Shown: positions 1-64,000 of the stretch, one piece after another
Layout of the letters: the number at the start of each line of letters is the position of its first letter
How positions within the stretch are numbered: the stretch's first letter is position 1
IMG/VR virus record: IMGVR_UViG_3300035181_000357
Coordinates: 146,612-210,611 of that record
Reading direction: 5' to 3' (one strand)
DNA: 64,000 nt
Notes under the pieces: model-generated
What the model saw: only the letters and a program-made list of their open reading frames with translations
What the model was told of the DNA's origin: nothing
The model's database searches: none
Made by a program: the position numbers and the translations under genes

Positions 1-696
1 ACCTTTCTTCAGTCTCTCGCTCGGGAGCTCGGGAGGCTTGAGTACAGGGTGAATTATTCTTTAGTAGCCAAAGATACTCAATATCTAACACCTTCTGATG
101 TTAAGAGAATATATGAAGATCCAGCATATATTAACAAAGAATATCCAACAGCAGATCAGTATGATAATGACTACAAGAACTTGGTGCTAAGGGTTGTGTC
201 AGCCCACGCCCTCGGATCCACTACTAAGTCTGTCGAGGGTATTATACAAGCATACACTGGGTATGCCACAGAAGTTAAGGAATTATTTAAGGTAGTGGGC
301 CAGGGGATATATGACATCTCTGACAAGAACTCCATAAATATTAGTATATCTACTCCTTCTGGCGATTTATCGAAGGCTATCCAGATTATCACTAAAGATT
401 TGATAGCAAGCATCATGCTTGCTAAGCCAGCTCATATCGGGATAAATCTATCGACTGTCTTCACAGAAGGTCCTGATACAATTACCAGTAATATAACTGA
501 TGAACTGACTATATACTTTAAGTTACCGGAGGATGATCAATTGGAGAACGAATTCATTGTTGGACCATTCATTGACAAGGCACAAGAAGAATCTCTACTG
601 GCTGGTGGAGCATTAGGTCAAGGTCTGCTGACACCTCGTCAGAATACAGTCTGGGAAATCAAGTCTGACACATTGATCGGGTTGGATATAGACTAA
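1..696 (+). CDS. Probable baseplate/virion structural protein, 5'-partial
   Basis: Frame is open from base 1 (TFLQSLARELGRLEYRVNYS...). G-[ST]-x-x-[SG] ... KPAH pattern resembles baseplate wedge proteins; next to a tail-collar-like gene. Confidence 0.5.
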   Translation, partial: TFLQSLARELGRLEYRVNYSLVAKDTQYLTPSDVKRIYEDPAYINKEYPTADQYDNDYKNLVLRVVSAHALGSTTKSVEGIIQAYTGYATEVKELFKVVGQGIYDISDKNSINISISTPSGDLSKAIQIITKDLIASIMLAKPAHIGINLSTVFTEGPDTITSNITDELTIYFKLPEDDQLENEFIVGPFIDKAQEESLLAGGALGQGLLTPRQNTVWEIKSDTLIGLDID

Positions 697-723
697 CTTT
701 TCTGTCTATTAATAGAGGATTGT

Positions 724-1395
724 ATGAAGATTGGATATGTGGCTAGTAGAAAAGGAGAGATATCCCTGTTCTTAGACATGGGTGGTTCTCCTTATATCCA
801 GGTGTCTCTCGATCCATCTATTCCTCAGATCCCCGGAGTAAGTATCAGGGTCCAGGTTAAGGATGACTCAGAGTTTCTAGTAATATCAAAAATGGCAGTA
901 ACCACTCTTTTAGAGGAAGTAACTGCATTTCTAGTTGGTCAGAACGTATCTATGGATGTGGTAAAAGAATTTAGTGCTAATGCATTAAAGGCCCTAGATA
1001 AGAATTTTGAGGAAAAAGATGCAAAACCTATACCTGAGAGCGCAGTTCTTCTTAATAAAATATTGGAATCTGAATCCTCTAAATTATTTGAGATAGAATT
1101 TGATCTTCCTGAAGCTTTCTTTGACGATGTTTACAAGAATGTAGTCACAGCGTCAGGGACTGAATATCGTAGAACGGATCGAGCCAAGCCCTATAAGCGA
1201 GAGCATGGTATAAAGATGGAAGATATCCCAGATAGTATAGATCCTAAGAAGGTTATAAAGAAGTATCGAAATAATATTTATAAGCACACACCATCTAAGA
1301 ACTATATCCTAACTTATGATATAAATGGTCGTCCAACAGGGATGGTTGAAGCACCCAAATCTCCTATGAGATTTAAATCTAAACTACTGAAATAA
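724..1395 (+). CDS. Hypothetical late protein ending in RFKSKLLK
   Basis: 223-aa ORF with AGAGG SD and upstream TATTAATAGAG motif. Confidence 0.7.
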   Translation: MKIGYVASRKGEISLFLDMGGSPYIQVSLDPSIPQIPGVSIRVQVKDDSEFLVISKMAVTTLLEEVTAFLVGQNVSMDVVKEFSANALKALDKNFEEKDAKPIPESAVLLNKILESESSKLFEIEFDLPEAFFDDVYKNVVTASGTEYRRTDRAKPYKREHGIKMEDIPDSIDPKKVIKKYRNNIYKHTPSKNYILTYDINGRPTGMVEAPKSPMRFKSKLLK

Positions 1396-1404
1396 AGGAT
1401 TGAT

Positions 1405-1965
1405 ATGAAAGAGAACATGACAATAGAACTCCATGGCCACATTAAGATCTTTCATAAGAACGATCCATCTGTCGTACTCTTCGACGACCATAATACGATC
1501 GTCGTTGGTGTCAAGAGTTTGTTCTCTAGATTAATGGCAGATAGCCTTGAACCCGCCTATGGGATATGGGGATTAGCTATTGGATCAGGTAACAGTGCAT
1601 GGGGAGATAATCCTGGTGCTGCTACCGGAACGGAATGGCAGTTAGAGAATGAGACGAAGCGTAAGAGACGCCTCGTTACTAGATTCTTGGACACGAATAT
1701 GAATCCTGTAGTAGGATTCACAGATACAGTAGAAGTTCAGACACTATATAACGCTACTGATGATGGGATTACCACTCCTATTAGAGAGATGGGATTGATT
1801 GGTGGTGGCTCTACCTCTGGGGCAACAAATATGTTAACAGCCCCATATTGGGATCCATCCACAAAGTTAGCTAACTCTGTTACGTTGATCAACTATAAGA
1901 AGCTACCAACCTTTAATATGCCTTCTGGTATTGATTTGGTCTTCTCCTGGATAATTCAATTCTAA
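1405..1965 (+). CDS. Tail-collar/baseplate-type structural protein
   Basis: N-x-I-V ... AIGSG ... LENE ... IREMGL ... NYK ... W-x-I-x-F pattern typical of phage tail-collar fibre-like proteins. Confidence 0.55.
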   Translation: MKENMTIELHGHIKIFHKNDPSVVLFDDHNTIVVGVKSLFSRLMADSLEPAYGIWGLAIGSGNSAWGDNPGAATGTEWQLENETKRKRRLVTRFLDTNMNPVVGFTDTVEVQTLYNATDDGITTPIREMGLIGGGSTSGATNMLTAPYWDPSTKLANSVTLINYKKLPTFNMPSGIDLVFSWIIQF

Positions 1966-2071
1966 GAACAGTTACTTCCTAGATCTAAGTGAATCCTCTT
2001 ATCGAGTATAATATGAGTATCGAAATAAGACCCTAGAAATATTACACTTTTGTATATTTCTAGGAGAGATT

Positions 2072-2497
2072 ATGAAGAAGCAAGATGAAGTTTTTCGTCA
2101 AGTTCAAACAGAAATTTCTAGTATGTTAAAGAGAGATGGTGTCCTCGATAAAACACCCTACGTTGTACTAGAAATCATAGATAGACTTAAGACGGTAACA
2201 GATTGGGAAGATCGAGATCGAACCAAGACTATAGCCAAGTCTATCAGAGAAATAGTAGAGATATGTATTAAAAATCCCAAGGCGAAGCCACCATCCAAAC
2301 CTGTGGCACTTAAATCTATATACGAGGATGCTGAATCGTTCGGAGATGAATTCGATGTTCATCCAGAATTAGAAGTAGATTGGGATAGATCCAAGTCTGT
2401 GGAGAAATACTCTAATACAGAACTCGGGTCTGCGAAGAAGAATCTCATCAGATCAGCTCGAAGAGAAGAGAAGAAGAAATTAAGAAAAGCTGGTTAA
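2072..2497 (+). CDS. Hypothetical protein
   Basis: 141-aa ORF; GGAGA SD overlaps a long hairpin (2032-2064). Confidence 0.65.
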   Translation: MKKQDEVFRQVQTEISSMLKRDGVLDKTPYVVLEIIDRLKTVTDWEDRDRTKTIAKSIREIVEICIKNPKAKPPSKPVALKSIYEDAESFGDEFDVHPELEVDWDRSKSVEKYSNTELGSAKKNLIRSARREEKKKLRKAG

Positions 2498-3345
2498 CCT
2501 TTGTGAATGTGCATCTGCCTAAGATGTTCTTTAGCCTCAGCTTCTGTTCTATGGCTGGAGATTATCTTATCAGTCTCATGTGATTTAACACACCATTCAG
2601 CTAGTTCACCTTTCGAATTTTTATGGCCAGGGCATTTCGTAACAAAAGATAATTTTATCTTAGCCTGTAGTAACTTAGATGCAAACTTCTTTCTTAGTTC
2701 TTTCATGTGCTTCTTACGAGCTAGTAGCTTTCTGAGTATCTCTTGTTTATTTGATGGTCCAATCTCAAGGACAATCTTCCTTATCGAAGCATCTGGAAGA
2801 GATAGGACTTTATCGATTGAGTCCCTGATCTCGTGTTTACTCATCCCGTTGAATACACTATGTGCTGTCTCATTGATATCAGCGTCTCGTAACGATTCTA
2901 TCTCTATTACCTGGTCTCCAAATGCTGGGCCCTTTTTCTGACCCTGTGCTCTATAGTCAAGAGAACCACCTGGGTCGATTCTGTGGACTACTCCGAGTTC
3001 CTTGTCTAGAAGCATGTTGTCATAATCGAGACCAACAACATCCCAATTAGCTAACCATGCATCTACAGCGAAGGCGTCCTTGCCAGAAGCGAGTTCAGAT
3101 ACATCGTAACTAGGTGCTAGGTTTGAATTCCATTTTGATGCAATACCAAGTTGCCCACTTATCTGAACTAACTTAGCTTCTGGGACATGGACACCAGCAA
3201 GCTCGTATAGCTTGTAGGCCAATAACTCATTCCTCATCCTATCTTCATTAGATAGAAATTTTATGTACCACTTCATACCTTCTTCATCCTGGTATAATCC
3301 ACCAGGATTAGAACCCATCTGGTCCTTTAACTTCTTCCAGGCCAT
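2494..3345 (-). CDS. HipA/PI3K-like atypical kinase domain protein
   Basis: GSNPGG loop, WYIK lysine, NELLAYKLY helix-C Glu, DAWLANWD catalytic loop, IDPGG Mg-binding motif. Confidence 0.7.
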   Translation of the reverse strand: MAWKKLKDQMGSNPGGLYQDEEGMKWYIKFLSNEDRMRNELLAYKLYELAGVHVPEAKLVQISGQLGIASKWNSNLAPSYDVSELASGKDAFAVDAWLANWDVVGLDYDNMLLDKELGVVHRIDPGGSLDYRAQGQKKGPAFGDQVIEIESLRDADINETAHSVFNGMSKHEIRDSIDKVLSLPDASIRKIVLEIGPSNKQEILRKLLARKKHMKELRKKFASKLLQAKIKLSFVTKCPGHKNSKGELAEWCVKSHETDKIISSHRTEAEAKEHLRQMHIHKG

Positions 3346-3478
3346 ATCTACCTCTATAATAGGAGATAGAAATCTATTTTAAAGATATATCCTGAGTGTG
3401 ATAATGTAGAAGTCCTGGTTGAGCTCCGATTAGAATATAGGAGTACTAATCTATACCCTAAGTCCCTGAAAATATGGC

Positions 3479-4054
3479 TTACTCAAGATTTAATGCTAGG
3501 AGGATTATTAAATAACCAGTAATGTCTTTCAATGTGTCTTCTAAAGGCTCATAATCAGAACTGATATTCTTCGCTGACATACTAAAATATCTACTAATCT
3601 TCTCCCAGATCCTAAATTTAATACCAGGATAGCCTGAATTTCTAAAGGCCTGTCCATAATCCTCACTCTTCGACACTAAAATCTGCATCATATTATCCAA
3701 TCCAATATCTTTACCGAATTGAAGACTGTATAGCTCCTGCACATCTTTGATATAACTGAATAGGAATCTCTGACCAGGAAGTTCATCGCTAGCTTCCATG
3801 ACTTTGAATCGTTCTAGGATAATCAGAGATAGGGTCTCTTCTCGGGTAGAAGGATTGGGTAGAGTAACAAGACTAGATATATTGGCACCACCAATGAACC
3901 CTCTTGATATGATTAGACCAGTACACCCCATAGGCTTGTAATAATCATCTTTCTGGTTGTCAACGAAACTTCTAGTCATAGATAGAGTAAGTTTCCAATC
4001 ATGGGAAATCTTCTGCATCGTGTTGTAAACTTGCTTATAAAATCCCTGATTCAT
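3479..4054 (-). CDS. DUF1599-like (nucleotide-modification-associated) domain protein
   Basis: C-terminal K-x-x-DYG ... RIWEKISR ... EPLEDTLKDITGY pattern. Confidence 0.6.
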   Translation of the reverse strand: MNQGFYKQVYNTMQKISHDWKLTLSMTRSFVDNQKDDYYKPMGCTGLIISRGFIGGANISSLVTLPNPSTREETLSLIILERFKVMEASDELPGQRFLFSYIKDVQELYSLQFGKDIGLDNMMQILVSKSEDYGQAFRNSGYPGIKFRIWEKISRYFSMSAKNISSDYEPLEDTLKDITGYLIILLALNLE

Positions 4055-4076
4055 ATATCTCTCCTCATCTATGATA

Positions 4077-6014
4077 CTATTTTATAACGCCAGTCTCGAA
4101 AAGAAATCTACTAGGAGTTACGGTCATATAAGATTGTCCTCGTTTGATTGTAAGAGGTACGCATATGACGAGATTGTCTCTAGCTCTTGTAACAGCAACG
4201 TAGAACAGACGTCGTTCTTCTTCAATCTCAGATTCAGATTGACTCCACATATGGGGGATAGACATCTCATAAACGTTAGCTATATATACTTGAGCCCATT
4301 CTAATCCCTTACTACTGTGAATAGTAGAGATCGTAACCTTACCATCACCATTATGTTGTTCTGGGACCATATCTTTGTCATTCATGGTCATCTGAAATAC
4401 CACATCTTCCATGGTAATACCTGGACTAGACTCTTCTAAACCAGCAAAAATATCTTCCAGTCTCTGAATGTTAGTAAGTTTCCACTCGCATTGATTCTTA
4501 TCCTTCTTATATCGTTCTTTCACAATCTCATGATATTTAGTAAATTTAATGATAGCATGGAAAGCAGCAAGCGGTTTCATTTCGACGCTTAGAGTGTGCT
4601 CTAGAAAATCCAGGTACATACCCATCTTTGCATGATTATACTTACGAGCACCTAGGATCATATTCCCATCAAAATGTTCAACAGCTACTTTTCTCATCTT
4701 TTCTATAGCAGAATCTCCGATCCCACGCTTAGGAACTGAGACTGATCTAGTCATAGCCTGAACATCCTTAGGATTTACCAGGAGTCGCATAAAACTTAGA
4801 ATTTCTCTAGCTTCTAGGGATTGAAGAAGACCTCTCCCACCTTTGATCGTGTATGGTACACGACATCTAACCAATTCTGCTTCAATATCGTCTATCTGAG
4901 ATGCTGATCGGACTAGGATCGCAGTATCCTTGTAGGCTACTTTTCCTTTTAGTAACTGATTACGTCCCCATATCTGTTCTGCCATCTTGGATGCGTTCTC
5001 TCGAGCACTTATCTCAGACATAAGTCGGATAGTACCTGTCTCACCCTTCTCACCACGATCACTCTCCATTTTAAGAGGAATGGTATCGATCATCTTGCTT
5101 TGGATCAGGTTGGCATACTTAACTACCTGAGGTACAGATCTGTGGTTACGCTGTAGTTTATAGAGAGATGGGACTAATCCTCTCCAGTTCCTGGAAAATT
5201 CTAACAAGATCCCAGGACTAGCACCAGAGAAACCATAGATGGATTGGCTAATATCTCCAACCACATATATGTTCTTGTTGTCTTCTCGAACCAGGAGGTT
5301 GACGAAAGCCCACTGAACTATGTTGGTATCCTGTGACTCATCCATTAAGATGTGATCGAACTGAAGCCCGAGCTTTCTGGCCCAATCCTTATCTGTCTTT
5401 CCTCGTTGAACCACGAGATGCAGCATATCATCAAAATCTACTACAGACTGAACAGTTTTCTCTTTCTCGTATTCTTCCCAGACTCGCATCTCTAGGTCAC
5501 CAACTGCGTGATAACCACCATGGGCTATTTTAGCCCTTTCTCGAACTTCGTCTGTATACTCGGAAGCAAACCCAACACCTCGTGCTCTATGGTATTGAAT
5601 CTTTTCTATTACTTCCCAGTTTTTAATCACTTCTCCTAGTTCCAACCGGAGAACGATCTTGTTGATCATCTCCTTCTGGTTCCACTCGTCTAATGGGGAT
5701 ACTTTATCTGACAACCCGAACCCAGTTGGATCCTTCCTAATAGCAGATAATGCTAGACCATGGATCGTAGAAACTCTAGGCTGTACAATATGGACATGTT
5801 TTGGATCATATCCAAGACGATCCTTTAACTCAGTAGCAGCTTTATTTGTAAAGGTGATAACCAGAATCTTATTAGCAGGTATTCCTTGATCTATTAGATG
5901 TTTTACACGAGCTGTTAAGACTCTCGTCTTACCAGAACCCGCACCACTATTAATACAAGCTGGGACATCTAAAGGATGCTCTACAGCTTGCTTTTGTTCG
6001 TCATTCAACTTCAC
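4077..6014 (-). CDS. uvrD: UvrD/PcrA/Rep SF1 DNA helicase
   Basis: GAGSGKT, TFTNKAA, DESQD, GDISQSIYGFSGA, NHRS, STIHSSKGLEW, EERRLFYVAVTRA. Confidence 0.95.
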   Translation of the reverse strand: MKLNDEQKQAVEHPLDVPACINSGAGSGKTRVLTARVKHLIDQGIPANKILVITFTNKAATELKDRLGYDPKHVHIVQPRVSTIHGLALSAIRKDPTGFGLSDKVSPLDEWNQKEMINKIVLRLELGEVIKNWEVIEKIQYHRARGVGFASEYTDEVRERAKIAHGGYHAVGDLEMRVWEEYEKEKTVQSVVDFDDMLHLVVQRGKTDKDWARKLGLQFDHILMDESQDTNIVQWAFVNLLVREDNKNIYVVGDISQSIYGFSGASPGILLEFSRNWRGLVPSLYKLQRNHRSVPQVVKYANLIQSKMIDTIPLKMESDRGEKGETGTIRLMSEISARENASKMAEQIWGRNQLLKGKVAYKDTAILVRSASQIDDIEAELVRCRVPYTIKGGRGLLQSLEAREILSFMRLLVNPKDVQAMTRSVSVPKRGIGDSAIEKMRKVAVEHFDGNMILGARKYNHAKMGMYLDFLEHTLSVEMKPLAAFHAIIKFTKYHEIVKERYKKDKNQCEWKLTNIQRLEDIFAGLEESSPGITMEDVVFQMTMNDKDMVPEQHNGDGKVTISTIHSSKGLEWAQVYIANVYEMSIPHMWSQSESEIEEERRLFYVAVTRARDNLVICVPLTIKRGQSYMTVTPSRFLFETGVIK

Positions 6015-6064
6015 ATGAACTCCATTATCAGAACTTCTTACCTTTATGTTAGTGAGGTAGTTTA

Positions 6065-6916
6065 ATGATAGCCTTCTCAGTCGGGAAACAGCTTGGAAAT
6101 GGTGATTTGAGTATCAGTGTCAGAGACACAGAGGGAAAACCACAAGTCCCTTCTTATATATCATACTCAATTTTCAACGTTTCTGGGAAACAACCTTCTC
6201 TTGTCTCTGATCCTAAAGCAACTCCTGCTCCTGGTGTAGGGACTGGCCAGTATTGGGTTAACATGACTATTCCAACCTCGTGGGTCGCGGGGGATTACAG
6301 GCTTGTTTGGTACCTTCAACAGAACCCTGATACCATTGAAGTCTCCATATATGAAGACTTCTCTATTGTACAAACCAATGCTATCTCCTCCTCATTAGAA
6401 GCACCAAGTGTGTTCATGAGTAAACGTCTTGGAATAACAGAAAACTCTGCAAATCTAGTGATGATGGTCAGAGAATTACTATCTGATACTAACCCTGACA
6501 GAAATTACCACTTTAGACCACCAACAGCTGGTAAAGTAGTAGCAGGGTTCACCCAGAGAGTTGGATATATCTGGACAGATCAAGCTATCCTAAGATTCTT
6601 AAATCTAGCAATAGCTAAGATAAACAGTGGGAACCCAAAGAATTTTTACAGCTTCACCATTGATAACATCCCCGATAACTGGTATCAGGCTGCTGCATTA
6701 GGTGCTGCTGCTAGTGCCTTGATGGCCGAAGCTATTAGATGGAATGCAGAAGAATTCAGCTACTCTCTGAACGGGGTCAGCTTGGATATCAATAAAGCAT
6801 CCAGCTATCAAGGCCTAGCTGAATCTTTCAGAACGGAATTCAACGAATGGATAATCCCACTCACTGCAAATCGCCCAACAAGTATGGGTCTACGTCAACC
6901 TCGATGGCTAATATAA
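6065..6916 (+). CDS. Probable virion structural (head-completion-like) protein
   Basis: Ig-like beta-rich N-terminus plus helical C-terminus with YSLNGVSLDI; structural context. Family not certain. Confidence 0.45.
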   Translation: MIAFSVGKQLGNGDLSISVRDTEGKPQVPSYISYSIFNVSGKQPSLVSDPKATPAPGVGTGQYWVNMTIPTSWVAGDYRLVWYLQQNPDTIEVSIYEDFSIVQTNAISSSLEAPSVFMSKRLGITENSANLVMMVRELLSDTNPDRNYHFRPPTAGKVVAGFTQRVGYIWTDQAILRFLNLAIAKINSGNPKNFYSFTIDNIPDNWYQAAALGAAASALMAEAIRWNAEEFSYSLNGVSLDINKASSYQGLAESFRTEFNEWIIPLTANRPTSMGLRQPRWLI

Positions 6917-6927
6917 AGAGGAGTACA

Positions 6928-7017
6928 ATGTCATACATAAAATTAGTAGCCGTCATATTATCTCTTCTAGTTTTAATTGGGATGTCAATACTACATGGTG
7001 TCTTTAAGAGAAAGTAA
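6928..7017 (+). CDS. 29-aa membrane peptide (MSYIKLVAVILSLLVLIGMSILHGVFKRK)
   Basis: GAGGAG SD 4 nt upstream; single hydrophobic helix. Absent from the ORF track. Confidence 0.55.
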   Translation: MSYIKLVAVILSLLVLIGMSILHGVFKRK

Positions 7018-7210
7018 ACGCTGGCAAGACCAGACTGGCTGAAATAATCTAAAGGTTAATATGTGTAGAACGAATGAAAATTGTACTCCTGATACTACTC
7101 GTAGTAATACTATACTCGAAGCTAATGGATTATATCTGGCCACCTGGTTCCAGAATGCTCGTCAGGTCTAGAAAGAAACGATTTAAGAAGTCTACTTTAA
7201 GGTATAAACG

Positions 7211-8434
7211 ATGGCGGCTCAAGGCCTAATGGTTCTAAATTCAGCATTCTTCGGATCTAGAGATCTATTTTGGATCGATGATCCAGATCCAGATGTTAGT
7301 GGATATAATGTTTATAGAGCACAAGATTCTGTTGGGCCATGGACTAGAATCAATATAGAGATCGTCCCTGGTCATACATATAGGGATGAAACAACACTCC
7401 TTAAAATCTCATATAAAGTTAAGGCAGAGGATTGGGTAGAATTCGGTGAATATGGAAGATATGGATTTCGTGTACCAGAAAAGTCAATCTATTCAGACAT
7501 AGCTAAGGGTCGTGCATTCTTAGCCACATCTCCTGATGATGTAGAACTGACAATAGCTGGTGAGAAGATCAGACCATCACAGGTAGAAGGTTTGGATGGA
7601 ACTGTATGGATGCCTCAGACTTCCGTTCTTAAAAGAGATGGTGGAAGAACAGAAACTAAATTAGGCCCAGCTCTTACAAAAGATCTAGATATCCAGGTTG
7701 TATATAGGACTCTACAAAATTATGTAGATATCTATCAAGATATGACTAGAACGTACTACTGTGTCGTTCCAATAAATTCATTAGGACAAGAGACTGAATT
7801 CCCTGGTGATCATGAAATAGTCAATACCATGGAAATCGATAAGATGGACTATATGCAAGCAGAGATGGTCAGGAGAAATGCCTGGCTATTTGAGCAGGTA
7901 GCAGAACCTGCTTATCTGATGCTTCGTAGAACGAAGGGTCTTCCTTGTGGTTGTACAGATGTAGATACTAAGCAACCTAGAACTGGCTGTAAAGTATGTT
8001 ATGAAACAGGTATTCAAGGTGGTTACTATGGACCTATTGATATTCTGTTTGTTGACCCAGACACTGAAATCAGTAGAATGATTGATGAGAATGGTGTTAA
8101 AGTAGAGAGGAAATCAAGGTCATACCTAGGACCTTCACCGATTGTCCAGAATGGTGACCTGATCATCAGAAGAAATGGTGAGAGAATGACGATAGGTAAT
8201 GTCACATATAAGTCACCAAGAGGTGTTTTACTTCAACAAGAATTCGATGCCATATTACTTCCTTCCAGAGATACTAGGTACTTTATTCCAGTTTATAAGG
8301 ATTATGAACAAGTAATATACGATCCGTCTACGGATGCAAAGGGTAATGAGCCTGTCACTTTACCAGACACTGGGTGGGAGAATCCAACTATCCCAGCAGG
8401 TAGAACTGTCACCTTTAAGAGGATTCAAGCATGA
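7211..8434 (+). CDS. Probable virion structural protein with Zn-binding motif
   Basis: FN3-like N-terminus (DVSGYNVYR) and CxC...CxxC motif. Confidence 0.5.
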   Translation: MAAQGLMVLNSAFFGSRDLFWIDDPDPDVSGYNVYRAQDSVGPWTRINIEIVPGHTYRDETTLLKISYKVKAEDWVEFGEYGRYGFRVPEKSIYSDIAKGRAFLATSPDDVELTIAGEKIRPSQVEGLDGTVWMPQTSVLKRDGGRTETKLGPALTKDLDIQVVYRTLQNYVDIYQDMTRTYYCVVPINSLGQETEFPGDHEIVNTMEIDKMDYMQAEMVRRNAWLFEQVAEPAYLMLRRTKGLPCGCTDVDTKQPRTGCKVCYETGIQGGYYGPIDILFVDPDTEISRMIDENGVKVERKSRSYLGPSPIVQNGDLIIRRNGERMTIGNVTYKSPRGVLLQQEFDAILLPSRDTRYFIPVYKDYEQVIYDPSTDAKGNEPVTLPDTGWENPTIPAGRTVTFKRIQA

Positions 8435-8958
8435 TAGATTTCGGAAATATATGTGAGGGAGATGTTCTCCTATTCAAGAAGAATATTAAATATAAGATAT
8501 CCTTAGTATCCAAGGTTATACGCTTGATACAGGGAAATGAATATGTACATGCCGCTATAGTAGTTTCAGTAGTTCCAGGGCTTACACCGTTAGTAGCTGA
8601 GGTTGATTCTGATTTTAAGTCTAGGGTAGTACCTGTCTCCGTTTCTATGGAACGAGGAACTCCTGATGTTTATAGACTATCTACAACATATACTTTCAGA
8701 TCGAAGTCTGCATACACTTACGCTCTAGACACTGTAGGTCAAAAGTATGGATATTCTAGAATCGTGGATTCTGCTATAAACCACTTCTTAGGGAGATTCG
8801 ATCATGCTTATAATTACAGAGCGTGGTTCTCACCCGATACTAAAGATATCTGTTCTACACTAGTATCTAAGATACTAAATATAGGATTTGGTGCTAAATA
8901 TGATAGATTTAGTGAGCCTGATGACTACTGTAAGTCACCATTTATAAGAATATCCTAG
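8431..8958 (+). CDS. Permuted papain-like NlpC/P60 (YiiX/YebB-like) enzyme
   Basis: GDVLL, YVHAAIV (His), GQKY, ICSTLV (Cys), EPDD. Confidence 0.75.
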   Translation: MIDFGNICEGDVLLFKKNIKYKISLVSKVIRLIQGNEYVHAAIVVSVVPGLTPLVAEVDSDFKSRVVPVSVSMERGTPDVYRLSTTYTFRSKSAYTYALDTVGQKYGYSRIVDSAINHFLGRFDHAYNYRAWFSPDTKDICSTLVSKILNIGFGAKYDRFSEPDDYCKSPFIRIS

Positions 8959-9003
8959 CATAGAACGAGGTCTAGAGTATTACCTTAAAGGGGAAGATAT
9001 ACT

Positions 9004-9558
9004 ATGACTTGTATTGTCGGGATGGTAAAAGATAACAAGGTATGGATCGGTGGTGATTCCGCAGGGTCAGACAACTCATCTATCTGTATTCGTAGAGACC
9101 CAAAAGTGTTTAAAAATGGCCATTTCTTAATCGGTTTCTGTGGAAGTTTCAGATTTGGTCAGTTACTACATTATAAGTTCACCCCACCATTAAACTCTGA
9201 AGAGAAAGATGCTTTCAGCTTCATGGTGACCGATTTTGCTGATGCAGTTAGAGAATTAGCGAAAGAACATGGTATCTTGAAGATAGAAGATAATGTAGAA
9301 GAGTTAGAAGATATCCAACTCTTAATAGGATATCAAGGAAGATTATTCACTCTCGAAGAAGATTTTCAGATTGGTGAAGTAGAGAATGAATACTATGCGG
9401 TTGGTGAAGGTATGGATCTGGCATTGGGATCTATGTATACTACCAGTAGACAGAAACGTGGATATACACCAAGGAAGAGGCTCGAGATGGCATTAGAAGC
9501 TTCAGCACTCTTCTGTAAGAGCGTGGCTCCCCCGTTCGTTATATTAGGATTACAATAA
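9004..9558 (+). CDS. HslV/proteasome-like Ntn-hydrolase peptidase
   Basis: N-terminal MTCIVG (Thr1 nucleophile), GGDS, KVF, YYAVGEG. Confidence 0.75.
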   Translation: MTCIVGMVKDNKVWIGGDSAGSDNSSICIRRDPKVFKNGHFLIGFCGSFRFGQLLHYKFTPPLNSEEKDAFSFMVTDFADAVRELAKEHGILKIEDNVEELEDIQLLIGYQGRLFTLEEDFQIGEVENEYYAVGEGMDLALGSMYTTSRQKRGYTPRKRLEMALEASALFCKSVAPPFVILGLQ

Positions 9559-9788
9559 TGAAAACTATGAGTTTCTATGAAATTTCCATAAGATTTATAA
9601 AGAGTTACTTTGATGGGATAACTGTTGAAGTAGGTCAAACATGGAGAGATCCAGAAATAGATACATTCAATCTAGATTTTGTTATTGCCGAGATAGATAA
9701 GAATAGAGTATATCTAAGAAGTTCGTCATTCGTGAGAACTAATAAATCTATCCGACATCTAAAGACATTTTATGATTTCGTGAAGTAA
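9558..9788 (+). CDS. Hypothetical protein
   Basis: Translationally coupled (TAATG) 76-aa ORF. Confidence 0.55.
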   Translation: MKTMSFYEISIRFIKSYFDGITVEVGQTWRDPEIDTFNLDFVIAEIDKNRVYLRSSSFVRTNKSIRHLKTFYDFVK

Positions 9789-9846
9789 TAATGAACTGAA
9801 GGACTTTGAACCCTTCTAATCCGTCGCCTCCGGGGACAAAACAAAT

Positions 9847-9866
9847 ACTCGCTTAACGAAAGGAGT
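9847..9866 (+). promoter_or_regulatory. ROSE-like RNA thermometer hairpin on hsp20 SD
   Basis: ACTCGCT-taacgaa-AGGAGT: U(U/C)GCU motif with bulged G opposite the SD, directly before a small heat-shock gene. Confidence 0.7.
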
Positions 9867-9870
9867 CATT

Positions 9871-10293
9871 ATGACCAGATACCGAGTAGATATCTTTAAC
9901 CAACTCGATCCCTTCTTCCTAGGTTTCGAATCCATGTTTGACCGCTTCGATCATTTCTTTGGAGCAAAGCAAGGTAGCTATCCACCTCACAATGTTGTAG
10001 AGGTTGGAGCTAACAAGTTCGATATTGAGATCGCTTTAGCTGGCTTTAAAAAGTCAGATATTGATATCTCTGTCTTTGAACACAATTTAACCATTAAACA
10101 CGTCAAGACAGAGAAAACTGAGGATGACGGTGTACGATATCGTGGGATCGCTAAACGCGAATTCACCAAGATCTTCACCCTATCTGATGCGATCAATGTT
10201 ATTGGTGCTGAATTAGAAGATGGTCTGTTAAAGATTCATCTCGAGAAGATTGATCCTACGAAAACTGCTGCTGTAAAAATTAACATCAAGTAA
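9871..10293 (+). CDS. hsp20: Small heat shock protein Hsp20 (IbpA-like)
   Basis: SYPPHN, EIALAGF, YRGIAKREF, AELEDGLLKIHL. Confidence 0.93.
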   Translation: MTRYRVDIFNQLDPFFLGFESMFDRFDHFFGAKQGSYPPHNVVEVGANKFDIEIALAGFKKSDIDISVFEHNLTIKHVKTEKTEDDGVRYRGIAKREFTKIFTLSDAINVIGAELEDGLLKIHLEKIDPTKTAAVKINIK

Positions 10294-10312
10294 CTTCGAA
10301 GGGTTCAAAGTC

Positions 10313-10337
10313 AAAGGCCACCAATTGGTGGCCTTTT
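10313..10337. terminator. Bidirectional intrinsic terminator
   Basis: AAAGGCCACC-aatt-GGTGGCCTTTT between convergent genes. Confidence 0.85.
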
Positions 10338-10366
10338 TCATTACTAATTTTCAAGAAGATCCATTA

Positions 10367-11572
10367 CTAACTTCTTACGTAATATTTCCCACCTGCCACA
10401 GTCATGTTATCTGAGAAGATGACGTGCTCTGGGATAGCTTGCTTTAAGAATGTATCGACATGCCAGACACAGAAGCTTTGATGACTCTTATTCATTCTCT
10501 CTTGATATTCAAAGTCAATCTTAGCCATACAACCCATGACGACCCAGTGAATAGGTCCCATAGTAAGGTTGGCAGTTGATCTCATATCAGTACGATGTGT
10601 ATGACCACTGCATCCAGACATTCCGAATCCGTTATCACCATGATGATCAACCACAACAGTGTTGTAGTATACTTTGAAGTTGTTCTTGATCTCAGTACGA
10701 ACATCAGCTGGTTTGAAAGCTGCAAAGTCGATTCTGGATACTAGGTTGATTTCAAATTCGTCTAGGCCTAGGACCTTGGAAAGTGAAATACCCATTAGAT
10801 CCATGAGGGGTCTGATTTGAGGGCTACGATCAGCCATATACTTCATAATCCTGAGATCATGGTTCCCGATTACAAAATCGATTTGAGTGTTCGGACAAAC
10901 CTTACGCAGTGGCTTGAAGATGTGATCCCTGACATAGTCAAAGGCTTCTTTCAAGTTCATCTGTCTTGGATCATTCGTAAATCTGCTAAATTCAATCTCA
11001 TCAAATACGTCGCCAGCAAGAACGATAGTATCTGGTTTCAATCTGGCAGCAACATCCAAGAACGTCTTCCAACAGAATGTATCTAGTTGCTTATCATGTA
11101 AGTCACTACATACCATTACCGTCTTATATCTCTCAGAATCTTCGGGACGCTCGTACTTGCCCAGGTAAGGTTGAACTTCCATTTCGAAGAAACCTCGATA
11201 TCTGTCAGTAGCCGCATGACGAGCTATATCTTTCTCGATCTGAGCTGCACCTCTATGTAAATCCAACCCGGCCTTACGTCTAAATTCTTGGAAGGTTCCA
11301 AACTTGTTGGACCAACAACGATCACTATACTTTCCATGAATTCGATAGAAATCTCGAGTTATGTACTTGTATGGATTCTCGTCTTTTACTTTTCTAAGAT
11401 CTTCGATCAGATCCTCGGACTTTGCAGTCGGATCATATTTCTTAGAAAGTTCAGATAGAAGAGCTTGATGTGATTGGGATCTTTTGGATTCAGCGTCTAC
11501 ACGCTTCTGTTCTAGTTTCTCTGGTACAATCTTTTTTGATGCCACTCTCGTTCTCCGTGAAAGACTTCTCAT
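10367..11572 (-). CDS. Calcineurin-like metallophosphoesterase with N-terminal extension
   Basis: SDLH, GDVFD, GNHD, HH, GHTH motifs. Confidence 0.85.
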   Translation of the reverse strand: MRSLSRRTRVASKKIVPEKLEQKRVDAESKRSQSHQALLSELSKKYDPTAKSEDLIEDLRKVKDENPYKYITRDFYRIHGKYSDRCWSNKFGTFQEFRRKAGLDLHRGAAQIEKDIARHAATDRYRGFFEMEVQPYLGKYERPEDSERYKTVMVCSDLHDKQLDTFCWKTFLDVAARLKPDTIVLAGDVFDEIEFSRFTNDPRQMNLKEAFDYVRDHIFKPLRKVCPNTQIDFVIGNHDLRIMKYMADRSPQIRPLMDLMGISLSKVLGLDEFEINLVSRIDFAAFKPADVRTEIKNNFKVYYNTVVVDHHGDNGFGMSGCSGHTHRTDMRSTANLTMGPIHWVVMGCMAKIDFEYQERMNKSHQSFCVWHVDTFLKQAIPEHVIFSDNMTVAGGKYYVRS

Positions 11573-11731
11573 AGGACCTTGAAGTTAGGAAATAGTTCGT
11601 GGTCCCCAGTTAGAAGACTAATAGCTCAAGGCAGTGGATTCTGGGATAAATAATCTGCTAGGACTATAGGAAATAGACTTAATAGATTGTCCATTATTAA
11701 GATTGTTTGGTAATCTAGTTTGGAGGTAACT

Positions 11732-12379
11732 GTGCTCAGAGATTCTCTCAAACCCAGAATTGAAGAGGCTTCGGCTTCTAAATCCTATGGTCCAGAGATT
11801 CTCCACGGTCTCATCGAGAAAGAATCCACGTACCGACCCGATGCTGTGTCAGAGACTGGTGTTCGAGGTCTATGTCAATTGACCGAGGCTACAGCGAAGG
11901 AAGTCATCCAAAAACATGGTCTGAAAATGCCGATATCAGCTATCTTAAAACCTGAAAATCAGGTGTTGTTAGCAAGTTTGCGTTTAGAAGAGATGATTGG
12001 ACGAGTGGAAGCCAGGTATCCCAAGCTGTCTGAAGAAAAACAACTGGAACTCGCTCTTCATGCCTACAACGCTGGTTACTCAGCCGTTACAACGGCAGTA
12101 TCTAAAGGTGGGATAAAGGGTTTCAAGCAGTTCTTGCCTAAGACTGCTGATAAGAAATATGCGATGAAAGTAATGTTCCACAGTAAATCCTGGAAAGTAG
12201 GAAAGGTCCAGACCCAGGTTCCCACACCAAGGATTACGATCGCTCCTGAATTTTACCACTTCCTCCCATTCTTGACATTTTTATTTTTAGTATTCTACTT
12301 TGCTAAGAAGTATCAGACTACTGGTATCTTCGAGGTCGAGCCATGGGATTTGAAACAGGATGTGTTGAAGACGCTATAA
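11732..12379 (+). CDS. Lytic transglycosylase (SLT) with C-terminal membrane segment
   Basis: IEKES, GLCQL, AYNAG; hydrophobic FLPFLTFLFLVFYF. GTG start after GGAGG preferred over 11720. Confidence 0.85.
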   Translation: MLRDSLKPRIEEASASKSYGPEILHGLIEKESTYRPDAVSETGVRGLCQLTEATAKEVIQKHGLKMPISAILKPENQVLLASLRLEEMIGRVEARYPKLSEEKQLELALHAYNAGYSAVTTAVSKGGIKGFKQFLPKTADKKYAMKVMFHSKSWKVGKVQTQVPTPRITIAPEFYHFLPFLTFLFLVFYFAKKYQTTGIFEVEPWDLKQDVLKTL

Positions 12380-12645
12380 TCCTCATCCATCAGATGAAGA
12401 GTGAGTTTCTCGGTGATCTGGAAGGGCATAATAAGTTAGCTAACGAGGTGATCGCTACTCTCCGAGTAGAAGGCCCACGTATAGAGAAAAATAGAGATGT
12501 ATTAGGGATCATAAACTTCCAATTGGTGAGATTGGCTGTATGTATACCAGATGAATTTGATGATCATCCACTGGTAGAGAAATTCAAGGACAAGGTGCAG
12601 GATCTCTGCAATTGTTATGATGGTGGATTGGATTCCGGGGACTAA
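12343..12645 (+). CDS. Hypothetical protein
   Basis: 100-aa ORF; start uncertain. Confidence 0.5.
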   Translation: MGFETGCVEDAIILIHQMKSEFLGDLEGHNKLANEVIATLRVEGPRIEKNRDVLGIINFQLVRLAVCIPDEFDDHPLVEKFKDKVQDLCNCYDGGLDSGD

Positions 12646-12674
12646 AGAACTTTAGATCTCTTATGTAGAGAGTT

Positions 12675-13499
12675 TTGATGTTCAAATCCCAGTTACTTAA
12701 GACAGCTGCTCCACCAGATCTTAATCCTAAGATCAGATATGTCTATCTCGGTGCGGAAGCTGCCAAGCTGATTCGTGATCTGGAGAAATGTAAGGGTAAA
12801 TTCCTAATACTTGAAGGTGTAGCAGGAGTATCCTCCAGCGCAGGTATCTTCCACAGCTTTGGAAATATAGATGTCACAATTCCATATAGAGAATTCCTAT
12901 CGTTAAATAACGTGGAAAGAGTAGACTATAAGGATCATGACGACATAGTAAAGAATACAGCTATGTTCTACTCCAGGATTGTTGATGGTGAGTTGGTCGA
13001 AGCAAATTATTATGTCATCAGGGGAATTATATCATCTGTCCTATATGATAAGATGGATTCAGGAAAATTAAAATATCTAGCTAGTAAAGATTTCGATGAA
13101 TGGCATGAAGTATCTAATGGATATCGCTGGACAGACCACCATCAATCTACTCTACAAAAGATGCTCCGGAAGACTTCATTCGACAGTGTTAATGAATTGG
13201 TATGGTTTATTTTGATGTTCCTAGAACGAACTCTAAAATGTTGGGATCAATTTACAGACAAAGATATCAACAAGATTGAAGAAGTGTTGAGATCTGGGGT
13301 AAAGGATAAGATAAGACAGAGTACTGGATATACAGGTGAAAAAGAACTGATCATTATGGATAAGAGATTGGTGTTACCTCATGGGACTTCAATACACCAT
13401 CTATATAATAAGATCATAGCACAGGATGGTAGTGGATATCTATTCGAGAAACTAAGAAAATTTGGAATAACCATGCCTGACGGTGACGACGATGTTTAG
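12675..13499 (+). CDS. Hypothetical protein, paralog A (starts MFKSQLLKTAAPP)
   Basis: Colinear similarity to 13483-14373. Confidence 0.8.
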   Translation: MMFKSQLLKTAAPPDLNPKIRYVYLGAEAAKLIRDLEKCKGKFLILEGVAGVSSSAGIFHSFGNIDVTIPYREFLSLNNVERVDYKDHDDIVKNTAMFYSRIVDGELVEANYYVIRGIISSVLYDKMDSGKLKYLASKDFDEWHEVSNGYRWTDHHQSTLQKMLRKTSFDSVNELVWFILMFLERTLKCWDQFTDKDINKIEEVLRSGVKDKIRQSTGYTGEKELIIMDKRLVLPHGTSIHHLYNKIIAQDGSGYLFEKLRKFGITMPDGDDDV

Positions 13500-14373
13500 A
13501 TCTAGTCTCTTAAAATCAGCTGCTCCTCCTAAGATGGATAAGAGGATAAAGTACGTATACCTAGGTCCAGATCATAGAAAATTTCTTAGAGATCTTCTAG
13601 AATCCAAGGGACGAAATCTCATCCTAAAGGGTGTAGTAGGGGTTTCCACAAACAAGAATATACTACATGAGTTCGGTGACTTTGGTATGACAATGCCATA
13701 TCAAGATTTTCTGAGACTCAACAATGTTGAGAGAATCGACTACAATAATCACAATGAGATAGTAAAGAACACGAACATGTTCTATAACAGAATGATCCAT
13801 GGGTTCTTACAAGAGGCTAGTCCGAGTATCCTTAGCAATATCATGTATAGTATCCTAGGTGGTCTAGCTAGAGCATCTGAGATGAAAGACCTATATAAGG
13901 TATTAAATCCACGAAAACTTATCCCGCCATTTGCTGAATCCGGGTATTACATTCAGACCTTCTATAAAGATTTCTGTGAACTGGTTGATACCACATCATT
14001 CGATAGTATAAATGAACTCGTATGGTTCACCATGATGTTCTTGGAGAAGACGTGGTCAGCATGGAAGAAACTAACTCAGAAAGATATAAATCTTATAGAA
14101 AAGACCATAAGATACATAGTCAAGAAAAAGATAAAGGATGACGCTGATGCGTTCGCTCACGAGGAAGAAATTTTGATCATGGATCAGAAGCTCGTAGTAC
14201 CTCGCGGTACGAAGATAGAAAATGGCCTCGGATACATCTTGGGTGGTAGGAAAGATCTAGATATTTTGATGGCAAAATTGAAGCAATTTGATCTCGTCTT
14301 AGAAGAAGGTGAGATGCTTGAACTCGAGATCCGAGTAGAGAATAATAAGAAGACATTGTCTTTAGCCAAATAG
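13483..14373 (+). CDS. Hypothetical protein, paralog B (starts MFRSSLLKSAAPP)
   Basis: Shares YVYLG, LNNVER, IVKNT.MFY.R, TSFDS.NELVWF and E.L.IMD..LV.P.GT with the upstream ORF. Confidence 0.8.
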   Translation: MTTMFRSSLLKSAAPPKMDKRIKYVYLGPDHRKFLRDLLESKGRNLILKGVVGVSTNKNILHEFGDFGMTMPYQDFLRLNNVERIDYNNHNEIVKNTNMFYNRMIHGFLQEASPSILSNIMYSILGGLARASEMKDLYKVLNPRKLIPPFAESGYYIQTFYKDFCELVDTTSFDSINELVWFTMMFLEKTWSAWKKLTQKDINLIEKTIRYIVKKKIKDDADAFAHEEEILIMDQKLVVPRGTKIENGLGYILGGRKDLDILMAKLKQFDLVLEEGEMLELEIRVENNKKTLSLAK

Positions 14374-14401
14374 CCTCTGGTAATTACTATCTGAGGTATA
14401 T

Positions 14402-14797
14402 GTGTGTAAATGGTCTAGAGGGTTTGACGTAGCATCTGCTGCAGCTAAGCATTCTAATGCTCCATTCACTCGTGTACGTATGGGTGCCGCACTGTTTAGT
14501 GGTTCAAGATTGGTGAGTCTTGGATTCAATACCTATTACAAATCACATCCAGATCACCATGCACATGGTAGGGTAGGCCGTTGTTTCGAGAACATCCATG
14601 CAGAACAAGGTGCTCTGATCAAGAGAAAGCACTATGAGGATACTAACCTTATTATGTATGTGTGGCGGGAACTTGAATCTGGTCAGGCGGCTAGTTCCAA
14701 GCCTTGCCCGATGTGTATGACCTTAATGACTAAGGCTGGTGTGAAAAAGGTTAGATTTATGGAAATTGACGGTTCCTGGGCTGAAATCAAACTTTAG
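14402..14797 (+). CDS. CMP/dCMP-type zinc deaminase
   Basis: IHAEQ and SKPCPMC motifs. Confidence 0.85.
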   Translation: MCKWSRGFDVASAAAKHSNAPFTRVRMGAALFSGSRLVSLGFNTYYKSHPDHHAHGRVGRCFENIHAEQGALIKRKHYEDTNLIMYVWRELESGQAASSKPCPMCMTLMTKAGVKKVRFMEIDGSWAEIKL

Positions 14798-14830
14798 TTA
14801 CCCAGAACAGTAATTCTTACGTAATCTATT
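14798..14830 (+). promoter_or_regulatory. Early-type promoter TTACCC-N18-TAATCT
   Basis: One of 10 copies sharing an exact 18-nt spacer (see findings). Confidence 0.75.
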
Positions 14831-14838
14831 CCAGAGCG

Positions 14839-15102
14839 ATGATGCTCATCTCCACGAGGAATCCCATGCAGAAGCTGGTCAATCCTATCCTGATCGCCAA
14901 CAAGCCTGAGACCTTCACTCCCTACCAGGTTCGCCAGGTCCAGAAGTTGTCTGAGAAGTTCCAGATGGTTTCGATCCCTGAAGCCGACCTGAACCGTACC
15001 CAGAAGGCTCCCCTGTCGGTCCTGTTCTACGACTGCAATGGGAAGCTGAACCTGTACCGCATCGGCCAGCATAACGTCCTCGGGAAGCGGGTTACTCGGT
15101 AA
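14839..15102 (+). CDS. Hypothetical protein
   Basis: 87-aa ORF with C-ending codon bias, behind promoter. Confidence 0.65.
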   Translation: MMLISTRNPMQKLVNPILIANKPETFTPYQVRQVQKLSEKFQMVSIPEADLNRTQKAPLSVLFYDCNGKLNLYRIGQHNVLGKRVTR

Positions 15103-15127
15103 ATCTACTGTTCAGAACCCCAATTCA

Positions 15128-15160
15128 TTGTCCAAAACGGTAAGAATCGCGTAATCTAGT
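15128..15160 (+). promoter_or_regulatory. Early-type promoter TTGTCC-N18-TAATCTAGT
   Basis: Motif followed by GGAGG SD and ATG 15177. Confidence 0.8.
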
Positions 15161-15176
15161 GTTCTGGAGGTGTTAA

Positions 15177-15863
15177 ATGGCTAAGACTGCCGTGATCGAC
15201 GTGTTCGGTGCTGCCCCTGTGGTGCCCAGCAAGAGGAAGGCTGAAAAGGGTGAAAAGCCTGGTATCGAGTCCGGTGTGGCTCTCGCCAAGGTCGCCGCCA
15301 TCGACTTCATCATGAAGTCTCTGAAGGGTGTTCGCGAGACCTACGAAGGCATGCTCAAAGACGAGATGCTGGACAAGTTCGTGGAAACTGGCCTGGCTGG
15401 TCAGAAGCGTCCAGACAACTACCGTGGTGTGAACGGTAAGGGTGAAGCTAGCTGCGAGATGCGCAAGCGTTCCACGGCATCACCTCTGTCGGATGATGAA
15501 GTGTCTGAGCTTGCGAAGCTCGGCATCGAAATCAAGCTGGAAACCGTGCAGGAAGAGATGTTCGTGTTCAACGCTGAAGTGCTGAAGAACCCTGAACTTC
15601 GGGCCAAGATCTCGGCAGCTTTCGCCAAGATCGACTTCGGTGACATCCAGCCCATCTCCAAGATCGAAGCCCAGCAGAAGTACGTGGCCTCTGAGGAAGC
15701 GATCGAGGAAGTGTTCAAGAAGTCCAAGACCCAGGCGATCGGCTCCAAGTTGCTGTCGATGCTCACGACCCTGGCGGTCAAGAGCAAGTGGAATGGTAAT
15801 AAGTCTGATGCCTACGCTCTCCTCGCGGAAGAGGACAGCATCACCTCGGTCACTCTGTCCTAA
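15177..15863 (+). CDS. Hypothetical protein
   Basis: 228 aa, strong SD and codon bias. Confidence 0.8.
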   Translation: MAKTAVIDVFGAAPVVPSKRKAEKGEKPGIESGVALAKVAAIDFIMKSLKGVRETYEGMLKDEMLDKFVETGLAGQKRPDNYRGVNGKGEASCEMRKRSTASPLSDDEVSELAKLGIEIKLETVQEEMFVFNAEVLKNPELRAKISAAFAKIDFGDIQPISKIEAQQKYVASEEAIEEVFKKSKTQAIGSKLLSMLTTLAVKSKWNGNKSDAYALLAEEDSITSVTLS

Positions 15864-16447
15864 TGTTCTACCCTCCTCGTCCAGAGAAGGCTGTCGATCC
15901 ATCCGAGTTGGGGCGATTTGAATCACTCGGATGGATCGGTCAGTTCAAGAAGAATGGTACGTACACTGTACCGGATAGAGAGAAGGTCTACACGAGGCAT
16001 CTCGAACCTCACAAGTTGTGGAACCCAAACGACAGCAAGGCGATGACAGAGATCCGAAAGATTCCTGGGATCACTCTCTGTTCCGAACTCCTTCATAAGA
16101 AGGTTAGTGGTGGAAGCCAGGATACTCTGTACATACATGACATCCTCGTCATCAACAACGAAGATCTCGTTGGAGTATCCTACGAAGACAGGTACAAGAT
16201 GCTGTTGAATTTGTTCGTATGGAAAGATGAAGGAAACCCTGACTATTTTGTCGTAAACAAGAATCTATGGATCAGCAAGTGGATCTACAAAGGTTTCCTG
16301 AAAACGTTCAATGCCATGACCAATCCTGAAGATGAAGGTTTGGTTCTGAAGAATCCCAAAGCCAAACTGGCTTTCTGTGGTAAACCAGGAAGTAACAGTA
16401 GTTGGCAGATTAAGTGTCGCCGACCCCATAAGAATTACAGCTTCTGA
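15863..16447 (+). CDS. Minimal ATP-dependent DNA ligase-like nucleotidyltransferase core
   Basis: QFKKNG (motif I), SELL (III), IHDIL (IIIa), EGLVLK (IV), WQIKCR (V); no OB domain. Confidence 0.75.
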   Translation: MFYPPRPEKAVDPSELGRFESLGWIGQFKKNGTYTVPDREKVYTRHLEPHKLWNPNDSKAMTEIRKIPGITLCSELLHKKVSGGSQDTLYIHDILVINNEDLVGVSYEDRYKMLLNLFVWKDEGNPDYFVVNKNLWISKWIYKGFLKTFNAMTNPEDEGLVLKNPKAKLAFCGKPGSNSSWQIKCRRPHKNYSF

Positions 16448-16512
16448 ATTGACCATTAAAAGTTACCTATTAGAGAAATGACCAAGTAATCTAGTGGGTC
16501 GAGGAGGAAATA

Positions 16513-18660
16513 ATGAAGCTGAGTGGCGTGCAGGAAGCGGGTTCGGTTCAGGTGATGGCACCTGGTGTCCAGAGAACCTTCCAGATCCACAATAACATCA
16601 AGTCCTTCAGGATCCTGTCTGATGGCCTTTACAGTGATAAAATCACTGCGGTTATCCGGGAACTGTCCTGCAATGCCTGGGATTCTCATGTGGCAGCTGG
16701 TAAGAAGACCGTGCCATTCGAGGTCCATTTCCCCACTGGCCTGGAACCCTGGTTCAGCGTCCGTGACTTCGGGATCGGTCTTTGTGAAGAGGACATCTAC
16801 GACCTCTACACCACGTACTTCAGTTCCAGCAAGGACCAGTCGAACGAGTTCATCGGTGCACTCGGTCTCGGTTCCAAGTCTCCCTTCTCGTACTGTGAGA
16901 CTTTCACGGTAACTTCGAACTTCAATGGTTCGAAGCAGATCTTCAGTGCTTTCATCAGCGAAGAAGGTCTCCCGACCATCATCAAGATGCACGAAGAGAC
17001 TACGACTGAAGGCAATGGCCTGGAAGTCAAGTTCCCGGTGAAGCGTGATGACATCAGCAACTTCCACTACAAGGGTGCCAATGTCTTCGAGTTCTTCGAA
17101 GTCGCTCCCAAGCATAATCTCAGTGGACAGCGTATTCCCAAGAACGACTACATCCTTAAGGGTATCGTGGATGGGTGCTGGTGGGGGATTCGTGCTGGTG
17201 CTGGCAACGTTCGTGCCGTCATGGGATCCATCTCCTATCCTCTCGATCTGAGTGGGCATGGTCTCAGCTCTGAAGAGCAGACTGTCGCCGCCTGTGGTAT
17301 CGATATCCAGTTCAATCTTGGGGATCTCGAGATCGCTGCCAGCCGTGAAAAGCTGTCCTTCAACAAGATCACGATCGCCAACGTGACCAAGCGTTATCGT
17401 GCCATTTTCGAGCAGATGAACAAAGAGATCCACGACAAGCTCGATGCCGCTACCACTGTGTGGGATGCTCGCAAGGCTCTCTTCTTGATGACGAATGACC
17501 AGTCGGTTGGTCGCATCGTTCGCAACCTGATCCAGACCAACTCGATCAAGGGCAAATACACCAACTTCGAGTTCGATGGTAGTACCTCTGGATCTTTCAA
17601 GGCCACGGAGTATCCGGAACTGAATGTCATCGGTGTCTCTCCTGCTTCTGGGATCTGGGCCAAGAAGAATCTGTATTCCAGTGACTACAAGGTTAAGATC
17701 GAAGCCTCTAGCAGTCAGCGATTCATCCTGAACGATATGTTCCGTGGTCACAACCAGATCCTCGCTGAACTGGTCAAGGATGGTAGTCGCTTCATCATGC
17801 TGACTCCTCGCAAACTCAAGGATCTCTCGGATGACGAGAAGGTCGAGGCTGCAAAGCTGGCTGCTGAACAGGTCGAGAAGTTCATGGCGAACTTCGAAGG
17901 TGCCAAGCTCGAGAAGATCAGCGACTACCATGATCTGCTTGAAAAGCGTGTCCCAGGTGAAAAGAAGACCCGGATTCGCAAGAACTACTTCCACTACGTC
18001 GGTAATAAGACCTGGGGTGGTTCGTTTGAGCACATCCCCGACGCCGAGTTCGATACGGCTACCGATGGCGATGTCTTGTTCTTCCCAATTCACAACATGA
18101 AGCCAGCCCAGGACCGTATGGAGCAGGAAAGTGCCGAGGATTTCAGCACCTTCATCTATCGGCTTCGTCAGGCCGGGATCATAGGCAAGGATACCAAGCT
18201 GGTCGCCTACAAGGTTCGGGAAGAGTTCGAGATCTCTGAGCCTGAGAAGGATCTGCTCACTTTCGTGGACGAGACTATCGCCAAGAAGCTGACCGATCCC
18301 AAGATCGCTAGCTACTACAACGATGACAATTCCTTCACTGTCCCCGATCTCTTCAACTCCTATGAGATCTGGAACACTCGCAAGGGCACAAAGGGTCAGG
18401 CTTTCTTCGCTACCAAGTTCGGTGCCTTGATGGCCGAATACCGAGAGTACAAGGATGGCCGGGACAAGAATTCTGAATTCATTCGTATGTGCTACACCCT
18501 TGGTATCAAGAAGCAGAAGAGTATGTTCACCAAGGATCTGGCCGATAAGTGCAAGAAAGTTGCCACCAAGTATCCCATGCTCAGTCTTCTCCAAACCTAC
18601 TACATCGCCAACAACCTTGAAATTCTAACCGATTACCTGAATCTCGTTGATTCTCAGTAA
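16513..18660 (+). CDS. rIIA: RIIA-like protein (HSP90-like ATPase N-terminus)
   Basis: LSDGLYSDKITAVIRELSCNAWDSH, VRDFGIGL, GALGLGSKSPF; followed by rIIB. Confidence 0.9.
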   Translation: MKLSGVQEAGSVQVMAPGVQRTFQIHNNIKSFRILSDGLYSDKITAVIRELSCNAWDSHVAAGKKTVPFEVHFPTGLEPWFSVRDFGIGLCEEDIYDLYTTYFSSSKDQSNEFIGALGLGSKSPFSYCETFTVTSNFNGSKQIFSAFISEEGLPTIIKMHEETTTEGNGLEVKFPVKRDDISNFHYKGANVFEFFEVAPKHNLSGQRIPKNDYILKGIVDGCWWGIRAGAGNVRAVMGSISYPLDLSGHGLSSEEQTVAACGIDIQFNLGDLEIAASREKLSFNKITIANVTKRYRAIFEQMNKEIHDKLDAATTVWDARKALFLMTNDQSVGRIVRNLIQTNSIKGKYTNFEFDGSTSGSFKATEYPELNVIGVSPASGIWAKKNLYSSDYKVKIEASSSQRFILNDMFRGHNQILAELVKDGSRFIMLTPRKLKDLSDDEKVEAAKLAAEQVEKFMANFEGAKLEKISDYHDLLEKRVPGEKKTRIRKNYFHYVGNKTWGGSFEHIPDAEFDTATDGDVLFFPIHNMKPAQDRMEQESAEDFSTFIYRLRQAGIIGKDTKLVAYKVREEFEISEPEKDLLTFVDETIAKKLTDPKIASYYNDDNSFTVPDLFNSYEIWNTRKGTKGQAFFATKFGALMAEYREYKDGRDKNSEFIRMCYTLGIKKQKSMFTKDLADKCKKVATKYPMLSLLQTYYIANNLEILTDYLNLVDSQ

Positions 18661-18681
18661 TCCAACCCAGAAGGAGATACC

Positions 18682-19797
18682 ATGTTTCCAATGATCATCA
18701 CCAAGTCGTATATCAATCTCGTGATTGGTGGACGCTCTCGAACGGTGGAAGCTTCCAACAAGTTCTTCCCTCAGCTTCTTGATGCAGTCAAGAACCAGGC
18801 TTGGGAGGCTGTTGATACGCTCTCCGATCTGGCCCAGGCCATCAACAAGGCTGGTGCTGGCAAGGTCGTGGTCGAAGACGGTGTTGTCTTCTACGATGGT
18901 ATGCCTGTCCACAACATCGTCGCCACCAGAATCCTGGACATGCTGGCCGAGGGTTGGACTGTGGATCCTATGATCAAGTTCTTGGAGAACCTGCTCCAGA
19001 ACCCTGTGGCATCTGCCATCGATGAGCTCTATCTCTTCATGGAAGCCAATTCCCTGCCTCTGACTCCGGATGGACATTTCCTGGCCTACAAGGTGGTCAC
19101 TTCCAACTTCAAGGACAAGCAGACCAAGACCTTTGACAATTCGGTCGGTGCTGTCCTGGATATGGATCGTGCCAAGTGCGATCTGGATCGGAACAACCAT
19201 TGCAGTAGTGGTTTCCACTTCTGTGGCTTCAGCTATCTCTGTCACTTCGGTTCTGCCGATGACCAGATCATGATCGTCAAAGTGAATCCCAAGGATGTCA
19301 CCAGCATTCCTAGCGACTACCAGAATGCCAAGGGTCGTGCCTGTCACTATGTGATCCAGGAGCACTACGGCAAGTTCAGTGACTTCTTCGAAGTCGATCG
19401 TCTGGCCACTGCGGCTGTCACCGAGACCAGTGAGATCGAGTTCCTTGCTGTCGAAGGCAATCCCATTCGTAGCCTTCGTGAGCTTCTCGGATTCAGCCAG
19501 CGCGAAGTGGCCGAGTATGCTGGCTACAGCAAGTCAACGCTGTGGAATGCCGAGCAGATCTCCAACACTCCCAAGGTCGAGACGATGGATCGCTGGGCCC
19601 AGGCCATGACCGATCTTCGCAACGAGCGAGACGAGACGAGTGTTCGTAAGTACACCTTCAAGATCGATGAAGCCATTCGCATCATGATCGAGACCCTCCC
19701 AAGCGAGGACGAGGCTGAATTCGAAACCTCCTTGAGTGACTTCGAGCCTGAATACTGCGAGGACTGTGATCAGGATCTCGACGACTGCGACTGTTAA
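18682..19797 (+). CDS. rIIB: RIIB-like protein with C-terminal XRE-type HTH and acidic tail
   Basis: LYLFME, LTPDGHFLAYKVV, CSSGFH, VNPKDVTSIP, KGRAC; HTH LRELLGFSQREVAEYAGYSKSTLWNAE. Confidence 0.88.
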   Translation: MFPMIITKSYINLVIGGRSRTVEASNKFFPQLLDAVKNQAWEAVDTLSDLAQAINKAGAGKVVVEDGVVFYDGMPVHNIVATRILDMLAEGWTVDPMIKFLENLLQNPVASAIDELYLFMEANSLPLTPDGHFLAYKVVTSNFKDKQTKTFDNSVGAVLDMDRAKCDLDRNNHCSSGFHFCGFSYLCHFGSADDQIMIVKVNPKDVTSIPSDYQNAKGRACHYVIQEHYGKFSDFFEVDRLATAAVTETSEIEFLAVEGNPIRSLRELLGFSQREVAEYAGYSKSTLWNAEQISNTPKVETMDRWAQAMTDLRNERDETSVRKYTFKIDEAIRIMIETLPSEDEAEFETSLSDFEPEYCEDCDQDLDDCDC

Positions 19798-19821
19798 GTC
19801 CTACAATCCCAATGACTTCCG

Positions 19822-19843
19822 ATGGGGCCTTAAGTGGCCCCAT
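19822..19843 (+). terminator. GC-rich hairpin after rIIB (probable terminator)
   Basis: ATGGGGCC-ttaagt-GGCCCCAT followed by TTC. Confidence 0.6.
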
Positions 19844-19910
19844 TTCATTGGTTAAGAAATTATCCTGAATGGTAAGAACCCAGTAATATAGTTTCTTGAG
19901 GAGAATCGCC

Positions 19911-20312
19911 ATGATCACCACCATCAGCCGTTCTGACATGTCTGTCCTTCGTTCCGAGGTCAATGCGGCCATCGCCGCTGTCGCCACCAAACATGGTCTG
20001 GTGATGGCCCTGGGATCCGGGAAGTTCAATGAAAAGAACGCTTCCTTCAAGCTCGAGATCTCCACCAAGGATCAGAATACTGGGATGGTGAAGAGCAGGG
20101 AAGCCACCAGCTTCGAAGTCAATGCCCATTTCTACGGCTTCAAGGCCGAGGATCTCGGTACCACCTTCAAATCGAATGGTCGGACTTTCAAGATCACGGG
20201 TCTCAACACTCGTCGTCCCAAGTTCCCTCTCCTGGCTGTCTGTGTGGAAGATGGGCGAACCTACAAGTTCCCTGACACGACCGTCCTGGCCTACCTTGGC
20301 CGAAAGAAGTAA
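19911..20312 (+). CDS. Hypothetical protein
   Basis: ATG after GAGGAG; promoter TTATCC-N18-TAATAT at 19860-19889. Confidence 0.75.
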   Translation: MITTISRSDMSVLRSEVNAAIAAVATKHGLVMALGSGKFNEKNASFKLEISTKDQNTGMVKSREATSFEVNAHFYGFKAEDLGTTFKSNGRTFKITGLNTRRPKFPLLAVCVEDGRTYKFPDTTVLAYLGRKK

Positions 20313-20314
20313 CG

Positions 20315-20671
20315 ATGCTCAAGGTCCTGTTCATCGACGATCAGATCGAGCGTGTGGAAGCTGCTAAAGCGTATCTGACCAGAGAGGGGGACGAATTCAC
20401 CTGGGCTACTGAAGTCCCCAACAACCTCGAAGACTACGACATCATCTCTTTCGATAACGATCTCGGTGTTGCTCCTGAAAAGGATGTCGTGATCCAGTTG
20501 GGTAAGCGTCTGTTCTGTGGTAACTGTTCTCTCGCGAACAAGATCATCACGGTCCATTCTATGAACCCTGTGGCCGCTGCCCGTATTGGAAGCTTGTGTG
20601 AAGGTTTGGGTGCCACCAATGTGGCCATCGTTCCCTTCTCTCGTATGTTGTTAGGTCCCAACCAGTTGTAG
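20315..20671 (+). CDS. Cyclic-phosphate-processing receiver-like domain protein
   Basis: LFIDD, IISFDNDLG, VHSMNP. Confidence 0.7.
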   Translation: MLKVLFIDDQIERVEAAKAYLTREGDEFTWATEVPNNLEDYDIISFDNDLGVAPEKDVVIQLGKRLFCGNCSLANKIITVHSMNPVAAARIGSLCEGLGATNVAIVPFSRMLLGPNQL

Positions 20672-20676
20672 GAGTT

Positions 20677-21480
20677 GTGGTGCACAAGTTCTATTCTGAC
20701 CGTTCCGATAACGATGACCACGCCGATCAGAACGGCTGGAACCATGGTCTTGGTAAGGTTGTTCGCAAGGCCGTTCAGGATCCTGAGGCTACTGCCTACG
20801 ATAGCTTGGATTCCCTTCCGAAGCACGAAAACAACCACAAACGCCTTGGGTACTGGGGACATCGTCGTCCCAACATCCACTGGCGAAAGGTCAATCGTTG
20901 GGTTCTGGCCCAGGTTGGTAGGCATATCGACGATGTCCGTTCTGAGTTCATCAAACTGGCCAACGAAGGTGATCCCTACATCCGTGAACGCCTCGTCTCA
21001 GCTTTCGAATCCAATGTCCCGACCATCCGTGGGCAGATTGAAATCTGCATCAGCAAAGAGGGTGGATGGCCATACCTTGGTCTGGTTACTGAAACCGGGC
21101 ACATCGAAAAGAGCTACTACCGTCGTCGAGATCTGTACATCAATCTCTCTGGGATCATCTGTCAGGTTTCCAACAAGACGTACAAGGAGCTTGAACGCCT
21201 TCAGGAGAAGCAGCGGAAGGAAAGCAACAACAAGGTTATCTGGGTTAATGATGTCCGAGGTTTCATCTGTCTCCGGGATCAGTGGTTCGAAGTCATCTAT
21301 GCTAAGTTGAACTCTGATTTCAATCGCAATCTTCTTAGCCTTGACTGTCTTCTGTGTCGGAAGCTGAAGAAGAGCTGGTATAACTCGCACCTCGAAGTCT
21401 TCGGTCATCTCCACGGTAATATCTACTGTGTCGCCCTTCGGTCTGTGTCTTATCGAGATATCGAAAAACTTCTTGTGTAG
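20677..21480 (+). CDS. Hypothetical protein
   Basis: 267 aa, biased codons, GGAG SD, GTG start. Confidence 0.7.
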   Translation: MVHKFYSDRSDNDDHADQNGWNHGLGKVVRKAVQDPEATAYDSLDSLPKHENNHKRLGYWGHRRPNIHWRKVNRWVLAQVGRHIDDVRSEFIKLANEGDPYIRERLVSAFESNVPTIRGQIEICISKEGGWPYLGLVTETGHIEKSYYRRRDLYINLSGIICQVSNKTYKELERLQEKQRKESNNKVIWVNDVRGFICLRDQWFEVIYAKLNSDFNRNLLSLDCLLCRKLKKSWYNSHLEVFGHLHGNIYCVALRSVSYRDIEKLLV

Positions 21481-21801
21481 TTCTTTTAAATCAAAGACGA
21501 TTCTTTTAAGTTTGCTATGATTGCTGATGAACTTAACTTAACAAGGTGAAGTAATGTATCGTGAACATGATGAAAAAGAATGTAAGAGCTGTAATTGCCC
21601 TGAGCATGGTAAGCCAAATGGTGGGGCAGGAGAGATTACCCTCCTGTTTGTAATCATTGTTGTTGTTGTTCTCTTGTATTGGAGATAACATGGCTGAATG
21701 TAGGCAATGTCAAAATCCTCATCTCAAAAGTCTTCGGATCTCTACATGGTAATGTCTACTACATTATCGAGATATCGAAAAACTTCTTGTGTAGTTCTTT
21801 T
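21450..21801 (+). repeat. 38-bp perfect direct repeat (21450-21487 and 21764-21801) within a decayed duplicate of a gene end
   Basis: TTATCGAGATATCGAAAAACTTCTTGTGTAGTTCTTTT occurs twice. Confidence 0.95.
21554..21688 (+). CDS. 44-aa Cys-rich membrane peptide
   Basis: MYREHDEKECKSCNCPEHGKPNGGAGEITLLFVIIVVVVLLYWR; AAGGTG SD. Confidence 0.5.
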   Translation: MYREHDEKECKSCNCPEHGKPNGGAGEITLLFVIIVVVVLLYWR

Positions 21802-21883
21802 GACTTCGAGTAATAATTATGTAGAACCAAACGGTTCTCTTCCCACAGAGAGTGGGTCGTATTAAAAATACACGGAGAGTGTC

Positions 21884-22897
21884 ATGCATGAATATGCGAT
21901 CGTCATCGGAAGATTTCAACCCTTCCATCTGGCCCACAAGCAACTGCTCGAGAAAGCGTTCGAGGTTGCGAGTAGGGTCATAATTATTTTAGGTAGCCAT
22001 GCAGCTGCCCAAACTTCCAAGAATCCCTGGACTAGTCAAGAACGAATCAAGATGATCGAGTCGGCTCTGACACAAGAGCAGAGTGATCGCATTACATTCC
22101 TTCCAGTCCGCGACTATCTTTACAATGAGAATGTCTGGTTGTCTGAAATTCAGCAGAAGGTTAAGGTGGTCACCAACAACTCCAAATCGGTCGTGTTGAT
22201 TGGTCACATGAAGGATGAGTCAAGCAGTTATCTCAAGACTTTCCCTCAGTGGGAATTCATTGAGACCAAGGCCGCTTTTGATCTGTCTGCTACTGATATT
22301 CGCCATTCTCTGTTCACCACTGAAGGATGGGCTGACTCAGCTCAAAAAGTTCCTCAGAAGGTGCAAAACTATCTGGTCAACTGGTGCCGAACTTCGGACT
22401 ATGTTCGCCTGAAGGAAGAGTACACCTACCTCCAGAAGTATAAGGCTTCTTGGGCTGTGGCTCCTTATCCTGTGACCTTCGTGACTGCTGACGCTGTCGT
22501 GATCAAGTCTGGTCACGTCCTAGTGGTCAAGCGTGGTGGAAATCCTGGCAAGGGCTTGATCGCTCTCCCTGGTGGATTCGTAAATCAGAATGAAAGCCTT
22601 GATGTGGCTTGCCTTCGAGAGCTCAAGGAAGAGACCAAGATAAAGGTCAGCATGGATAAGCTGACCTCTGCTCGTCAAACCAACCACGTGTTCGACCACC
22701 CACAGCGTAGTCTCCGTGGTCGTACTATCACTTATGCCTACCTGTTCGACTTGGGTAAAGAGGGAGACCTCCCAACCGTCAAGGGTTCAGATGATGCCGA
22801 GACTGCTTTCTGGATGCCTATTGGAGATGTATATTCCAATGAGGCTACCTTCTTCGAAGATCATCGCGACATCATTCTCTATTTCCTCGGCCGATAG
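21884..22897 (+). CDS. nadM: Bifunctional NMN adenylyltransferase / Nudix ADP-ribose hydrolase
   Basis: GRFQPFHLAH, KNPWT, SATDIR, PGGFV...RELKEET Nudix box, GSDDA, FFEDH. Confidence 0.93.
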   Translation: MHEYAIVIGRFQPFHLAHKQLLEKAFEVASRVIIILGSHAAAQTSKNPWTSQERIKMIESALTQEQSDRITFLPVRDYLYNENVWLSEIQQKVKVVTNNSKSVVLIGHMKDESSSYLKTFPQWEFIETKAAFDLSATDIRHSLFTTEGWADSAQKVPQKVQNYLVNWCRTSDYVRLKEEYTYLQKYKASWAVAPYPVTFVTADAVVIKSGHVLVVKRGGNPGKGLIALPGGFVNQNESLDVACLRELKEETKIKVSMDKLTSARQTNHVFDHPQRSLRGRTITYAYLFDLGKEGDLPTVKGSDDAETAFWMPIGDVYSNEATFFEDHRDIILYFLGR

Positions 22898-22903
22898 GCT
22901 ACC

Positions 22904-23215
22904 ATGAATTCTCACAAACCTACTCCAACCATTTCCTACAAGGACAACTGGTACCATCACGAATACTATGTCGATGGGAAACAACTCAAGGACATTAGAC
23001 GAGTTGAGATCGGAAAAGAATTAAAGTCATTCGTAGTTCCTGTCAACTCGTTCAAGGATGCTGTGACCTATAACGATATGGGTCATGAATATACGTCATA
23101 TTCAACTCAGTTTACCGTGACCATGCGCGACGAGATGCTTCTGATTCCAAACGAAATCCCTCTATCACGTCTTCTCAGTCTTGGCTTCTTCGTCAAACTC
23201 GTTGATGGTGAATAA
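22904..23215 (+). CDS. Hypothetical protein
   Basis: 103 aa; in frame with the nadM TAG stop. Confidence 0.65.
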   Translation: MNSHKPTPTISYKDNWYHHEYYVDGKQLKDIRRVEIGKELKSFVVPVNSFKDAVTYNDMGHEYTSYSTQFTVTMRDEMLLIPNEIPLSRLLSLGFFVKLVDGE

Positions 23216-23237
23216 ACTTTCCTAAAGGAGAAATACC

Positions 23238-24650
23238 ATGTATAATTATAACTTGATACTAGATTCGGATAGTTACAAAATGTCTCACTGGGTACAATAC
23301 CCACATGGAGATAACTTCAAGACCACTTCCATGTTCTCCTATCTGGAGAGTCGTGGTGGTAAATATGATTTCACCCTTTGGTTCGGACTCCAGTATCTCT
23401 TGAAAGAATACTTGTCCCAGCCCATCACGATGGAGATGGTCGAAGAAGCCAAGGAGATCACTGAACTCCACGGTACTCCCTTCAATTATGATGGTTGGAA
23501 GTACATTGTCGAGAAGCTTGGTGGTCGTATTCCTGTTCGTATCCGTGCCGTCCCTGAAGGAACTAAGGTTCCTATCCACAATATCCTGATGTCCGTCGAA
23601 TCCACTGATGGGAATGTGCCATGGATCGCCAGCCATGTGGAAACCATGCTTATGCGTTGTTGGTATCCTACTACTGTAGCCACTCAATCCAAGACCATCA
23701 AGGATCTTATCCTCAGCTATCTCACAAAGACATCAGAAGATCCTCAAGATGAGATCGCTTTCAAGCTTCACGACTTCGGTAGCCGTGGTGTCAGCTCCTT
23801 TGAATCTGCTGGCTGGGGTGGTGCTGCCCATCTGGTAAACTTCATGGGAACTGATACGATTGCTGGTCTTCTCCTAGCTCGTAAGTTCTATCATGAACCT
23901 ATGGCTGGTTACTCTATCCCTGCTGCCGAGCACAGTACTATCACTAGCTGGGGTCGTGAGAACGAAGTCCAAGCATATCGTAACATGCTCAAGCAGTATG
24001 CTAAGCCTGGTGCATTACTGGCTGTGGTCTCTGATTCCTACGATATCTACAACGCTTGTGAGAATCTCTGGGGTGGAGAGCTTCGCCAGGAAGTCATTAA
24101 CTCCGGCGCTACCGTGGTTATCCGCCCTGACTCTGGTCATCCTGCTACTGTGGTTCTCAAGTGCCTCGAGCTTCTCGGTTCAAAATTCGGCTACACCATT
24201 AATTCTAAGAACTACCGCGTACTCAATAACGTTCGTGTTATCCAGGGTGACGGTGTGAATTACGACTCCATCCTGGAGATCTTGGAAGTTGCCACTCAAC
24301 ATGGTTGGTCTGCCACCAACATCGCCTTTGGTATGGGTGGTGCTCTTCTTCAAATCGTCAACCGTGATACTCAGCAGTTCGCCTATAAGTGCAGCAGCAT
24401 GACTCGTACCTACACTGATGGGCACGAAGAGCAGATTGATGTCTACAAGCAGCCTAAGACCGACTCTATGAAGAACTCTAAGCGTGGTCGGCTGGATCTG
24501 ATCTTGACTGAGACTGGGTATCACACTGTCAAACTCCTTCTTGGTGAACAGGCCCATCCTGCCTCTGCAATGCAGACCGTCTATGAAAATGGTGAGATCC
24601 TGGTTGATGACACCTTTGATATTATTCGTGAGAGGTCCAACCATGTCTAG
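23238..24650 (+). CDS. nadV: Nicotinamide phosphoribosyltransferase (NAMPT)
   Basis: DSYKMSH, LHDFGSRG, AAEHS, VVSDSYD, VIRPDSG, IQGDG, FGMGGALLQ. Confidence 0.95.
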   Translation: MYNYNLILDSDSYKMSHWVQYPHGDNFKTTSMFSYLESRGGKYDFTLWFGLQYLLKEYLSQPITMEMVEEAKEITELHGTPFNYDGWKYIVEKLGGRIPVRIRAVPEGTKVPIHNILMSVESTDGNVPWIASHVETMLMRCWYPTTVATQSKTIKDLILSYLTKTSEDPQDEIAFKLHDFGSRGVSSFESAGWGGAAHLVNFMGTDTIAGLLLARKFYHEPMAGYSIPAAEHSTITSWGRENEVQAYRNMLKQYAKPGALLAVVSDSYDIYNACENLWGGELRQEVINSGATVVIRPDSGHPATVVLKCLELLGSKFGYTINSKNYRVLNNVRVIQGDGVNYDSILEILEVATQHGWSATNIAFGMGGALLQIVNRDTQQFAYKCSSMTRTYTDGHEEQIDVYKQPKTDSMKNSKRGRLDLILTETGYHTVKLLLGEQAHPASAMQTVYENGEILVDDTFDIIRERSNHV

Positions 24651-25548
24651 TTGGAATAAGATCGAGATCAAAGAATCGTCTGAGGGTAATGTCTGGAAGT
24701 TTGTATTCACCAAGGACGATGCCATTGTTGAGGCAGTTCTTTATCGCTATGAGTCATTTGAAGAGAGAACTGTCATTTGTTTTTCTGTTCAATCGGGTTG
24801 TCCCGTTGGTTGTAAATTCTGTGGAACCGGGGGTCACTATGTAAGAAATCTAACAGCAAACGAAATTGCATCCCAAGTTTGGCACATCATCCGTCTAATG
24901 AAGATTGACCCATTTAAGGTCAAAAAATTTCAATTGATGGGAATGTCGATGGGTGAGCCGATGCTCAATTGGGAGAATCTAAAGGAAGCAATTACCCTCC
25001 TAAAAGAGTTCGGATACACTCATGCTCAATACCTAATCAGCACAGTAGGTATCGCAGATCTCGATACATTCAATGACATCATCGGATTTTCTAGAGAGAA
25101 TCCCCAGATCGGTCTTCAATTCTCTATCCACAAGTCTACAGATGAACAGCGAAATAGACTTATTCCATACAAGAATAAGCTGACCTTATATGAACTCATG
25201 GTAGCTGGTGTCAACTGGCATTCTGCAACAGGACGTCCAGTATATCTCAACTATTGTATCGATGGTACCAATAACACAGAAGATGATTTCAATAACTTGA
25301 GGGGTATGTTCAATCCTGAAGTATTTAATTTGACATTTTCTGTGATCTGTGCTAAGAATGAATCTATCAAAGATGCGGCATATCGTAATCTCGATGTCAT
25401 CAATGCTTTCAGTCAGAAATTCCTGGAAGATGGATACAACGTCCGTGTCTTCAATCCAGCAGGTCAGGACGACATCGGTGGTGGATGTGGCCAGTTATTC
25501 GCTGTTCAGAACTGGTTCGAAAATCATAAACACCGTGGGGAGGTTTGA
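24643..25548 (+). CDS. RlmN/Cfr-family radical SAM RNA methyltransferase
   Basis: ICFSVQSGCPVGCKFC, MGMSMGEP, ISTVG, QFSIH, DIGGGCGQL (both catalytic Cys positions). Confidence 0.85.
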   Translation: MSSWNKIEIKESSEGNVWKFVFTKDDAIVEAVLYRYESFEERTVICFSVQSGCPVGCKFCGTGGHYVRNLTANEIASQVWHIIRLMKIDPFKVKKFQLMGMSMGEPMLNWENLKEAITLLKEFGYTHAQYLISTVGIADLDTFNDIIGFSRENPQIGLQFSIHKSTDEQRNRLIPYKNKLTLYELMVAGVNWHSATGRPVYLNYCIDGTNNTEDDFNNLRGMFNPEVFNLTFSVICAKNESIKDAAYRNLDVINAFSQKFLEDGYNVRVFNPAGQDDIGGGCGQLFAVQNWFENHKHRGEV

Positions 25549-25579
25549 GTATAACCTAGTTAGTTCCCAGGAGATATCC

Positions 25580-26227
25580 TTGTCAAAAAATGATGAACCT
25601 ATCCTAATCCCTATCTCCATGGAAAAAGACGAAGAGACATGTAGAGAAGTCTTGTGTAAGTATACTCCCACTATCTACGTCCGTGGTGAGTTTAATGATG
25701 AGATGGTTGAGTCGTTTAGAAAAGCGGTCAACACTATTAAGTATGAACGAAATATTGACATCGCTACCGTAGATATCAGTAGCCCAGGTGGTTCAGTTCT
25801 GTCTCTGTTCGAGATGCTTGGAACCATGCAACAGTCTGGGTTAAAGTATCTCACATACTGTAGTGGACAAGCAGCATCCTGTGCAGCGATCTTGTTATCG
25901 GCTGGTGAACCAGGACAACGATGGATTTCACCGATGGGATCTACCATGATCCATGGTGTTAGTAATTTCTTGGGATATGCACCGTTTGAAGAGCATGTAG
26001 TAGAACAGGAATTTATTGCAAAGACTAACGAGAAGTTGATGCACCTGTTAGCTAAAAATTGTAAGATGCCGTATAAGGGTTTGATGAAGAAGATCAAGGA
26101 TTCTGGTGCTCGTTCTCTATGGCTACTGGCCGAGGATACACTACAACTTGGTCTCGTAGATAAGATCGGGTATCCTGTCGTCATCAAAGAAAATCAGTAC
26201 GCAGTAAAGAATGCTTTAGATAAGTAA
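25580..26227 (+). CDS. clpP: ClpP-like serine protease
   Basis: SSPGGSV, AASCAA (Ser), MIHG (His), WLLAEDTLQLGLVDKI. TTG start after CAGGAG inferred. Confidence 0.8.
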   Translation: MSKNDEPILIPISMEKDEETCREVLCKYTPTIYVRGEFNDEMVESFRKAVNTIKYERNIDIATVDISSPGGSVLSLFEMLGTMQQSGLKYLTYCSGQAASCAAILLSAGEPGQRWISPMGSTMIHGVSNFLGYAPFEEHVVEQEFIAKTNEKLMHLLAKNCKMPYKGLMKKIKDSGARSLWLLAEDTLQLGLVDKIGYPVVIKENQYAVKNALDK

Positions 26228-26235
26228 ATTCCTTG

Positions 26236-26251
26236 TTATACAATTGTATAA
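26236..26251. promoter_or_regulatory. Perfect 16-bp palindrome, candidate operator
   Basis: TTATACAATTGTATAA upstream of the TROVE-HTH pair. Confidence 0.55.
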
Positions 26252-26302
26252 AGTAATAACTTAGGACCTACTCAGGTATTTCGATCAAACAGGAGATCGC
26301 CA

Positions 26303-27823
26303 ATGAGATTCATAAACGAATACACCCAGAAATCAGCTAATACCCCAGAGATCAAGGTCTTCACTGATAAGAGCACATATCACAAGCTAGCGAAAGTAGC
26401 TTTGACTGGTGTACTAAACGGTCAGTACTACAAATCTGAGGACAAGATAGTCAGTGAACTAACTTCTGTAGTTGAGAAGATGGCAATCGAAGATCCTATC
26501 TTCTTGCTAAAGGCAGCTAAGGCTAGCCGTGCCCTCAACATGAAGTTGTTCCCTAAGCTAGCTGTCGCTGCTGTCCTATCGAAGTCACAGGACAAGTCTG
26601 TAGATCCAGAGATCGAAAAGATTCTGGCTACCTACAACCCAAACCAGCTTTTAGAGTTCATCTTGATGTTGAAGAACCGTCAGTATGGTTCTGGCCTGGG
26701 GTCTAGATCACAGAAGCTCGTCGCTCGTGGACTAGCTCGTGTCTCAGCTAAGCGTCTAGAGGATTGGACTCTGTCCGAAGGTTCTAGCCTTAACAGAATC
26801 CTACGTCTCGTTCACCCAACACTTAATCCAGTCGTCAAGTACGTCCTGAAGGCTGATAAGGAAGCAGAGTGGACTGATCGTCAGCGTGCACTCGAGACCA
26901 TCAAGATGCTTCAGCAGAAGAGAGAAGGGGATTACGAGGCTGAGGTAGCAGCATTAATCAAAGTCTACAATCTTCCATTCAATTCTTTGAAGGGTGTAAT
27001 CTCAGCTACCAACAAAGCTGCCTGGGACGAGATCGCAGAGAACATGTCTGTGATCCAGCTCCTAATCAACCTCAAGTCCCTTGACAATATGGGTGTGATG
27101 ACCACTTCTAGACTTCGTCGTCTTCTAGATGCCAAGTTTGTAAAGGGCAAGACCAGGATTCTTCCTTTTGACATCATGCGGCCAATGGCTAATGCAGATG
27201 CTAAGTACAGGGATGTCTTGATCGAGTTCTTGGAGAAGCTAGTCCTAGATCCTATTCCATCCCTTGAGGGTAAGACCGTCGGTCTAATCTTTGACGGTAG
27301 TGGATCAATGGGTGGTCCTAACTATGCTGGTAGCCCATGGATGACTTCTATGGCCTTGGGTCTGCCTCTTATGTCCAGCTGTAATGTAGCTGAGTCCATC
27401 ATCTATTCTACCACTGTCCGAAAGGCTCCAGAGTTCAGAAAGTATGATGGTGCAGAGAACTTCAAGCGTATCTCCGAGGCATTCCCATCTGGTGGAACCA
27501 ACACCGATATGGCGATTGACCACTTCACCAAGAACAACATCGTTGTTGATGTTCTTGTTCTCATCACTGATGAGCAGCAGAACGGCTACAGGTGTGGTGG
27601 ATTCCAGAACGCCTGGGCAAGATACAGAAAGCTTCACCCAGAAGCAGAACTACTTATCGTAAACGCTACTCCATATGAGTGGCACATGACAGAGACTGGA
27701 ACCAATGGTGTCACCATCGTCCAGACTCTGACCCCAGCTGTTTACCAGATGATCCAGTACCAGGGTCAGGATATGGTAGACGTCATTTCCAACATGGAAC
27801 TAGGAGACAGCAATGAAGATTAA
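26303..27823 (+). CDS. TROVE/Ro60-family RNA-binding protein with vWA domain
   Basis: Helical TROVE region (DPIFLLK, GLGSRSQK, LRLVHP) plus MIDAS DGSGSM, GGTNT, ITDEQ. Confidence 0.85.
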   Translation: MRFINEYTQKSANTPEIKVFTDKSTYHKLAKVALTGVLNGQYYKSEDKIVSELTSVVEKMAIEDPIFLLKAAKASRALNMKLFPKLAVAAVLSKSQDKSVDPEIEKILATYNPNQLLEFILMLKNRQYGSGLGSRSQKLVARGLARVSAKRLEDWTLSEGSSLNRILRLVHPTLNPVVKYVLKADKEAEWTDRQRALETIKMLQQKREGDYEAEVAALIKVYNLPFNSLKGVISATNKAAWDEIAENMSVIQLLINLKSLDNMGVMTTSRLRRLLDAKFVKGKTRILPFDIMRPMANADAKYRDVLIEFLEKLVLDPIPSLEGKTVGLIFDGSGSMGGPNYAGSPWMTSMALGLPLMSSCNVAESIIYSTTVRKAPEFRKYDGAENFKRISEAFPSGGTNTDMAIDHFTKNNIVVDVLVLITDEQQNGYRCGGFQNAWARYRKLHPEAELLIVNATPYEWHMTETGTNGVTIVQTLTPAVYQMIQYQGQDMVDVISNMELGDSNED

Positions 27824-28292
27824 TATCGACTGTGGTGTAGAGAAGTATGTCATCAAGATTGATGATGGCGCTGTTTCTTTCAAGAATGGAGATCTGTTCT
27901 TGAAGTCTGATAGTGTCACCATCAATAGGAGTGTCTTCGAACCAACGAAGATCCTAGTAGTTCCAGATGCTGTCAAGACTAAGGGTCAGCAACTGAGAGA
28001 GCTCCGTGTTCAGTATGGCCTGACTCAGAAGGAACTTGCAAAGAAGCTATCACCAAATCCTAGCAGGTTTAGTAATGGTCTCACGGATAAAGACATCTCA
28101 AACTATGAAACAGGTAGGAAAGATGTTCCATTCTGGTTGCTACCACATGCTAAGGAATTGTTAGAAGCTGAGAAAGAGCAATGGGAACTCCGATCAGACG
28201 CGGATGGGTTATTATGTCGTGGGCGCCATTCTCGTCGTGTTCTGTCCAAGGCAGAGATTGGAAAGGCACTAGAGACTTCGAAGAAGCGATGA
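27813..28292 (+). CDS. XRE-family HTH protein
   Basis: LRELRVQYGLTQKELAKKL ... ISNYETG. Confidence 0.75.
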   Translation: MKINIDCGVEKYVIKIDDGAVSFKNGDLFLKSDSVTINRSVFEPTKILVVPDAVKTKGQQLRELRVQYGLTQKELAKKLSPNPSRFSNGLTDKDISNYETGRKDVPFWLLPHAKELLEAEKEQWELRSDADGLLCRGRHSRRVLSKAEIGKALETSKKR

Positions 28293-28534
28293 GTTGGTGG
28301 ATTAAGTTTAAGAAGCTGCTAGGTTTGGAAACGCTAATAGTTCATGGAATGTTCCCGGACGAATATGAACTATTAGCGTACCATATATCCTTCGAATCCA
28401 CTAGAGGGGTATCTAGAAATAGTGCTATTAGAACTTGGGTTCTATCTAGGAACGAGTATTTAAGGAGAAAGAGAACTAACTTTGATTTTGTCGATGCAGA
28501 TTCGAAGAGAAGGATATGGATAGAGGAACGATAA
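28289..28534 (+). CDS. Hypothetical protein
   Basis: ATGA overlap with the upstream stop. Confidence 0.5.
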   Translation: MSWWIKFKKLLGLETLIVHGMFPDEYELLAYHISFESTRGVSRNSAIRTWVLSRNEYLRRKRTNFDFVDADSKRRIWIEER

Positions 28535-28632
28535 TAATGGATAGATAACTAAAAAGAAAATAGCTATTATCAAGAGAAAATTACTATATCCTGCCTTTCA
28601 TTTCGCTGATCCTGTGAGCACTGGGGGATGAT

Positions 28633-28818
28633 ATGACCAGAGATCCTAATGGTAATCTCGAACCACATACTTATCCTGAGTTAGTTGCTATCATCAACGA
28701 TCTAGATAAGAGAGTCCTCGCTCTAGAAACTGAACTCACAGAAGTCAAAAAGATAACTATTTCAGGTGCACGAGAAGCACATGATGTGAGAGTGATGGGT
28801 CCTATGAGGTTCAAATGA
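28633..28818 (+). CDS. Hypothetical coiled-coil protein
   Basis: 61 aa, SD present. Confidence 0.55.
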   Translation: MTRDPNGNLEPHTYPELVAIINDLDKRVLALETELTEVKKITISGAREAHDVRVMGPMRFK

Positions 28819-29165
28819 GTTGGTCATTTATTTCTTCTCCTCCTGGTTGGTGGGCTATCTATTGTCGAGATGGTAATCGAATGGCTATGCCTATCGTCGC
28901 CTGGAGAATGGATACAGATAACCGTGATCCAGAGGATATTTTAAATAATCCTGAGGCAGCTTCTCCATACGGAGAGCCTATGATCCAATCTGGTGATGGT
29001 ATGCTAGAATCAGCGTTTGGTCAAGGTGGATATATTGGCCATGAACTGAAACAGCGATCTGATTTTCGAGATGGTTGGATGTTCGAATATGCAGACTTCA
29101 TTCCTAAAACCAAAGGCATTCTCCGTAGACCTAAGGGTGACTGTATCTGGTGGGAGCTAGTATGA
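28815..29165 (+). CDS. Hypothetical protein
   Basis: ATGA coupling, 116 aa. Confidence 0.6.
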   Translation: MSWSFISSPPGWWAIYCRDGNRMAMPIVAWRMDTDNRDPEDILNNPEAASPYGEPMIQSGDGMLESAFGQGGYIGHELKQRSDFRDGWMFEYADFIPKTKGILRRPKGDCIWWELV

Positions 29166-29497
29166 GAATCTTCGATGTCGTTGCATTCTCAATCATAGGT
29201 ATTATCATGTACTTCATGGTCGCATGGGCTTTATCTGACATGTGCCTGATGCTCTTTGAGAAGTATGATATCAAGGTTCGTAAAACTATACATGTAGCTT
29301 GCTTTGCTGCAATGCCTCTCATGCTAGTTATAGTTACTATCTACGTCATGTATCTGATGATCGTAGGATTTGTGAATATCCTATATATCATTGAAAAGAA
29401 ATATGGCTATTTGATCTTGGTAAATAAGTTCCTTCGATGGATTAAGAGAAAGATCGTTAACTTCTTCAGATTTAGAGGTGAAGATGAACAGGTATGA
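29162..29497 (+). CDS. Hypothetical membrane protein
   Basis: Two to three hydrophobic segments. Confidence 0.6.
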   Translation: MRIFDVVAFSIIGIIMYFMVAWALSDMCLMLFEKYDIKVRKTIHVACFAAMPLMLVIVTIYVMYLMIVGFVNILYIIEKKYGYLILVNKFLRWIKRKIVNFFRFRGEDEQV

Positions 29498-29743
29498 ACA
29501 AACTAGCTACTAGATATGGATTTGGTGGTCATTTCAGATATGTAAAGAATGAAAATCCATCTAATGATCTACCATATCATAACATGTGTACAGTTATCGA
29601 ACTTTCTAACTGTAATATACATAACTAAGTATCCTTTGTCTGGTCTTCAAGGGAGAGTACTACGGTACCGGAGAAAGACCTAAATAATTATTGGATGGGT
29701 AAGAGCCTGGGTTTCCAGGCTCTTATTATAGAGGTTCATATCT

Positions 29744-30001
29744 ATGATTCAAGAATGGGTTCTACAAACCGTCCTATGTGATGATCCAGGAGCTATGGCA
29801 GTAGATTGGGACACTTTTAATATCGGTGTGGTAGAAGATGGGGTATTCAGGTCGATATACAGTTGCTGGTGTCTCCCTGATGCAGAACATCTGTTATCAG
29901 CATTGCGTTGGTATTCCACATTCTCTAAAGATGGTATCATAAAAGAACCTGTACAACCTGTTCCTCAAACAAAGAAACGAAAGAAAGTATCTGATGTATA
30001 A
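29744..30001 (+). CDS. Hypothetical protein
   Basis: Preceded by hairpin 29701-29724 and TATTATAGAG. Confidence 0.65.
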   Translation: MIQEWVLQTVLCDDPGAMAVDWDTFNIGVVEDGVFRSIYSCWCLPDAEHLLSALRWYSTFSKDGIIKEPVQPVPQTKKRKKVSDV

Positions 30002-32441
30002 TCCTTTAACTGGTTTCGAAAATGATCCAAAGGTATCGAATTGTATTCGTGCTTTCGCTGAACATCCAGAGATTGCTGAAGAGATTAAAGCATACTATAT
30101 CCTAGAAAAGGTAGACGATGATGGATATACAGAAGACCGTCATCTCATAGCAGAAACCACCTGGAAGACTGGTGATTTCATTCATTTCACACATAAGATT
30201 GTAGGTAGAGACTTTCAAGATCCATATGAAGGTCACGAAGGTCCTACTGATGGTAGAGATTTTGAAGGTCAGTTTGCTATAATCCCAAAGAAGAGAGCAA
30301 AGAAGATCATAGATTTTCAGAAAGCTTTAGGAAAAGTTACTAAATATAGAAATCTTGAAGATATCCCAAAGAGAGAAGACATGAAGAAGAAATCTAGACT
30401 AGTGACTAAAAAATCTACCGGACCTACTTTGTATTCAAAGTTAGAAGATATCAAAAATGAAATCGATAAATATCTGAAGTGGGATCATGTCAATGACGAC
30501 ACAAATGAAGATATTCCAGAAGACAATATCACTGCCTCCTATAGACTGTATACAAAAGAAGGAATCATCATATTCTCTGTATCAGTCTTTGATAAGACGA
30601 AGAATGGAAATGAGATCTTCACCGGATTCTCTAAGCCAGGATCCGAACAATTTGAGAACACTGGTCTATATAATTTCAACAACGTGAACAAGATGCTGAA
30701 GAATGTAGCTAATGTCGCAGCTACAAAATATCATATCGAGGAAGCACCTGTCGAAGATCTTCCAGAGATGGGTAACGATGATGACAAAGAATTCCTAAAG
30801 TCGATCGGGATTCGTTCTAGTCAGAAGAAGGCATATGCTCCTAATGTAGCTCAGGCAGCTAACACTTTTTTAGAGAAATACATTGGAAAGATTCTGTCTC
30901 CGAGTGAGTTGAAGGAAGCTATATCTTCCGTATCTAGTTCCTGGAAAGATGTAGTAAACTACATGAAAGATTTCAGTTTGATAGTACCTGATGGGAATAA
31001 TTTTAAGATCTTAAATAGAGATATGGTGGATGACATGAAGATTCGTACTGGTTCAAAACATGCAGCAACTAGCCCAACTCCTCCTGGAGCTGCGTTGGTA
31101 TCAGCGATCAAAAATCGTAAACAGAACCCTGAAGATTTCGAGACATTCAAGGCCTTGTTTAATGCCTTTAAAGAAGATTTCAGTGCAACCAGCGGTCAGG
31201 AAGGATGCTACTACATCATGGAGCGTCTAGGATTCTTAGAGAAGGATATAAATCCTCTCTTAGGTTTGGGTAGTACTGGAACTCCTGAAGAGAAGTTCGT
31301 CAGAAATTATTGGGATGAAGTGAACCGTCAGTATGATGAAAAGAAGAATCAAGATCGTACTACCAAGTATGGCCCAGACTTAGTGGCTCTCTGTAAGGAA
31401 GTTTATGCCTACGCAAACCAGCCTGAGAATTACGAGAATGGCTGGGACACGGTTGCAGAAGCTTGGGACCTAGAAGAACTGGCTGAAGAGATTAAGGACT
31501 GCAAGACCTTGGATGAAGCTCTCTCGATTATGAAGCAATACAAGACAGCATCCTCAAAGACTGGTAAGCAGAAACGCTCGAGATTGATGAAGCGCAGAGC
31601 AGGGATCGAGTTAGATTGGGATCCAGCTACCAGAAGAGACATAGGTAGAGAAGAAGCCAGAGCTAGTGACAAGATCCTAAGAGATCTCGGCACATATGTA
31701 GAGAAATTAAAATCTAGCCTGATACAAAATGGTGTATCTCTTGGCCAAGCTCTATCAAACATGAATCTGAAAGAGTTATTCACCTCTACTGACTATACAA
31801 AGAGATCGCTCGGTAACAAGTTGAGATCACAGACAGAACAGTTCCTAAAGAACTATCCAGAGAAGGAACAGAACTTCTTTAAAGAGAATTATGGACAGAA
31901 CATTTCAGATATTCTAAGAAAAGTGGTAAAGACTAGTAATATAGATCCACAGATGTATGATATCAAACCTGATATCTCTCAAGATGTATTGGAGAAGAAG
32001 TCCATGGATGCAGATCGTTACTATGGTGGACCTGACGAGAGTGGTCCAGATCCCGACGAAGTTACACAAGCACTAGTCTCTAAGTTCCCAATGGCTTTAG
32101 GGTTCATTTCTCAGAAGATAGATCCTCAGAGTCCTGACTGGGATATCATGAATAAAGTCAGTGACGAGATGTATCCAAAGGAATTTATCGACAGAGTAGA
32201 GGTTGATCTTTGGGATGGTGATGACGTATACTATTTCGATTATGATGTAGACGCTTCTGAGATTGAGCAGATCAATGCCAATTTCTTGAAGAGACAACAT
32301 GAGTTGGGTTCTACGAATCCTGAACCTCTCTGCAAGCTCGAACTCGTCCCATATCACGAGCTACCCAATAAGGTCATTGAGAAGCTAGAAGAAGACTTCG
32401 AAGACTATGTGGACCTGGATCCTGAACCATGGGTTGATTAA
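29994..32441 (+). CDS. 815-aa modular acidic protein, candidate processed internal head polyprotein
   Basis: Dissimilar modules joined by K-x-A linkers (SQKKAYA, GSKHAAT, YKTASS, RLMKRRAG). Confidence 0.6.
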   Translation: MYNPLTGFENDPKVSNCIRAFAEHPEIAEEIKAYYILEKVDDDGYTEDRHLIAETTWKTGDFIHFTHKIVGRDFQDPYEGHEGPTDGRDFEGQFAIIPKKRAKKIIDFQKALGKVTKYRNLEDIPKREDMKKKSRLVTKKSTGPTLYSKLEDIKNEIDKYLKWDHVNDDTNEDIPEDNITASYRLYTKEGIIIFSVSVFDKTKNGNEIFTGFSKPGSEQFENTGLYNFNNVNKMLKNVANVAATKYHIEEAPVEDLPEMGNDDDKEFLKSIGIRSSQKKAYAPNVAQAANTFLEKYIGKILSPSELKEAISSVSSSWKDVVNYMKDFSLIVPDGNNFKILNRDMVDDMKIRTGSKHAATSPTPPGAALVSAIKNRKQNPEDFETFKALFNAFKEDFSATSGQEGCYYIMERLGFLEKDINPLLGLGSTGTPEEKFVRNYWDEVNRQYDEKKNQDRTTKYGPDLVALCKEVYAYANQPENYENGWDTVAEAWDLEELAEEIKDCKTLDEALSIMKQYKTASSKTGKQKRSRLMKRRAGIELDWDPATRRDIGREEARASDKILRDLGTYVEKLKSSLIQNGVSLGQALSNMNLKELFTSTDYTKRSLGNKLRSQTEQFLKNYPEKEQNFFKENYGQNISDILRKVVKTSNIDPQMYDIKPDISQDVLEKKSMDADRYYGGPDESGPDPDEVTQALVSKFPMALGFISQKIDPQSPDWDIMNKVSDEMYPKEFIDRVEVDLWDGDDVYYFDYDVDASEIEQINANFLKRQHELGSTNPEPLCKLELVPYHELPNKVIEKLEEDFEDYVDLDPEPWVD

Positions 32442-32467
32442 GTCCACTATCTATAGTAAATAGTAAA

Positions 32468-32500
32468 TTGTCTCCTGGTACCATAAAACGGTAATCTAGT
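32468..32500 (+). promoter_or_regulatory. Early-type promoter TTGTCT-N18-TAATCTAGT
   Basis: Matches the family consensus; GGAGG SD downstream. Confidence 0.8.
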
Positions 32501-32523
32501 CTAGTTCCTTTCTGGAGGTAGAC

Positions 32524-33030
32524 ATGCTGTTAATCAACCAGTGTCCAGTTTGTGGTGCTAGCACTCGTGAACATAAGCCTGGTGGAGAATATCCTGGATA
32601 CAAGGAGACTAGGAACCAGTGTCTTGGTTGTGAACCTGGTCGTCCCAAGCAGATCACGATGCTCTATACCACAAGCGATGCTGGCAACAAGCCTTGCTAC
32701 ACCCATTTCAAGGCGTCTTCTGACTATCGAGAGATCCAGAAGCATCTCCGAGAGAACAGCACAACGATGGGTTTCTCCATCCAGTACGCCTACAATCCTG
32801 ATACCAAGCACGTGGTATCAATCATGGTTAAGGGTAAGATGGGCTTGAAGCTTACCAAGAAATTCGTGGAACTCGGATACAGTGAATGGTTCTATTCTCA
32901 TTCTTTCAGTACCAAGAAATTCCTGCTTCCCAGTGGTGAAGTCGTAACCTTGAAGCCTGAGGACGACCTCGACCTCGTGTCAACAACCGACATAATGCCC
33001 TGGGCACGTGCCTTCGGATATGTCAACTAG
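32524..33030 (+). CDS. Hypothetical protein with N-terminal Zn ribbon
   Basis: CPVC ... CLGC. Confidence 0.7.
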   Translation: MLLINQCPVCGASTREHKPGGEYPGYKETRNQCLGCEPGRPKQITMLYTTSDAGNKPCYTHFKASSDYREIQKHLRENSTTMGFSIQYAYNPDTKHVVSIMVKGKMGLKLTKKFVELGYSEWFYSHSFSTKKFLLPSGEVVTLKPEDDLDLVSTTDIMPWARAFGYVN

Positions 33031-33041
33031 GAGAAGAACAA

Positions 33042-33371
33042 ATGTCTGATTACGATGGAAACGATCTCAGTGTCCTCGCTGTCCTCGGAGTGATCGTCGC
33101 TATCCCCCTAACCATTATCACCACAGGATATACTCTTTCTGTGTTGTGGGGATGGTTCGTCCTTCGACTCTTCCCAAGCCTTCCTCCTCTCTCGATTCCT
33201 CTGGCTGTCGGGTTGTCGATGACAGTTCGCTATGTCACCAACCAGAGCTTCGATTGTGCCAAGGACGATAGCAAGAGTCCAGTCGAAAAGCTGATCTACG
33301 CTATCTTCACTCCCTTCGCCACATGTGGATTCGTACTGTTGTTTGGTTGGATCCTCCTCAAGTTCATGTAA
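33042..33371 (+). CDS. Hypothetical membrane protein
   Basis: Three hydrophobic helices, GGAG SD. Confidence 0.7.
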   Translation: MSDYDGNDLSVLAVLGVIVAIPLTIITTGYTLSVLWGWFVLRLFPSLPPLSIPLAVGLSMTVRYVTNQSFDCAKDDSKSPVEKLIYAIFTPFATCGFVLLFGWILLKFM

Positions 33372-33380
33372 GAGGCTACC

Positions 33381-33635
33381 ATGTTCCATGGAAGTACCAG
33401 GAGTGATTTTGCTCTGAGTATGATTCAGGCTCGAGAGATGAACGTGGATCCTGAGATCATGCGATTGCTCGAAGATTTCGAAGCTGCGTACGAACGAGCT
33501 TTCAAGTTTGCGATCGAACTCAAGAAACATAAGAATTTTGAAGACATCGGTGAACTACTCCGGCTTGAACTTTTCGGAGACAAAGAAGCTATCGATGATC
33601 TCTATAAAGAAATCAAAAACCGAAAGAGGGTGTAG
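33381..33635 (+). CDS. Hypothetical protein
   Basis: 84 aa, GAGG SD. Confidence 0.6.
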   Translation: MFHGSTRSDFALSMIQAREMNVDPEIMRLLEDFEAAYERAFKFAIELKKHKNFEDIGELLRLELFGDKEAIDDLYKEIKNRKRV

Positions 33636-33636
33636 T

Positions 33637-34131
33637 TTGAAGAAGTCGCATAAGGTCATCATCCTGGCTGGTATCCCTGGTTCTGGAAAATCCACCTATA
33701 TTGAAGGTCTGATGAAGACTTTCAGTGAAGACATCTCGGTATCTATCGTGTCTGCCGATCACTATTTCATCAAGTACGGTACGTACAAGTATGTGGCACA
33801 TGATATCCCACATGCTCACAAGCAGTGTCAGAACAGGTTCTCTGACGCTCTGGACATGGACGTTGACGTTATCTTTGTAGACAACACCAACATCCTGAGT
33901 AAGCATCGCAAGCCATACGTCCAGGAGGCTCTGGATTGTGGCTATGAGGTTGAGATTCATGCTCTTCCTGCAGATGTCGAGGCTAGTGCAAGTAGGAACA
34001 TTCACGGTGTGGACCTGGATGTCTGTCAGCGAATGTTCGATTCTTTCGATCTGGAGTTTGGAACTATCTACGACCATAAGCGTCAGAAGATTGGGACTAT
34101 CACCAAGGAACAGGTAGGCTTGAGTGGCTAA
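33637..34131 (+). CDS. P-loop polynucleotide-kinase-like protein (AAA_33 type)
   Basis: GIPGSGKST, VSADHYF, VDNTN, RNIHGV. TTG start inferred. Confidence 0.8.
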   Translation: MKKSHKVIILAGIPGSGKSTYIEGLMKTFSEDISVSIVSADHYFIKYGTYKYVAHDIPHAHKQCQNRFSDALDMDVDVIFVDNTNILSKHRKPYVQEALDCGYEVEIHALPADVEASASRNIHGVDLDVCQRMFDSFDLEFGTIYDHKRQKIGTITKEQVGLSG

Positions 34132-34519
34132 ACAGCTATCATGTGGTGTCCTGGTTACACACAAGAATTCACTTCTTCTATGTCATGTAACTGGGACTTA
34201 CAATCGTTGGGATATTCCTAAAGGAATGCCTAATGATGGAGAAGATCACGTAGCTGCTGCTGTTCGAGAACTCAACGAAGAAACAGGGATTGTACTCGGT
34301 GTTAACTACAGAGAGTTGGGTTACACCGAGTACACCAAGACGAAGGATTTGTTCCTTCTCTACCATGAAGGTCTGTACGAAGTATCGGATATGACCTGTT
34401 TGTCGTTCTTTGAAGATGATCGTCCAGAGATGGATGGTTTTAGGTATTTTGATTTTAATGAAATTGTTGGCCACGTCACACCTAATCTGTATAAGGTATT
34501 GACTAAGTTCTTAGGGTGA
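34124..34519 (+). CDS. Nudix hydrolase
   Basis: WDIPKG-x5-E-x7-RELNEETGI. Confidence 0.9.
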   Translation: MAKQLSCGVLVTHKNSLLLCHVTGTYNRWDIPKGMPNDGEDHVAAAVRELNEETGIVLGVNYRELGYTEYTKTKDLFLLYHEGLYEVSDMTCLSFFEDDRPEMDGFRYFDFNEIVGHVTPNLYKVLTKFLG

Positions 34520-34522
34520 GTT

Positions 34523-35614
34523 ATGGAAAGAAAGCTAGTAACTATTAGAGAGATCGCTGCAGTGAATCCTATCCCCGATGCAGATGCCATCGAGGTGGTA
34601 ACTGTAGATGGATGGAAAGTGGTCTCCAAGAAAAATGAGTTCAAGCCAGGAGATCTCTGCCTATACTTCGAGATCGACAGCTTCCTACCTATCAAGCCAG
34701 AGTATGAGTTTCTGCGTAAGAGTAGCTACAAGAAGGTCATCGATGGTACGGAAGGATTCAGACTCAAGACCGTAAAACTGCGTGGTCAGATCAGCCAAGG
34801 TCTGGTTATGCCTATCTCAGAAGATATTCTGAAGACTCTGGCTCCAGTAGCTAGTTCGGATCTCAGGACTCTTCTGGACCAAGATCTCACCGAGTTGTTT
34901 GGTGTGACCAAGTGGGAGCCACCTCTGTCTGCCTGTCTTTCTGGGTTGGTTAAGGGTAACTTCCCATCACATACTCCGAAGTCTGGCCAGGAGCGTATCC
35001 AGAATCTGAAATACTTCTTCGAACTCTATAAAGATGAAGAGTTCGAGATGAGTCTGAAACTCGATGGAAGTTCATGCACTATGTATTTGGATCGAGAGGA
35101 TGTCTTTGGAGTCTGTTCACGTAATCTGGATCTGAAACCAGACGAGAGCAATAGCTTCTGGAAACAAGCCTATATTCATGGTGTTGAAGACAGACTCAAG
35201 ATAATTCATTCTGTATCTGGGTTGAATCTCAGTATCCAAGCTGAATTGGTTGGGGAAGGAATTCAGGAGAACCACGAGAAGATCAAGGGCCAAGATCTGT
35301 ATGTCTTCAATATCTGGGACCAACACCTCGGACGATCCTTGACCCCATCTGAACGACATGCTACACTGGATGCTCTAAACGATCTCCAGGTCTTAGGTTC
35401 CAAGCCACTTAAACATGTCCCTGTAATTGGGTATGAGAAGGTCTTCACCAAGTATCAGACACTAGAAGCTCTCTTTGAATTCGTGGAAAGCCTAGCTGGG
35501 ATGAATCCTGGTGTAATCCTCGAAGGCGTAGTGTTCAAGAGTGTAAGACCTATAAATGGTAGCATTGTAAGCTTTAAGATCGTCAGCAATAAGTACCTTC
35601 TTTCCAAGAAATAA
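34523..35614 (+). CDS. RNA ligase, Rnl2-like (DRB0094 type) with N-terminal OB domain
   Basis: IPDADAIE N-terminus, KLDGSS (motif I), CSRN, QAELVG, FNI, EGVVFK, FKIVSNKYLL. Confidence 0.88.
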   Translation: MERKLVTIREIAAVNPIPDADAIEVVTVDGWKVVSKKNEFKPGDLCLYFEIDSFLPIKPEYEFLRKSSYKKVIDGTEGFRLKTVKLRGQISQGLVMPISEDILKTLAPVASSDLRTLLDQDLTELFGVTKWEPPLSACLSGLVKGNFPSHTPKSGQERIQNLKYFFELYKDEEFEMSLKLDGSSCTMYLDREDVFGVCSRNLDLKPDESNSFWKQAYIHGVEDRLKIIHSVSGLNLSIQAELVGEGIQENHEKIKGQDLYVFNIWDQHLGRSLTPSERHATLDALNDLQVLGSKPLKHVPVIGYEKVFTKYQTLEALFEFVESLAGMNPGVILEGVVFKSVRPINGSIVSFKIVSNKYLLSKK

Positions 35615-35617
35615 GAA

Positions 35618-35647
35618 TTGTCTGATTTACGAATTATTAAGTAACCT
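35618..35647 (+). promoter_or_regulatory. Early-type promoter ahead of the tRNA array
   Basis: TTGTCT-N18-TAACCT. Confidence 0.65.
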
Positions 35648-35985
35648 AATAATGCCCGACGAAGTTTGCCCTGAAACCAAGTTAGAAATTTCTTGTTCAG
35701 AGCCTGGTTGGTTGGGTAATAAGTGAAGTGAAGCGGCTGAGGCCACCCTGCTCTCTGAAAAATCAATAACTTAATGGTATCGAACGCATCCGAGATTCAG
35801 GTCTCCGATGCTGAGATGAAACCACTACCTTTCCTGAATCTTAGAAATAAGGCTGTCGTGAGACTGCCTGTTTCCGTATGATTGCAGGAGGTTCCAACAA
35901 AATGTGGTCGCAGTTTATGGATGAAACTGCAGATATCTAGTATATGCCTGGTTCTCGATGATCCTATAAAATCGAAAACGAATTT

Positions 35986-36101
35986 GATCCCATAGCTCAG
36001 TTGGACAGAGCAACAGCCTTATCGCACTCCTGACCAGGTGGGTTTGGAACTGCATGGCTCTAAGCTGTAGGTCGCTGGTTCGAGCCCAGCTGGGATCACC
36101 A
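35986..36101 (+). tRNA. tRNA (probably Arg-UCU) with 39-nt insert in anticodon loop
   Basis: All four stems and CCA intact; removing 36021-36059 gives loop CT-TCT-AA; A20 present. Confidence 0.8.
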
Positions 36102-36589
36102 AATTGGTTTCTGGATAGTGTGGCAATGCTGATACTGTTGGTTAGACCTGATACCAACAAAATACCGCTTCTAAGTAGTTGTAGCGGGTAGTCGGATAAC
36201 TACTAGACTCCGACATGTTAACGCTGTTGAAGAGTCCATAACACTTGGTAGCATTACCTAAGTGGCGCGGAGTTTGGACACTGTTAGCTAAACCGCCTAA
36301 TGCTAACAAATACATCTTGGGGAATACTCTCCAGTTCATAATGAAAGATGGTAGTAGGATAGAAACGGGCTAACTCCTACATGTTAACGCTGTTGAGTCT
36401 ATCTTGGTGGGCATCGCTCCCACCAAGATAGACTGTTTTACCTCCTGTCTGAATCGCCCTGATCTCGTGGTACCTGAACTTTATGTCCATCTATATCCTG
36501 CAAATGAACTGTAGACATGGCTACCATCAGGGTTTCGAGACTCAGATCATAGGTATAGAATACTGTATTCAGTGGAGTACCACGATCCT
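36102..36589 (+). ncRNA. Structured non-coding block A (tandem motif, long hairpins)
   Basis: No credible ORF; many helices, including a perfect 15-bp hairpin at 36396-36432. Confidence 0.55.
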
Positions 36590-36664
36590 GTGGCCTTAGC
36601 TCAACGGTAGAGCATCGCCCTTTTAAGGCGAGGGTTGTGGGTTCGAGTCCCACAGGCCACACCA
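36590..36664 (+). tRNA. tRNA-Lys(UUU)
   Basis: Canonical cloverleaf, TCGCC-CTTTTAA-GGCGA, CCA. Confidence 0.95.
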
Positions 36665-37030
36665 TCCGAGGTGGGTTAAGCGTCACTGTGATGGCAGTAC
36701 GGATACCCACAGCATAAACTGCATGATGCTGGTCTTTACCTCCCGATAGTAGAATCTCGAAAGAGACTACTATTATACCCGACAAACCATTCCACTACTG
36801 ACATAGTGGAAACATAAATCGGAGCCGTGTCAGCGGTAATGCGGAACATGAACTATTTGTTGCGATAGTCGTGAGTTCGCCGGGAGTTATTAAATCCCCA
36901 TGTGATGGCTCGTATTAGAGCGAAGGATGCGTAAGCACCCAACAGGCTGAAGATAACACAGCGTATCATATGTTTTTGTTTTAGGAGAGCCCTGTCAGAA
37001 CTCTTCGGAGGAGGGTTAGACTCCCTATTA
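36665..37030 (+). ncRNA. Structured non-coding block B
   Basis: Helices capped by GAAA, GTAA and TTCG tetraloops. Confidence 0.6.
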
Positions 37031-37032
37031 AT

Positions 37033-37108
37033 AGCCCTATAGCTCAGCGGTCAGAGCTGACGGCTCATAACCGTCTGGTCCTAGGTTCGAACCCTAGTGG
37101 GGCTACCA
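37033..37108 (+). tRNA. tRNA(CAU), Ile2/Met elongator type
   Basis: GACGG-CTCATAA-CCGTC, CCA. Confidence 0.9.
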
Positions 37109-37109
37109 A

Positions 37110-37568
37110 ATCGTTTACTAGTTCGATTCTAATAAAAACTAGTCGAGGGGGATGGGTGAAGAATGCTGGTCTCAGGATAGAGACTATTCCCATCGGGTGA
37201 GACCTTATCCAATCTCTTCCTGCAGGAGCCGCGTAAAAAAGTCAAAAGAACCTTGGTGCTACACTATGCGCGAGTTATTGATAAAATCAATAGCGTCTCC
37301 TTTATGGATAGCGGTAGGAATTCGCTGCAAAATCCAAGGCTACCCTACTTAGGCATGCGGTAGGGTAAATTTCTCGAAATCTCAGGTTTCGTTGAACTAC
37401 GAAGTAACTGTACCGTAGTGAGGAATCTGTGACAGCGACATGGGTCGGGCCATGGCTGGCGACACCAGCTAAAAAGATGTTCCTGTGGGAAGGGTAACGT
37501 ATACTTTCTTCAGAAGACGTGCCAGTCCGGCTGGTGTCCAGCATGTATCTACCTCTACTGGACTTAAA
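37110..37568 (+). ncRNA. Structured non-coding block C
   Basis: Dense helices and alternative pairings, no credible ORF. Confidence 0.55.
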
Positions 37569-37653
37569 GCTCCCATGGCGGAATTGGTAGACGCTACGGA
37601 CTTAAAATCCGTCGCCTATGGGCATCCCGGTTCGACTCCGGGTGGGAGCACCA
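37569..37653 (+). tRNA. tRNA-Leu(UAA)
   Basis: Class II cloverleaf, CCA. Confidence 0.95.
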
Positions 37654-37832
37654 AACTGTTCTCTGTTACAGTCTTAACAGAGTGGTCCAGGCGGGGAAAT
37701 TCCCCATCCGTAGTCCCTATGCTACAGAAGGTCATAGGGTGGTGGAGGCGGTGTGACCTCGGTCATGCTTCTAGGTGTCGGGTGCGTAAGCAACATGACT
37801 CGAGTCAGATCCTCTAAGTCTGACATATTTCT

Positions 37833-38170
37833 GGGCCTGACAAGGTTTCGACAGGTTGTTAGCTTGGGATTGCGGTGCAGGGACTGGTTGATCAGCAGGC
37901 CAGTATAAAAGCAGATCAAACTTTAATTGCCGAGCCACAGCTCGCACTAGCAGCTTAAACACTGCTACGAGGAACCGCGAGAGGACAGTAGCGGGGAATC
38001 GTCACCACCGTCCTAGTTTCTACTAAGAGTTCGGGTAAGTAGGAGCGAAACTACGCGATCAAACGATAGTAGGCTGTCAGTCGCCGACCTATCGAGACCA
38101 GACTGACTAACCCTGTGAATGACTTCAATACAACTCTTCTTGGACGTGGGTTCGAATCCCACCAGGTCCA
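37833..38170 (+). ncRNA. ssrA: tmRNA, tag AEPQLALAA
   Basis: GGGCCTG..GGTTTCGAC 5' end, T arm, G3.U70 pair, tag ORF 37929-37958; CCA not encoded. Confidence 0.93.
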
Positions 38171-38676
38171 CATCGGTAGACTTCCTAGTTCTTACGGAGA
38201 ATAGGAACATGGAAGTCTACCATACAACCCTCTAAGATAATGGATGGACAAGAGGTAGGAAATTCCCTAGCGATAGGGATTAAGATCGGCGAGTGCCGAT
38301 ATACGGAGGTAGTTATGGCTACTGAACCAGAGGACAACGACGGTCTACTCGGGACCGAGCGTGAATCAGATGAAGAAGGTTGTCCAGATTATGACAAGGA
38401 CGACGACGAGTAACACTGTACCATAATACCGGGGATGGGGACGACAGGCCCATACAAAGCAGATCCATAGTGTAAAAACTATGGGTGATGAAAGTCTGCC
38501 ATGTCAGTTGATTCTCTAGACTGACAAACCTTAAGTTGGATGCAAACGGAAGACGACTCGCCATCGACCCCAGGCACATGGGGAACCACGGCCTTTCCCA
38601 GATAGCGTAGTGGCCCTACGACGATGCGTGGAAGGTGGGATTATTCCCTTAAAAGCACTGTGTCATCCAACTACTT
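38171..38676 (+). ncRNA. Structured non-coding block E
   Basis: Many helices, including long-range GTTGGATG/CATCCAAC. Confidence 0.55.
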
Positions 38677-38754
38677 GATCCCATCGTCTAAACTGGTTTA
38701 GGACAGTAGCCTCTCAAGCTGCAGATCCGGGTTCGAATCCCGGTGGGACCACCA
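38677..38754 (+). tRNA. tRNA-Glu(CUC)
   Basis: GTAGC-CTCTCAA-GCTGC, CCA. Confidence 0.9.
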
Positions 38755-38756
38755 AG

Positions 38757-38843
38757 GCCGAGGTGCCAGAGTGATTGAATGGGCAGGTTTTGTAATCCTG
38801 TAGAGAAATCTCGTCATGGGTTTGAATCCCATCCTCGGCTCCA
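38757..38843 (+). tRNA. tRNA-Thr(UGU) with long variable arm
   Basis: Loop TT-TGT-AA, G1-C72/C2-G71, U73, V-arm GAG-AAAT-CTC. Confidence 0.75.
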
Positions 38844-39011
38844 ATCAAAATTTATTTCATAAAAGTTATCTTCCAGAGATTGTAGTTCGTAATTAATGAA
38901 TTATGTGGTCATGGCCACGCGAATTCCCTTTGACAATTTCATAGAGATCAAGCACACGAGCTCTGCTGTAGAGTCTAACGATTCTGGCACACATGCCGTG
39001 TGTATTTATTA

Positions 39012-39096
39012 GGTAGGGTGGACAATGGTCGTCAAGCGGCTTTGAATACCGTCGCTCCGAGAGGAGTTGCAGGTTCGAATCCTGTCCCTACCGCCA
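39012..39096 (+). tRNA. tRNA-Ser(UGA)
   Basis: Long V-arm, G73, CCA. Confidence 0.9.
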
Positions 39097-39105
39097 ATCT
39101 TTAAT

Positions 39106-39183
39106 GGCCCAGTACGCTAATTGGCAGATGCGGTAAGTTTCAAAAACTTGTGGTTGTCGGTTCGAATCCGACTTGGGCTACCA
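39106..39183 (+). tRNA. tRNA-Leu(CAA), short variable loop
   Basis: TAAGT-TTCAAAA-ACTTG, A73, CCA. Confidence 0.8.
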
Positions 39184-39185
39184 AT

Positions 39186-39274
39186 GGAAGATCGGCACAG
39201 TTGGAGAGGTGCGCCAGTTTGCTAAACTGGTAGATGTAACAGTCTAGAGGGTTCGATTCCCTTATCTTCCGCCA
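39186..39274 (+). tRNA. tRNA-Ser(GCU)
   Basis: CCAGT-TTGCTAA-ACTGG, long V-arm, G73. Confidence 0.93.
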
Positions 39275-39467
39275 AAGTCGTCGCTCGCAAAGCGGAGAGA
39301 GGTAAGTAAGACAGATTAATGGTCTAGAACATCCTGTCAGAGAATACCTTGTAGGTTCAAATCCTACCTTGACAACAATACGCAACGCCATAGAAAAGCC
39401 TTCATCTTAATAGGGATGGGGGGGAAACCCTCGCTGGCTTTTCACCACTTTCGTTGCATTCTTATTA

Positions 39468-39541
39468 CGGTCACTGGCGCAGCCTGGTAGCGCACCTGCT
39501 TTGGGAGCAGGGGGTCGAGTGTTCGAATCACTCGTGGCCGA
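39468..39541 (+). tRNA. tRNA-Pro(UGG), no encoded CCA
   Basis: CTGCT-TTGGGAG region, C1-G72, canonical D arm. Confidence 0.88.
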
Positions 39542-39580
39542 CATCGTGATCTAGACTTAGGTTTAGATCACACAATATCT

Positions 39581-39657
39581 CGGGGTGAAAGTGAGCCTGG
39601 TACACGGTCTGGTTTGGAACCAGAAGATCGTCGGTTCAAATCCGACCTCCCCGACCA
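39581..39657 (+). tRNA. tRNA-Pro(UGG), second divergent copy
   Basis: TCTGG-TTTGGAA-CCAGA, CCA. Confidence 0.85.
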
Positions 39658-39692
39658 ATATCAAACTTTATAATTATATGTAGAGGACTATC

Positions 39693-40049
39693 ATGTTCAA
39701 AGCTAAACTACTAAAGACTGCATCAAGTCCACAATTGACTCTGGCTCAACAAGTCTATGCTCAACATAAGGCAGAGATAGATCCTAAGATTTTCAAGGCT
39801 GCTGACTATGTAGTTGATAATGCTATCGATCTAGATTCTGAAACTGCAGATAATCATCTATTTGGTGATGCTATATTTGAGCCATGGTTTGAAGCCAGCC
39901 CAGAATATCTCAGTATGACAGAAGAATCTGGGAACGAAGATGACGAGACCGATTATATTGGTGGTGTCTGGGAACAAGTTCTGTCTACAAATCCAAAGTA
40001 TAAAGATGTCGTAGCTAAATTTGCTGACATCAGAATCAATGGATATTAA
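39693..40049 (+). CDS. Acidic hypothetical protein starting MFKAKLLKTAS, inserted in the tRNA array
   Basis: AGAGG SD and late-type motif upstream. Confidence 0.75.
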   Translation: MFKAKLLKTASSPQLTLAQQVYAQHKAEIDPKIFKAADYVVDNAIDLDSETADNHLFGDAIFEPWFEASPEYLSMTEESGNEDDETDYIGGVWEQVLSTNPKYKDVVAKFADIRINGY

Positions 40050-40055
40050 TATCAT

Positions 40056-40134
40056 GGAGTGCTAGGGGAGTCAGGCCGTCCCCAGTTGCTTGTCACGCAA
40101 CAGATCACGGGTTCGAATCCCGTGCACTCCGCCA
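40056..40134 (+). tRNA. tRNA-Asp(GUC)
   Basis: GTTGC-TTGTCAC-GCAAC, G73, CCA. Confidence 0.92.
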
Positions 40135-40254
40135 TTCTCTCTAGAAATAGAGGATCATGAGTTGGGTAGAATCCACGTCTGAGGGACGTTAGGTGTCTGC
40201 TGTGCTGCAGCGAGAAACCCCACTAGCAGACCCTGTCTCATGATCAAATATCAT

Positions 40255-40331
40255 GCTCCGTATGCTGAAGTTGTCGAGGCGTTGGTCTGCAAAACCAATC
40301 TTAGCCAGTTCAAGTCTGGCACGGAGCTCCA
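40255..40331 (+). tRNA. tRNA-Cys(GCA)
   Basis: TTGGT-CTGCAAA-ACCAA, U73, CCA. Confidence 0.93.
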
Positions 40332-40360
40332 AATTCGTAATGCCCTTTAGAAGCTTTCAT

Positions 40361-40453
40361 CCACTATAAGGACGTTATCGGAGGTTCGAATCCTCCTCCC
40401 GGAACCAATATCTTATTTTTCATTCCGGGATAGCTTAGTGGCCTAAAGCACGT
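40361..40453 (+). ncRNA. Circularly permuted tRNA-like gene (3' half before 5' half)
   Basis: T arm, TCCCGGA-A-CCA, 16-nt linker, TCCGGGA, D arm, CGT. Confidence 0.75.
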
Positions 40454-40493
40454 AAAAGAGCTTTTTTACTATTTTCATTGCGAAGCCTATTAT

Positions 40494-40579
40494 GGTCCAG
40501 GAGTCCAACGGTTGAGACAGCACGCTGTTAACGTGCCGCTGTAAAAGCACATAGGGTTCAACTCCCTACTGGATCGCCA
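40494..40579 (+). tRNA. tRNA-Asn(GUU) with long variable arm
   Basis: GCACG-CTGTTAA-CGTGC, V-arm GCT-GTAAA-AGC, G73. Confidence 0.85.
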
Positions 40580-40630
40580 TCGGGTAATGATCCCAAGAGA
40601 TATATCAAAGAAGCAAATGAATTTATCCAT

Positions 40631-40718
40631 GCATCAGCGGCAGAGTTGGAGGGCTGCAACGGTCTGTAAAACCGTCGGGTTGATCCCCTAGTAGGTTCGA
40701 GTCCTACCTGATGCACCA
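40631..40718 (+). tRNA. tRNA-Tyr(GUA)
   Basis: ACGGT-CTGTAAA-ACCGT, long V-arm. Confidence 0.93.
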
Positions 40719-40720
40719 AA

Positions 40721-40795
40721 GTCGATAGTGGACGAGGGACGTCCGGGAGTCTTCTAAACTCCATTCTCCGGGTTCGAGTCCTGGTATCGACACCA
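40721..40795 (+). tRNA. tRNA-Arg(UCU), intact
   Basis: GGAGT-CTTCTAA-ACTCC, CCA. Confidence 0.88.
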
Positions 40796-40799
40796 ATTT

Positions 40800-40891
40800 C
40801 CCGGTGTGATGTACGGTTGCATAGGTGGCTTTATACCCCACTCGCGCCAGATTAGCGCCTTGTTAGGGTTCGACTCCCTACGCCGGGACCA
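40800..40891 (+). tRNA. Atypical class II tRNA, anticodon ambiguous (UUA possible)
   Basis: Acceptor, D, V and T arms and CCA present; anticodon arm GGTGG-CTTTATACC-CCACT. Confidence 0.6.
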
Positions 40892-40969
40892 ATTCTTGAT
40901 AACGCCTTCGAATCAGGTTTCATCCATTAAATGAAAAGCCTGTTCATCCTGTTCTTCGTTATCATCCAC

Positions 40970-41043
40970 TGCGCTGTCGTCTAGTGATAAGGCAAGAGAC
41001 TTTGACTCTCTGAACGTAGGTTTGATTCCTGCCAGCGTAACCA
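40970..41043 (+). tRNA. tRNA-Gln(UUG)
   Basis: U1-A72, AGAGA-CTTTGAC-TCTCT. Confidence 0.9.
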
Positions 41044-41165
41044 TCGATTAACTTTCTTTTGAGAGTTCATCAAAATATCATCATCAGTATACTTCCAACC
41101 TGTTGGTAAAATAGAAGGGCTGTTGATGTTAGCACGACTGTTCGACTCAGCCTCGTGCGAAATAT

Positions 41166-41240
41166 GGGCTATAGGAATTAAAGGTTGTTCGCATGACTGA
41201 AAATCATGAGGAGGCGGTTCGATACCGTCATAGCCCACCA
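41166..41240 (+). tRNA. tRNA-Phe(GAA)
   Basis: CATGA-CTGAAAA-TCATG, CCA. Confidence 0.88.
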
Positions 41241-41242
41241 AC

Positions 41243-41322
41243 GTCCGGGTACGCAAATCTGGCAAAGCGACTATCCTCAGAAGGTAGTGACTCTGTGGGT
41301 TCGACTCCCACCTCGGACACCA
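41243..41322 (+). tRNA. tRNA-Leu(CAG), short variable loop
   Basis: CTATC-CTCAGAA-GGTAG, CCA. Confidence 0.85.
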
Positions 41323-41403
41323 ATCAATGCAGATGTACGCTATCTGGTATCTCGGAAATCCTGAAAAGGTTGTGTTTTTAGCACACCGTAACAGGCTTCC
41401 ATC

Positions 41404-41490
41404 GCGGATATGGTGGAACTTGGTAGACACGCAGCTTTGAGATGGCTGTCCCGAAAGGGGGTGGGGGTTCGAGTCCCCCTATCCGCACCA
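41404..41490 (+). tRNA. tRNA-Leu(GAG)
   Basis: Class II cloverleaf, CCA. Confidence 0.92.
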
Positions 41491-41588
41491 ATGTTAGGGG
41501 TTAATGCGGTAGCTGACGCAAGAAACAGTCGCTTCCCCAACATGGAGAGAATCTTGCGTGACTCTCCTCACCTTGTGCGATAAAATAT

Positions 41589-41662
41589 GGGTCCTTAGTT
41601 AAGCGGGATAACTTCTGGTTTGCATCCAGACATCGGGAGTTCGATTCTCCCAGGATCCACCA
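41589..41662 (+). tRNA. tRNA-Ala(UGC)
   Basis: G3.U70, TCTGG-TTTGCAT-CCAGA. Confidence 0.92.
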
Positions 41663-41665
41663 TAT

Positions 41666-41749
41666 GGGGCTGAAGTGACTTTGGTAAGCACACCGTTAGG
41701 GCGTACGCCGAACGGAGGTTATGGGTTCGATTCCCGTCATGTTCCACCA
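41666..41749 (+). tRNA. Ala-identity tRNA-like RNA with masked anticodon (6-nt insert)
   Basis: G3.U70, A73-CCA, D and T arms; arm CCGTT-AGGGCGT-ACGCCG-AACGG. Confidence 0.65.
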
Positions 41750-41755
41750 ATCAAT

Positions 41756-41841
41756 GCATCGGACGCAGAACTGGTTGCTGCCCCAGACTCTTAATCTGGT
41801 TCCTAACGGACTTGGGGGTTCGAATCCCCTCCGATGCACCA
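41756..41841 (+). tRNA. tRNA-Lys(CUU) with long variable arm
   Basis: CCAGA-CTCTTAA-TCTGG, V-arm TCC-TAAC-GGA, A73. Confidence 0.85.
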
Positions 41842-41847
41842 AATATC

Positions 41848-41924
41848 AAGGAGTTGGCCGAGGCTGGCATAGGCGATGGTTTGTGGTACCATACACAGGG
41901 GTTCGAATCCCCTACTCCTGACCA
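41848..41924 (+). tRNA. tRNA-His(GUG), A73 and no G-1
   Basis: ATGGT-TTGTGGT-ACCAT, CCA. Confidence 0.8.
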
Positions 41925-41978
41925 ATTTTTAGGATGTTTTAAACTTCCTGATGCTACTATAGTGAATATGGAGTTTAA

Positions 41979-42977
41979 ATGTCCCATGATAATTATGTCG
42001 TAAAGGTTGGAAACGATTATGTAGAAAGAAGTGCCTTTGTAATCGCTGATTCTACAGATCCTCTTGCTGTTGCTCGTGTTACTAACACTGCTCCTGGAGC
42101 TAGTGATTATGGCGTAGTAGTCAGAATGATCGGTACTGTCTCTGTCACTGGTGGTGGCGGTGGTGCTGTCTATGGACCTTCGTCCCTAGGTGTGGTATTA
42201 TCAAATCCTCCAGTAGCAATTGGTGGAGTTGATGCTGGAGGCTTGTTAAGAGTTATCAGGACTGACGCTGCTGGATATGGGCTAAACATGATTACCAATG
42301 GTACGCAGTTCATGCCCACCATGGATGCTGCGGCTCGTCGTGGTTACATGACTCACACAGATGGTACGAACTCCATGCCAACTGGTGATGCTGTTGCTCG
42401 TGGTATTTATCATCGTATTACGGATGGTGTTACACAAGTGGCCGTTAAAGCAGCTTCGACTGCTGCTGTCGCTGCTGATCCTGCCTTGGTAGTAGCGCTG
42501 TCTCCAAACAATAACACTGCTGCCCTAGCCTGGTTTGAGAAGATCACTGATGGAACAAATACTGCAGCTGTTAAAGCTTCTACTACTGTAGCTGCTATTA
42601 CTGATCCTGCCTTGGTTACGACTCTGAGTCCTAACCTTCCTGTTCCAACGATGAGCACTATCTCATCTGCTGCGACAACGAATGCTACATCTGTTAAAGC
42701 ATCTGCTGGAACCGTATTCAATATCGTATGTTCTAATACTGGTGCTGCTGCTGCGTATGTCAAGTTCTACAACAAGGCTTCTGCTCCTACAGTCGGTACA
42801 GATGTTCCTGTATTTACATTGACCATTCCAGCTTCTGGCTCAGTAATAATCCCTGCATCGTTGATTGGTATTAGATTTGCTACTGGTATTGCTCTGGCAA
42901 TTACCAATTTAGCAGCTGATTCTGATACAACGGCTGTAGTCTTAAATCAAGTCAAAGTAATGACATCCTATATTTAA
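41979..42977 (+). CDS. Ala/Thr-rich repeat protein, probable fibre/decoration protein, inside the tRNA array
   Basis: Repeats ITDG..AVKA(A/S)T..A..DPALV..LSPN and MPT.DA.AR.G. Confidence 0.7.
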   Translation: MSHDNYVVKVGNDYVERSAFVIADSTDPLAVARVTNTAPGASDYGVVVRMIGTVSVTGGGGGAVYGPSSLGVVLSNPPVAIGGVDAGGLLRVIRTDAAGYGLNMITNGTQFMPTMDAAARRGYMTHTDGTNSMPTGDAVARGIYHRITDGVTQVAVKAASTAAVAADPALVVALSPNNNTAALAWFEKITDGTNTAAVKASTTVAAITDPALVTTLSPNLPVPTMSTISSAATTNATSVKASAGTVFNIVCSNTGAAAAYVKFYNKASAPTVGTDVPVFTLTIPASGSVIIPASLIGIRFATGIALAITNLAADSDTTAVVLNQVKVMTSYI

Positions 42978-42995
42978 TAGGATGGTGGTACTACT

Positions 42996-43069
42996 GCGGG
43001 TGTAGCTCAACGGTAGAGCTCCTGGTTTCCACCCAGATGACGAGGGTTCAATTCCCTTCACCCGCTCCA
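42996..43069 (+). tRNA. tRNA-Gly(UCC)
   Basis: GCGGGTG acceptor, U73, CCA. Confidence 0.95.
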
Positions 43070-43080
43070 TTTTTCTCCAT

Positions 43081-43158
43081 AGAGGGTAACGCGAAGTGGT
43101 TGAGCGGCCAGCCTTTCAAGCTGTCGATTAGCGGGTTCAAATCCCGTACCCTTTACCA
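43081..43158 (+). tRNA. tRNA-Glu(UUC)
   Basis: Loop CT-TTC-AA, CCA. Confidence 0.88.
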
Positions 43159-43186
43159 AAGATTCTAAATTTTCGTTGAATTTTAT

Positions 43187-43263
43187 GTCCCCATAGCTGA
43201 GTCTGGCCTTAGCACCGTTCTACGAAAGCGGAGACACTGGTTCAAATCCAGTTGGGGATACCA
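43187..43263 (+). tRNA. tRNA-Arg(ACG)
   Basis: CCGTT-CTACGAA-AGCGG. Confidence 0.9.
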
Positions 43264-43266
43264 ATT

Positions 43267-43341
43267 GCCAGCAAACCCGAATGGTGAGGGGGATGTCTCA
43301 TAAGCATCTTGTCAAGGGTTCGAATCCCTTTGTTGGCACCA
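43267..43341 (+). tRNA. tRNA(CAU) Met/Ile2
   Basis: GATGT-CTCATAA-GCATC, CCA. Confidence 0.88.
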
Positions 43342-43346
43342 CCAAT

Positions 43347-43434
43347 GGAAGATCGCCGAAGTCGGAGCGTCGGAACAGCCTGGAAAGTTGTGGCCGTCAA
43401 AGGCCAGAGAGTTCGAATCTCTCATCTTCCGCCA
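43347..43434 (+). tRNA. tRNA-Ser(GGA)
   Basis: Long V-arm, G73. Confidence 0.92.
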
Positions 43435-43561
43435 TTGAAGAAGAAGAATAAGAATAAGAAGGGTGACCAGAGCGTGATTAATCTGGTTTCATAAAGGTGA
43501 GCTTCCTACATCTTATAAAGATGCACTGCTCGTTACTGTCAGTTCTCAGAAATAAGTTTAT

Positions 43562-43635
43562 TCCAGATTCATTCAAAGGTAGGATGGGAGTTTCTGAAGC
43601 TCTTAATGATGGTTCGAATCCATCATCTGGATCCA
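43562..43635 (+). tRNA. tRNA-Gln(CUG)
   Basis: U1-A72, loop TT-CTG-AA. Confidence 0.85.
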
Positions 43636-43669
43636 TCTAGTGTGTAGCATACATCTATATTTAATCTAT

Positions 43670-43743
43670 TGACCTGTAACTCAATGGCAGAGTAATCGAC
43701 CGATAATCGATAAATGGCAGTTCGAATCTGCCCAGGTCAACCA
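43670..43743 (+). tRNA. tRNA-Ile(GAU) with C33
   Basis: ATCGA-CCGATAA-TCGAT. Confidence 0.88.
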
Positions 43744-43777
43744 ATCCTCTTAGATTTAAATACCAAATAGGAGTAGT

Positions 43778-43918
43778 ATGCAGTTACTAGGTGTGATATC
43801 CATAGTAATCTTCAGCTTATGGTTAGTCTTCAGAAAGAAGAAATGCCATGACTGTGCTAATTCCTTCTGTAAGAATGGGTCTGTGGTGCTAGCGGGAACA
43901 CGCTTGAATGGCATTTAA
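43778..43918 (+). CDS. 46-aa membrane/Cys peptide overlapping tRNA-Ala(GGC)
   Basis: TAGGAG SD; MQLLGVISIVIFSLWLVFRKKKCHDCANSFCKNG... Confidence 0.45.
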   Translation: MQLLGVISIVIFSLWLVFRKKKCHDCANSFCKNGSVVLAGTRLNGI

Positions 43919-43951
43919 GAGTTAAGGGTTCGACTCCCTTCAGATCCACCA
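43877..43951 (+). tRNA. tRNA-Ala(GGC)
   Basis: G3.U70, A32-U38, CCA. Confidence 0.88.
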
Positions 43952-43954
43952 ATA

Positions 43955-44023
43955 CATCCGATATCAAACGGTCAGATACCAGACTTTTAATCTGGAGAGG
44001 CTTGACTCCCACCGGGTGCCCCA
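43955..44023 (+). pseudogene. Degenerate tRNA-Lys(UUU)
   Basis: CCAGA-CTTTTAA-TCTGG intact but T arm eroded. Confidence 0.55.
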
Positions 44024-44039
44024 GTTCTTGTTGGTTCAT

Positions 44040-44114
44040 GGCCCTTTAGCTCAGTGGTAGAGCGGCTTCTTTACACGGAGAAGGTCGGCGGTTCAATCCC
44101 GTCAAGGGCTACCA
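44040..44114 (+). tRNA. tRNA-Val(UAC)
   Basis: Loop TT-TAC-AC, canonical D and T arms. Confidence 0.9.
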
Positions 44115-44118
44115 AAAT

Positions 44119-44191
44119 CGGGAGATAGCTTAAGTGGTAGAGCGGTCTTTGCGCAAGATAGATGGTGCTTCGAGAGCATCTCTCCCGGCCA
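44119..44191 (+). tRNA. tRNA-Arg(GCG), rare isoacceptor
   Basis: Loop TT-GCG-CA, G73, CCA. Confidence 0.7.
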
Positions 44192-44195
44192 ATAT

Positions 44196-44270
44196 GCCTC
44201 ATTAACTCAGCGGAAGAGTTCTGGTCTTCGAAACCAGCAGTCGGCGGTTCGAATCCGTCATGAGGCACCA
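44196..44270 (+). tRNA. tRNA-Arg(UCG)
   Basis: CTGGT-CTTCGAA-ACCAG. Confidence 0.92.
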
Positions 44271-44306
44271 ACTTCGATGTATTATAATGTAAAGTATCTT
44301 TGAAAT

Positions 44307-44385
44307 TGCGGGTGGACTGGTCGGCAATCAGGCGATGTCTCATAAGCATTGTAAAACGGAGGTTCAACTCCCCGACCCGCTACCA
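44307..44385 (+). tRNA. Atypical tRNA-Met(CAU) with 1:72 mismatch and bulged T stem
   Basis: Loop CT-CAT-AA, ACCA end. Confidence 0.65.
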
Positions 44386-44444
44386 AATTTGCAGTACCCT
44401 CTCTTCCAGCTTTATACAGCCGCTAGCTGGACGGCTTTAGCCCC

Positions 44445-45212
44445 ATGTGGGTAGGAGATAGCATGATGCATTATAACAACTCAATCGTAACGATTCTAGA
44501 TGCAAAGACTAAGAATCAATTCCGGGAATATGATCATATAAGACAAGGAAACTTGAGTCAGGTAACTGTCCGAGTTCCTTTTGGATCTGAATATTTATTC
44601 CGTTTTAAATTTCCTGATCAGAAACGTCGTCGGCTTGAGATATCAATCGATGGTACTCTGGTTACAGACAATCTCATCATCACTGATGGTAGTGAACTAG
44701 AGAGATTTGTTGAATCTGATAAAAGATTCAAGTTCGTGGAAGCATCGAATGATGCCGTATCCGATCCAGGTTCTCCATCAAATGGAAAGATCGAGATAAA
44801 GCTCTTTGAAGAATCCCTTCCAATCACCCATCTGACTAAGACCTGGAATGACAACGTTATCTATCGGCCAATCAAAGGTTATCCTGGACCAGGATGTGAG
44901 ATCACATGTTCCTCCTATTCCTCAGATATGAACTTGAATGTCTATAATACTAGTAGCTGCAATGCTTCAAACGTTCTTAGAAGTATGGCATCTAATGACA
45001 TCGGAGCTACGGTAGAAGGATCTAGATCTAAGCAAGAATTTGGATCAACTACATGGCAAGGTGATTCTTTCTGTAGTACTTTCATCTTCTGGATGAAGGG
45101 TAAGCAAAATGATACAAAAGAAGATAAGTTCTGTAGCTCTTGTGGTAACAGTATTCGTAGTGCTGCAGATCGTTTCTGTTCAAAGTGTGGCAACAAAATT
45201 TCTAGAACTTAG
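44445..45212 (+). CDS. Hypothetical protein with C-terminal double Zn ribbon
   Basis: FCSSCG ... FCSKCG; start uncertain. Confidence 0.7.
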   Translation: MWVGDSMMHYNNSIVTILDAKTKNQFREYDHIRQGNLSQVTVRVPFGSEYLFRFKFPDQKRRRLEISIDGTLVTDNLIITDGSELERFVESDKRFKFVEASNDAVSDPGSPSNGKIEIKLFEESLPITHLTKTWNDNVIYRPIKGYPGPGCEITCSSYSSDMNLNVYNTSSCNASNVLRSMASNDIGATVEGSRSKQEFGSTTWQGDSFCSTFIFWMKGKQNDTKEDKFCSSCGNSIRSAADRFCSKCGNKISRT

Positions 45213-45248
45213 AAACACTTAATCGTAAGTGTTATCTAAGAGTGTCGT

Positions 45249-45629
45249 ATGGATTTTGAGTATGGAAGCCTTGATAGGGACATTGATATGGAGCATAGGA
45301 ATCTATGCTCCATATTAGATGATATCACAGAAGCTATCAAGACTCAAGGCCTAATAGAGCCTCTTTTAGAACAGCTATTACACGATAGTGTTATTCATTT
45401 CAAAAATGAAGAAGCTAAAATGCAATTCTATAAGTTCCCTCGTGAAGAATATGAAAGACACAAAGAAGCTCACATTAAACTTATCTCTGTATTCGAAGAG
45501 ATGTTAGAACGCTACACAAATTCTCCTGTGAGGAATTATATCTATTACAGGTTTGTGGATTCATGGCTCAAAAATCATTTCAAGGGCATGGATTCAAAAT
45601 TCGCTGACTTCTTGAATAATAAGAAGTAA
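45249..45629 (+). CDS. Bacteriohemerythrin-like protein
   Basis: IDMEH, HFKNEE, HKEAH, WLKNHFKGMD. Confidence 0.88.
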   Translation: MDFEYGSLDRDIDMEHRNLCSILDDITEAIKTQGLIEPLLEQLLHDSVIHFKNEEAKMQFYKFPREEYERHKEAHIKLISVFEEMLERYTNSPVRNYIYYRFVDSWLKNHFKGMDSKFADFLNNKK

Positions 45630-45641
45630 TAACTAGTTACT

Positions 45642-45717
45642 GGTTCCGAAGCTCAATGGTAGAGCAAGGAGTCTCTAAAACTTCTGGCTGTGGATTCGAA
45701 TTCCACCGGAATCACCA
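45642..45717 (+). tRNA. Amber suppressor tRNA (CUA)
   Basis: AGGAGT-CTCTAAA-ACTTCT, normal D and T loops, A73-CCA. Confidence 0.88.
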
Positions 45718-45834
45718 AATCAAGGGAGAATAGTATGACTGGAAGATCACACCTCTAGGTCCTAGCTCGCTCGCCATGACCTTATAGTATATGTCTGTTG
45801 CTAACTAAGCCTACATATTCTAAAGGAGAAAACA

Positions 45835-64000: not shown

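What the first reader, a model, noticed from the sequence alone, without database searches (positions are those of the whole stretch)
35986..36101. tRNA with a 39-nt intron-like insert in the anticodon, first in the array after the RNA ligase gene
Seen: all stems are intact and CCA is encoded, but the loop reads CT-T[39 nt]CT-AA. Excision gives Arg(UCU) (A20 supports Arg); an alternative register gives Ile(UAU). The insert is far too short for a group I intron and shows no clear bulge-helix-bulge; its 3' end (TGCATGGCT) can pair back on AGCC..ATCGCA. The kinase, Nudix and Rnl2-like ligase genes end about 370 bp upstream. An intact Arg(UCU) exists at 40721. Inference: a phage protein-spliced tRNA intron, or an anticodon-nuclease decoy.
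Basis: partly seen in the sequence, partly recalled or inferred. Interest (0 to 1): 0.82.

Follow-up and report, generated by a model that had tools for sequence, protein, structure and literature searches.

The report
Short intron in phage tRNA-Arg gene
A jumbo-phage tRNA-Arg(UCU) gene is split in its anticodon loop by a 39-base hairpin insert that fits no known intron type; a related phage has a similar insert in tRNA-Lys, so this looks like a small new family of phage tRNA mini-introns, but nobody has yet shown that they are spliced.

Summary
Window 35986-36101 is a complete tRNA (Rfam 58 bits) with 39 extra bases in the anticodon loop, and independent DNA assemblies contain the insert. A related phage carries the same tRNA without the insert, 76 of 77 bases identical. 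This fixes the product as tRNA-Arg(UCU), not Ile, and the insert as 36021-36059.

A second related phage has a 40-base insert in its only tRNA-Lys(UUU). It has the same layout: RUCGCNC, a hairpin, then an 11-base tail, with a 3-bp closing helix that covaries.

The insert is not a group I intron, has no bulge-helix-bulge motif and matches no Rfam ribozyme. It is single-copy, and I found it nowhere else.

The neighbouring ligase is Rnl5-type (nick-sealing), not Rnl2. The window also encodes a kinase, a cyclic-phosphate-processing domain, RlaP and a CCA-adding enzyme. I found no splicing endonuclease.

My best reading (about 0.45) is a real, protein-processed mini-intron. The rivals are a recently disrupted gene (a second Arg(UCU) gene exists), an unspliced decoy and a ribozyme.

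Splicing was not tested: the only RNA run did not cover the site. Unexplained introns in megaphage tRNAs were reported in 2019, but they are longer and unrelated in sequence.

The parts
35986..36020 (+). 5' exon of tRNA-Arg(UCU): acceptor 5' strand, D arm, anticodon stem 5' strand, and loop bases C32 U33 U34
   Evidence: Rfam RF00005 alignment; ARAGORN with introns allowed; identical to L007:12061-12095 except base 2
36021..36059 (+). 39-base insert (mini-intron). Layout: AUC 36021-36023; 3-bp helix 5' strand GCA 36024-36026; C 36027; hairpin 36028-36048 (8 pairs with one U-U and one G-U, loop AGGUG); AC 36049-36050; helix 3' strand UGC 36051-36053; tail AUGGCU 36054-36059. Because T repeats at both boundaries, the register 36020-36058 gives the same product.
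   Evidence: Absent from the orthologue in L007; constrained folds; same layout in L006:5447-5486; single copy in the window
36060..36101 (+). 3' exon: C35 U36 A37 A38, anticodon stem 3' strand, variable loop, T arm, acceptor 3' strand, encoded ACCA
34523..35614 (+). Rnl5-family ATP-dependent RNA ligase (N-terminal OB domain plus nucleotidyltransferase domain)
   Evidence: Pfam PF21189 + PF09414; PDB 5cot NgrRnl E = 2e-68 over residues 3-360; homologues named TIGR02306
34124..34519 (+). Nudix hydrolase
   Evidence: PF00293 E = 1e-14
33508..34131 (+). P-loop kinase (AAA_33 / zeta-toxin-like), candidate polynucleotide 5'-kinase
   Evidence: PF13671 E = 2.5e-11; inference from the linkage to the ligase, conserved in L005 and L007
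20315..20671 (+). cREC_REC domain protein (cyclic-phosphate-processing receiver domain), candidate 2',3'-cyclic-phosphate healing enzyme
   Evidence: PF20274, 31.6 bits against a cut-off of 27; role taken from PMC7824862
40721..40795 (+). Second, uninterrupted tRNA-Arg(UCU) with an unusual D arm; not seen at this position in relative L238
35615..35910 (+). Conserved non-coding RNA between the ligase and the tRNA array, present in all four related phages. No role in processing the insert has been shown.
   Evidence: alignments A1 and A5; a 238-base RNA contig of a relative covers 35661-35895 in run X1; no Rfam match

Best explanation
35986-36101 is a tRNA-Arg(UCU) gene carrying a 39-base member of a small family of hairpin mini-introns, inserted between anticodon bases 34 and 35.

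Proposed mechanism. The gene is transcribed with the array as a 116-base precursor that keeps the cloverleaf. The insert forms a short rod (a 3-bp helix plus a 7-8-bp hairpin) projecting from an enlarged anticodon loop. To give the tRNA that the intronless orthologue encodes, the RNA must be cut after U34 (3 bases 5' of the rod) and before C35 (6 bases 3' of the rod), and the halves rejoined. I infer that a protein endonuclease, not yet identified and either phage- or host-encoded, makes the two cuts. The phage's own RNA-repair enzymes (cyclic-phosphate-processing domain, kinase, Rnl5 ligase) or a host RtcB would then heal and seal the ends.

Shown: the gene, the exact junction, the insert's fold, and a homologous insert in another tRNA. 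Inferred: transcription, cleavage, ligation, and which enzymes do them.
For: (1) Removing 36021-36059 gives a 77-base tRNA identical at 76 of 77 positions to the uninterrupted gene L007:12061-12137, and the one difference turns G2-U71 into A2-U71.
(2) L006:5412-5527 is a tRNA (Rfam 52.1 bits) with a 40-base insert. Its removal gives loop CUUUUAA and a tRNA homologous to the window's tRNA-Lys(UUU), with mostly compensatory stem changes.
(3) The two inserts share length (39 and 40), the 5' motif RUCGCNC, a hairpin of different sequence, an 11-base tail ANNGCNUG, and a 3-bp closing helix that changes GCA:UGC to GCU:AGC. Their sequence alignment beats 98% of shuffles.
(4) Both known copies lie in anticodon loops of different tRNAs. 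The motif occurs nowhere else in about 115 kb of these phages. This argues against random insertion.
(5) In L238 the interrupted gene is the only tRNA-Lys(UUU) among 27 tRNAs.
(6) AGA is the commonest Arg codon in the window's ORFs, at 34%.
(7) The window encodes heal-and-seal components: kinase, Nudix and Rnl5 ligase, cREC_REC, RlaP and CCA-adding enzyme.
(8) Precedent: unexplained introns in megaphage tRNAs (PMC6784885).
Against: There is no RNA evidence. The single RNA run held only a relative's contigs, and none crossed the insert.

I recognised no splicing endonuclease or RtcB among about 80 window ORFs scanned. About 146 kb of the contig was not examined.

Rnl5 ligases need a nicked duplex (PMC1807946, PMC4408790), which a broken anticodon loop is not.

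The window has a second Arg(UCU) gene that relative L238 lacks, as would be expected if the first gene had been lost.

The Arg allele differs from L007's by one base, while tRNA-Leu(UAA) differs at 20 of 85. The insert's gain or loss is therefore recent, and intact exons prove little.

Only two members are known, so the covariation evidence is thin.
Confidence: 0.45

Rival explanations
1. The tRNA gene is dead or dying. A small selfish or accidental 39-base insertion recently disrupted the anticodon loop, the RNA is not spliced, and the second Arg(UCU) gene at 40721 (or the host) supplies the function.
For: The second, divergent Arg(UCU) gene is present only in this phage. The insertion is recent relative to the L007 allele. 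119 of 121 environmental copies of this tRNA's 5' half are uninterrupted and none carries this insert. No endonuclease was found. Mobile elements are active nearby: a GIY-YIG gene splits the ligase in L007, and HNH and intein elements lie in the window.
Against: A second, diverged copy of the same kind of insert sits in the only tRNA-Lys(UUU) of a distant relative (65% ligase identity) and has kept its fold. Both copies lie in anticodon loops and nowhere else, which is not expected of a neutral or harmful insertion.
Confidence: 0.25
2. The unspliced 116-base RNA is itself the product. It would be a tRNA-shaped decoy or ligand, for example for a host anticodon nuclease, for the phage Ro60-like protein, or for a modification enzyme.
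For: The phage encodes a Ro60-like RNA-binding protein. It and its relatives encode several non-decoding tRNA-like RNAs (L005:11516-11660, L006:4922-5054, window 40372-40455). Lys(UUU) and Arg tRNAs are classic anticodon-nuclease targets (PMC7824862, PMC10264068).
Against: A decoy for an anticodon nuclease should keep the normal loop, and here the loop is the one part destroyed. The body is a near-exact copy of a working tRNA-Arg, not a specialised scaffold. No data point to binding.
Confidence: 0.12
3. The insert is a minimal self-cleaving or self-splicing RNA. Its ends are then joined by the repair enzymes or by reversal of the cleavage.
For: The fold is conserved and close to both junctions. 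The 5' exons end in U in both cases, and the L006 insert ends in G, as in group I introns. A group I intron interrupts the same tRNA-Arg at or next to this point of the anticodon loop in another genome (L145; the exact junction is not resolved).
Against: There is no Rfam ribozyme match even at E up to 1-10. 39 bases is too few for two cleavage sites. The window insert does not end in G. No hammerhead, twister or pistol core motifs are visible.
Confidence: 0.08

Closest known systems
'Enigmatic' introns in Lak megaphage tRNAs (Devoto et al. 2019, PMC6784885)
   Same: These are inserts in anticodon loops of tRNA genes of very large phages. They have no Rfam classification, were defined by comparing genes with and without the insert, are patchily distributed among related genomes, and have no known mechanism.
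   Different: Lak introns are 79-114 bases long, were called after position 37, and several contain a T-arm-like hairpin or a whole tRNA-like unit (Table S6). The insert here is 39-40 bases, lies at 34/35 or 35/36, has a different motif (RUCGCNC ... ANNGCNUG), and belongs to an unrelated phage lineage.
Archaeal and eukaryal protein-spliced tRNA introns (bulge-helix-bulge, EndA/Sen endonuclease, RtcB or Trl1 ligase)
   Same: They are short (14-100 bases), lie in the anticodon loop, have no ribozyme core, and would need an endonuclease plus ligase. The yeast-type heal-and-seal chemistry matches the enzymes encoded here.
   Different: No bulge-helix-bulge can be drawn at either register. The position is not 37/38. 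No EndA homologue was seen in the window. The ligase is Rnl5, not RtcB or Trl1.
Bacterial and phage group I introns in tRNA anticodon loops
   Same: The same site class is used: the same tRNA-Arg(UCU) is interrupted at or next to this loop position by a group I intron in L145. The 5' exon ends in U, and distribution is sporadic.
   Different: Group I introns need about 200 bases or more and a P3-P9 core. Here there are 39 bases and no Rfam match.
T4 Pnkp/Rnl1 tRNA repair, and jumbo-phage RNA repair modules (PMC7824862)
   Same: A kinase, a phosphoesterase and an ATP-dependent RNA ligase are encoded next to phage tRNA genes, with RlaP and a CCA-adding enzyme nearby.
   Different: Those systems reseal host-inflicted breaks and are not known to splice. 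The ligase here is Rnl5 rather than Rnl1 or Rnl2.

Membership tests
tRNA (Rfam RF00005) | Full cloverleaf scoring above the curated threshold | tested here: met
   58.1 bits against 29, model positions 1-71, with the insert looped out
tRNA-Arg(UCU) | Anticodon UCU after removal of the insert; an orthologue without the insert | tested here: met
   L007:12061-12137 is 76 of 77 identical and has loop CUUCUAA; A20 is present in the D-loop
Bulge-helix-bulge tRNA intron | Two 3-base bulges carrying the splice sites, separated by a 4-bp helix | tested here: not met
   I checked both registers of the window insert and the unambiguous L006 insert by hand against the folds. The only 4-bp helix (AGCC:GGCU) puts the 3' site at the helix end, not in a bulge, and it is absent in L006.
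Bulge-helix-bulge tRNA intron | Canonical position 37/38 | tested here: not met
   The positions are 34/35 (Arg) and 35/36 (Lys), taken from intronless orthologues
Bulge-helix-bulge tRNA intron | EndA/Sen-type endonuclease encoded by the genome or host | tested here: inconclusive
   No such Pfam family was found among the window ORFs scanned. The rest of the 210-kb contig and the host were not examined.
Group I intron | Conserved catalytic core (Rfam RF00028), at least about 200 bases | tested here: not met
   The insert is 39 bases, and there is no match at E up to 1 in 35600-36600
Known small self-cleaving ribozymes | Match to an Rfam ribozyme model | tested here: not met
   No match at E up to 1 (window) or up to 10 (L006)
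Lak-type megaphage tRNA introns | Sequence or structural similarity to the published Lak introns | tested here: not met
   Compared by eye with Table S6: different length, position and motifs. They share only the general phenomenon.
Rnl5 RNA ligase (the neighbouring gene) | N-terminal OB module plus adenylyltransferase domain, full-length similarity to NgrRnl/DraRnl | tested here: met
   PF21189 + PF09414; 5cot_A E = 2e-68, residues 3-360
Multi-copy mobile hairpin element (REP/MITE-like) | Several copies, mostly intergenic | tested here: not met
   There is one copy in the window at up to 3 mismatches. The motif occurs only in the two tRNA inserts across the window, L005, L007 and L238. None was found in IMG/VR with a T-arm anchor.

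The most novel reading that the evidence does not exclude
These 39-40-base hairpin inserts are a new class of mobile tRNA mini-introns of jumbo phages. A phage-encoded endonuclease that measures from the intron's own rod excises them, and the phage's kinase, cyclic-phosphate-processing protein and Rnl5 ligase reseal the exons. This would be the first protein-dependent tRNA splicing pathway in the bacterial and phage world, and a physiological substrate for an Rnl5 ligase.
Probability: 0.3. Interest if true: 0.87.

Novelty: new variant of a known kind. Interest (0 to 1): 0.64.

Why it matters
Outside group I ribozymes, bacteria and their viruses are thought to lack tRNA splicing. The introns reported in Lak megaphage tRNAs in 2019 are still unexplained.

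This case is unusually easy to work with. The insert is 39 bases. Its junction is fixed to the base by an intronless orthologue. A second family member shows which features are conserved. A full set of RNA end-healing and sealing genes lies close by.

If the insert is spliced, it would reveal a new RNA-processing pathway and a natural role for Rnl5 ligases, whose function is unknown. It might also show how phages shield tRNA genes or precursors from nucleases.

If it is not spliced, it documents how phage tRNA genes are lost and replaced.

It also shows that default bacterial tRNA finders miss such genes.

Tried and rejected
1. Ile(UAU) reading: rejected, because the intronless orthologue reads Arg(UCU).

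2. Bulge-helix-bulge motif: none can be drawn in either example (checked by hand).

3. Known ribozymes or group I: no Rfam match.

4. Guide or splint RNA for the nick-sealing ligase. The conserved ncRNA has a stretch complementary to the exon junction (window about 35841-35862, -15.4 kcal/mol), but 0.8% of all windows in 17 kb do as well. The best site in L238 lies in a non-homologous part of the ncRNA. I treat this as chance.

5. Further family members:
- The exact-exon pattern with a gap found only the source contig in IMG/VR.
- The motif plus T-arm pattern gave 107 hits, all ordinary tRNAs.
- The metagenome scan with an ncRNA motif gave nothing.
- The scan with the Arg 5' half gave 121 hits, none with this insert.
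- The junction scan of 185,579 species genomes gave 16 chance hits in coding DNA.

6. RNA evidence. One metatranscriptome (X1) held only a relative's contigs away from the insert. The 'skips 39' joint seen in DNA runs X2 and X5 has only 27 matching bases on one side, and its loose ends belong to other organisms' tRNA-Arg. It is not an intronless allele of this phage.

7. A candidate endonuclease. The conserved 815-residue protein at 29994-32441 has no Pfam, PHROG, NCBIfam or ESM-Atlas lead.

8. INPHARED phage genomes: no near match to 34000-38500.

9. Exon conservation as proof of function: discounted, because the Arg allele is shared with L007 far more closely than the rest of the genome.

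Full report
**Source and setting**

The window comes from IMGVR_UViG_3300035181_000357, a 210,611-bp viral contig. It has no near relative among deposited phage genomes. Positions 35986-49039 hold an array of more than 42 tRNA genes and a tmRNA. The genes use the standard code and are densely packed.

**Checking the observation**

- The Rfam tRNA model matches 35986-36098 over its full length at 58.1 bits, with the anticodon loop expanded by about 42 bases.
- ARAGORN misses the gene by default. With introns allowed it calls tRNA-Arg(tct) with a 39-base intron.
- From the sequence: acceptor GATCCCA/TGGGATC, D arm GCTC/GAGC with loop AGTTGGACA, anticodon stem ACAGC/GCTGT, T arm GCTGG/CCAGC, and an encoded ACCA.
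- The insert is present, with no differences, in a 12-kb contig of an independent assembly of DNA run X2. Three further DNA runs hold the sampled words at shares of 0.91, 0.89 and 0.46.

**What the mature tRNA is**

The ligase has only four close relatives among 5.8 billion proteins. I fetched their contigs as L005, L006 (extended as L238) and L007/L008.

All share the same gene order: Ro60-like protein, unknown proteins, kinase, Nudix, ligase, a conserved non-coding stretch, Arg(UCU), Lys(UUU), Leu(UAA), and (in L005 as in the window) a tmRNA. In the relatives a tRNA-like RNA also sits between the non-coding stretch and Arg(UCU).

L007:12061-12137 is an uninterrupted tRNA-Arg(UCU). It is identical to the window's two exons at 76 of 77 positions, and the single change improves pair 2:71. 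This gives three results:
- The insert is exactly 36021-36059, or 36020-36058, because T repeats at both ends.
- The product has the loop CUUCUAA.
- The Ile(UAU) reading is wrong.

**A second example**

L006:5412-5527 is a tRNA (Rfam 52.1 bits) with 40 extra bases in the loop. Removing GTCGC...GTAG leaves CUUUUAA. The result is a tRNA homologous to the window's tRNA-Lys(UUU) at 36590, with mostly compensatory stem changes. Here the junction is unambiguous, at 35/36.

With the anticodon stem enforced, both inserts fold the same way:
- three single-stranded bases (AUC or GUC);
- a 3-bp helix (GCA:UGC in the window, GCU:AGC in L006, a double change that keeps the pair);
- one bulged C;
- a 7-8-bp hairpin of unrelated sequence;
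- two bases;
- the other strand of the helix;
- six single-stranded bases.

The shared pattern RUCGCNC-N(18-25)-ANNGCNUG occurs only in these two places in the window, L005, L007 and L238 on both strands. A plain global alignment of the two inserts scores above 98% of shuffles. In L238 the interrupted gene is the only Lys(UUU) among 27 tRNAs.

**What the insert is not**

- It is not a group I intron or any Rfam ribozyme.
- It has no bulge-helix-bulge in any register.
- It is not at 37/38.
- It is not a multi-copy element.
- It was not found in IMG/VR, in 121 environmental copies of this tRNA, or in 185,579 species genomes.

One environmental copy of the same tRNA (L145) is interrupted at or next to this loop position by a group I intron. 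This part of the anticodon loop is therefore a known intron site.

**The neighbouring genes**

- The ligase is a full-length Rnl5. This family seals 3'-OH/5'-phosphate nicks in duplexes, and its biological role is unknown (PMC5397189, PMC4408790).
- Upstream lie a P-loop kinase and a Nudix hydrolase.
- Elsewhere in the window are a cREC_REC cyclic-phosphate-processing domain, a metallophosphatase, RlaP and a CCA-adding enzyme, a Ro60-like RNA-binding protein, and NAD salvage genes.

This is the jumbo-phage RNA-repair repertoire described in PMC7824862. It is present in relatives with and without inserts. It therefore shows capacity for healing and sealing, not a link to splicing. No EndA, RtcB or other obvious endoribonuclease was recognised.

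**Arguments for a real intron**

- A neutral or harmful insertion would not be expected twice, only in anticodon loops, in two different tRNAs of phages whose ligases are 65% identical, with its fold kept while the hairpin sequence changed.
- The interrupted Lys(UUU) is that phage's only copy.
- AGA is the phage's commonest Arg codon.

**Arguments against**

- The Arg allele is shared with L007 almost exactly, while tRNA-Leu(UAA) is 76% identical and the flanks do not align. The gain or loss is therefore recent, and intact exons carry little weight.
- This phage alone has an extra Arg(UCU) gene at 40721.
- No enzyme for the cuts is known.
- Rnl5 is not an obvious loop ligase.
- No RNA data exist. 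Run X1 holds a relative's ncRNA and tmRNA but nothing across the insert. The 39-base 'skip' in DNA runs belongs to other organisms' tRNA-Arg.

**Comparison with the literature**

Devoto et al. reported that Lak megaphage tRNAs contain 'enigmatic introns', stated that phage tRNA introns had not been reported before, and suggested they may be common in large phages (PMC6784885). Their Table S6 shows introns of 79-114 bases after position 37, some with tRNA-like parts and none with an Rfam match. The insert here is far shorter, differently placed and unrelated in sequence. I found no paper that explains any of them.

**Verdict**

The Arg reading and the insert's boundaries are settled. The insert belongs to a small, previously undescribed family.

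| Reading | Confidence |
|---|---|
| Spliced mini-intron (protein-processed) | about 0.45 |
| Recently inactivated gene | 0.25 |
| Unspliced functional RNA | 0.12 |
| Ribozyme | 0.08 |

The question can be settled at the bench with simple RNA assays.

Noticed in passing
window 35615-35910 (also L005:10620-11060, L007:10806-11131, L006:4526-4873): A non-coding stretch of about 300 bases directly after the ligase is conserved in all four related phages. It has long invariant blocks and a predicted long-range helix (AGGTA : TACCT), and matches no Rfam family. A 238-base RNA contig of a close relative covers 35661-35895 in a freshwater metatranscriptome. It is probably a new structured RNA linked to the RNA-repair genes.
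   Followed up: partly
window 40372-40455: This is a permuted tRNA-like element: T arm, an 8-bp acceptor-like stem closed by an 18-base loop, D arm, and a closing ACGU:ACGU stem. It matches the tRNA-like core of Rfam YrlA (Y RNA-like) at 25.9 bits, below the threshold of 69. A Ro60-like protein is encoded at 26303-27823, so this is a candidate phage Y RNA.
   Followed up: partly
L005:11516-11660, L007:11347-11491, L006:4922-5054: These 133-145-base tRNA-shaped RNAs have acceptor, D and T arms but no CCA. A 59-70-base branched rod replaces the anticodon loop and contains GTCGCT(C/A)C, the same motif as the 5' end of the mini-introns. They sit first after the ncRNA in the relatives and are absent from the window. 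ARAGORN assigns inconsistent anticodons, so they are probably not decoding tRNAs.
   Followed up: partly
window 38757-38843, 40494-40579, 40800-40891, 41756-41841: tRNA-Thr(UGU), Asn(GUU), Ile(UAU) and Lys(CUU) are 86-92 bases long and have long variable arms. That feature is normally restricted to Leu, Ser and bacterial Tyr tRNAs.
   Followed up: no
window 45642-45717: A tRNA with anticodon CUA (an amber suppressor, labelled 'Pyl' by ARAGORN) is present, although the window's ORFs read well in the standard code.
   Followed up: no
window 39350-39380, 41666-41749, 47161-47324: Orphan T-arm and acceptor-like pieces lie outside called tRNAs. One begins GGGGCTGA like a tmRNA 5' end and has G3-U70. 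Another sits at the 3' end of the pentapeptide-repeat ORF.
   Followed up: no
L154 (JAEEGL010321151.1) 734-849, 10541-10661, 11134-11248, 11564-11682, 11686-11808, 12110-12297: An unrelated phage-like contig with 46 tRNAs and a tmRNA has several tRNAs of about 115-188 bases. In two of them Rfam shows 55-58 bases replacing the anticodon arm region. Three of them share the motif ACAGCAGA. This is another family of tRNA inserts that default tRNA finders miss.
   Followed up: partly
L145:12205-12464 (OCVV012856487.1): The same tRNA-Arg(UCU) 5' half is followed, at or next to the same loop position, by a group I intron (partial Rfam match, cut off by the end of the locus).
   Followed up: partly
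L007:8739-10747 and L008:1304-3312: In this relative a GIY-YIG homing-endonuclease gene splits the Rnl5 ligase gene into an OB-domain ORF and a nucleotidyltransferase ORF.
   Followed up: no
window 58014-60461 (- strand): An IMP dehydrogenase/GMP reductase-like gene is in two pieces. A weak intein-splicing match lies at the start of the second piece, and an HNH endonuclease ORF is adjacent.
   Followed up: no
window 36207-36230 and 36373-36396; 36396-36434: A 24-base direct repeat (96% identical, 166 bases apart) and a 16-bp perfect hairpin lie in the 490-base gap between tRNA-Arg and tRNA-Lys. Relatives in DNA run X6 show rearrangements here.
   Followed up: no

What the first reader, a model, noticed from the sequence alone, without database searches (positions are those of the whole stretch)
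36665..37030. Ornate ~365-nt non-coding RNA candidate between tRNA-Lys and tRNA-Ile2
Seen: no credible ORF; nested helices GAGGT/ACCTC and GTGGGT/ACCCAC, CAGCAT/ATGCTG, GATAGTAG-TCTC-GAAA-GAGA-CTACTATT (36745-36774), TTCCACT/AGTGGAA, GAGCC/GGCTC, TGC-GTAA-GCA, CTC-TTCG-GAG. GNRA and UUCG tetraloops mark structured RNA. Known: large ncRNAs such as GOLLD and ROOL occur in phage tRNA regions; I cannot assign this one to either.
Basis: partly seen in the sequence, partly recalled or inferred. Interest (0 to 1): 0.66.

Follow-up and report, generated by a model that had tools for sequence, protein, structure and literature searches.

The report
Hairpin-rich spacer in phage tRNA array
A 368-base gene-free stretch between two tRNA genes of a giant phage folds into a chain of unusually stable hairpins and is probably cut out as its own RNA when the tRNAs are processed. 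It matches no known RNA family and is missing from the phage's nearest assembled relatives, so a specific job for it is unproven.

Summary
It is also the only place in the 210.6-kb phage record with three stem-closed cGNRAg/cUUCGg tetraloop hairpins in 368 nt (0.065 expected, Poisson 4e-5).

The fold energy alone is not exceptional. Windows of this genome average z -0.97, and 4 of 40 reach -3.97 or lower.

It is not GOLLD, ROOL or any other Rfam family, even with the laxest filters.

It is lineage-specific. Syntenic relatives (RNA ligase 63-67% identical) conserve the non-coding elements on both sides, with compensatory pair changes, but have nothing like this stretch. In one relative, tRNA-Lys is followed within 51 nt by the element that here follows tRNA-CAT.

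Only very close relatives, seen as short contigs in public runs, share its first 34 nt and a 58-nt core. One of them replaces 80 nt, including the showpiece GAAA hairpin, with 18 other letters.

Strain variants mostly fall in loops or turn an A.C mismatch into G.U.

Best reading: a young, modular, structured spacer RNA released by tRNA end-processing, analogous to T4 RNAC/RNAD. Function is unknown, and an inert leftover is nearly as likely.

The parts
36590..36664 (+). tRNA-Lys(UUU) with encoded CCA. Its 3' end defines the 5' boundary of the spacer RNA.
   Evidence: ARAGORN; Rfam tRNA, 76.1 bits.
36665..37032 (+). The candidate: a 368-nt non-coding spacer that folds into seven local stem-loop domains.
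   Evidence: No ORF. MFE -121.1 kcal/mol, z -4.24. Tetraloop-hairpin density is unique in the genome. No Rfam match.
36668..36742 (+). Domain 1, a three-way junction. The closing helix is GAGGU/ACCUC, the second helix is UGGGU/ACCCA and encloses a small hairpin, and the third is CAGCAU/AUGCUG.
   Evidence: MFE equals centroid when folded alone, -26.2 kcal/mol. Positions 36665-36698 are kept in a close relative, with 4 differences in 92 nt that include the tRNA. Positions 36699-36778 are replaced there by 18 letters, which can again pair with the 5' GAGGUG (pairing read by eye).
36745..36774 (+).
   Evidence: It is absent from the relative in run X9, so it is dispensable.
36779..36837 (+). Domains 3 and 4, the conserved core. 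CCGA/UCGG closes a 7x7 internal loop and an 8-pair hairpin. A 5-pair hairpin follows at 36824-36837.
   Evidence: Fold. Positions 36779-36836 are kept at about 86-88% in relatives in a wastewater DNA run and a freshwater RNA run. The common variant 36815 T>C lies in the internal loop.
36841..36880 (+). Domain 5, an interrupted stem-loop (GCGGA/UUCGC closing helix).
   Evidence: Fold. There is no comparative evidence.
36899..36972 (+). Domain 6, a multi-branch domain closed by a 9-pair stem. It holds three hairpins, including the cGUAAg hairpin 36925-36940 and the hairpin 36946-36962.
   Evidence: MFE equals centroid, -23.9 kcal/mol. A strain variant in runs X3/X4 has 36927 A>G together with 36938 C>T, which turns an A.C mismatch into G.U. 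It also has +AA in the GUAA loop, 36952 G>T, and 1- and 2-nt deletions in the 9-nt loop. No Watson-Crick pair is hit.
36973..36982 (+). U-rich tract (UUUUUGUUUU) directly after the domain 6 stem. It may be a weak terminator or an RNase E entry site.
   Evidence: Read from the sequence. The consensus terminator scan did not call it.
36984..37024 (+). Domain 7, the 3' hairpin GGAG..CCCU..CUC-UUCG-GAG..AGGG..CUCC with a cUUCGg tetraloop. It ends 8 nt before the next tRNA.
   Evidence: The variant 37013 G>A in one low-depth contig would break a C-G pair.
37033..37108 (+). tRNA with anticodon CAT (tRNA-Ile2-like). RNase P cleavage at its 5' end would define the 3' end of the spacer RNA.
   Evidence: ARAGORN; Rfam, 65.7 bits. 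It is 79% identical to KVP40 tRNA-Ile-2. It is 77% identical to the tRNA-Ile(TAT) of relative L004, which sits elsewhere in that array.

Best explanation
The stretch is an internal spacer of the polycistronic tRNA transcript of a jumbo phage (41 tRNAs plus a tmRNA, all on the + strand). It folds on its own into a string of seven stem-loop domains.

It lies exactly between the encoded CCA of tRNA-Lys(UUU) and the first base of tRNA-CAT. The host's ordinary tRNA processing would therefore release it as a discrete RNA of about 368 nt, with no need for its own promoter or terminator: RNase P cuts at 37032/37033, and 3' trimming or RNase E/Z acts at 36664/36665.

Its stable tetraloop hairpins, especially the 3' one, would slow exonucleases. 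It probably persists as a stable spacer-derived RNA, the same kind of object as RNAC and RNAD of the T4 tRNA region.

It is evolutionarily young and modular. It is present only in this phage lineage, it is linked to the relocated tRNA-CAT, and whole hairpin modules are swapped between close relatives.

Shown: it is non-coding, the hairpins and the tetraloop excess are real, it belongs to no known family, its phylogenetic range is narrow, and its variation is modular.
Inferred: co-transcription, release by tRNA processing, stability, and any activity in trans.
For: - It sits inside a same-strand tRNA array, flush against two intact CCA-encoding tRNAs.
- No ORF.
- z -4.24.
- Three stem-closed cGNRAg/cUUCGg hairpins against 0.065 expected, unique in the 210.6 kb and specific to the + strand.
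- Domains 1, 2, 3+4 and 6 give the same MFE and centroid when folded alone.
- A contig in a freshwater metatranscriptome (X9) joins tRNA-Lys to a related copy of the element. Its word depth is 11.4, against 17.5 for the same relative's tmRNA and 2.9 for the upstream non-coding element.
- In the strain variant in X3/X4, six changes within 36927-36956 all avoid Watson-Crick pairs. Two of them lie opposite each other and convert A.C to G.U.
- In the X9 relative, 80 nt are replaced by 18 letters that can restore pairing with the 5' strand of the domain 1 closing helix (pairing read by eye).
Against: - No trace in the nearest assembled relatives L004, L005 and L006/L013, by nhmmer or by covariance models of the core and of domain 6. 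Those relatives do conserve the elements on both sides.
- Most tRNAs of the array are only 2-10 nt apart, so no spacer is needed for processing.
- The fold z-score lies within the tail of this genome's own background.
- The largest hairpin is dispensable, and one variant (37013 G>A) breaks a predicted pair.
- The A.C to G.U change is equally compatible with the opposite strand.
- The only expression evidence is contig depth in one RNA library. That cannot show ends or strand, or exclude DNA carry-over.
Confidence: 0.45

Rival explanations
1. It is inert leftover DNA. A rearrangement, or a homing-endonuclease-driven cassette insertion, brought tRNA-CAT next to tRNA-Lys, and the 368 nt are the decayed remains of what came with it (an endonuclease gene or a small gene). 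The hairpins are incidental, and the RNA is degraded as an ordinary spacer.
For: - The stretch plus tRNA-CAT behaves as one indel relative to L004. There, tRNA-Lys (12886-12960) is followed after 51 nt by the homologue of window 37109-37568.
- In L004, L013 and L005 the orthologous tRNA-Ile is flanked by a NUMOD3/GIY-YIG endonuclease gene and a 128-144-aa gene.
- These arrays are visibly reshuffled between relatives.
- The minus strand 36739-36852 weakly resembles the N-terminus of that 128-144-aa protein family (tblastn E 0.056; profile 7.9 bits, E 0.4, rank 2 of 2464 fragments).
- Some coding windows of this genome fold as well by z-score.
Against: - The protein similarity is at noise level. 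Unrelated fragments score 7.1 and 6.7 bits.
- The common variant 36815 T>C would change the family-conserved Tyr to Cys in that frame.
- The endonuclease gene gives no significant match (E 1.8).
- Decay does not predict the genome-unique excess of canonical tetraloop hairpins, or variants that avoid paired bases.
Confidence: 0.35
2. It is a partner RNA of the phage's RNA-repair and quality-control cassette: a Y-RNA-like ligand of the Ro60-like protein, or a substrate or guide for the kinase/ligase system encoded just upstream.
For: - A 506-aa protein at 26303-27823 weakly matches Ro60 over nearly its full length (PDB 9nen, E 0.038; Pfam vWA_Ro60, E 0.0019).
- That gene is syntenic in L004 and L006.
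- A P-loop kinase, a NUDIX protein and an RNA ligase lie at 33508-35614.
Against: - No Y_RNA or YrlA-type match in Rfam at E up to 10.
- No long terminal stem was recognised that joins the two ends with a bulged Ro-binding helix.
- The element is 9 kb from the Ro60-like gene.
- Relatives that keep the Ro60-like gene lack the element. The conserved element at 35615-35950 is a better candidate for such a partner.
Confidence: 0.07
3. It is a divergent member of GOLLD, ROOL or another described large ornate RNA family.
For: Only context: GOLLD and ROOL are often found next to tRNA genes in phages (PMC5737381; bioRxiv 10.1101/2024.12.08.627333).
Against: No match to any of the 4227 Rfam models at E up to 10, with the most permissive filters. 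At 368 nt it is well short of ROOL and GOLLD (about 580 and 800 nt from my recollection; not checked in the papers here). No homologue in GenBank phages.
Confidence: 0.03
4. It encodes a small protein, possibly read with TAG as a sense codon, since the phage carries a tRNA with anticodon CUA.
For: A tRNA(CUA) lies at 45642-45717. With TAG=Q, frames of 104-158 codons open across the stretch.
Against: - Those longer frames run through the flanking tRNA genes.
- Under the standard code the longest internal ORFs are 37-38 codons, on the strand opposite to the array.
- Flanking genes read well with code 11.
- Indels of 1, 2 and 4 nt segregate among strains.
- The same sequence in a JGI record has no gene called here.
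Confidence: 0.03

Closest known systems
T4 RNAC and RNAD (small stable RNAs of the T4 tRNA gene cluster)
   Same: Non-coding RNAs embedded in a phage tRNA cluster and transcribed with the tRNAs. Their function is still unknown (PMC3014915, PMC9697503).
   Different: No sequence similarity: the GenBank phage search found only tRNA matches. This element is about 368 nt, longer than I recall the T4 species being (not checked in the papers here). Expression and ends are shown for T4 but not here.
GOLLD and ROOL (large ornate RNAs, often next to tRNAs in phages and prophages)
   Same: Phage context beside tRNA genes, many helices, and a function unknown apart from self-assembly seen by cryo-EM (10.1101/2024.12.08.627333, PMC5737381).
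   Different: No covariance-model match. It is about half their size or less, and it is a chain of local hairpins rather than a large nested architecture. It has no broad phylogenetic distribution.
Spacer-derived RNAs of bacterial tRNA operons (for example the E. coli 3' external transcribed spacer of leuZ, which acts as an sRNA sponge; from my own knowledge, not checked here)
   Same: An RNA defined only by the processing of neighbouring tRNAs that survives as a by-product with a possible trans role.
   Different: Those are short (tens of nt) and act by base pairing. No above-chance complementarity to the rest of this phage genome was found.
Bacterial and phage Y RNAs (YrlA-type) bound by Ro60
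   Same: A structured ncRNA in a genome that also encodes a Ro60-like protein and RNA-repair enzymes (PMC4201824, PMC12135203).
   Different: No Rfam match, no tRNA-like module, not adjacent to the Ro60-like gene, and absent from relatives that keep that gene.

Membership tests
GOLLD (Rfam) | Match to the family covariance model (sequence plus structure). | tested here: not met
   No hit at E up to 10 with permissive filters on 36660-37035, nor.
GOLLD (Rfam) | Size of roughly 800 nt with a large multi-domain nested fold. | tested here: not met
   368 nt between two intact tRNAs, in seven local domains. The GOLLD size figure is from my own recollection.
GOLLD / ROOL | Frequent location beside tRNA genes in phage or prophage DNA. 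| tested here: met
   It lies inside a 41-tRNA array of a 210.6-kb viral record.
ROOL (Rfam) | Match to the family covariance model. | tested here: not met
   No hit at E up to 10.
tRNA, tmRNA or tRNA pseudogenes | Cloverleaf or T-arm remnants detectable by the tRNA and tmRNA models. | tested here: not met
   ARAGORN and the Rfam tRNA/tmRNA models hit the flanks only. Nothing inside 36665-37032 at E up to 10.
Y RNA (Y_RNA / YrlA-type) | Covariance-model match. | tested here: not met
   No Rfam hit.
Y RNA (Y_RNA / YrlA-type) | A terminal stem joining the two ends that carries the Ro60-binding bulged helix. | not tested
   The energy model can pair 36665-36671 with 37003-37009, but this competes with the UUCG hairpin. 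The Ro-binding motif itself was not searched for.
Y RNA (Y_RNA / YrlA-type) | Encoded next to a Ro60 gene. | tested here: inconclusive
   A Ro60-like gene exists at 26303-27823, but it lies 9 kb away, and relatives keep it without this element.
T4 RNAC/RNAD-type stable RNAs of phage tRNA clusters | Encoded within the tRNA cluster on the tRNA strand. | tested here: met
T4 RNAC/RNAD-type stable RNAs of phage tRNA clusters | Accumulates as a discrete stable RNA during infection. | not testable with these tools
   Only contigs of one RNA library were available, with depth 11.4 against 17.5 for tmRNA. No read ends and no strand information.
T4 RNAC/RNAD-type stable RNAs of phage tRNA clusters | Sequence homology to the T4 genes. 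| tested here: not met
   A blastn search of 36590-37110 against 50,697 GenBank phage records matched the tRNA parts only.
Conserved structured ncRNA (generic criterion) | Covariation in an alignment of independent homologues. | not testable with these tools
   No full-length homologue could be fetched. Only variant lists were available.

The most novel reading that the evidence does not exclude
This is a new, fast-evolving class of phage RNA that needs no promoter or terminator because the tRNA-processing enzymes cut it out. It is built from exchangeable hairpin modules around a small conserved core (36665-36698 and 36779-36836). It would act in trans, for example as a decoy or sponge for a host RNA-targeting defence, or as a cofactor of the phage's Ro60-like/kinase/ligase RNA-repair set. 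That would explain both the selection for nuclease-resistant tetraloop hairpins and the rapid turnover between close relatives.
Probability: 0.15. Interest if true: 0.65.

Novelty: new member of a known kind. Interest (0 to 1): 0.3.

Why it matters
If the spacer is a functional RNA, it would add a second, unrelated example to the half-century-old puzzle of T4 RNAC/RNAD: what are stable RNAs inside phage tRNA clusters for? It would also show that tRNA punctuation can serve jumbo phages as a general way to make defined non-coding RNAs.

If it is only a leftover, the case is a useful caution. Hairpin-rich, tetraloop-bearing sequence with z near -4 can be young and dispensable. In this locus, the conserved structured RNAs with covariation are the plainer-looking neighbours at 35615-35950 and 37109-37568.

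Tried and rejected
Searches for homologues of the stretch that found nothing useful:
- blastn against GenBank phages matched only the tRNAs.
- The phage's own genome has no second copy.
- IMG/VR pattern scans returned zero hits: the tRNA-Lys/5' junction (16), the core with a free hairpin (30), the upstream spacer (37), tmRNA (39), the 5' domain (60) and an invariant block of the upstream element (87).
- One JGI metagenome scan gave three chance 21-mers with no further similarity.
- Two GTDB genome scans returned zero.
- An exact look-up of the 115-codon antisense ORF found nothing on record.
- Homologues of the RNA ligase and of the 332-aa array protein gave relatives at 67% identity or less, or records of the same phage. 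None of the relatives carries the element.
- Single-sequence covariance models of the core and of domain 6 hit only themselves in 155 kb of relatives.

Ideas tested and dropped:
- Paralogue of the conserved flanking RNAs: no.
- Antisense target elsewhere in the phage genome: the longest complementary words (12 nt) equal the shuffle expectation.
- Pairing with the tRNA-Arg insertion: no better than shuffles.
- Relic of the 128-144-aa gene or of the endonuclease gene that flank the orthologous tRNA in relatives: scores are at noise level. This is kept only as part of a rival explanation.
- Apparent similarity of the first 20 nt and a GAUACCYA motif to the spacer after tRNA-Lys in L005: not above shuffles.
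- Sigma-70 promoter or canonical terminator inside the stretch: none on the + strand.

Two background z-score scripts timed out before a lighter one ran.

Full report
**Setting.** The window is the last 64 kb of a 210.6-kb IMG/VR viral record, estimated 69% complete, so it is a jumbo phage.
- From 36590 to 48034 the + strand carries 41 tRNA genes and a tmRNA at 37833-38171.
- Directly upstream lies an RNA-handling cassette:
  - a Ro60-like protein at 26303-27823 (Pfam vWA_Ro60, E 0.0019; PDB Ro60 9nen, E 0.038 over residues 78-456);
  - a P-loop kinase at 33508-34131;
  - a NUDIX protein at 34124-34519;
  - an RNA ligase at 34523-35614.
- The finding is the 368 nt between tRNA-Lys(UUU) (36590-36664) and a tRNA with anticodon CAT (37033-37108). 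That tRNA resembles phage tRNA-Ile2 (79% identity to the KVP40 gene so annotated).

**Observation.**
- No ORF above 38 codons lies inside the stretch. The longer frames, including those read with TAG as sense, run through the flanking tRNAs.
- The RNA folds to -121.1 kcal/mol, against -97.3 +/- 5.6 for dinucleotide shuffles (z -4.24, 0 of 100 as good).
- Folded piecewise, it is a chain of seven local domains. Four of them (domains 1, 2, 3+4 and 6) give identical MFE and centroid structures.
- The domains are D1 36668-36742, D2 36745-36774, D3 36779-36822, D4 36824-36837, D5 36841-36880, D6 36899-36972 and D7 36984-37024. A U-tract lies at 36973-36982.
'Nested' therefore overstates the architecture.

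**Is it more than chance?**
- The z-score alone is not decisive. Forty 368-nt windows of the same sequence average z -0.97 (sd 1.59), and four reach -3.97 or lower, some of them coding. The minus strand of the candidate gives -3.45.
- A second, independent measure is stronger. Hairpins with at least three pairs closing a cGNRAg or cUUCGg loop occur 37 times on the + strand of the whole 210.6 kb.
- The candidate has three such hairpins (36758, 36930, 37003), against 0.065 expected (Poisson 4e-5). It is the only place in the genome where a 368-nt window holds three.
- These loops are meaningful only on the + strand, the strand of the tRNAs.

**Known families.** No Rfam 15 family matches.
- This holds at gathering thresholds and at E up to 10 on 1.3 kb, 14 kb or the 376 bases alone.
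- GOLLD, ROOL, Y RNA, RNase P, group I introns, tmRNA and tRNA remnants are therefore all negative.
- GenBank phages match only the tRNA parts.

**Relatives.** Homologues of the RNA ligase led to syntenic contigs: L004 (67% identity), L005 (65%) and L006/L007 with their continuation L013/L014 (63%).
- They share the Ro60-like gene, the kinase, the NUDIX protein, the ligase, the tmRNA and many tRNAs in similar order.
- nhmmer finds no trace of the candidate in any of them.
- The non-coding stretch before the array (35615-35950) is found at E 1e-38, and the stretch after tRNA-CAT (37109-37568) at E 1.5e-23.
- Both flanking elements show compensatory pair changes: 18 of 50 predicted pairs in the downstream element and 11 of 92 in the upstream one.
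- In L004, tRNA-Lys(UUU) is followed after 51 nt by the homologue of 37109-37568. The tRNA most like the window's tRNA-CAT sits after the tmRNA, between a NUMOD3/GIY-YIG endonuclease gene and a 144-aa gene.
- The candidate plus tRNA-CAT therefore behaves as one indel or relocation.
- Covariance models of the core and of domain 6 hit nothing in 155 kb of relatives. Profiles of the two flanking elements do not hit the candidate.
- Pattern scans of IMG/VR, JGI metagenomes and GTDB genomes gave nothing beyond chance.

**Close relatives in sequencing runs.** The stretch is held nearly whole by sediment and microbial-mat runs, and in part by wastewater and freshwater runs. Laying four runs as contigs showed the following.
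- A 320-nt contig in a freshwater metatranscriptome (X9) covers 36607-36698 with 4 differences. It then carries 18 other letters in place of 36699-36778, then 36779-36836 with 8 differences, and then diverges.
- A wastewater DNA run (X5) holds 36465-36680 with 4 differences, and separately 36779-36836 with 7 differences.
- Very close relatives therefore keep the 5' 34 nt and a 58-nt core.
- The 18 replacement letters contain CACCUU, which can pair with the 5' GAGGUG. The closing helix of domain 1 may thus be kept by different sequence (my reading, not a tool result).
- A more abundant strain in the mat runs differs within 36927-36956 by three substitutions and three indels.
  - All six avoid Watson-Crick pairs.
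  - 36927 A>G and 36938 C>T face each other and turn an A.C mismatch into G.U.
  - The other four changes lie in the two hairpin loops.
- With 18 of 30 positions unpaired, six of six in unpaired positions has a probability of about 0.05. The opposed pair is an added coincidence.
- Against this, 37013 G>A in one low-depth contig breaks a pair in domain 7. The GUAA loop becomes a six-base loop in the variant.
- In the RNA library, the related contig has word depth 11.4, against 17.5 for the relative's tmRNA and 2.9 for its upstream element. This hints at expression, but contigs cannot show ends or strand, or exclude DNA.

**Alternative origins tested.**
- The minus strand 36739-36852 resembles the N-terminus of the 128-144-aa protein that neighbours the orthologous tRNA in relatives (tblastn E 0.056).
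- A three-member profile scores it only 7.9 bits (E 0.4). That is level with unrelated fragments.
- The common variant 36815 T>C would replace the conserved Tyr in that frame.
- The endonuclease gene gives E 1.8.
- No complementarity above chance links the stretch to the rest of the phage genome.

**Interpretation.** The most economical reading is a tRNA-punctuated spacer RNA.
- It is transcribed with the array and released by RNase P at its 3' end and by tRNA 3' processing at its 5' end. Hairpins capped with the most stable tetraloops would stabilise it.
- This is the kind of object known since the 1970s as RNAC and RNAD in the T4 tRNA region, whose roles are still unknown (PMC3014915, PMC9697503).
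- The tetraloop excess and the structure-sparing variants argue for some selection on the fold.
- The absence from relatives that keep everything around it, the dispensable hairpin and the ordinary z-score argue that any function is recent, lineage-specific or weak.
- I put 0.45 on a selected, stable spacer RNA, 0.35 on an inert leftover of rearrangement, and small weights on a Ro60/RNA-repair partner, a divergent known family, and a small ORF.

**Novelty and score.** It is not a member of any described family. It is a new instance of a known kind: spacer-embedded RNAs of phage tRNA clusters. Interest is modest (0.3). The more promising objects in this locus are listed under things noticed in passing: two conserved structured elements that flank it, and short insertions in tRNA anticodon loops next to an RNA-repair cassette.

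Noticed in passing
window 37109-37568 (best 37385-37565); L004 13012-13425; L006 12136-12329: The non-coding stretch between tRNA-CAT and tRNA-Leu(UAA) is conserved in relatives and always lies just 5' of tRNA-Leu(UAA). RNAalifold on three sequences gives 50 pairs, 18 of them with compensatory double changes. A hairpin near its 5' end also looks covarying in the pairwise alignment (ACUAGU/ACUAGU versus GUUGGU/ACCAAC, read by eye). No Rfam match. This is a better-supported novel structured RNA than the finding itself.
   Followed up: partly
window 35615-35950; L004 10596-10975; L006 10748-11195: A non-coding element of about 330 nt lies directly after the RNA ligase stop codon. It has long invariant blocks separated by variable hairpins (nhmmer E 1e-38; 92 predicted pairs, 11 compensatory). 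A relative's copy is present in an RNA library. No Rfam match. It may be the RNA partner of the ligase/Ro60-like cassette.
   Followed up: partly
window 35986-36102 (insertion 36021-36058, with one base of ambiguity); L005 5408-5527: tRNA-Arg(UCU) carries a 39-nt insertion in the anticodon loop, just 5' of the anticodon. The uninterrupted allele exists in L006, where the two halves are 100% identical, and as a joint 36019>36059 in DNA contigs of the same habitats. In L005 the tRNA-Lys(UUU) has a 40-nt insertion at a similar place with similar end motifs. This is far too short for a group I intron. It lies next to genes for a kinase, a NUDIX protein and an RNA ligase, which raises the possibility of protein-dependent tRNA splicing in a phage.
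   Followed up: partly
window 26303-27823 and 33508-35614: The phage has a Ro60-like protein (weak but near full-length match to Ro60 structures), a P-loop kinase, a NUDIX protein and an RNA ligase with a PHA02142 OB domain. Relatives also carry a metallophosphatase. The set is reminiscent of bacterial rsr/Y-RNA/rtcB repair operons.
   Followed up: partly
window 45642-45717: A tRNA with anticodon CUA (an amber suppressor, which ARAGORN calls Pyl) is present, although the neighbouring genes read well with the standard code.
   Followed up: no
window 36396-36434: A 16-pair perfect hairpin followed by GTTTTA (terminator-like) lies between tRNA-Arg and tRNA-Lys. Its loop carries indels between strains. 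A 24-nt direct repeat flanks the region (36207-36230 and 36373-36396).
   Followed up: no
window 37712-37773 and 38174-38230; L004 13978-14033 and 14535-14600: A 34-nt block upstream of the tmRNA, and a hairpin directly after it, are identical or nearly so between phages whose ligases are only 67% identical. A weak sub-threshold wcaG RNA hit overlaps 37654-37754 (22 bits, E 1.6).
   Followed up: no
L004 14575-15360, L006 9130-10020, L009 2479-2775, L013 646-1365 and 1848-2642: GIY-YIG/NUMOD3 homing-endonuclease genes are scattered through the tRNA arrays of relatives. One splits the RNA ligase gene in L006 and L007. The window's own array has lost or never had them at these sites.
   Followed up: no
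window 46611-47279: A pentapeptide-repeat protein gene sits inside the tRNA array. It has 16 tandem 15-nt units and a local GC content of 60%.
   Followed up: no
L005 5640-5675: The spacer after tRNA-Lys in relative L005 contains a T-arm-like GGTGGTTCGAATCCACA. It is probably a decayed tRNA.
   Followed up: no

What the first reader, a model, noticed from the sequence alone, without database searches (positions are those of the whole stretch)
37110..37568. ~450-nt structured block with mutually exclusive pairings
Seen: GGTCTC (37168-37173) can pair locally with GAGAC (37180-37184) inside the GATGGG/CCCATC stem, or with GAGACC (37199-37204) together with GGATA/TATCC, giving a pseudoknot or switch. 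Further helices: CCTTGG/CCAAGG, TATTGAT/ATCAATA, TACCCTAC/GTAGGGTA, CATGG/CCATG, GCTGG/CCAGC, AGTCCGG/CTGGACT.
Basis: partly seen in the sequence, partly recalled or inferred. Interest (0 to 1): 0.62.

Follow-up and report, generated by a model that had tools for sequence, protein, structure and literature searches.

The report
New structured RNA in phage tRNA array
The 460-base gap between two tRNA genes of an uncultured large phage holds a conserved, heavily folded noncoding RNA that matches no described RNA family; its position recalls the large RNAs of unknown function found beside phage tRNA clusters.

Summary
The block is real, and it is exactly the spacer (37109-37568, + strand) between tRNA-Met(CAU) and tRNA-Leu(UAA). 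It lies in an array of about 43 tRNAs plus a tmRNA, in a 210-kb uncultured phage record. It folds better than shuffles on the tRNA strand only (z -3.2 to -4.0, against -1.5 to -1.9 on the other strand). Two diverged relatives carry it in the same place, directly upstream of tRNA-Leu(UAA). One has the whole 460 nt at about 65% identity; the other has only the 3' 190 nt. The helices are kept through compensatory changes: 30 of 81 pairs in one alignment and 18 of 48 in the other, against 4 or fewer in slid controls. Column-shuffle z is -6.1 and -5.1. No reading frame is conserved. No Rfam family matches, even at E<=10, and there is no second copy and no hit in any collection searched. The last is replaced by a covarying neighbour. 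A loop-to-tail pseudoknot has modest covariation support, and a switch is not shown. I read it as a new two-domain noncoding RNA, probably released by tRNA processing. Its function is unknown and there is no expression evidence. By context its nearest analogues are GOLLD and ROOL and the T4 RNAs rnaC and rnaD.

The parts
37033..37108 (+). tRNA-Met(CAU) with encoded CCA; forms the 5' boundary of the element
   Evidence: Rfam tRNA 65.7 bits; ARAGORN
37109..37568 (+). The whole element: a conserved structured noncoding RNA of about 460 nt
   Evidence: MFE z -3.2 and -4.0 on + only. Homologous over its full length to L004 12985-13427. 30 of 81 pairs carry double changes. No conserved ORF. No Rfam match.
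37109..37374 (+). 5' domain (P1-P5 plus pseudoknot). Present in the window and L004, absent from L006.
   Evidence: Alignment A5. Model R2 finds only the window and L004.
37375..37568 (+). 3' domain (P6-P12). Present in all three lineages, always just upstream of tRNA-Leu(UAA).
   Evidence: Alignment A3. Model R1 scores 194-220 bits in the window, L004 and L006 only. 18 of 48 pairs carry double changes.
37111..37149 (+). P1 hairpin (core ACUAGU 37117-22 / ACUAGU 37138-43)
   Evidence: L004 has GUUGGU/ACCAAC: 3-4 compensatory pairs. The X6 variants 37129 and 37131 lie in its loop.
37151..37194 (+). P2 (GAUGGG/CCCAUC) enclosing the hairpin P2a (GUCUC 37169-73 / GAGAC 37180-84)
   Evidence: L004 has AUGAGG/CCUCAU, so P2 is kept with changed pairs. 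P2a is kept as GUCU/AGAC without variation.
37175..37210 (+). Candidate pseudoknot: P2a loop GGAUA 37175-79 pairs with UAUCC 37206-10
   Evidence: L004 has UGAUU/AAUCA, which is two double changes. Inference from one comparison.
37168..37204 (+). Alternative pairing GGUCUC 37168-73 / GAGACC 37199-204; it excludes P2a and crosses P2
   Evidence: The GGUC/GACC core is kept in L004. The 'double changes' reported for it come from a one-column misregister of the alignment.
37251..37339 (+). P3 (CCUUGG-UGC / GCA-AAAU-CCAAGG) enclosing P4 (CUAU 37264-67 / GUAG 37314-17) and a variable hairpin at 37276-37292
   Evidence: P3 has 3 double changes and P4 has 2. The variable hairpin is deleted or replaced in L004 and carries the X6 indels.
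37341..37367 (+). P5 hairpin (UACCCUAC/GUAGGGUA) with the conserved loop block UAGGCAUG
   Evidence: The loop block is identical in L004 and the stem is kept with changes.
37383..37429 (+). P6 (CAGGUUUC/GGAAUCUG) enclosing P7 (CUACG/CGUAG) with the conserved loop AGUAACUG
   Evidence: P6 has 3 double changes and P7 has 2-4. The X6 change 37424 A>G turns U-A into U-G.
37439..37469 (+). Abutting twin hairpins P8 (CAUGG/CCAUG, loop GUCGGG) and P9 (GCUGG/CCAGC, loop CGACA)
   Evidence: P8 has 4 of 5 pairs compensated and P9 has 3 of 5. Both loops are invariant in all three lineages. That the loops GUCG and CGAC are complementary is read from the sequence.
37487..37509 (+). P10 hairpin (GGGAA/UUUCU)
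   Evidence: The relatives have CGAAG/CUUCG, which is 2 double changes. The X6 change 37489 G>A turns G-U into A-U.
37522..37563 (+). P11 (CCAG/CUGG, invariant) and P12 (GUCCAG 37536-41 / CUGGAC 37558-63)
Evidence: P12 is CCUGAG/CUCAGG in L004 and L006, so 4 of 6 pairs are compensated when aligned in register.
37569..37653 (+). tRNA-Leu(UAA). Its 5' end, the expected RNase P site, is the 3' boundary of the element.
   Evidence: The same tRNA follows the element in L004 (13505-13589) and L006 (12330-12414).

Best explanation
The spacer encodes a previously undescribed structured noncoding RNA of about 460 nt. It is read from the same strand as the surrounding tRNAs and is most likely part of the tRNA polycistron. 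It has no promoter or terminator of its own. It abuts a CCA-ending tRNA-Met 2 nt upstream and tRNA-Leu(UAA) 5 nt downstream. Ordinary tRNA maturation would therefore cut it out as a discrete molecule: 3' trimming of tRNA-Met at one end, RNase P at position 37568/37569 at the other.

It folds into two domains. The 3' domain of about 190 nt (P6-P12) has invariant loop sequences and is found in every lineage. The 5' domain of about 270 nt (P1-P5 with a probable loop-to-tail pseudoknot) is found in two of three lineages.

Shown here: the conservation, the strand, the helices, and the absence of coding. Inferred: co-transcription, excision, and action as a stand-alone RNA. Function is not established. 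My best guess is a trans-acting scaffold or partner-binding RNA of the phage's translation and RNA-repair island (TROVE/Ro60-like protein, kinase, NUDIX, RNA ligase, tRNAs, tmRNA). That would be analogous to the large RNAs that sit next to tRNA islands in other phages.
For: Position and strand:
- It sits inside a + strand array of about 43 tRNAs plus a tmRNA.
- A P-loop kinase, a NUDIX protein and an RNA ligase lie directly upstream.
- A TROVE/Ro60-type protein is encoded at 26303-27823.

Folding in the single sequence:
- Significant on + only.

Homologues at the syntenic place, before tRNA-Leu(UAA):
- Found in L004 and in L006/L007, whose RNA ligases are only 63-67% identical to the window's.
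- The other long spacers of the array (36099-36589, 36665-37032, most of 38174-38676) cannot be aligned between these phages.

Conserved structure:
- RNAalifold finds 30 of 81 and 18 of 48 pairs with compensatory double changes.
- Column-shuffle z is -6.1 and -5.1, with 0 shuffles as good.
- Slid-partner controls give 4 or fewer double changes, and 0 of 500 shuffles reach the observed values.
- Many G-U pairs exist only on the + strand.

A ~96% variant in a freshwater run (X6):
- Of 9 substitutions, 7 fall on unpaired positions and 2 keep their pair.
- Of 5 indels, 4 are in linkers and 1 is in the variable hairpin.

Not coding:
- Stops occur in all six frames of every homologue, and tblastx similarity is spread over several frames.
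- The X6 single-base deletions would break any frame.

Other:
- No promoter-like or terminator-like site lies inside it.
- It is single-copy in the 210-kb record.
Against: There is no RNA-level evidence. The one metatranscriptome that holds a relative (X9) has contigs over the tmRNA, the spacer before it and part of the spacer at 36665-37032, but none over 37120-37543. Contigs show presence, not absence, but this does not favour a very abundant stable RNA.

Only three diverged lineages are known, and only two for the 5' domain. The structures were predicted from the same alignments on which pairs were counted, which inflates those counts.

Excision by tRNA-processing enzymes is inferred from position only. 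In L004 about 78 extra nt separate the element from tRNA-Leu.

Function is unknown.
Confidence: 0.6

Rival explanations
1. Cis-acting precursor element. The folded spacer is not a product in its own right. It is a processing or folding platform of the polycistronic tRNA transcript, for instance one that guides or times maturation of the adjacent tRNA-Leu(UAA) or shields the precursor from nucleases, and it is degraded afterwards.
For: The 3' domain is linked to tRNA-Leu(UAA) in all three lineages. It has no promoter or terminator of its own. The RNA run X9 has no contig over it although neighbouring parts are present.
Against: Fifteen or so helices and many invariant loop sequences over 460 nt are far more than known tRNA leaders need. 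Most tRNAs of the same array are 2-130 nt apart with no such element. L005, a relative with tRNA-Leu(UAA), lacks it. In L004 it is separated from the tRNA by about 78 nt.
Confidence: 0.2
2. Self-assembling large RNA of the GOLLD/ROOL kind. The excised RNA multimerises through its invariant loops into a higher-order particle.
For: GOLLD and ROOL are phage RNAs often found near tRNA islands. [quoted passage not shown] This element has the same context and the same 3'-conserved, 5'-variable layout. The invariant loops GUCGGG and CGACA are complementary, and the P5 loop is near-palindromic.
Against: There is no match to either Rfam model, even at E<=10 on a 468-nt search. It is shorter, at 460 nt against more than 800 for many GOLLD members and roughly 580 for ROOL (the ROOL figure is from my own knowledge). 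Loop complementarity of 4 nt is weak evidence. Nothing about assembly can be computed here.
Confidence: 0.1
3. Conformational switch or riboswitch. GGUCUC alternates between the local partner GAGAC and the distal partner GAGACC in response to a ligand, Mg2+ or transcription kinetics.
For: Both partners are present in the window, and their cores (AGAC, GACC) are kept in L004.
Against: There is no informative covariation for either alternative. The covarying loop-to-tail pairing fits only the local hairpin. No expression platform, terminator or downstream coding gene exists. No riboswitch family matches.
Confidence: 0.05
4. No function. The structure is a by-product: decayed tRNA genes, a remnant of a mobile element, or small unannotated protein genes.
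For: tRNA arrays gain and lose genes. The array differs between relatives. ORFs of 66 aa (+) and 80 aa (-) exist in the window, and a gene caller called the 80-aa one in L008.
Against: The pairs are kept through about 35% sequence divergence with 30 or more double changes. No tRNA-like match appears in the interval. The ORFs are not conserved and are frameshifted in X6. There are no repeats or second copies.
Confidence: 0.05

Closest known systems
GOLLD RNA (large ornate RNA of phages and prophages)
   Same: It is phage-encoded and lies beside or inside a tRNA island. One studied member lies downstream of a tRNA-Met. It is large and multi-helix, with a conserved 3' region and a variable 5' region, and its function is unknown.
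   Different: There is no detectable sequence or structure match to the Rfam model. This element is about half the size. Quaternary assembly is untested.
ROOL RNA
   Same: It is a phage or prophage RNA, often near tRNA islands. It has a complex fold with pseudoknots and no known protein partner.
   Different: No Rfam match. The helix layout is different, and this element is known from only a narrow phage clade.
Phage T4 stable RNAs rnaC (species 1) and rnaD (species 2)
   Same: They are noncoding RNAs encoded inside a phage tRNA cluster, on the tRNA strand and directly abutting a tRNA. A GIY-YIG homing endonuclease sits in the T4 cluster, and one splits the RNA ligase gene beside the cluster in L006 (T4 record). 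Their function is unknown. That they are made from the tRNA precursor is my own knowledge of the T4 literature.
   Different: The T4 RNAs are 139 and 119 nt, against about 460 nt here. Models R1 and R2 score below 9 bits on the T4 cluster.
Bacterial and phage Y RNAs (YrlA) that partner Ro60/TROVE proteins
   Same: The phage encodes a TROVE/Ro60-type protein in the same RNA-repair neighbourhood. Y RNAs are structured RNAs linked to tRNA biology (PMC4201824).
   Different: Y RNAs are 80-130 nt and carry a GNCGAAN0-1G motif in the Ro-binding stem. This element is 460 nt and has no conserved copy of that motif. It has no YrlA match, and the TROVE gene lies about 9.3 kb away.

Membership tests
GOLLD RNA | Matches the family covariance model (Rfam) | tested here: not met
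   No hit at gathering score on the whole window. None at E<=10 on 3.1 kb or on the 468-nt interval. None at E<=5 in the homologous loci L004, L005 and L006.
GOLLD RNA | Encoded in a phage or prophage near a tRNA island | tested here: met
   It lies between two tRNAs of an array of about 43 tRNAs in a viral record. The feature is as described in the paper read.
GOLLD RNA | Conserved 3' region and less conserved 5' region; many members exceed 800 nt | tested here: inconclusive
   The domain pattern is analogous: the 3' domain is in 3 of 3 lineages and the 5' domain in 2 of 3. The length is only 460 nt.
GOLLD / ROOL | Forms RNA-only multimeric cages | not testable with these tools
   Needs native gels or cryo-EM of the transcript.
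ROOL RNA | Matches the family covariance model (Rfam) | tested here: not met
   no hit.
Y RNA / YrlA | 80-130 nt, with a long terminal stem carrying the Ro-binding motif GNCGAAN0-1G (PMC4201824) | tested here: not met
   The element is 460 nt. No copy of the motif is conserved between the window and L004 (sequences). No YrlA hit.
Y RNA / YrlA | Encoded next to a Ro60/TROVE gene | tested here: inconclusive
   A TROVE/Ro60-type protein is encoded at 26303-27823, but that is about 9.3 kb upstream with many genes between.
T4-type stable RNAs of tRNA clusters (rnaC, rnaD) | Noncoding gene inside the phage tRNA cluster, on the tRNA strand, abutting a tRNA | tested here: met
   for the window; T4 annotation.
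T4-type stable RNAs of tRNA clusters (rnaC, rnaD) | Sequence or structure homology to rnaC or rnaD | tested here: not met
   R1 and R2 with filters off on the T4 cluster: best scores 8.6 and 7.0 bits.
T4-type stable RNAs of tRNA clusters (rnaC, rnaD) | Accumulates as a stable processed RNA | tested here: inconclusive
   The only RNA run holding a relative has no contig over 37120-37543, though it covers the tmRNA and neighbouring spacers. Contigs cannot show absence.
Riboswitch / cis-regulatory leader | Aptamer plus expression platform upstream of a regulated coding gene | tested here: not met
   The downstream gene is a tRNA. There is no terminator-like or promoter-like site in the interval and no riboswitch family hit.
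Group I intron | Interrupts a host gene and matches a group I core model | tested here: not met
   Both flanking tRNAs are complete. No Intron_gpI hit at E<=10. An apparent R-element-like GAGACUA has no conserved partner in L004.

The most novel reading that the evidence does not exclude
This is the founding member of a third class of large 'ornate' phage RNAs that live in tRNA islands, alongside GOLLD and ROOL. It would be cut out of the tRNA precursor by RNase P and 3' trimming. Through its invariant, mutually complementary loops it would either build a higher-order RNA particle or dock the phage's own RNA-repair proteins (TROVE/Ro60-like protein, RNA ligase, kinase) onto tRNAs during the fight with host anticodon nucleases.
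Probability: 0.12. Interest if true: 0.8.

Novelty: new variant of a known kind. Interest (0 to 1): 0.55.

Why it matters
Large structured RNAs of unknown function are rare in bacteria and phages. The two phage classes that sit by tRNA islands, GOLLD and ROOL, were recently found to form RNA-only cages, and their role is still open. An unrelated 460-nt RNA in the same genomic niche would show that tRNA islands of large phages recurrently host big folded RNAs. This one is framed by two tRNAs and sits next to a tRNA-repair and ribosome-rescue gene set. Its modest size and modular build would make it a tractable object for structure and function work. The value is limited by the narrow known distribution (three lineages) and the lack of expression data.

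Tried and rejected
Searches that found nothing:
- Phage isolate genomes. Megablast and blastn of the element and of 4.1 kb around it matched only tRNAs. The closest isolates by RNA ligase are 44% identical cyanophages and others.
- Exact and gapped pattern scans. A tRNA-Met 3' end pattern gave nothing in viral contigs. The 3'-domain pattern gave nothing in viral contigs, three chance hits without tRNAs or similarity in metagenome contigs, and nothing in 185,579 prokaryote genomes. A looser 17-base pattern gave 54 viral hits, as expected by chance, and all failed model R1. A 22-mer from the spacer before the tmRNA gave nothing in viral or prokaryote contigs.
- Distant relatives. Eighty viral loci with RNA ligases 42-49% identical, plus L002, L003 and L146, have no match to R1 or R2.
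- Paralogy. The other long spacers of the array are not paralogues.

Readings rejected:
- Coding.
- Y RNA.
- Group I intron, RNase P RNA or another known ribozyme. No Rfam hit, and the apparent motifs are not conserved in L004.
- T4 rnaC or rnaD homology.

Other notes:
- Expression: the RNA run X9 gave no contig over the element.
- MAFFT Q-INS-i and X-INS-i were not installed, so the pseudoknot region was aligned by eye.
- The complex-prediction and structure-prediction tools were not used, since no protein-protein claim is made.

Full report
**Where the finding lies.** The window is the last 64 kb of a 210,611-bp IMG/VR virus record that CheckV rates 69% complete. Rfam and ARAGORN find about 43 tRNA genes and a tmRNA (37833-38173), all on the + strand, between 35986 and 49039. 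The finding (37110-37568) is exactly the spacer between tRNA-Met(CAU) 37033-37108 and tRNA-Leu(UAA) 37569-37653. Directly upstream of the array lie a P-loop kinase, a NUDIX protein and an RNA ligase with an OB domain. Further upstream, at 26303-27823, is a TROVE/Ro60-type protein. Its Pfam and PDB sequence hits are weak. An atlas search gives feature score 0.98 and structure TM 0.70 to TROVE clusters. No cultured phage resembles the region; only the tRNAs match, and the nearest RNA ligases of isolates are 44% identical.

**Checking the observation.** The interval folds better than dinucleotide shuffles on the + strand (z -3.15 with 0 of 100 shuffles as good; z -3.96). It does much less well on the - strand (z -1.9 and -1.5). 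The other long spacers at the head of the array (35615-35985, 36099-36589, 36665-37032, 38174-38676) also fold well, but equally on both strands. That points to DNA-level palindromes such as the 16-bp stem at 36396-36434. Only the finding shows the strand asymmetry expected of an RNA with G-U pairs.

**Finding relatives.** Direct DNA searches gave nothing. I therefore searched with the neighbouring RNA ligase and fetched the contigs of its closest relatives:
- L008 is a 100% identical copy from a JGI metagenome and may be the same population.
- L004 (a Logan assembly; ligase 67% identical) has the order tRNA-Lys(UUU), 544 nt, tRNA-Leu(UAA), 604 nt, tmRNA.
- L006 and L007 (ligase 63% identical, split by a GIY-YIG gene) have tRNA-Arg(UCU), 192 nt, tRNA-Leu(UAA).

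The window's spacer aligns with L004 12985-13427 over its whole length at roughly 65% identity, with blocks of identity. Its last 190 nt align with the whole L006 spacer. The other long spacers cannot be aligned between these phages. The element therefore has a 3' domain (37375-37568) present in all three lineages and always upstream of tRNA-Leu(UAA). Its 5' domain (37109-37374) is present in two.

**Conserved structure.** RNAalifold on window plus L004 predicts 81 pairs, 30 of them kept through changes on both sides. On the three 3' domains it predicts 48 pairs, 18 of them compensated. Column-shuffled alignments give z -6.1 and -5.1, and none reaches the observed energy. With the count of structure pairs, 100% and 93.7% of cells are paired. 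No shuffle of 500 reaches the observed covariation, and sliding the partners by 1-3 columns leaves at most 4 double changes. These counts lean towards a structure derived from the same alignments, but the margin is large. Examples:
- CAUGG/CCAUG becomes GUGAG/CUCAC.
- GCUGG/CCAGC becomes CUGGG/CCCAG.
- CCUUGG/CCAAGG becomes UCCAGA/UCUGGG.
- ACUAGU/ACUAGU becomes GUUGGU/ACCAAC.

**A closer variant.** Laying contigs of public runs shows a variant about 96% identical in a freshwater metagenome, X6. Seven of its nine substitutions fall on unpaired positions, and the other two change U-A to U-G and G-U to A-U. Four of five indels are in linkers, and the fifth is in a hairpin that L004 lacks.

**Not coding.** All six frames carry stops in each homologue, and tblastx similarity is spread over frames. 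The indels between homologues are not multiples of three. The single-base deletions in X6 would break the 66-aa + strand ORF.

Nine of the ten helices are supported. The exception is AGTCCGG/CTGGACT. In the relatives the covarying helix is GUCCAG 37536-41 / CUGGAC 37558-63, against CCUGAG/CUCAGG.

In the 37151-37210 region, P2 (GAUGGG/CCCAUC) is kept as AUGAGG/CCUCAU. The local hairpin GUCUC/GAGAC is kept as GUCU/AGAC. The hairpin loop GGAUA and the downstream UAUCC change together to UGAUU/AAUCA. That supports a loop-to-tail pseudoknot, though from one comparison only. In a blind scan of the alignment, helices of 5 bp or more with two double changes outside the consensus were rare but not absent (1 of 10).

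The distal pairing GGUCUC/GAGACC keeps its GGUC/GACC core in L004, but nothing there varies informatively. The 'double changes' listed for it come from a one-column misalignment. That pairing and GGAUA/UAUCC cannot stack into one helix, because both strands run in the same order. A switch is possible but unsupported.

**What it is not.** No Rfam family matches: not at gathering score, not at E<=10 in 3.1 kb or in the 468-nt interval alone (best hit 12 bits), and not at E<=5 in L004, L005 and L006. That excludes detectable membership of GOLLD, ROOL, YrlA, RNase P, group I introns, riboswitches and the known self-cleaving ribozymes.

Covariance models of the two domains (R1, R2) find only the known copies. 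They were searched against:
- the window and the whole 210-kb record;
- 80 viral loci with more distant RNA ligases;
- 54 pattern-matched viral loci;
- the T4 tRNA cluster.

Pattern scans of metagenome contigs and of 185,579 prokaryote genomes found no real match. Near-identical copies occur in sediment and microbial-mat runs, and variants about 96% identical in freshwater and wastewater runs.

**How it probably works.** Shown: a conserved two-domain fold on the tRNA strand, framed by tRNAs at 2 nt and 5 nt, with no promoter-like or terminator-like site inside. The only promoter-like site nearby is at 35626-35653, at the head of the array. Inferred: it is transcribed within the tRNA polycistron and released by tRNA maturation, with RNase P making its 3' end at 37568/37569. 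This is how the T4 stable RNAs rnaC and rnaD are made, according to my own knowledge of the T4 literature. Those RNAs are annotated directly next to tRNA-Arg in the T4 tRNA cluster.

The many invariant loops point to tertiary, intermolecular or protein contacts. They include UAGGCAUG, AGUAACUG, and the abutting hairpins with the complementary loops GUCGGG and CGACA. The context and the conserved-3', variable-5' layout parallel GOLLD, which like ROOL sits near phage tRNA islands and forms RNA cages. This is a resemblance, not membership.

The Y-RNA idea was raised by the TROVE gene. It fails on length and on the GNCGAAN0-1G motif (sequences).

The main weakness is expression. The one RNA run with a relative has contigs over the tmRNA, the spacer before it and part of the 36665-37032 spacer, but none over 37120-37543. 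Contigs cannot prove absence. Still, this keeps alive the rival reading that the element is a short-lived cis-acting part of the precursor.

**Verdict.** This is a real, conserved structured noncoding RNA element that belongs to no described family. So far it is confined to a small clade of uncultured large phages. Its function is unknown and its expression is not yet shown. It is a new variant of a known kind, namely large RNAs embedded in phage tRNA clusters. Interest is moderate (0.55).

Noticed in passing
window 35986-36098 (insert 36021-36059); L005 5412-5524: The window's tRNA-Arg(UCU) carries a 39-nt insert in the anticodon loop. The L006, L004 and L005 copies lack it, and the two tRNA halves are 100% identical to L006. 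In L005 the tRNA-Lys(UUU) carries a 40-nt insert at the anticodon, with shared motifs (TCGC..TCCT, TGGAAC). These are far too short for group I introns. They sit next to a kinase and RNA ligase gene set that could in principle rejoin cut tRNAs.
   Followed up: partly
window 35615-35985: The spacer right after the RNA ligase gene is also a conserved noncoding block. It is about 77-79% identical to L004 and L006, with long invariant runs and non-triplet indels. It has no + strand ORF of 50 aa or more and no Rfam hit. A structure is predicted, but there is too little variation to test it.
   Followed up: partly
window 37732-37765: A 34-nt stretch upstream of the tmRNA is 100% identical in L004, although the two phages are about 30% diverged elsewhere. 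It overlaps a weak wcaG RNA match (22 bits against a gathering score of 42). It was not found in viral or prokaryote collections.
   Followed up: partly
window 26303-27823: The phage encodes a TROVE/Ro60-type vWA protein, conserved in L004 and L006 upstream of a metallophosphatase, kinase, NUDIX and RNA ligase. Its expected Y-RNA partner was not found by Rfam.
   Followed up: partly
window 45642-45717: There is a tRNA with anticodon CUA, an amber suppressor that ARAGORN labels Pyl. I did not check whether the phage reads TAG as a codon.
   Followed up: no
L006 8739-10747; L007 1304-3312: In these relatives the RNA ligase gene is split into an OB-domain ORF and a ligase-domain ORF by a GIY-YIG homing-endonuclease gene.
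   Followed up: no
window 36099-36589, 36665-37032, 38174-38676: Three other long spacers fold very well on both strands (z -3.7 to -4.7), including a 16-bp perfect hairpin at 36396-36434. They are not conserved in the relatives. In X6 and X9 an 80-nt piece (36699-36778) is replaced by 18 nt.
   Followed up: partly
window 38757-38843, 40494-40579, 40800-40891, 41756-41841: Several tRNAs that are normally about 76 nt are oversized: Thr 87, Asn 86, Ile(UAU) 92 and Lys(CUU) 86 nt. tRNA-Thr is equally long in L004 and L005.
   Followed up: no
window 21884-24650 and 46611-47279: There are NAD salvage genes (an NMN adenylyltransferase-NUDIX fusion and a nicotinamide phosphoribosyltransferase), and a pentapeptide-repeat protein is encoded inside the tRNA array.
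   Followed up: no

What the first reader, a model, noticed from the sequence alone, without database searches (positions are those of the whole stretch)
40361..40453. Circularly permuted tRNA-like gene: candidate Y-RNA-like partner of the phage Ro60, or a ligation substrate
Seen: the order is anticodon loop (CC-ACTATAA-GGACG, 40361-40374), T arm (GGAGG-TTCGAAT-CCTCC), acceptor 3' strand TCCCGGA-A-CCA (40397-40407), a 16-nt linker, the exactly complementary acceptor 5' strand TCCGGGA (40424-40430), a D arm (GCTT-AGTGGCCTA-AAGC), then CGT. Joining CGT to CC rebuilds a 5-bp anticodon stem CGTCC/GGACG with a UAU anticodon (A32/C33 are atypical). Known: permuted tRNA genes occur in some algae and archaea; bacterial YrlA Y RNAs are tRNA mimics with the T arm before a loop-closed acceptor stem and D arm, and bind Ro60. 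A TROVE/Ro60 gene lies at 26303-27823. Inference: either a Ro60-binding Y-RNA-like RNA, or a permuted tRNA-Ile(UAU) precursor matured by the phage kinase/ligase.
Basis: partly seen in the sequence, partly recalled or inferred. Interest (0 to 1): 0.87.

Follow-up and report, generated by a model that had tools for sequence, protein, structure and literature searches.

The report
Jumbo-phage Y RNA with tRNA mimic
The "permuted tRNA" is real. It is the tRNA-shaped top of a ~150-nt small RNA that belongs to a previously uncatalogued family found beside a divergent Ro60 gene in related giant phages, so it is most likely the Ro60 partner (Y) RNA and not a tRNA gene awaiting ligation.

Summary
Window 40361-40453 holds anticodon-like loop, T arm, acceptor 3' strand plus ACCA, a 16-nt linker, the acceptor 5' strand, and a D arm. 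When the two halves are joined, ARAGORN calls them tRNA-Ile(UAU).

The element is larger than reported, spanning 40334-40484. Its ends pair into a two-part stem (9 bp, then 7 bp) carrying conserved motifs: AAYGCC, UUCAUC, and a U-rich run before CGUU or CAUU.

About 20 to 30 RNAs share this scaffold:
- Two or three paralogues lie in the same tRNA array (39382-39457, 40899-40962).
- In six sister phages, members lie 0.07-2.2 kb from the same divergent Ro60 clade.

An orthologue sits in a 336-kb phage whose Ro60 is only 30% identical. It keeps the same permuted layout, with 14 of 35 base pairs changed on both sides and none broken in the T, acceptor or D stems.

Rfam's YrlA model matches only the tRNA-like module (25.9 bits, cut-off 69). 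Genuine phage YrlAs next to Ro60 also score only 31-45 bits.

Best reading: a YrlA-type Y RNA of a new scaffold family, cut out of the tRNA array by tRNA-processing enzymes. The idea of a permuted tRNA-Ile precursor is disfavoured but not excluded. Ro60 binding is inferred, not shown.

The parts
40332..40493 (+). Whole interval between tRNA-Cys (ends 40331 with CCA) and tRNA-Asn (starts 40494). This is the predicted primary processed RNA, called 'YA' here.
   Evidence: It is 100% identical in five assemblies.
40334..40342 (+). Outer stem, 5' strand UUCGUAAUG. It carries the family motif AAYG followed by CC.
   Evidence: Pairs with 40476-40484 in the MFE and constrained folds, pair probability 0.74-1.0. 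Family covariation is shown.
40476..40484 (+). Outer stem, 3' strand CAUUGCGAA, preceded by the U-rich internal loop 40466-40475.
40349..40355 (+). Middle stem, 5' strand AGAAGCU.
   Evidence: Pairs with 40459-40465 (AGCUUUU) in the constrained fold. In the family table, each member's own strands give 7.58 contiguous pairs on average, against 1.56 for strands taken from different members.
40459..40465 (+). Middle stem, 3' strand AGCUUUU.
40356..40361 (+). UUCAUC, the motif conserved across the family.
   Evidence: Present in all 19 members tabulated.
40360..40372 (+). Hairpin 1: UCC / 7-nt loop ACUAUAA / GGA. It stacks on the inner stem.
   Evidence: The 21-nt stretch CUUUCAUCCAYUAUAAGGACG is nearly identical in L069. 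The hairpin forms in the L069 MFE fold.
40372..40375 (+). Inner stem, 5' strand ACGU. It pairs with 40450-40453.
   Evidence: Rfam YrlA alignment, model positions 23-26 with 82-85.
40380..40396 (+). T arm: GGAGG UUCGAAU CCUCC.
   Evidence: Three of 5 pairs are compensated relative to L069.
40397..40430 (+). Closed acceptor stem: UCCCGGA, a loop beginning ACCA and continuing with 16 nt, then UCCGGGA.
   Evidence: Five of 7 pairs are compensated relative to L069. Thirty-eight of 40 tRNAs in the window also encode CCA.
40431..40449 (+). U8-A9, then the D arm GCUU AGUGGCCUA AAGC (A14, G15, G18, G19 present).
   Evidence: G15 can pair with C48 (40379).
40450..40453 (+). Inner stem, 3' strand ACGU.
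39382..39457 (+). Paralogue 'YB': same scaffold, with two small hairpins as cargo. It lies between tRNA-Ser(gct) and tRNA-Pro.
   Evidence: 58.8 bits. The orthologue is L047 17321-17398.
40899..40962 (+). Paralogue 'YC': same scaffold with minimal cargo. It lies between tRNA-Ile(tat) and tRNA-Gln.
   Evidence: (57.2 bits)
26303..27823 (+). Divergent Ro60/TROVE gene, the presumed protein partner.
33508..35614 (+). P-loop kinase (AAA_33, polynucleotide-kinase-like), NUDIX and RNA ligase genes lying between Ro60 and the tRNA array.

Best explanation
The element is the tRNA-like (YrlA-type) member of a family of Y-like small RNAs that partner a divergent Ro60 in uncultivated jumbo phages.

Proposed steps, each marked shown or inferred:
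1. It is transcribed with the tRNA array. tRNA 3'-end maturation of tRNA-Cys (40331) and RNase P cleavage at tRNA-Asn (40494) release it as a ~150-160-nt RNA. (Inferred.)
2. Its ends pair into a bipartite stem, outer 40334-42/40476-84 and middle 40349-55/40459-65. An asymmetric internal loop and the motifs AAYGCC, UUCAUC and a U-rich run before CGUU/CAUU lie on this stem. This scaffold is the part shared by the whole family and is the presumed Ro60-binding platform. (The fold and its conservation are shown; binding is inferred.)
3. The apex folds like a tRNA opened at position 29/30. It has a short inner stem, a mini anticodon-like hairpin, a T arm, a 7-bp acceptor closed by a loop, and a D arm carrying the nucleotides for tRNA tertiary contacts. 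(Structure shown by covariation.)
4. This copy has U(-1), a 7-bp acceptor and an encoded ACCA, so RNase P probably also nicks it at 40423/40424. That would give a two-piece RNA with a tRNA-like 3' end, as reported for M. smegmatis YrlA. (Inferred.)
5. The complex would tether Ro60 to tRNA-handling or RNA-decay and repair enzymes during infection. (Speculative.)
For: - Topology: Rfam YrlA aligns 40372-40455 to model positions 23-87, covering inner stem, T arm, closed acceptor and D arm. Genuine phage YrlAs beside Ro60 genes score only 31-45 bits against the same model.
- Constrained fold: when the tRNA-like module is enforced, the flanks fold into the outer and middle stems plus hairpin 1 at -38.5 kcal/mol, against an MFE of -40.9.
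- Conserved flank: the 5' flank is 86% identical to an inter-tRNA RNA in L047, whose Ro60 is 76% identical.
- Family: 19 members share the o5-AACG-C(G)C...UUCAUC...UUU-CGUU-o3 architecture with 18 different middle stems, each matched by its own partner strand.
- Outer-stem covariation: 25 double-change cells against 8.0+-2.2 in shuffles, 0 of 500 shuffles reaching the observed value.
- Genomic association: members lie 66 nt upstream of Ro60 in L062, and 0.75-2.2 kb downstream on the same strand in L065, L008, L009, L010 and L011.
- Specificity: covariance model R1 gave 17 hits in 524 kb, all in loci of this Ro60 clade, and none in tRNA arrays of phages without it (L057/L060, L059, L033, L042-L046). 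A strict scaffold pattern matched only two IMG/VR contigs, both carrying Ro60.
- Orthologue: L069:2409-2564(-) keeps the permuted module, with 14 of 35 pairs changed on both sides and 95.7% of cells paired. Slid controls gave 2 or fewer.
- Protein: the ORF is Ro60 by profile search, with a DxSxS...T...D MIDAS pattern conserved.
- Literature: phage Ro60 proteins with Y RNAs are documented (PMC4201824, PMC12135203). [quoted passage not shown]
Against: - No binding or expression data exist.
- The element lies 12.5 kb from Ro60, not beside it.
- It scores below the Rfam YrlA cut-off (25.9 against 69) and lacks the GNCGAAN0-1G / CGAA motif used to define bacterial Y RNAs. The scaffold consensus is different.
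- One Ro60-bearing relative (L002/L003, 52% identity) shows no scaffold hit in 31 kb.
- Many members sit in tRNA arrays 12-75 kb from Ro60 (window, L047, L069, L075), so the association could partly reflect shared ancestry of the genomes.
Confidence: 0.72

Rival explanations
1. Permuted tRNA gene. The scaffold stem brings positions 29 and 30 together. An endonuclease removes the scaffold, and the phage kinase and ligase seal CGU to CC. RNase P and 3' trimming then open the acceptor loop, giving a functional tRNA-Ile(UAU).
For: - The joined halves are called tRNA-Ile(tat).
- ACCA is encoded, as in 38 of 40 phage tRNAs.
- U(-1) and a 7-bp acceptor make a good RNase P site.
- The anticodon-like loop is conserved and is canonical (AUUAUAA, U33) in L069. 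A second L069 element has a CUGUUAA loop.
- RNA ligase and a P-loop kinase are encoded 5-7 kb upstream.
Against: - The same scaffold encloses cargoes with no tRNA features (YB, YC, L065, L008, L011 members).
- The L069 orthologue has an 8-bp acceptor, no CCA and a structured closing hairpin.
- The window copy has C33.
- Canonical tRNA-Ile(UAU) is already present at 40800-40891.
- No bulge-helix-bulge motif was seen at the junction on inspection.
- I know of no such pathway in bacteria or phages.
Confidence: 0.07
2. A structured RNA family of jumbo-phage tRNA arrays that is unrelated to Ro60. It could be processing punctuation, or the partner of another protein (RNA ligase, RlaP, kinase), or a decoy for host tRNA-targeting nucleases that acts without Ro60.
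For: - Members are interleaved with tRNAs in the window, L047, L069, L073, L075, L008 and L065.
- They often start directly at a tRNA 3' end.
- Some lie 30-75 kb from Ro60.
- L002/L003 has Ro60 but no hit.
Against: - L062 has a member 66 nt upstream of Ro60 on a contig with no tRNA genes.
- In all six sister-clade loci the members lie within 2.2 kb of Ro60 on the same strand.
- tRNA arrays of phages without this Ro60 gave no hits.
- The architecture (paired ends, conserved internal loop, optional tRNA-like module) is that of Y RNAs (PMC4201824).
Confidence: 0.16
3. Decayed remnant of a tandem tRNA duplication, or a tRNA-dimer false positive of the YrlA model, with no function.
For: - It sits in a dense tRNA array.
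- Chen et al. warn that tRNA dimers mimic YrlA hits (PMC4201824).
- L043 shows such a false positive.
Against: - Neither half belongs to a complete tRNA.
- There is no close parent tRNA.
- The acceptor pairs 7/7 Watson-Crick, and no neighbouring tRNA pair reaches that.
- The orthologue shows 14 compensated pairs.
Confidence: 0.02

Closest known systems
YrlA (Rfam RF02553), the tRNA-like Y RNA of Salmonella, M. smegmatis and mycobacteriophages (Chen et al. 2014, PMC4201824)
   Same: - The 5' and 3' ends pair into a long stem.
- The apex runs in the order T arm, loop-closed acceptor stem, D arm, with tRNA tertiary nucleotides.
- It is encoded in genomes that have Ro60, with a shorter paralogue lacking the module (YrlB corresponds to YB/YC).
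- The M. smegmatis YrlA has a 7-bp acceptor and is cut by RNase P and given CCA.
   Different: - The scaffold sequence motifs differ: AACGC(G)C...UUCAUC...UUUCGUU here, GNCGAAN0-1G in YrlA.
- The score is below the Rfam cut-off.
- There is an extra anticodon-like mini-hairpin, so the whole cloverleaf is present.
- ACCA is genomically encoded.
- The RNA is embedded in a tRNA array 12.5 kb from Ro60 and not beside it.
D. radiodurans Yrn1 and Thermus phage phiLo Yrl1/Yrl2 (PMC4201824, PMC12135203)
   Same: - They are Ro60-bound RNAs with a stem, an internal loop and a stem.
- Phage-encoded examples exist that bind a phage Ro60.
- In Yrn1 the Ro-binding stem sits where the acceptor would be, as in the family member L069:2208-2325.
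   Different: The phiLo RNAs are defined by a CGAA motif and sit directly upstream of Ro60. No full tRNA-like module is described for them.
Circularly permuted tRNA genes of Cyanidioschyzon merolae and other algae or archaea (from my own knowledge)
   Same: The 3' half is encoded upstream of the 5' half, a linker joins the acceptor ends, and the two halves rebuild a cloverleaf.
   Different: Those genes are matured through a bulge-helix-bulge motif and a circular intermediate into working tRNAs. Here no such motif is seen, the scaffold is shared with non-tRNA cargoes, and the orthologue lacks CCA.
Two-piece (permuted) tmRNA of alpha-proteobacteria and cyanobacteria (from my own knowledge)
   Same: It is a bacterial precedent for a permuted tRNA-like domain whose acceptor is opened by processing to give a two-piece RNA.
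   Different: tmRNA is aminoacylated and acts in trans-translation. The window has its own one-piece tmRNA at 37833-38173.

Membership tests
YrlA / bacterial Y RNA (RF02553) | Reaches the Rfam gathering score (69 bits) | tested here: not met
   25.9 bits, model positions 23-87 only. Phage YrlAs lying beside Ro60 in L007, L014, L017 and L046 also score only 31-45 bits.
YrlA / bacterial Y RNA (RF02553) | Topology: stem, T arm, loop-closed acceptor, D arm, stem | tested here: met
   Rfam alignment, descriptor scan, constrained fold, covariation with L069.
YrlA / bacterial Y RNA (RF02553) | tRNA tertiary-contact nucleotides (U8, A14, R15-Y48, G18G19, T-loop UUCRA) | tested here: met
   Read directly from the sequence: U40431, A40437, G40438 with C40379, GG 40440-41, UUCGAAU 40385-91. 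The same nucleotides are present in L069.
YrlA / bacterial Y RNA (RF02553) | GNCGAAN0-1G (CGAA) motif near the 5' end | tested here: not met
   The window has UUCGUAAUG. The family consensus is NNNAACGC(G)C.
YrlA / bacterial Y RNA (RF02553) | Encoded next to a Ro60 gene | tested here: inconclusive
   This copy is 12.5 kb downstream on the same strand. Scaffold relatives lie 0.07-2.2 kb from Ro60 in six sister loci.
YrlA / bacterial Y RNA (RF02553) | Binds Ro60 | not testable with these tools
   Needs RIP or EMSA.
Permuted tRNA gene | 3' half upstream of 5' half, and the halves rebuild a cloverleaf | tested here: met
   ARAGORN calls the joined halves tRNA-Ile(tat), 77 nt.
Permuted tRNA gene | Canonical anticodon loop (U33, purine 37) | tested here: not met
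   The window loop is ACUAUAA, with C33. L069 has AUUAUAA, with U33.
Permuted tRNA gene | Processing signal at the junction (bulge-helix-bulge) and a ligated mature tRNA | tested here: inconclusive
   No 3-nt/4-bp/3-nt motif was seen on inspection of the fold. The mature species cannot be tested here.
Canonical tRNA (RF00005 / ARAGORN) | Detected in genomic order | tested here: not met
   No call at 40332-40493.
Ro60 / TROVE protein (ORF 26303-27823) | Sequence relation to solved Ro60 proteins over the full length, and a vWA domain with a MIDAS DxSxS...T...D pattern | tested here: met
   The profile of 9 homologues hits 2nvo at E=3e-23 (residues 15-491), 9kop at 1e-23 and 1yvp at 6e-20. D331, S333, S335, T399 and D423 are invariant. 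The AF2 model is helical for the N-terminal two-thirds and alpha/beta at the C terminus. Pfam TROVE is not matched by the single sequence.

The most novel reading that the evidence does not exclude
The RNA is a Ro60-held full tRNA mimic that displays a specific anticodon loop: UAU here and in L069, GUU in a second L069 copy beside tRNA-Asn. It would serve as a decoy or damage sensor for host anticodon nucleases, with cleavage or repair of the mimic coupling Ro60 to the phage kinase-ligase tRNA-repair genes. A more radical variant is that the scaffold directs excision and ligation, so that the phage makes working tRNAs from permuted genes.
Probability: 0.1. Interest if true: 0.85.

Novelty: new variant of a known kind. 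Interest (0 to 1): 0.62.

Why it matters
Tools report a tRNA count for giant phages, but ARAGORN and Rfam at its curated cut-offs called nothing in the inter-tRNA spacers examined here. The scaffold had no match in Rfam 15 in the two regions scanned at a permissive threshold.

These results define a Y-like RNA family with a scaffold motif different from the bacterial CGAA type. Its members are produced from tRNA arrays, and their cargoes range from nothing to a complete tRNA cloverleaf.

This gives a compact, sequence-defined system for asking what the tRNA-like domain of Y RNAs is for, which Chen et al. (PMC4201824) left open. The system has one Ro60, three or four RNAs that share a stem and differ in cargo, and neighbouring kinase, ligase and tmRNA genes.

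It also shows that tRNA detectors can mislabel such RNAs. ARAGORN calls L069:2232-2306 a tRNA-Ile although it is embedded in the scaffold.

Tried and rejected
- GenBank phages: DNA similarity found nothing related. tblastn with the Ro60 found only 24%-identical actinophage Ro-like proteins.
- Exact and degenerate patterns for the element or its 5' scaffold found only the source contig in IMG/VR. In JGI metagenome contigs they gave three chance hits in coding DNA.
- Neighbouring ORF 39693-40049 has no homologues apart from identical copies.
- ORF 41979-42977 led to loci without tRNA arrays in IMG/VR. Through P0012 it led to a related phage (L057/L060) whose syntenic array lacks YA and YB and shows no Ro60 in 33.9 kb.
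- The closest relative, L047 (Ro60 76% identical), ends about 850 nt before the element's syntenic position.
- The UCAUC motifs in the L007/L013 Y RNAs looked related at first, but they sit on the 3' strand of a different family with a GGGUUACUUCG motif.
- L033 and L042 are another YrlA-like pair with GCCA in the acceptor loop, but no Ro60 was seen in their loci. L043 is a tRNA plus group-I-intron false positive.
- The resemblance of UUCGUAAUGC to the Rfam consensus CGAAUGC was dropped once the family consensus AACGC(G)C was known.
- The 20-mer TTTCATCCAYTATAAGGACG in 596 Gb of genomes gave 2 hits, about the number expected by chance.
- The P0008 scan of IMG/VR found nothing.

Full report
**Source and setting**

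The window is the last 64 kb of IMGVR_UViG_3300035181_000357, a 210,611-bp uncultivated jumbo-phage contig. Window coordinates equal contig coordinates minus 146,611.

The finding lies in a + strand array of 40 ARAGORN tRNAs and a tmRNA, with three further tRNAs found only by Rfam. It sits in the 162-nt gap between tRNA-Cys (40255-40331) and tRNA-Asn (40494-40579).

**Observation**

- In genomic order, no tRNA detector calls the element.
- When 40424-40453 is joined to 40361-40407, ARAGORN calls a 77-nt tRNA-Ile(tat) with an encoded ACCA and an atypical C33.
- The two acceptor strands pair 7/7 Watson-Crick. Among the 39 neighbouring tRNA pairs of the array, none reaches 7/7 even when G-U is allowed.
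- The best match of the joined sequence to any tRNA in the window is 71%. That is within the background among those tRNAs (median 58%, maximum 77%), so it is not a recent duplicate.
- The interval is identical in five independent assemblies from different samples, which excludes an assembly artefact.

**The protein**

ORF 26303-27823 has no Pfam TROVE hit and only a weak vWA_Ro60 hit (E=0.0019). Other evidence identifies it as a divergent Ro60:
- Its homologues carry PF25045 or PF05731.
- It matches PHROG 850, annotated 'RNA-binding protein', at E=6e-20.
- A profile of nine homologues hits D. radiodurans Rsr (2nvo, E=3e-23, nearly full length), Thermus phage phiLo Ro60 (9kop/9l5y, 1e-23) and vertebrate Ro60 (9nen at 3.6e-21 and 1yvp at 6e-20).
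- The MIDAS-type residues D331, S333, S335, T399 and D423 are invariant.
- The AF2 model (pLDDT 79) is helical and then alpha/beta, as expected for Ro60.

A fold comparison could not be run.

**What the element is**

Rfam's YrlA model aligns 40372-40455 to its positions 23-87. This covers a 4-bp inner stem (ACGU/ACGU), the T arm, the loop-closed acceptor and the D arm. The score is 25.9 bits against a cut-off of 69.

The cut-off is not decisive for phages. YrlA-like RNAs lying directly beside Ro60 genes in L007, L014, L017 and L046 score only 31-45 bits, and mostly on the same module.

Chen et al. (PMC4201824) note that tRNA dimers can mimic YrlA hits. L043 is such a case, a tRNA followed by an intron-containing tRNA. 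The window element is not, for the reasons given under Observation.

**The scaffold in the flanks**

When the tRNA-like module is enforced, the rest of the interval folds as follows:
- outer stem UUCGUAAUG (40334-42) with CAUUGCGAA (40476-84)
- middle stem AGAAGCU (40349-55) with AGCUUUU (40459-65)
- a small hairpin, CC / ACUAUAA / GG

This fold has -38.5 kcal/mol, against an unconstrained MFE of -40.9.

The 5' flank is 86% identical to an inter-tRNA sequence in L047. L047 is a 17.5-kb contig whose Ro60 is 76% identical and whose tRNA array is syntenic. It ends about 850 nt short of the element's position.

The same flank is paralogous to window 39382-39457 ('YB') and 40899-40962 ('YC').

**The scaffold family and its link to Ro60**

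Searching the loci that carry relatives of this Ro60 showed the same scaffold repeatedly. Its consensus is:

5'-NNN-AACG-C(G)C-N4-6-[stem]-(U/C)UUCAUC-[cargo]-[stem']-A/U-rich-UUU-CGUU-N'N'N'-3'

Positions relative to Ro60, all on the Ro60 strand:

| Locus | Position of members relative to Ro60 |
|---|---|
| L062 | 66 nt upstream (contig has no tRNA genes) |
| L065 | 1.1-1.5 kb downstream (three copies) |
| L008 | 1.0-1.6 kb downstream |
| L009 | 1.1-1.5 kb downstream |
| L010 | 0.75-0.94 kb downstream |
| L011 | 1.6-2.2 kb downstream |

Support for the family:
- A covariance model built from six short members (R1) gave 17 hits in 524 kb. All were in loci of this Ro60 clade. None were in loci of more distant Ro60 genes or in tRNA arrays of other phages.
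- A strict scaffold pattern occurs in IMG/VR only in two contigs that carry this Ro60.
- Across 16 aligned members, the outer stem is 90.6% paired with 25 double-sided changes, against 8.0+-2.2 in shuffles (0 of 500 shuffles reached it; slid controls 5 or fewer).
- In an anchor-based table of 19 members there are 18 different middle-stem sequences. Each is complementary to its own partner: 7.58 contiguous pairs on average, against 1.56 when partners are swapped.
- MFE folds of individual members reproduce the two stems.
- Rfam showed no family for the scaffold in the two regions scanned.

Cargoes vary: one or two small hairpins, a T arm plus hairpins, or full tRNA-like modules.

**An orthologue of the finding**

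L069:2409-2564 (- strand) lies in the 336-kb contig that also holds L008. That contig's Ro60 is 30% identical to the window's. The element is in a tRNA array about 30-40 kb from that Ro60.

It has the same order of parts:
- scaffold and UUUCAUC
- CC / AUUAUAA / GG, then ACG
- T arm
- closed acceptor
- UA, then D arm
- CGU and scaffold

Against the window copy, 14 of 35 pairs differ on both sides while staying paired (per-helix detail also):

| Helix | Pairs changed on both sides |
|---|---|
| T arm | 3 of 5 |
| Acceptor | 5 of 7 |
| D arm | 1 of 4 |
| Outer stem | 4 of 9 |
| Middle stem | 1 of 7 |

Overall 95.7% of cells are paired, and slid controls give at most 2. The orthologue's own MFE fold gives the whole architecture with z=-4.56.

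The tRNA-like fold is therefore under selection and is not a decayed remnant.

Two differences bear on the interpretation. The L069 acceptor has 8 bp and is closed by a structured 24-nt loop with no CCA. Its anticodon-like loop has U33, where the window has C33. The 21 nt CUUUCAUCCAYUAUAAGGACG are almost invariant between the two.

Further permuted-type members exist at L069:1743-1888 (loop CUGUUAA, just upstream of tRNA-Asn GUU) and at L073:9115-9243 and 8831-8964. L069:2208-2325 carries a normal-order D arm, anticodon arm and T arm, with the scaffold in place of the acceptor. That is the arrangement described for D. radiodurans Yrn1, and ARAGORN labels it tRNA-Ile(tat).

**Mechanism**

Shown:
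- the fold
- its conservation
- the family
- the genomic association with one Ro60 clade

Inferred:
- The RNA is released from the polycistronic array by the enzymes that mature its tRNA neighbours. In L069 and L008, members start directly at a tRNA 3' end.
- The shared scaffold is the Ro60-binding platform. This is by analogy with Y RNAs, in which Ro60 binds the stem formed by the RNA ends (PMC4201824, PMC12135203).
- The window copy has U(-1), a 7-bp acceptor and ACCA, so RNase P probably nicks it at 40423/40424. That would give a two-piece RNA, as shown for M. smegmatis YrlA (PMC4201824).

Speculative: the complex links Ro60 to tRNA-handling, decay or repair enzymes. Relevant neighbours are a P-loop kinase (33508-34131), NUDIX, an RNA ligase (34523-35614) and a tmRNA. 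A review of jumbo phages notes that some carry TROVE proteins expected to act with a tRNA-like partner (PMC7824862).

**Rivals**

- Permuted tRNA precursor, about 0.07. It is attractive because the cloverleaf is complete and the anticodon-like loop is conserved. Against it: the scaffold is shared with non-tRNA cargoes, the orthologue lacks CCA, the window has C33, and a canonical tRNA-Ile(UAU) exists at 40800-40891.
- Scaffold unrelated to Ro60, about 0.16. Many members sit far from Ro60 in tRNA arrays, and the L002/L003 phage (Ro60 52% identical) shows no hit. The consistent adjacency in six loci and the tRNA-free L062 context argue the other way.
- Pseudogene or artefact, about 0.02. Covariation contradicts it.

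**Comparison with known systems and novelty**

Y RNAs that mimic tRNA are known in bacteria and phages, including jumbo phages (PMC4201824, PMC12135203). The kind of element is therefore known.

What differs here:
- a different scaffold motif, which fails the GNCGAA/CGAA criterion and the Rfam cut-off
- production from tRNA arrays, with several paralogues per genome
- a module that retains the whole cloverleaf, including an anticodon-like hairpin and, in this phage, an encoded ACCA

I rate it a new variant of a known kind, of moderate to good interest.

**Limits**

- There are no expression or binding data.
- Comparative sampling is small, about 10 genomes, all of them metagenomic.
- The relative closest to the window could not be read at the syntenic site.
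- The Ro60 status of some member-bearing contigs (L072, L073, L080) is unknown.

Noticed in passing
window 39382-39457 and 40899-40962 (possibly also 48255-48345): There are two clear paralogues of the scaffold, YB and YC, with minimal cargo in other tRNA spacers. A degenerate fourth candidate follows tRNA-Arg(cct); R1 did not hit it.
   Followed up: partly
window ~40140-40250; L057 ~5925-6030: Another conserved ~110-nt non-coding element lies between tRNA-Asp and tRNA-Cys. Its ends pair, with compensatory changes between the two phages (GAUCAUGAG/CUCAUGAUC against GAUCACUAG/CUAGUGAUU). No Rfam family reaches its curated cut-off there.
   Followed up: no
window 37833-38173: A phage-encoded one-piece tmRNA has the tag AEPQLALAA (Rfam 93 bits). 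The L047 relative has AEPKLALAA.
   Followed up: no
window 45642-45717; L003 17630-17703: A tRNA with anticodon CUA (an amber suppressor, labelled 'Pyl' by ARAGORN) is conserved in a relative. This may indicate stop-codon recoding in these phages.
   Followed up: no
window 35986-36098, 40800-40891; L003 16439-16532; L060 ~5410-5520: Some tRNAs are unusually long. One is a 113-nt Rfam tRNA hit with an internal insertion. tRNA-Ile(UAU) has a ~20-nt extra arm that is conserved in a relative.
   Followed up: no
L069:2208-2325 (- strand): The 'tRNA-Ile(tat)' called by ARAGORN at 2232-2306 is embedded in the Y-like scaffold. It has a D arm, an anticodon arm and a T arm, and the scaffold stem takes the place of the acceptor. 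It may not be a working tRNA.
   Followed up: partly
L013 5350-6750; L014 7040-7260; L015 11640-12050: Distant phage Ro60 genes are flanked by tandem arrays of three to six or more Y RNAs of a different family (GGGUUACUUCG ... UCAUCUUCG), several of them with YrlA-type modules.
   Followed up: partly
L033 8860-8990; L042 4950-5090 (- strand): A pair of homologous YrlA-like RNAs have 7/7 acceptors and GCCA in the closing loop, with covarying stems (GUAAAAAA/UUUUUUAC against UGCAGUA/UACUGCA). No Ro60 gene was found in the fetched loci.
   Followed up: partly
window 21884-26227: Genes directly upstream of Ro60 are an NMN adenylyltransferase-NUDIX fusion, NAMPT (NAD salvage), a radical-SAM protein and a ClpP-like protease. 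ClpP next to Ro60 is conserved in L002.
   Followed up: no
L003 12200-15000: The relative with a 52%-identical Ro60 has more than 2 kb of non-coding sequence around its few tRNAs and no scaffold hit. It may hold other structured RNAs.
   Followed up: no

What the first reader, a model, noticed from the sequence alone, without database searches (positions are those of the whole stretch)
41666..41749. Alanine-identity tRNA whose anticodon is masked by a self-complementary 6-nt insert
Seen: G3.U70, A73-CCA, intact D and T arms. The arm reads CCGTT-A-G-GGC-G-T-ACGCCG-AACGG; ACGCC is the reverse complement of GGCGT, so the GGC anticodon is folded into a hairpin. A32/U38 match the intact Ala(GGC) at 43877. 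Known: AlaRS needs G3.U70 and ignores the anticodon. Inference: chargeable but non-decoding RNA (decoy, Ala donor or regulatory RNA).
Basis: partly seen in the sequence, partly recalled or inferred. Interest (0 to 1): 0.62.

Follow-up and report, generated by a model that had tools for sequence, protein, structure and literature searches.

The report
Disabled alanine tRNA gene in phage
One slot of a phage's 42-gene tRNA cluster holds an alanine-type tRNA gene whose anticodon loop is closed by a 6-base palindromic insertion and whose acceptor stem is also damaged, so it is most likely a recently broken spare tRNA, not a purpose-built decoy.

Summary
The described sequence is real. Window 41666-41749 is an 84-nt tRNA-shaped gene in a tight slot between tRNA-Ala(UGC) and tRNA-Lys(CUU). 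It has G1-C72, G2-C71, G3.U70, A73 and an encoded CCA, a perfect T arm, a 5-bp anticodon stem and a 13-nt loop holding the perfect 10-nt palindrome GGCGTACGCC. Folding predicts that 3 bp (GGC/GCC) plus a GUAC tetraloop bury the would-be anticodon. There is no U33, G4.U69 replaces G4-C69, and an extra bulged U sits in the 3' acceptor strand. ARAGORN does not call the gene, and Rfam's tRNA model gives 19 bits against a threshold of 29. Of 47 bacterial sequences sharing its T arm and 3' end (mostly tRNA-Ala genes), none has the extra base and only two have T at position 69. The only syntenic relative goes straight from Ala(UGC) to Lys(CUU) with no such element, and no homolog turned up elsewhere. 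The palindrome runs through its own centre, which is the mark of a DNA-level templated inverted duplication. Best reading (0.6): a redundant tRNA-Ala paralog recently disabled, probably still transcribed and processed. A functional, chargeable, non-decoding mimic stays possible (about 0.2) but has no support from conservation, and the acceptor-stem damage argues against it.

The parts
41666..41749 (+). Whole tRNA-Ala-derived, non-decoding tRNA-like gene (84 nt, encoded CCA)
   Evidence: Sequence. Cloverleaf MFE. Rfam tRNA 19.2 bits, full-length model alignment. Not called by ARAGORN.
41666..41672 (+). Acceptor stem 5' strand GGGGCTG, identical to canonical bacterial tRNA-Ala
   Evidence: 36 of the 47 bacterial sequences sharing the T arm and 3' end start with GGGGCTG.
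41675..41691 (+). D arm: 3 bp plus A.G, loop CTTTGGTAA with G18 G19; C at the place of A14
   Evidence: one non-standard pair flagged.
41693..41715 (+). Anticodon arm: 5-bp stem CCGTT/AACGG enclosing a 13-nt loop
   Evidence: Stem pair probabilities 0.88-0.98.
41700..41709 (+). Perfect 10-nt palindrome GGCGTACGCC, predicted as a GGC/GCC helix plus GUAC tetraloop that buries the GGC triplet
   Evidence: Unique in the window. Inner helix p of about 0.94.
41721..41737 (+). Canonical T arm (5 bp, loop TTCGATT)
41738..41745 (+). Acceptor stem 3' strand, 8 nt instead of 7: bulged T at 41740, T69 at 41742 (G4.U69), T70 at 41743 (G3.U70)
   Evidence: Among the 47 bacterial sequences with this T arm and 3' end, none has the extra base, 45 have C69 and 2 have T69.
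41746..41749 (+). Discriminator A73 and encoded CCA
   Evidence: Most tRNAs of the array end in an encoded CCA.
41589..41662 (+). Upstream neighbour tRNA-Ala(UGC), separated by a 3-nt spacer
41756..41841 (+). Downstream neighbour tRNA-Lys(CUU), separated by a 6-nt spacer
43877..43951 (+). Intact tRNA-Ala(GGC), the closest paralog in the array; it makes the element redundant for decoding

Best explanation
The element is a tRNA-Ala gene copy (GGC-type by its loop remnant) that has lost decoding function. It is a tRNA pseudogene, or relic, sitting in an otherwise working phage tRNA array. SHOWN: its acceptor 5' strand, T arm and 3' end are those of ordinary bacterial tRNA-Ala genes. It differs by +6 nt in the anticodon loop, loss of U33, C69 to U, and +1 U in the 3' acceptor strand. 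INFERRED: the loop insertion arose at the DNA level as a templated inverted duplication. ACGCC is the exact reverse complement of the adjoining GGCGT with no spacer, as expected from snap-back or quasipalindrome template switching on the imperfect inverted repeat that every anticodon stem-loop forms. The array also carries an intact Ala(GGC) and an Ala(UGC), so the loss was tolerated and further lesions accumulated in the acceptor stem. It lies 3 nt and 6 nt from its neighbours with no terminator between them, and it keeps the T arm and CCA. It is therefore probably still co-transcribed and cut out by RNase P and 3' processing, giving a stable tRNA-shaped RNA with no dedicated role. Whether AlaRS charges it is unknown.
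For: Derivation from tRNA-Ala comes from a GTDB scan for its T arm plus 3' acceptor strand, which returned 47 bacterial sequences. Thirty-six of them start with GGGGCTG at tRNA-Ala length (74-77 nt). The best match, an Ala(CGC) gene, shares 64 of its 76 positions. The lesions are these: none of the 47 has the extra acceptor base and 45 have C69; the loop is 13 nt and no contiguous 6-nt deletion restores U33; ARAGORN rejects the gene; Rfam gives 19.2 bits, while 38 of the 39 RF00005 hits in the array score 35-76. Two independent structural lesions, one of them in the helix AlaRS reads, fit relaxed constraint. Redundancy: intact Ala(GGC) at 43877 and Ala(UGC) at 41589. Non-conservation: in the only syntenic relative, L017 (neighbour ORF 67% identical), the order is Leu-Ala(UGC)-6 nt-Lys(CUU) with no element, and no L017 tRNA-like sequence resembles it. 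Targeted scans of IMG/VR, JGI metagenomes and GenBank phages found no homolog. DNA-level origin: the palindrome is perfect through its centre (GT|AC), which an RNA hairpin does not need (1 in 16 by chance) but an inverted duplication produces automatically. Template switching that extends inverted-repeat arms and creates RNA hairpins is documented (PMC7202029, PMC3820800, PMC8794818). The array is in flux: near-identical strains (99.9%) carry different Ile(UAU) cassettes. Precedent: the tRNA cluster in each terminal repeat of phage XacN1 holds 26 tRNAs, two CUA suppressors and one tRNA pseudogene (PMC5852040).
Against: The stems are still well paired: anticodon stem 5 of 5 and T stem 5 of 5, with an intact T loop, G18 G19 and CCA. 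Any decay is therefore slight or recent. Phage genomes usually purge useless DNA, although 84 nt costs little. The insertion yields an ordered hairpin, not a disordered loop. The Ala core (G1-C72, G2-C71, G3.U70, A73) survives. With only one distant relative available, absence there cannot separate recent decay from recent gain of a new function. There are no expression or charging data.
Confidence: 0.6

Rival explanations
1. It is a functional, AlaRS-chargeable but non-decoding tRNA mimic. The RNA is processed like a tRNA and charged through G3.U70. It then serves as a decoy or sponge for host tRNA-targeting defences or tRNA-binding proteins, or as an alanine donor outside translation.
For: The Ala core determinants are present (PMC9976931). 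AlaRS does not read the anticodon, and non-canonical tRNAs with G3:U70 insert alanine in vivo (PMC5389517). The stems, T loop and CCA are preserved. The closed hairpin is thermodynamically favoured. The phage invests heavily in tRNA maintenance: a kinase, a NUDIX protein, an RNA ligase, an RlaP-family nucleotidyltransferase, a CCA-adding-type enzyme and a tmRNA. That fits the tRNA arms race described in PMC10264068 and PMC11464382.
Against: The acceptor helix, the only part AlaRS needs, is itself damaged: G4.U69 replaces the G4-C69 determinant and there is a bulged U that none of the 47 bacterial sequences shows. G20 is absent. The element is missing at the syntenic site of the closest relative, and no homolog was found anywhere. 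A decoy for anticodon nucleases would need an anticodon loop, which this RNA lacks. None of the 29 window ORFs scanned against Pfam matched an aa-tRNA-dependent transferase or an AlaRS.
Confidence: 0.2
2. It is a structural or regulatory RNA element that does not depend on charging. The tRNA-shaped body provides processing and stability, while the palindromic GGC-GUAC-GCC arm acts as a protein-binding hairpin or a self-dimerisation (kissing or extended duplex) module.
For: The palindromic arm strongly favours an intermolecular duplex in silico: -33.6 kcal/mol for the dimer against 2 x -9.5 for two hairpins. Uncalled tRNA-like genes with palindromised anticodon arms recur in other phage contigs: L027, L046, L067, L081/L117 and L107.
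Against: Those other elements share neither the Ala acceptor nor any common sequence. An arbitrary control palindrome (GGCTAGCC) retrieved as many such elements as GCGTACGC did. The recurrence therefore points to a common mutational route, not a family with a conserved motif. Any palindrome gives a favourable dimer energy. There is no partner and no conservation.
Confidence: 0.1
3. It is still a decoding tRNA, either with an expanded anticodon loop or after removal of the 6 nt at the RNA level (for example by a nuclease plus the phage RNA ligase).
For: An RNA ligase and a kinase are encoded just upstream of the array. The GGC and CGC triplets, both alanine anticodons, are present in the loop.
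Against: No 6-nt excision gives a loop with U33 and a purine at position 37. The triplet is paired with p of about 0.94. ARAGORN with the intron option finds nothing. No bacterial mechanism is known for excising a 6-nt insert from a tRNA (own knowledge). Intact Ala(GGC) and Ala(UGC) tRNAs already exist.
Confidence: 0.03

Closest known systems
tRNA pseudogenes / tRNA-like relics inside large phage tRNA clusters (e.g. Xanthomonas jumbo phage XacN1, PMC5852040)
   Same: It is one tRNA-like sequence that fails canonical criteria among dozens of working tRNAs covering nearly all amino acids, alongside a CUA suppressor tRNA. It has the same tight spacing and orientation as its neighbours.
   Different: The lesion type here is explicit: a palindromic +6 in the anticodon loop and +1 in the acceptor stem. 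The Ala core determinants are still present. The nature of the XacN1 pseudogene was not examined here.
Canonical bacterial tRNA-Ala (GGC/CGC/UGC isoacceptors)
   Same: The acceptor 5' strand GGGGCTG, the T arm and the 3' end are identical (up to the two acceptor lesions), including G3.U70 and A73-CCA. The best match shares 64 of its 76 positions.
   Different: The loop is 13 nt without U33. It has G4.U69, a bulged U, C at position 14, and a length of 84 nt instead of 74-76 nt.
tmRNA tRNA-like domain
   Same: It has an alanine-type acceptor with G3.U70 and a T arm, and does no anticodon-based decoding. Rfam's tmRNA model hits it weakly at 20.4 bits, as it also hits the intact Ala(GGC).
   Different: It has a D arm and an anticodon arm but no mRNA-like domain and no tag ORF. 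The phage has a genuine tmRNA at 37833-38171.
Non-canonical 8/4 and 9/3 tRNAs, some with G3:U70 and a bulged acceptor (Mukai et al., PMC5389517; review PMC7609411)
   Same: They occur in bacteria and phage tRNA clusters. Some carry the AlaRS determinant on an unusual body, and some have one bulged nucleotide in the acceptor stem. An 8-bp acceptor / 4-bp T-stem pairing is possible here (A8-U65 p=0.35 against A49-U65 p=0.32).
   Different: Those tRNAs keep a 7-nt anticodon loop and decode. This element does not.
Quasipalindrome template-switch mutations that extend inverted repeats and create RNA hairpins (PMC7202029, PMC3820800, PMC8794818)
   Same: An imperfect inverted repeat (the anticodon stem-loop) in highly transcribed DNA has gained an exact reverse-complement copy of the adjacent bases, giving a spacer-less perfect palindrome.
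   Different: The mechanism is inferred from the sequence signature only. No ancestral allele is available to show the event.

Membership tests
Canonical tRNA (Rfam RF00005 / ARAGORN) | Score at or above the curated threshold; called by a tRNA finder | tested here: not met
   Rfam gives 19.2 bits against a gathering score of 29. ARAGORN makes no call by default, with introns allowed, or at -ps80. Only a spurious call appears at -ps60.
Canonical tRNA (Rfam RF00005 / ARAGORN) | 7-nt anticodon loop with U33 and an accessible anticodon | tested here: not met
   The loop is 13 nt and position 33 is G. The GGC triplet is paired with p of about 0.94.
Canonical tRNA (Rfam RF00005 / ARAGORN) | Cloverleaf with a 7-bp acceptor, D arm with G18 G19, and T arm with a TTCRANY loop | tested here: inconclusive
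   The T arm and G18 G19 are met. The acceptor has 7 pairs only if a U is bulged out, with tandem G.U. The D stem has 3 bp plus A.G, with C at position 14.
Bacterial tRNA-Ala identity set (A73, G2-C71, G3.U70, G4-C69, G20; PMC9976931) | G3.U70, G2-C71, A73 | tested here: met
   Read directly from the sequence and the predicted pairing.
Bacterial tRNA-Ala identity set (A73, G2-C71, G3.U70, G4-C69, G20; PMC9976931) | G4-C69 and G20 (minor determinants) in a regular acceptor helix | tested here: not met
   The pair is G4.U69, there is a bulged U after pair 5:68, and position 20 is U. Forty-five of the 47 bacterial sequences sharing the T arm and 3' end have C69, and none has the bulge.
Bacterial tRNA-Ala identity set (A73, G2-C71, G3.U70, G4-C69, G20; PMC9976931) | Actual aminoacylation by AlaRS | not testable with these tools
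   This needs an in vitro charging assay or in vivo acid-gel / periodate tRNA-seq.
tRNA pseudogene | Clear descent from a tRNA gene plus lesions incompatible with decoding | tested here: met
tRNA pseudogene | No purifying selection / not conserved in relatives | tested here: inconclusive
   The element is absent at the syntenic site of the single relative L017. Same-population contigs are 99.9-100% identical and so uninformative. No closer relatives exist in the databases searched.
tmRNA (RF00023) | tRNA-like domain plus an mRNA-like domain with a tag reading frame; score at or above 47 bits | tested here: not met
   The score is 20.4 bits, with the whole interior of the model deleted. The element is 84 nt and has no ORF.
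8/4 non-canonical tRNAs (PMC5389517) | 8-bp acceptor stem with a 4-bp T stem, and a functional 7-nt anticodon loop | tested here: not met
   The 8/4 pairing is possible but ambiguous. There is no 7-nt loop.

The most novel reading that the evidence does not exclude
A phage-encoded alanine-accepting tRNA mimic whose anticodon arm has been deliberately closed into a hairpin. It would be processed and charged like tRNA-Ala but unable to decode, and would be used against host tRNA-directed immunity or as a non-ribosomal alanine donor. A wider form of the idea is that 'palindromised-anticodon' tRNA-likes, also seen in other phage contigs (L027, L046, L067, L081/L117, L107), form a functional class and are not mutational debris.
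Probability: 0.15. Interest if true: 0.7.

Novelty: new member of a known kind. Interest (0 to 1): 0.27.

Why it matters
If it is a relic, as argued, its value is practical and modest. It shows how a phage tRNA gene can be knocked out in one step by a templated palindromic insertion in the anticodon loop. It also warns annotators that a G3.U70/CCA signature alone does not make a working or purposeful tRNA. If instead the RNA is charged and maintained, it would be a natural non-decoding aminoacyl-tRNA mimic in a phage that carries an unusually full tRNA maintenance kit. That would bear on how phages deal with tRNA-targeting defences. The available data favour the ordinary reading.

Tried and rejected
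1. Homologs in GenBank phages. Blastn of the region and of the element alone found only generic T-arm matches.

2. Anchoring on neighbouring proteins in IMG/VR. Relatives of ORF 41979-42977 sit in contexts without tRNAs, and relatives of the RNA ligase are only 32% identical and also lack tRNAs.

3. Protein database search plus contig look-ups. These gave the same phage in sister samples (uninformative) and one true syntenic relative, L017, which lacks the element. L018 has tRNAs but no synteny.

4. DNA pattern for the anticodon arm plus T arm in IMG/VR. Only the window's own contig matched.

5. Pattern for acceptor, D stem and anticodon stem with a free loop length in JGI metagenomes. The seven hits are copies of one gut-bacterial, non-tRNA sequence, so they are chance matches.

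6. Palindrome plus T loop in IMG/VR. L027 carries the same 10-mer in an uncalled tRNA-like gene, which looked like a family. However, the broadened scan and a control palindrome gave similar numbers of such cases, with no shared acceptor or motif. I rejected this as evidence of homology.

7. Reading the element as a tRNA with an intron, or as Tyr(GUA). ARAGORN calls it only at a 60% threshold, and the call is spurious.

8. Degenerate tRNA-Trp. The array lacks Trp, but the element has no similarity to L017's Trp(CCA) and no CCA triplet in the loop.

9. Y-RNA-like or mascRNA-like readings. Rfam scores are 11-13 bits, far below threshold.

10. Promoter and terminator scan. Counts are at shuffle level, and no terminator separates the element from its neighbours.

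11. Folding z-score. At 0.06 it is not informative.

12. Assembly artefact. Rejected, because the sequence is identical in four assemblies.

Full report
Setting. The window is the last 64 kb of a 210.6-kb phage contig, IMGVR_UViG_3300035181_000357. Between 36.5 and 48 kb it carries a one-strand array of 40 ARAGORN-called tRNAs plus a tmRNA, and one more tRNA at 43267-43338 that only Rfam finds. The array covers 19 amino acids (no Trp) and includes a CUA suppressor. Around it the phage encodes a P-loop kinase, a NUDIX protein and an RNA ligase (33508-35614). Downstream lie an RlaP-family nucleotidyltransferase, a poly(A)-polymerase/CCA-adding-type enzyme and an RNase T-like exonuclease. No GenBank phage is related at the DNA level.

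The observation. It has the acceptor 5' strand GGGGCTG, G3.U70, A73 and an encoded CCA. It has a canonical T arm, a perfect 5-bp anticodon stem (CCGTT/AACGG) and a 13-nt loop, AGGGCGTACGCCG. It fills a tRNA slot exactly, 3 nt after the CCA of Ala(UGC) and 6 nt before Lys(CUU). GGCGTACGCC (41700-41709) is a perfect 10-nt palindrome. Such palindromes occur at chance density in the window (74 against 69 expected), so one inside this loop has p of about 0.005. Its 8-nt core occurs nowhere else in the window. The MFE is a cloverleaf. The inner GGC/GCC helix closed by a GUAC tetraloop has pair probability 0.93-0.95 and is 7 kcal/mol better than an open loop. The would-be GGC anticodon is therefore buried, though by 3 bp and not 5. 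The first seven loop bases match the loop of the intact Ala(GGC) at 43877 in 5 of 7 positions.

Position 33 is G, and no deletion of six contiguous bases restores a loop with U33. Pair 4:69 is G.U, giving tandem wobbles. The 3' acceptor strand has 8 nt, so a U (41740) must bulge out for pairs 6:67 and 7:66 to form. The D stem has 3 bp plus A.G, and C stands where A14 is expected. ARAGORN does not call the gene by default, with introns allowed, or at 80% thresholds. Rfam's tRNA model gives 19.2 bits against a gathering score of 29, whereas 38 of the 39 RF00005 hits in the array score 35-76 bits. The weak tmRNA hit (20.4 bits) only reflects the alanine-type acceptor and T arm. The intact Ala(GGC) gets the same kind of hit.

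Descent. A scan of 185,579 GTDB genomes for the element's T arm plus 3' acceptor strand allowed an optional extra base and C or T at position 69. It returned 47 bacterial sequences. Thirty-six begin with the same GGGGCTG at tRNA-Ala length, 74-77 nt. Forty-five have C69, two have T69 (these look like tmRNA 3' ends), and none has the extra base. The best match, an Ala(CGC) gene, shares 64 of its 76 positions with the element. The element is thus an ordinary tRNA-Ala body carrying four derived lesions: +6 in the anticodon loop, loss of U33, C69U and +1 U in the acceptor stem. Its D stem differs from those tRNAs by paired, compensatory changes. The lineage therefore evolved for a long time as a structured tRNA before these lesions arose.

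Relatives. The adjacent 332-aa ORF has only one full-length close relative among 5.8 billion proteins (67% identity). Its contig, L017, is syntenic: a tRNA array, the ORF homolog, hemerythrin and an AdoMet decarboxylase-like gene. There the order is Leu, Ala(UGC), a 6-nt spacer, Lys(CUU). Nothing lies between Ala and Lys. None of L017's 25 tRNA-like sequences resembles the element, including three that ARAGORN missed or that score low. Three further assemblies of the same phage are 99.9-100% identical and carry the identical element. This rules out an assembly artefact but says nothing about constraint. Pattern scans of IMG/VR and JGI metagenomes found no homolog.

A false lead worth recording. 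Scanning IMG/VR for the 10-nt palindrome upstream of a T loop turned up L027. It is an uncalled tRNA-like gene in another phage's 30-tRNA array, and its anticodon arm is TGGCGTACGCCA. I tested whether this marks a family in two ways. I broadened the search to the 8-nt core (49 loci), and I ran a control with an unrelated palindrome of the same composition, GGCTAGCC (52 loci). Both returned a handful of odd tRNA-like genes whose anticodon arm is a perfect palindrome. The test set gave L027, L046, L052 and L067. The control gave L081/L117, L107 and L118. These share no acceptor type and no motif. GCGTACGC is therefore not special, and the L027 match is best taken as coincidence. The recurrence does suggest that palindromisation of the anticodon arm is a common way for phage tRNA genes to break or change.

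Mechanism. The anticodon stem-loop is an imperfect inverted repeat in heavily transcribed DNA. In the element, ACGCC is the exact reverse complement of the immediately preceding GGCGT with no spacer, so the palindrome runs straight through its centre. An RNA hairpin does not need self-complementary loop bases (1 in 16 by chance). A snap-back or template-switch event during DNA synthesis produces exactly this pattern. Such events are known to extend inverted-repeat arms and to create RNA hairpins (PMC7202029, PMC3820800, PMC8794818). The palindrome is still perfect and the stems are still paired, so the event is probably recent. The array also holds intact Ala(GGC) and Ala(UGC) tRNAs, so loss of decoding in this copy would be tolerated. 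The array is demonstrably in flux, because 99.9%-identical strains carry different Ile(UAU) cassettes.

Verdict on function. I consider a recently disabled, redundant tRNA-Ala paralog the best explanation (0.6). It is probably still co-transcribed and processed. No terminator separates it from its neighbours, although the promoter and terminator scans were at background level. The strongest argument against a purpose-built chargeable mimic is that the only region AlaRS reads is itself damaged. G4-C69 and G20, two of the five bacterial determinants (PMC9976931), are missing, and the helix carries a bulge that none of the 47 bacterial sequences shows. In addition, a decoy for anticodon nucleases would need the loop that this RNA has lost. 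None of the 29 window ORFs scanned against Pfam matched an aa-tRNA-using transferase or an AlaRS. The mimic hypothesis is not excluded (about 0.2). The Ala core survives, AlaRS tolerates unusual bodies (PMC5389517), and the phage is clearly engaged in tRNA maintenance, as in the conflicts described in PMC10264068 and PMC11464382. A charging-independent structural or regulatory role gets about 0.1, and residual decoding about 0.03.

Comparison and novelty. The closest known things are tRNA pseudogenes in large phage tRNA clusters. XacN1, for example, has 26 tRNAs, two CUA suppressors and one pseudogene per terminal repeat (PMC5852040). The element fails the membership tests for a canonical tRNA, for tmRNA and for the 8/4 tRNAs. 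It meets the descent-plus-lesion criteria of a pseudogene, and the conservation criterion is inconclusive for lack of relatives. I file it as a new member of a known kind and score its interest as low to moderate.

Noticed in passing
window 38757-38843, 40494-40579, 40800-40891, 41756-41841; L017 1737-1825; L018 6703-6789: Four tRNAs have long (class II-like) variable arms but anticodons of class I families: Thr(UGU) 87 nt, Asn(GUU) 86 nt, Ile(UAU) 92 nt and Lys(CUU) 86 nt. The long Thr(UGU) recurs in L017 and L018. For Ile(UAU) the kept Rfam hit is tRNA-Sec (30.8 bits). A long variable arm is a SerRS determinant in bacteria (PMC9976931), so misassignment or allo-tRNA-like behaviour (PMC5389517) is worth testing.
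   Followed up: partly
window 45642-45717: An amber-suppressor tRNA (anticodon CUA, labelled Pyl by ARAGORN, 57 bits in Rfam) sits inside the array, as in XacN1. Its amino-acid identity and any TAG-containing phage genes were not examined.
   Followed up: no
window 36590-48034: The array covers 19 amino acids but has no tRNA-Trp(CCA). The relative L017 has one at 9869-9942, just upstream of the homologous ORF. The other 146 kb of the contig were not available to check.
   Followed up: partly
window 40796-40889 versus L014 299-429: Two otherwise 99.9%-identical strains carry different Ile(UAU) tRNA cassettes at the same slot (94 nt against 131 nt, not alignable apart from a GCCAGATTAGC stretch). 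This shows gene-level turnover in the array.
   Followed up: partly
window 33508-35614, 52431-53435, 53664-54911, 60458-61165: The window holds a tRNA/RNA maintenance gene set: an AAA_33 P-loop kinase, NUDIX, an RNA ligase (PHA02142 OB fold plus RNA_ligase), an RlaP RNA-repair nucleotidyltransferase, a PolyA_pol/CCA-adding-type enzyme and an RNase T-like exonuclease. Together with the tmRNA at 37833-38171 (tag AEPQLALAA), this suggests pressure from tRNA-cleaving host defences.
   Followed up: partly
window 21884-22897 and 23238-24650: A NadR-like cytidylyltransferase-NUDIX fusion lies next to a nicotinamide phosphoribosyltransferase. This is an NAD salvage pair of the kind phages use against NAD-depleting defences (own knowledge).
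   Followed up: no
window 43267-43338: This tRNA with a CAU anticodon scores 57 bits in Rfam but is missed by ARAGORN. It is the third CAU tRNA in the array, so fMet, Met and lysidine-Ile roles are possible.
   Followed up: no
window 58587-59300 and 59583-60461 (minus strand): IMP dehydrogenase/GMP reductase is split into two adjacent ORFs. The downstream piece starts with a weak intein-splicing-domain match. This may be a split or intein-interrupted gene.
   Followed up: no
L027 1694-1781; L046; L067; L081/L117; L107 (IMG/VR contigs): In other phage or prophage contigs, tRNA-like genes uncalled or miscalled by ARAGORN (one as Tyr(GUA)) have an anticodon arm that is a perfect 12-16-nt palindrome, or an expanded 12-nt loop with a palindromic core. 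A control palindrome found as many as the test palindrome did. This looks like a recurrent mutational outcome, or an unrecognised class.
   Followed up: partly
L017 9722-9803 and 11086-11161: L017 holds a Val(GAC)-like tRNA with a 14-nt D loop containing TACGTA (47 bits in Rfam, missed by ARAGORN). It also holds a tRNA-His without G-1 and with A73, the type described for a group of alpha-proteobacteria and their phages (PMC5389517). The latter is a possible hint to the host.
   Followed up: no
window 45249-45629, 46611-47279, 48581-48976: Hemerythrin-domain, pentapeptide-repeat and AdoMet-decarboxylase-like ORFs are interspersed in or next to the tRNA array. The hemerythrin and AdoMet_dc genes are syntenic in L017.
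   Followed up: no
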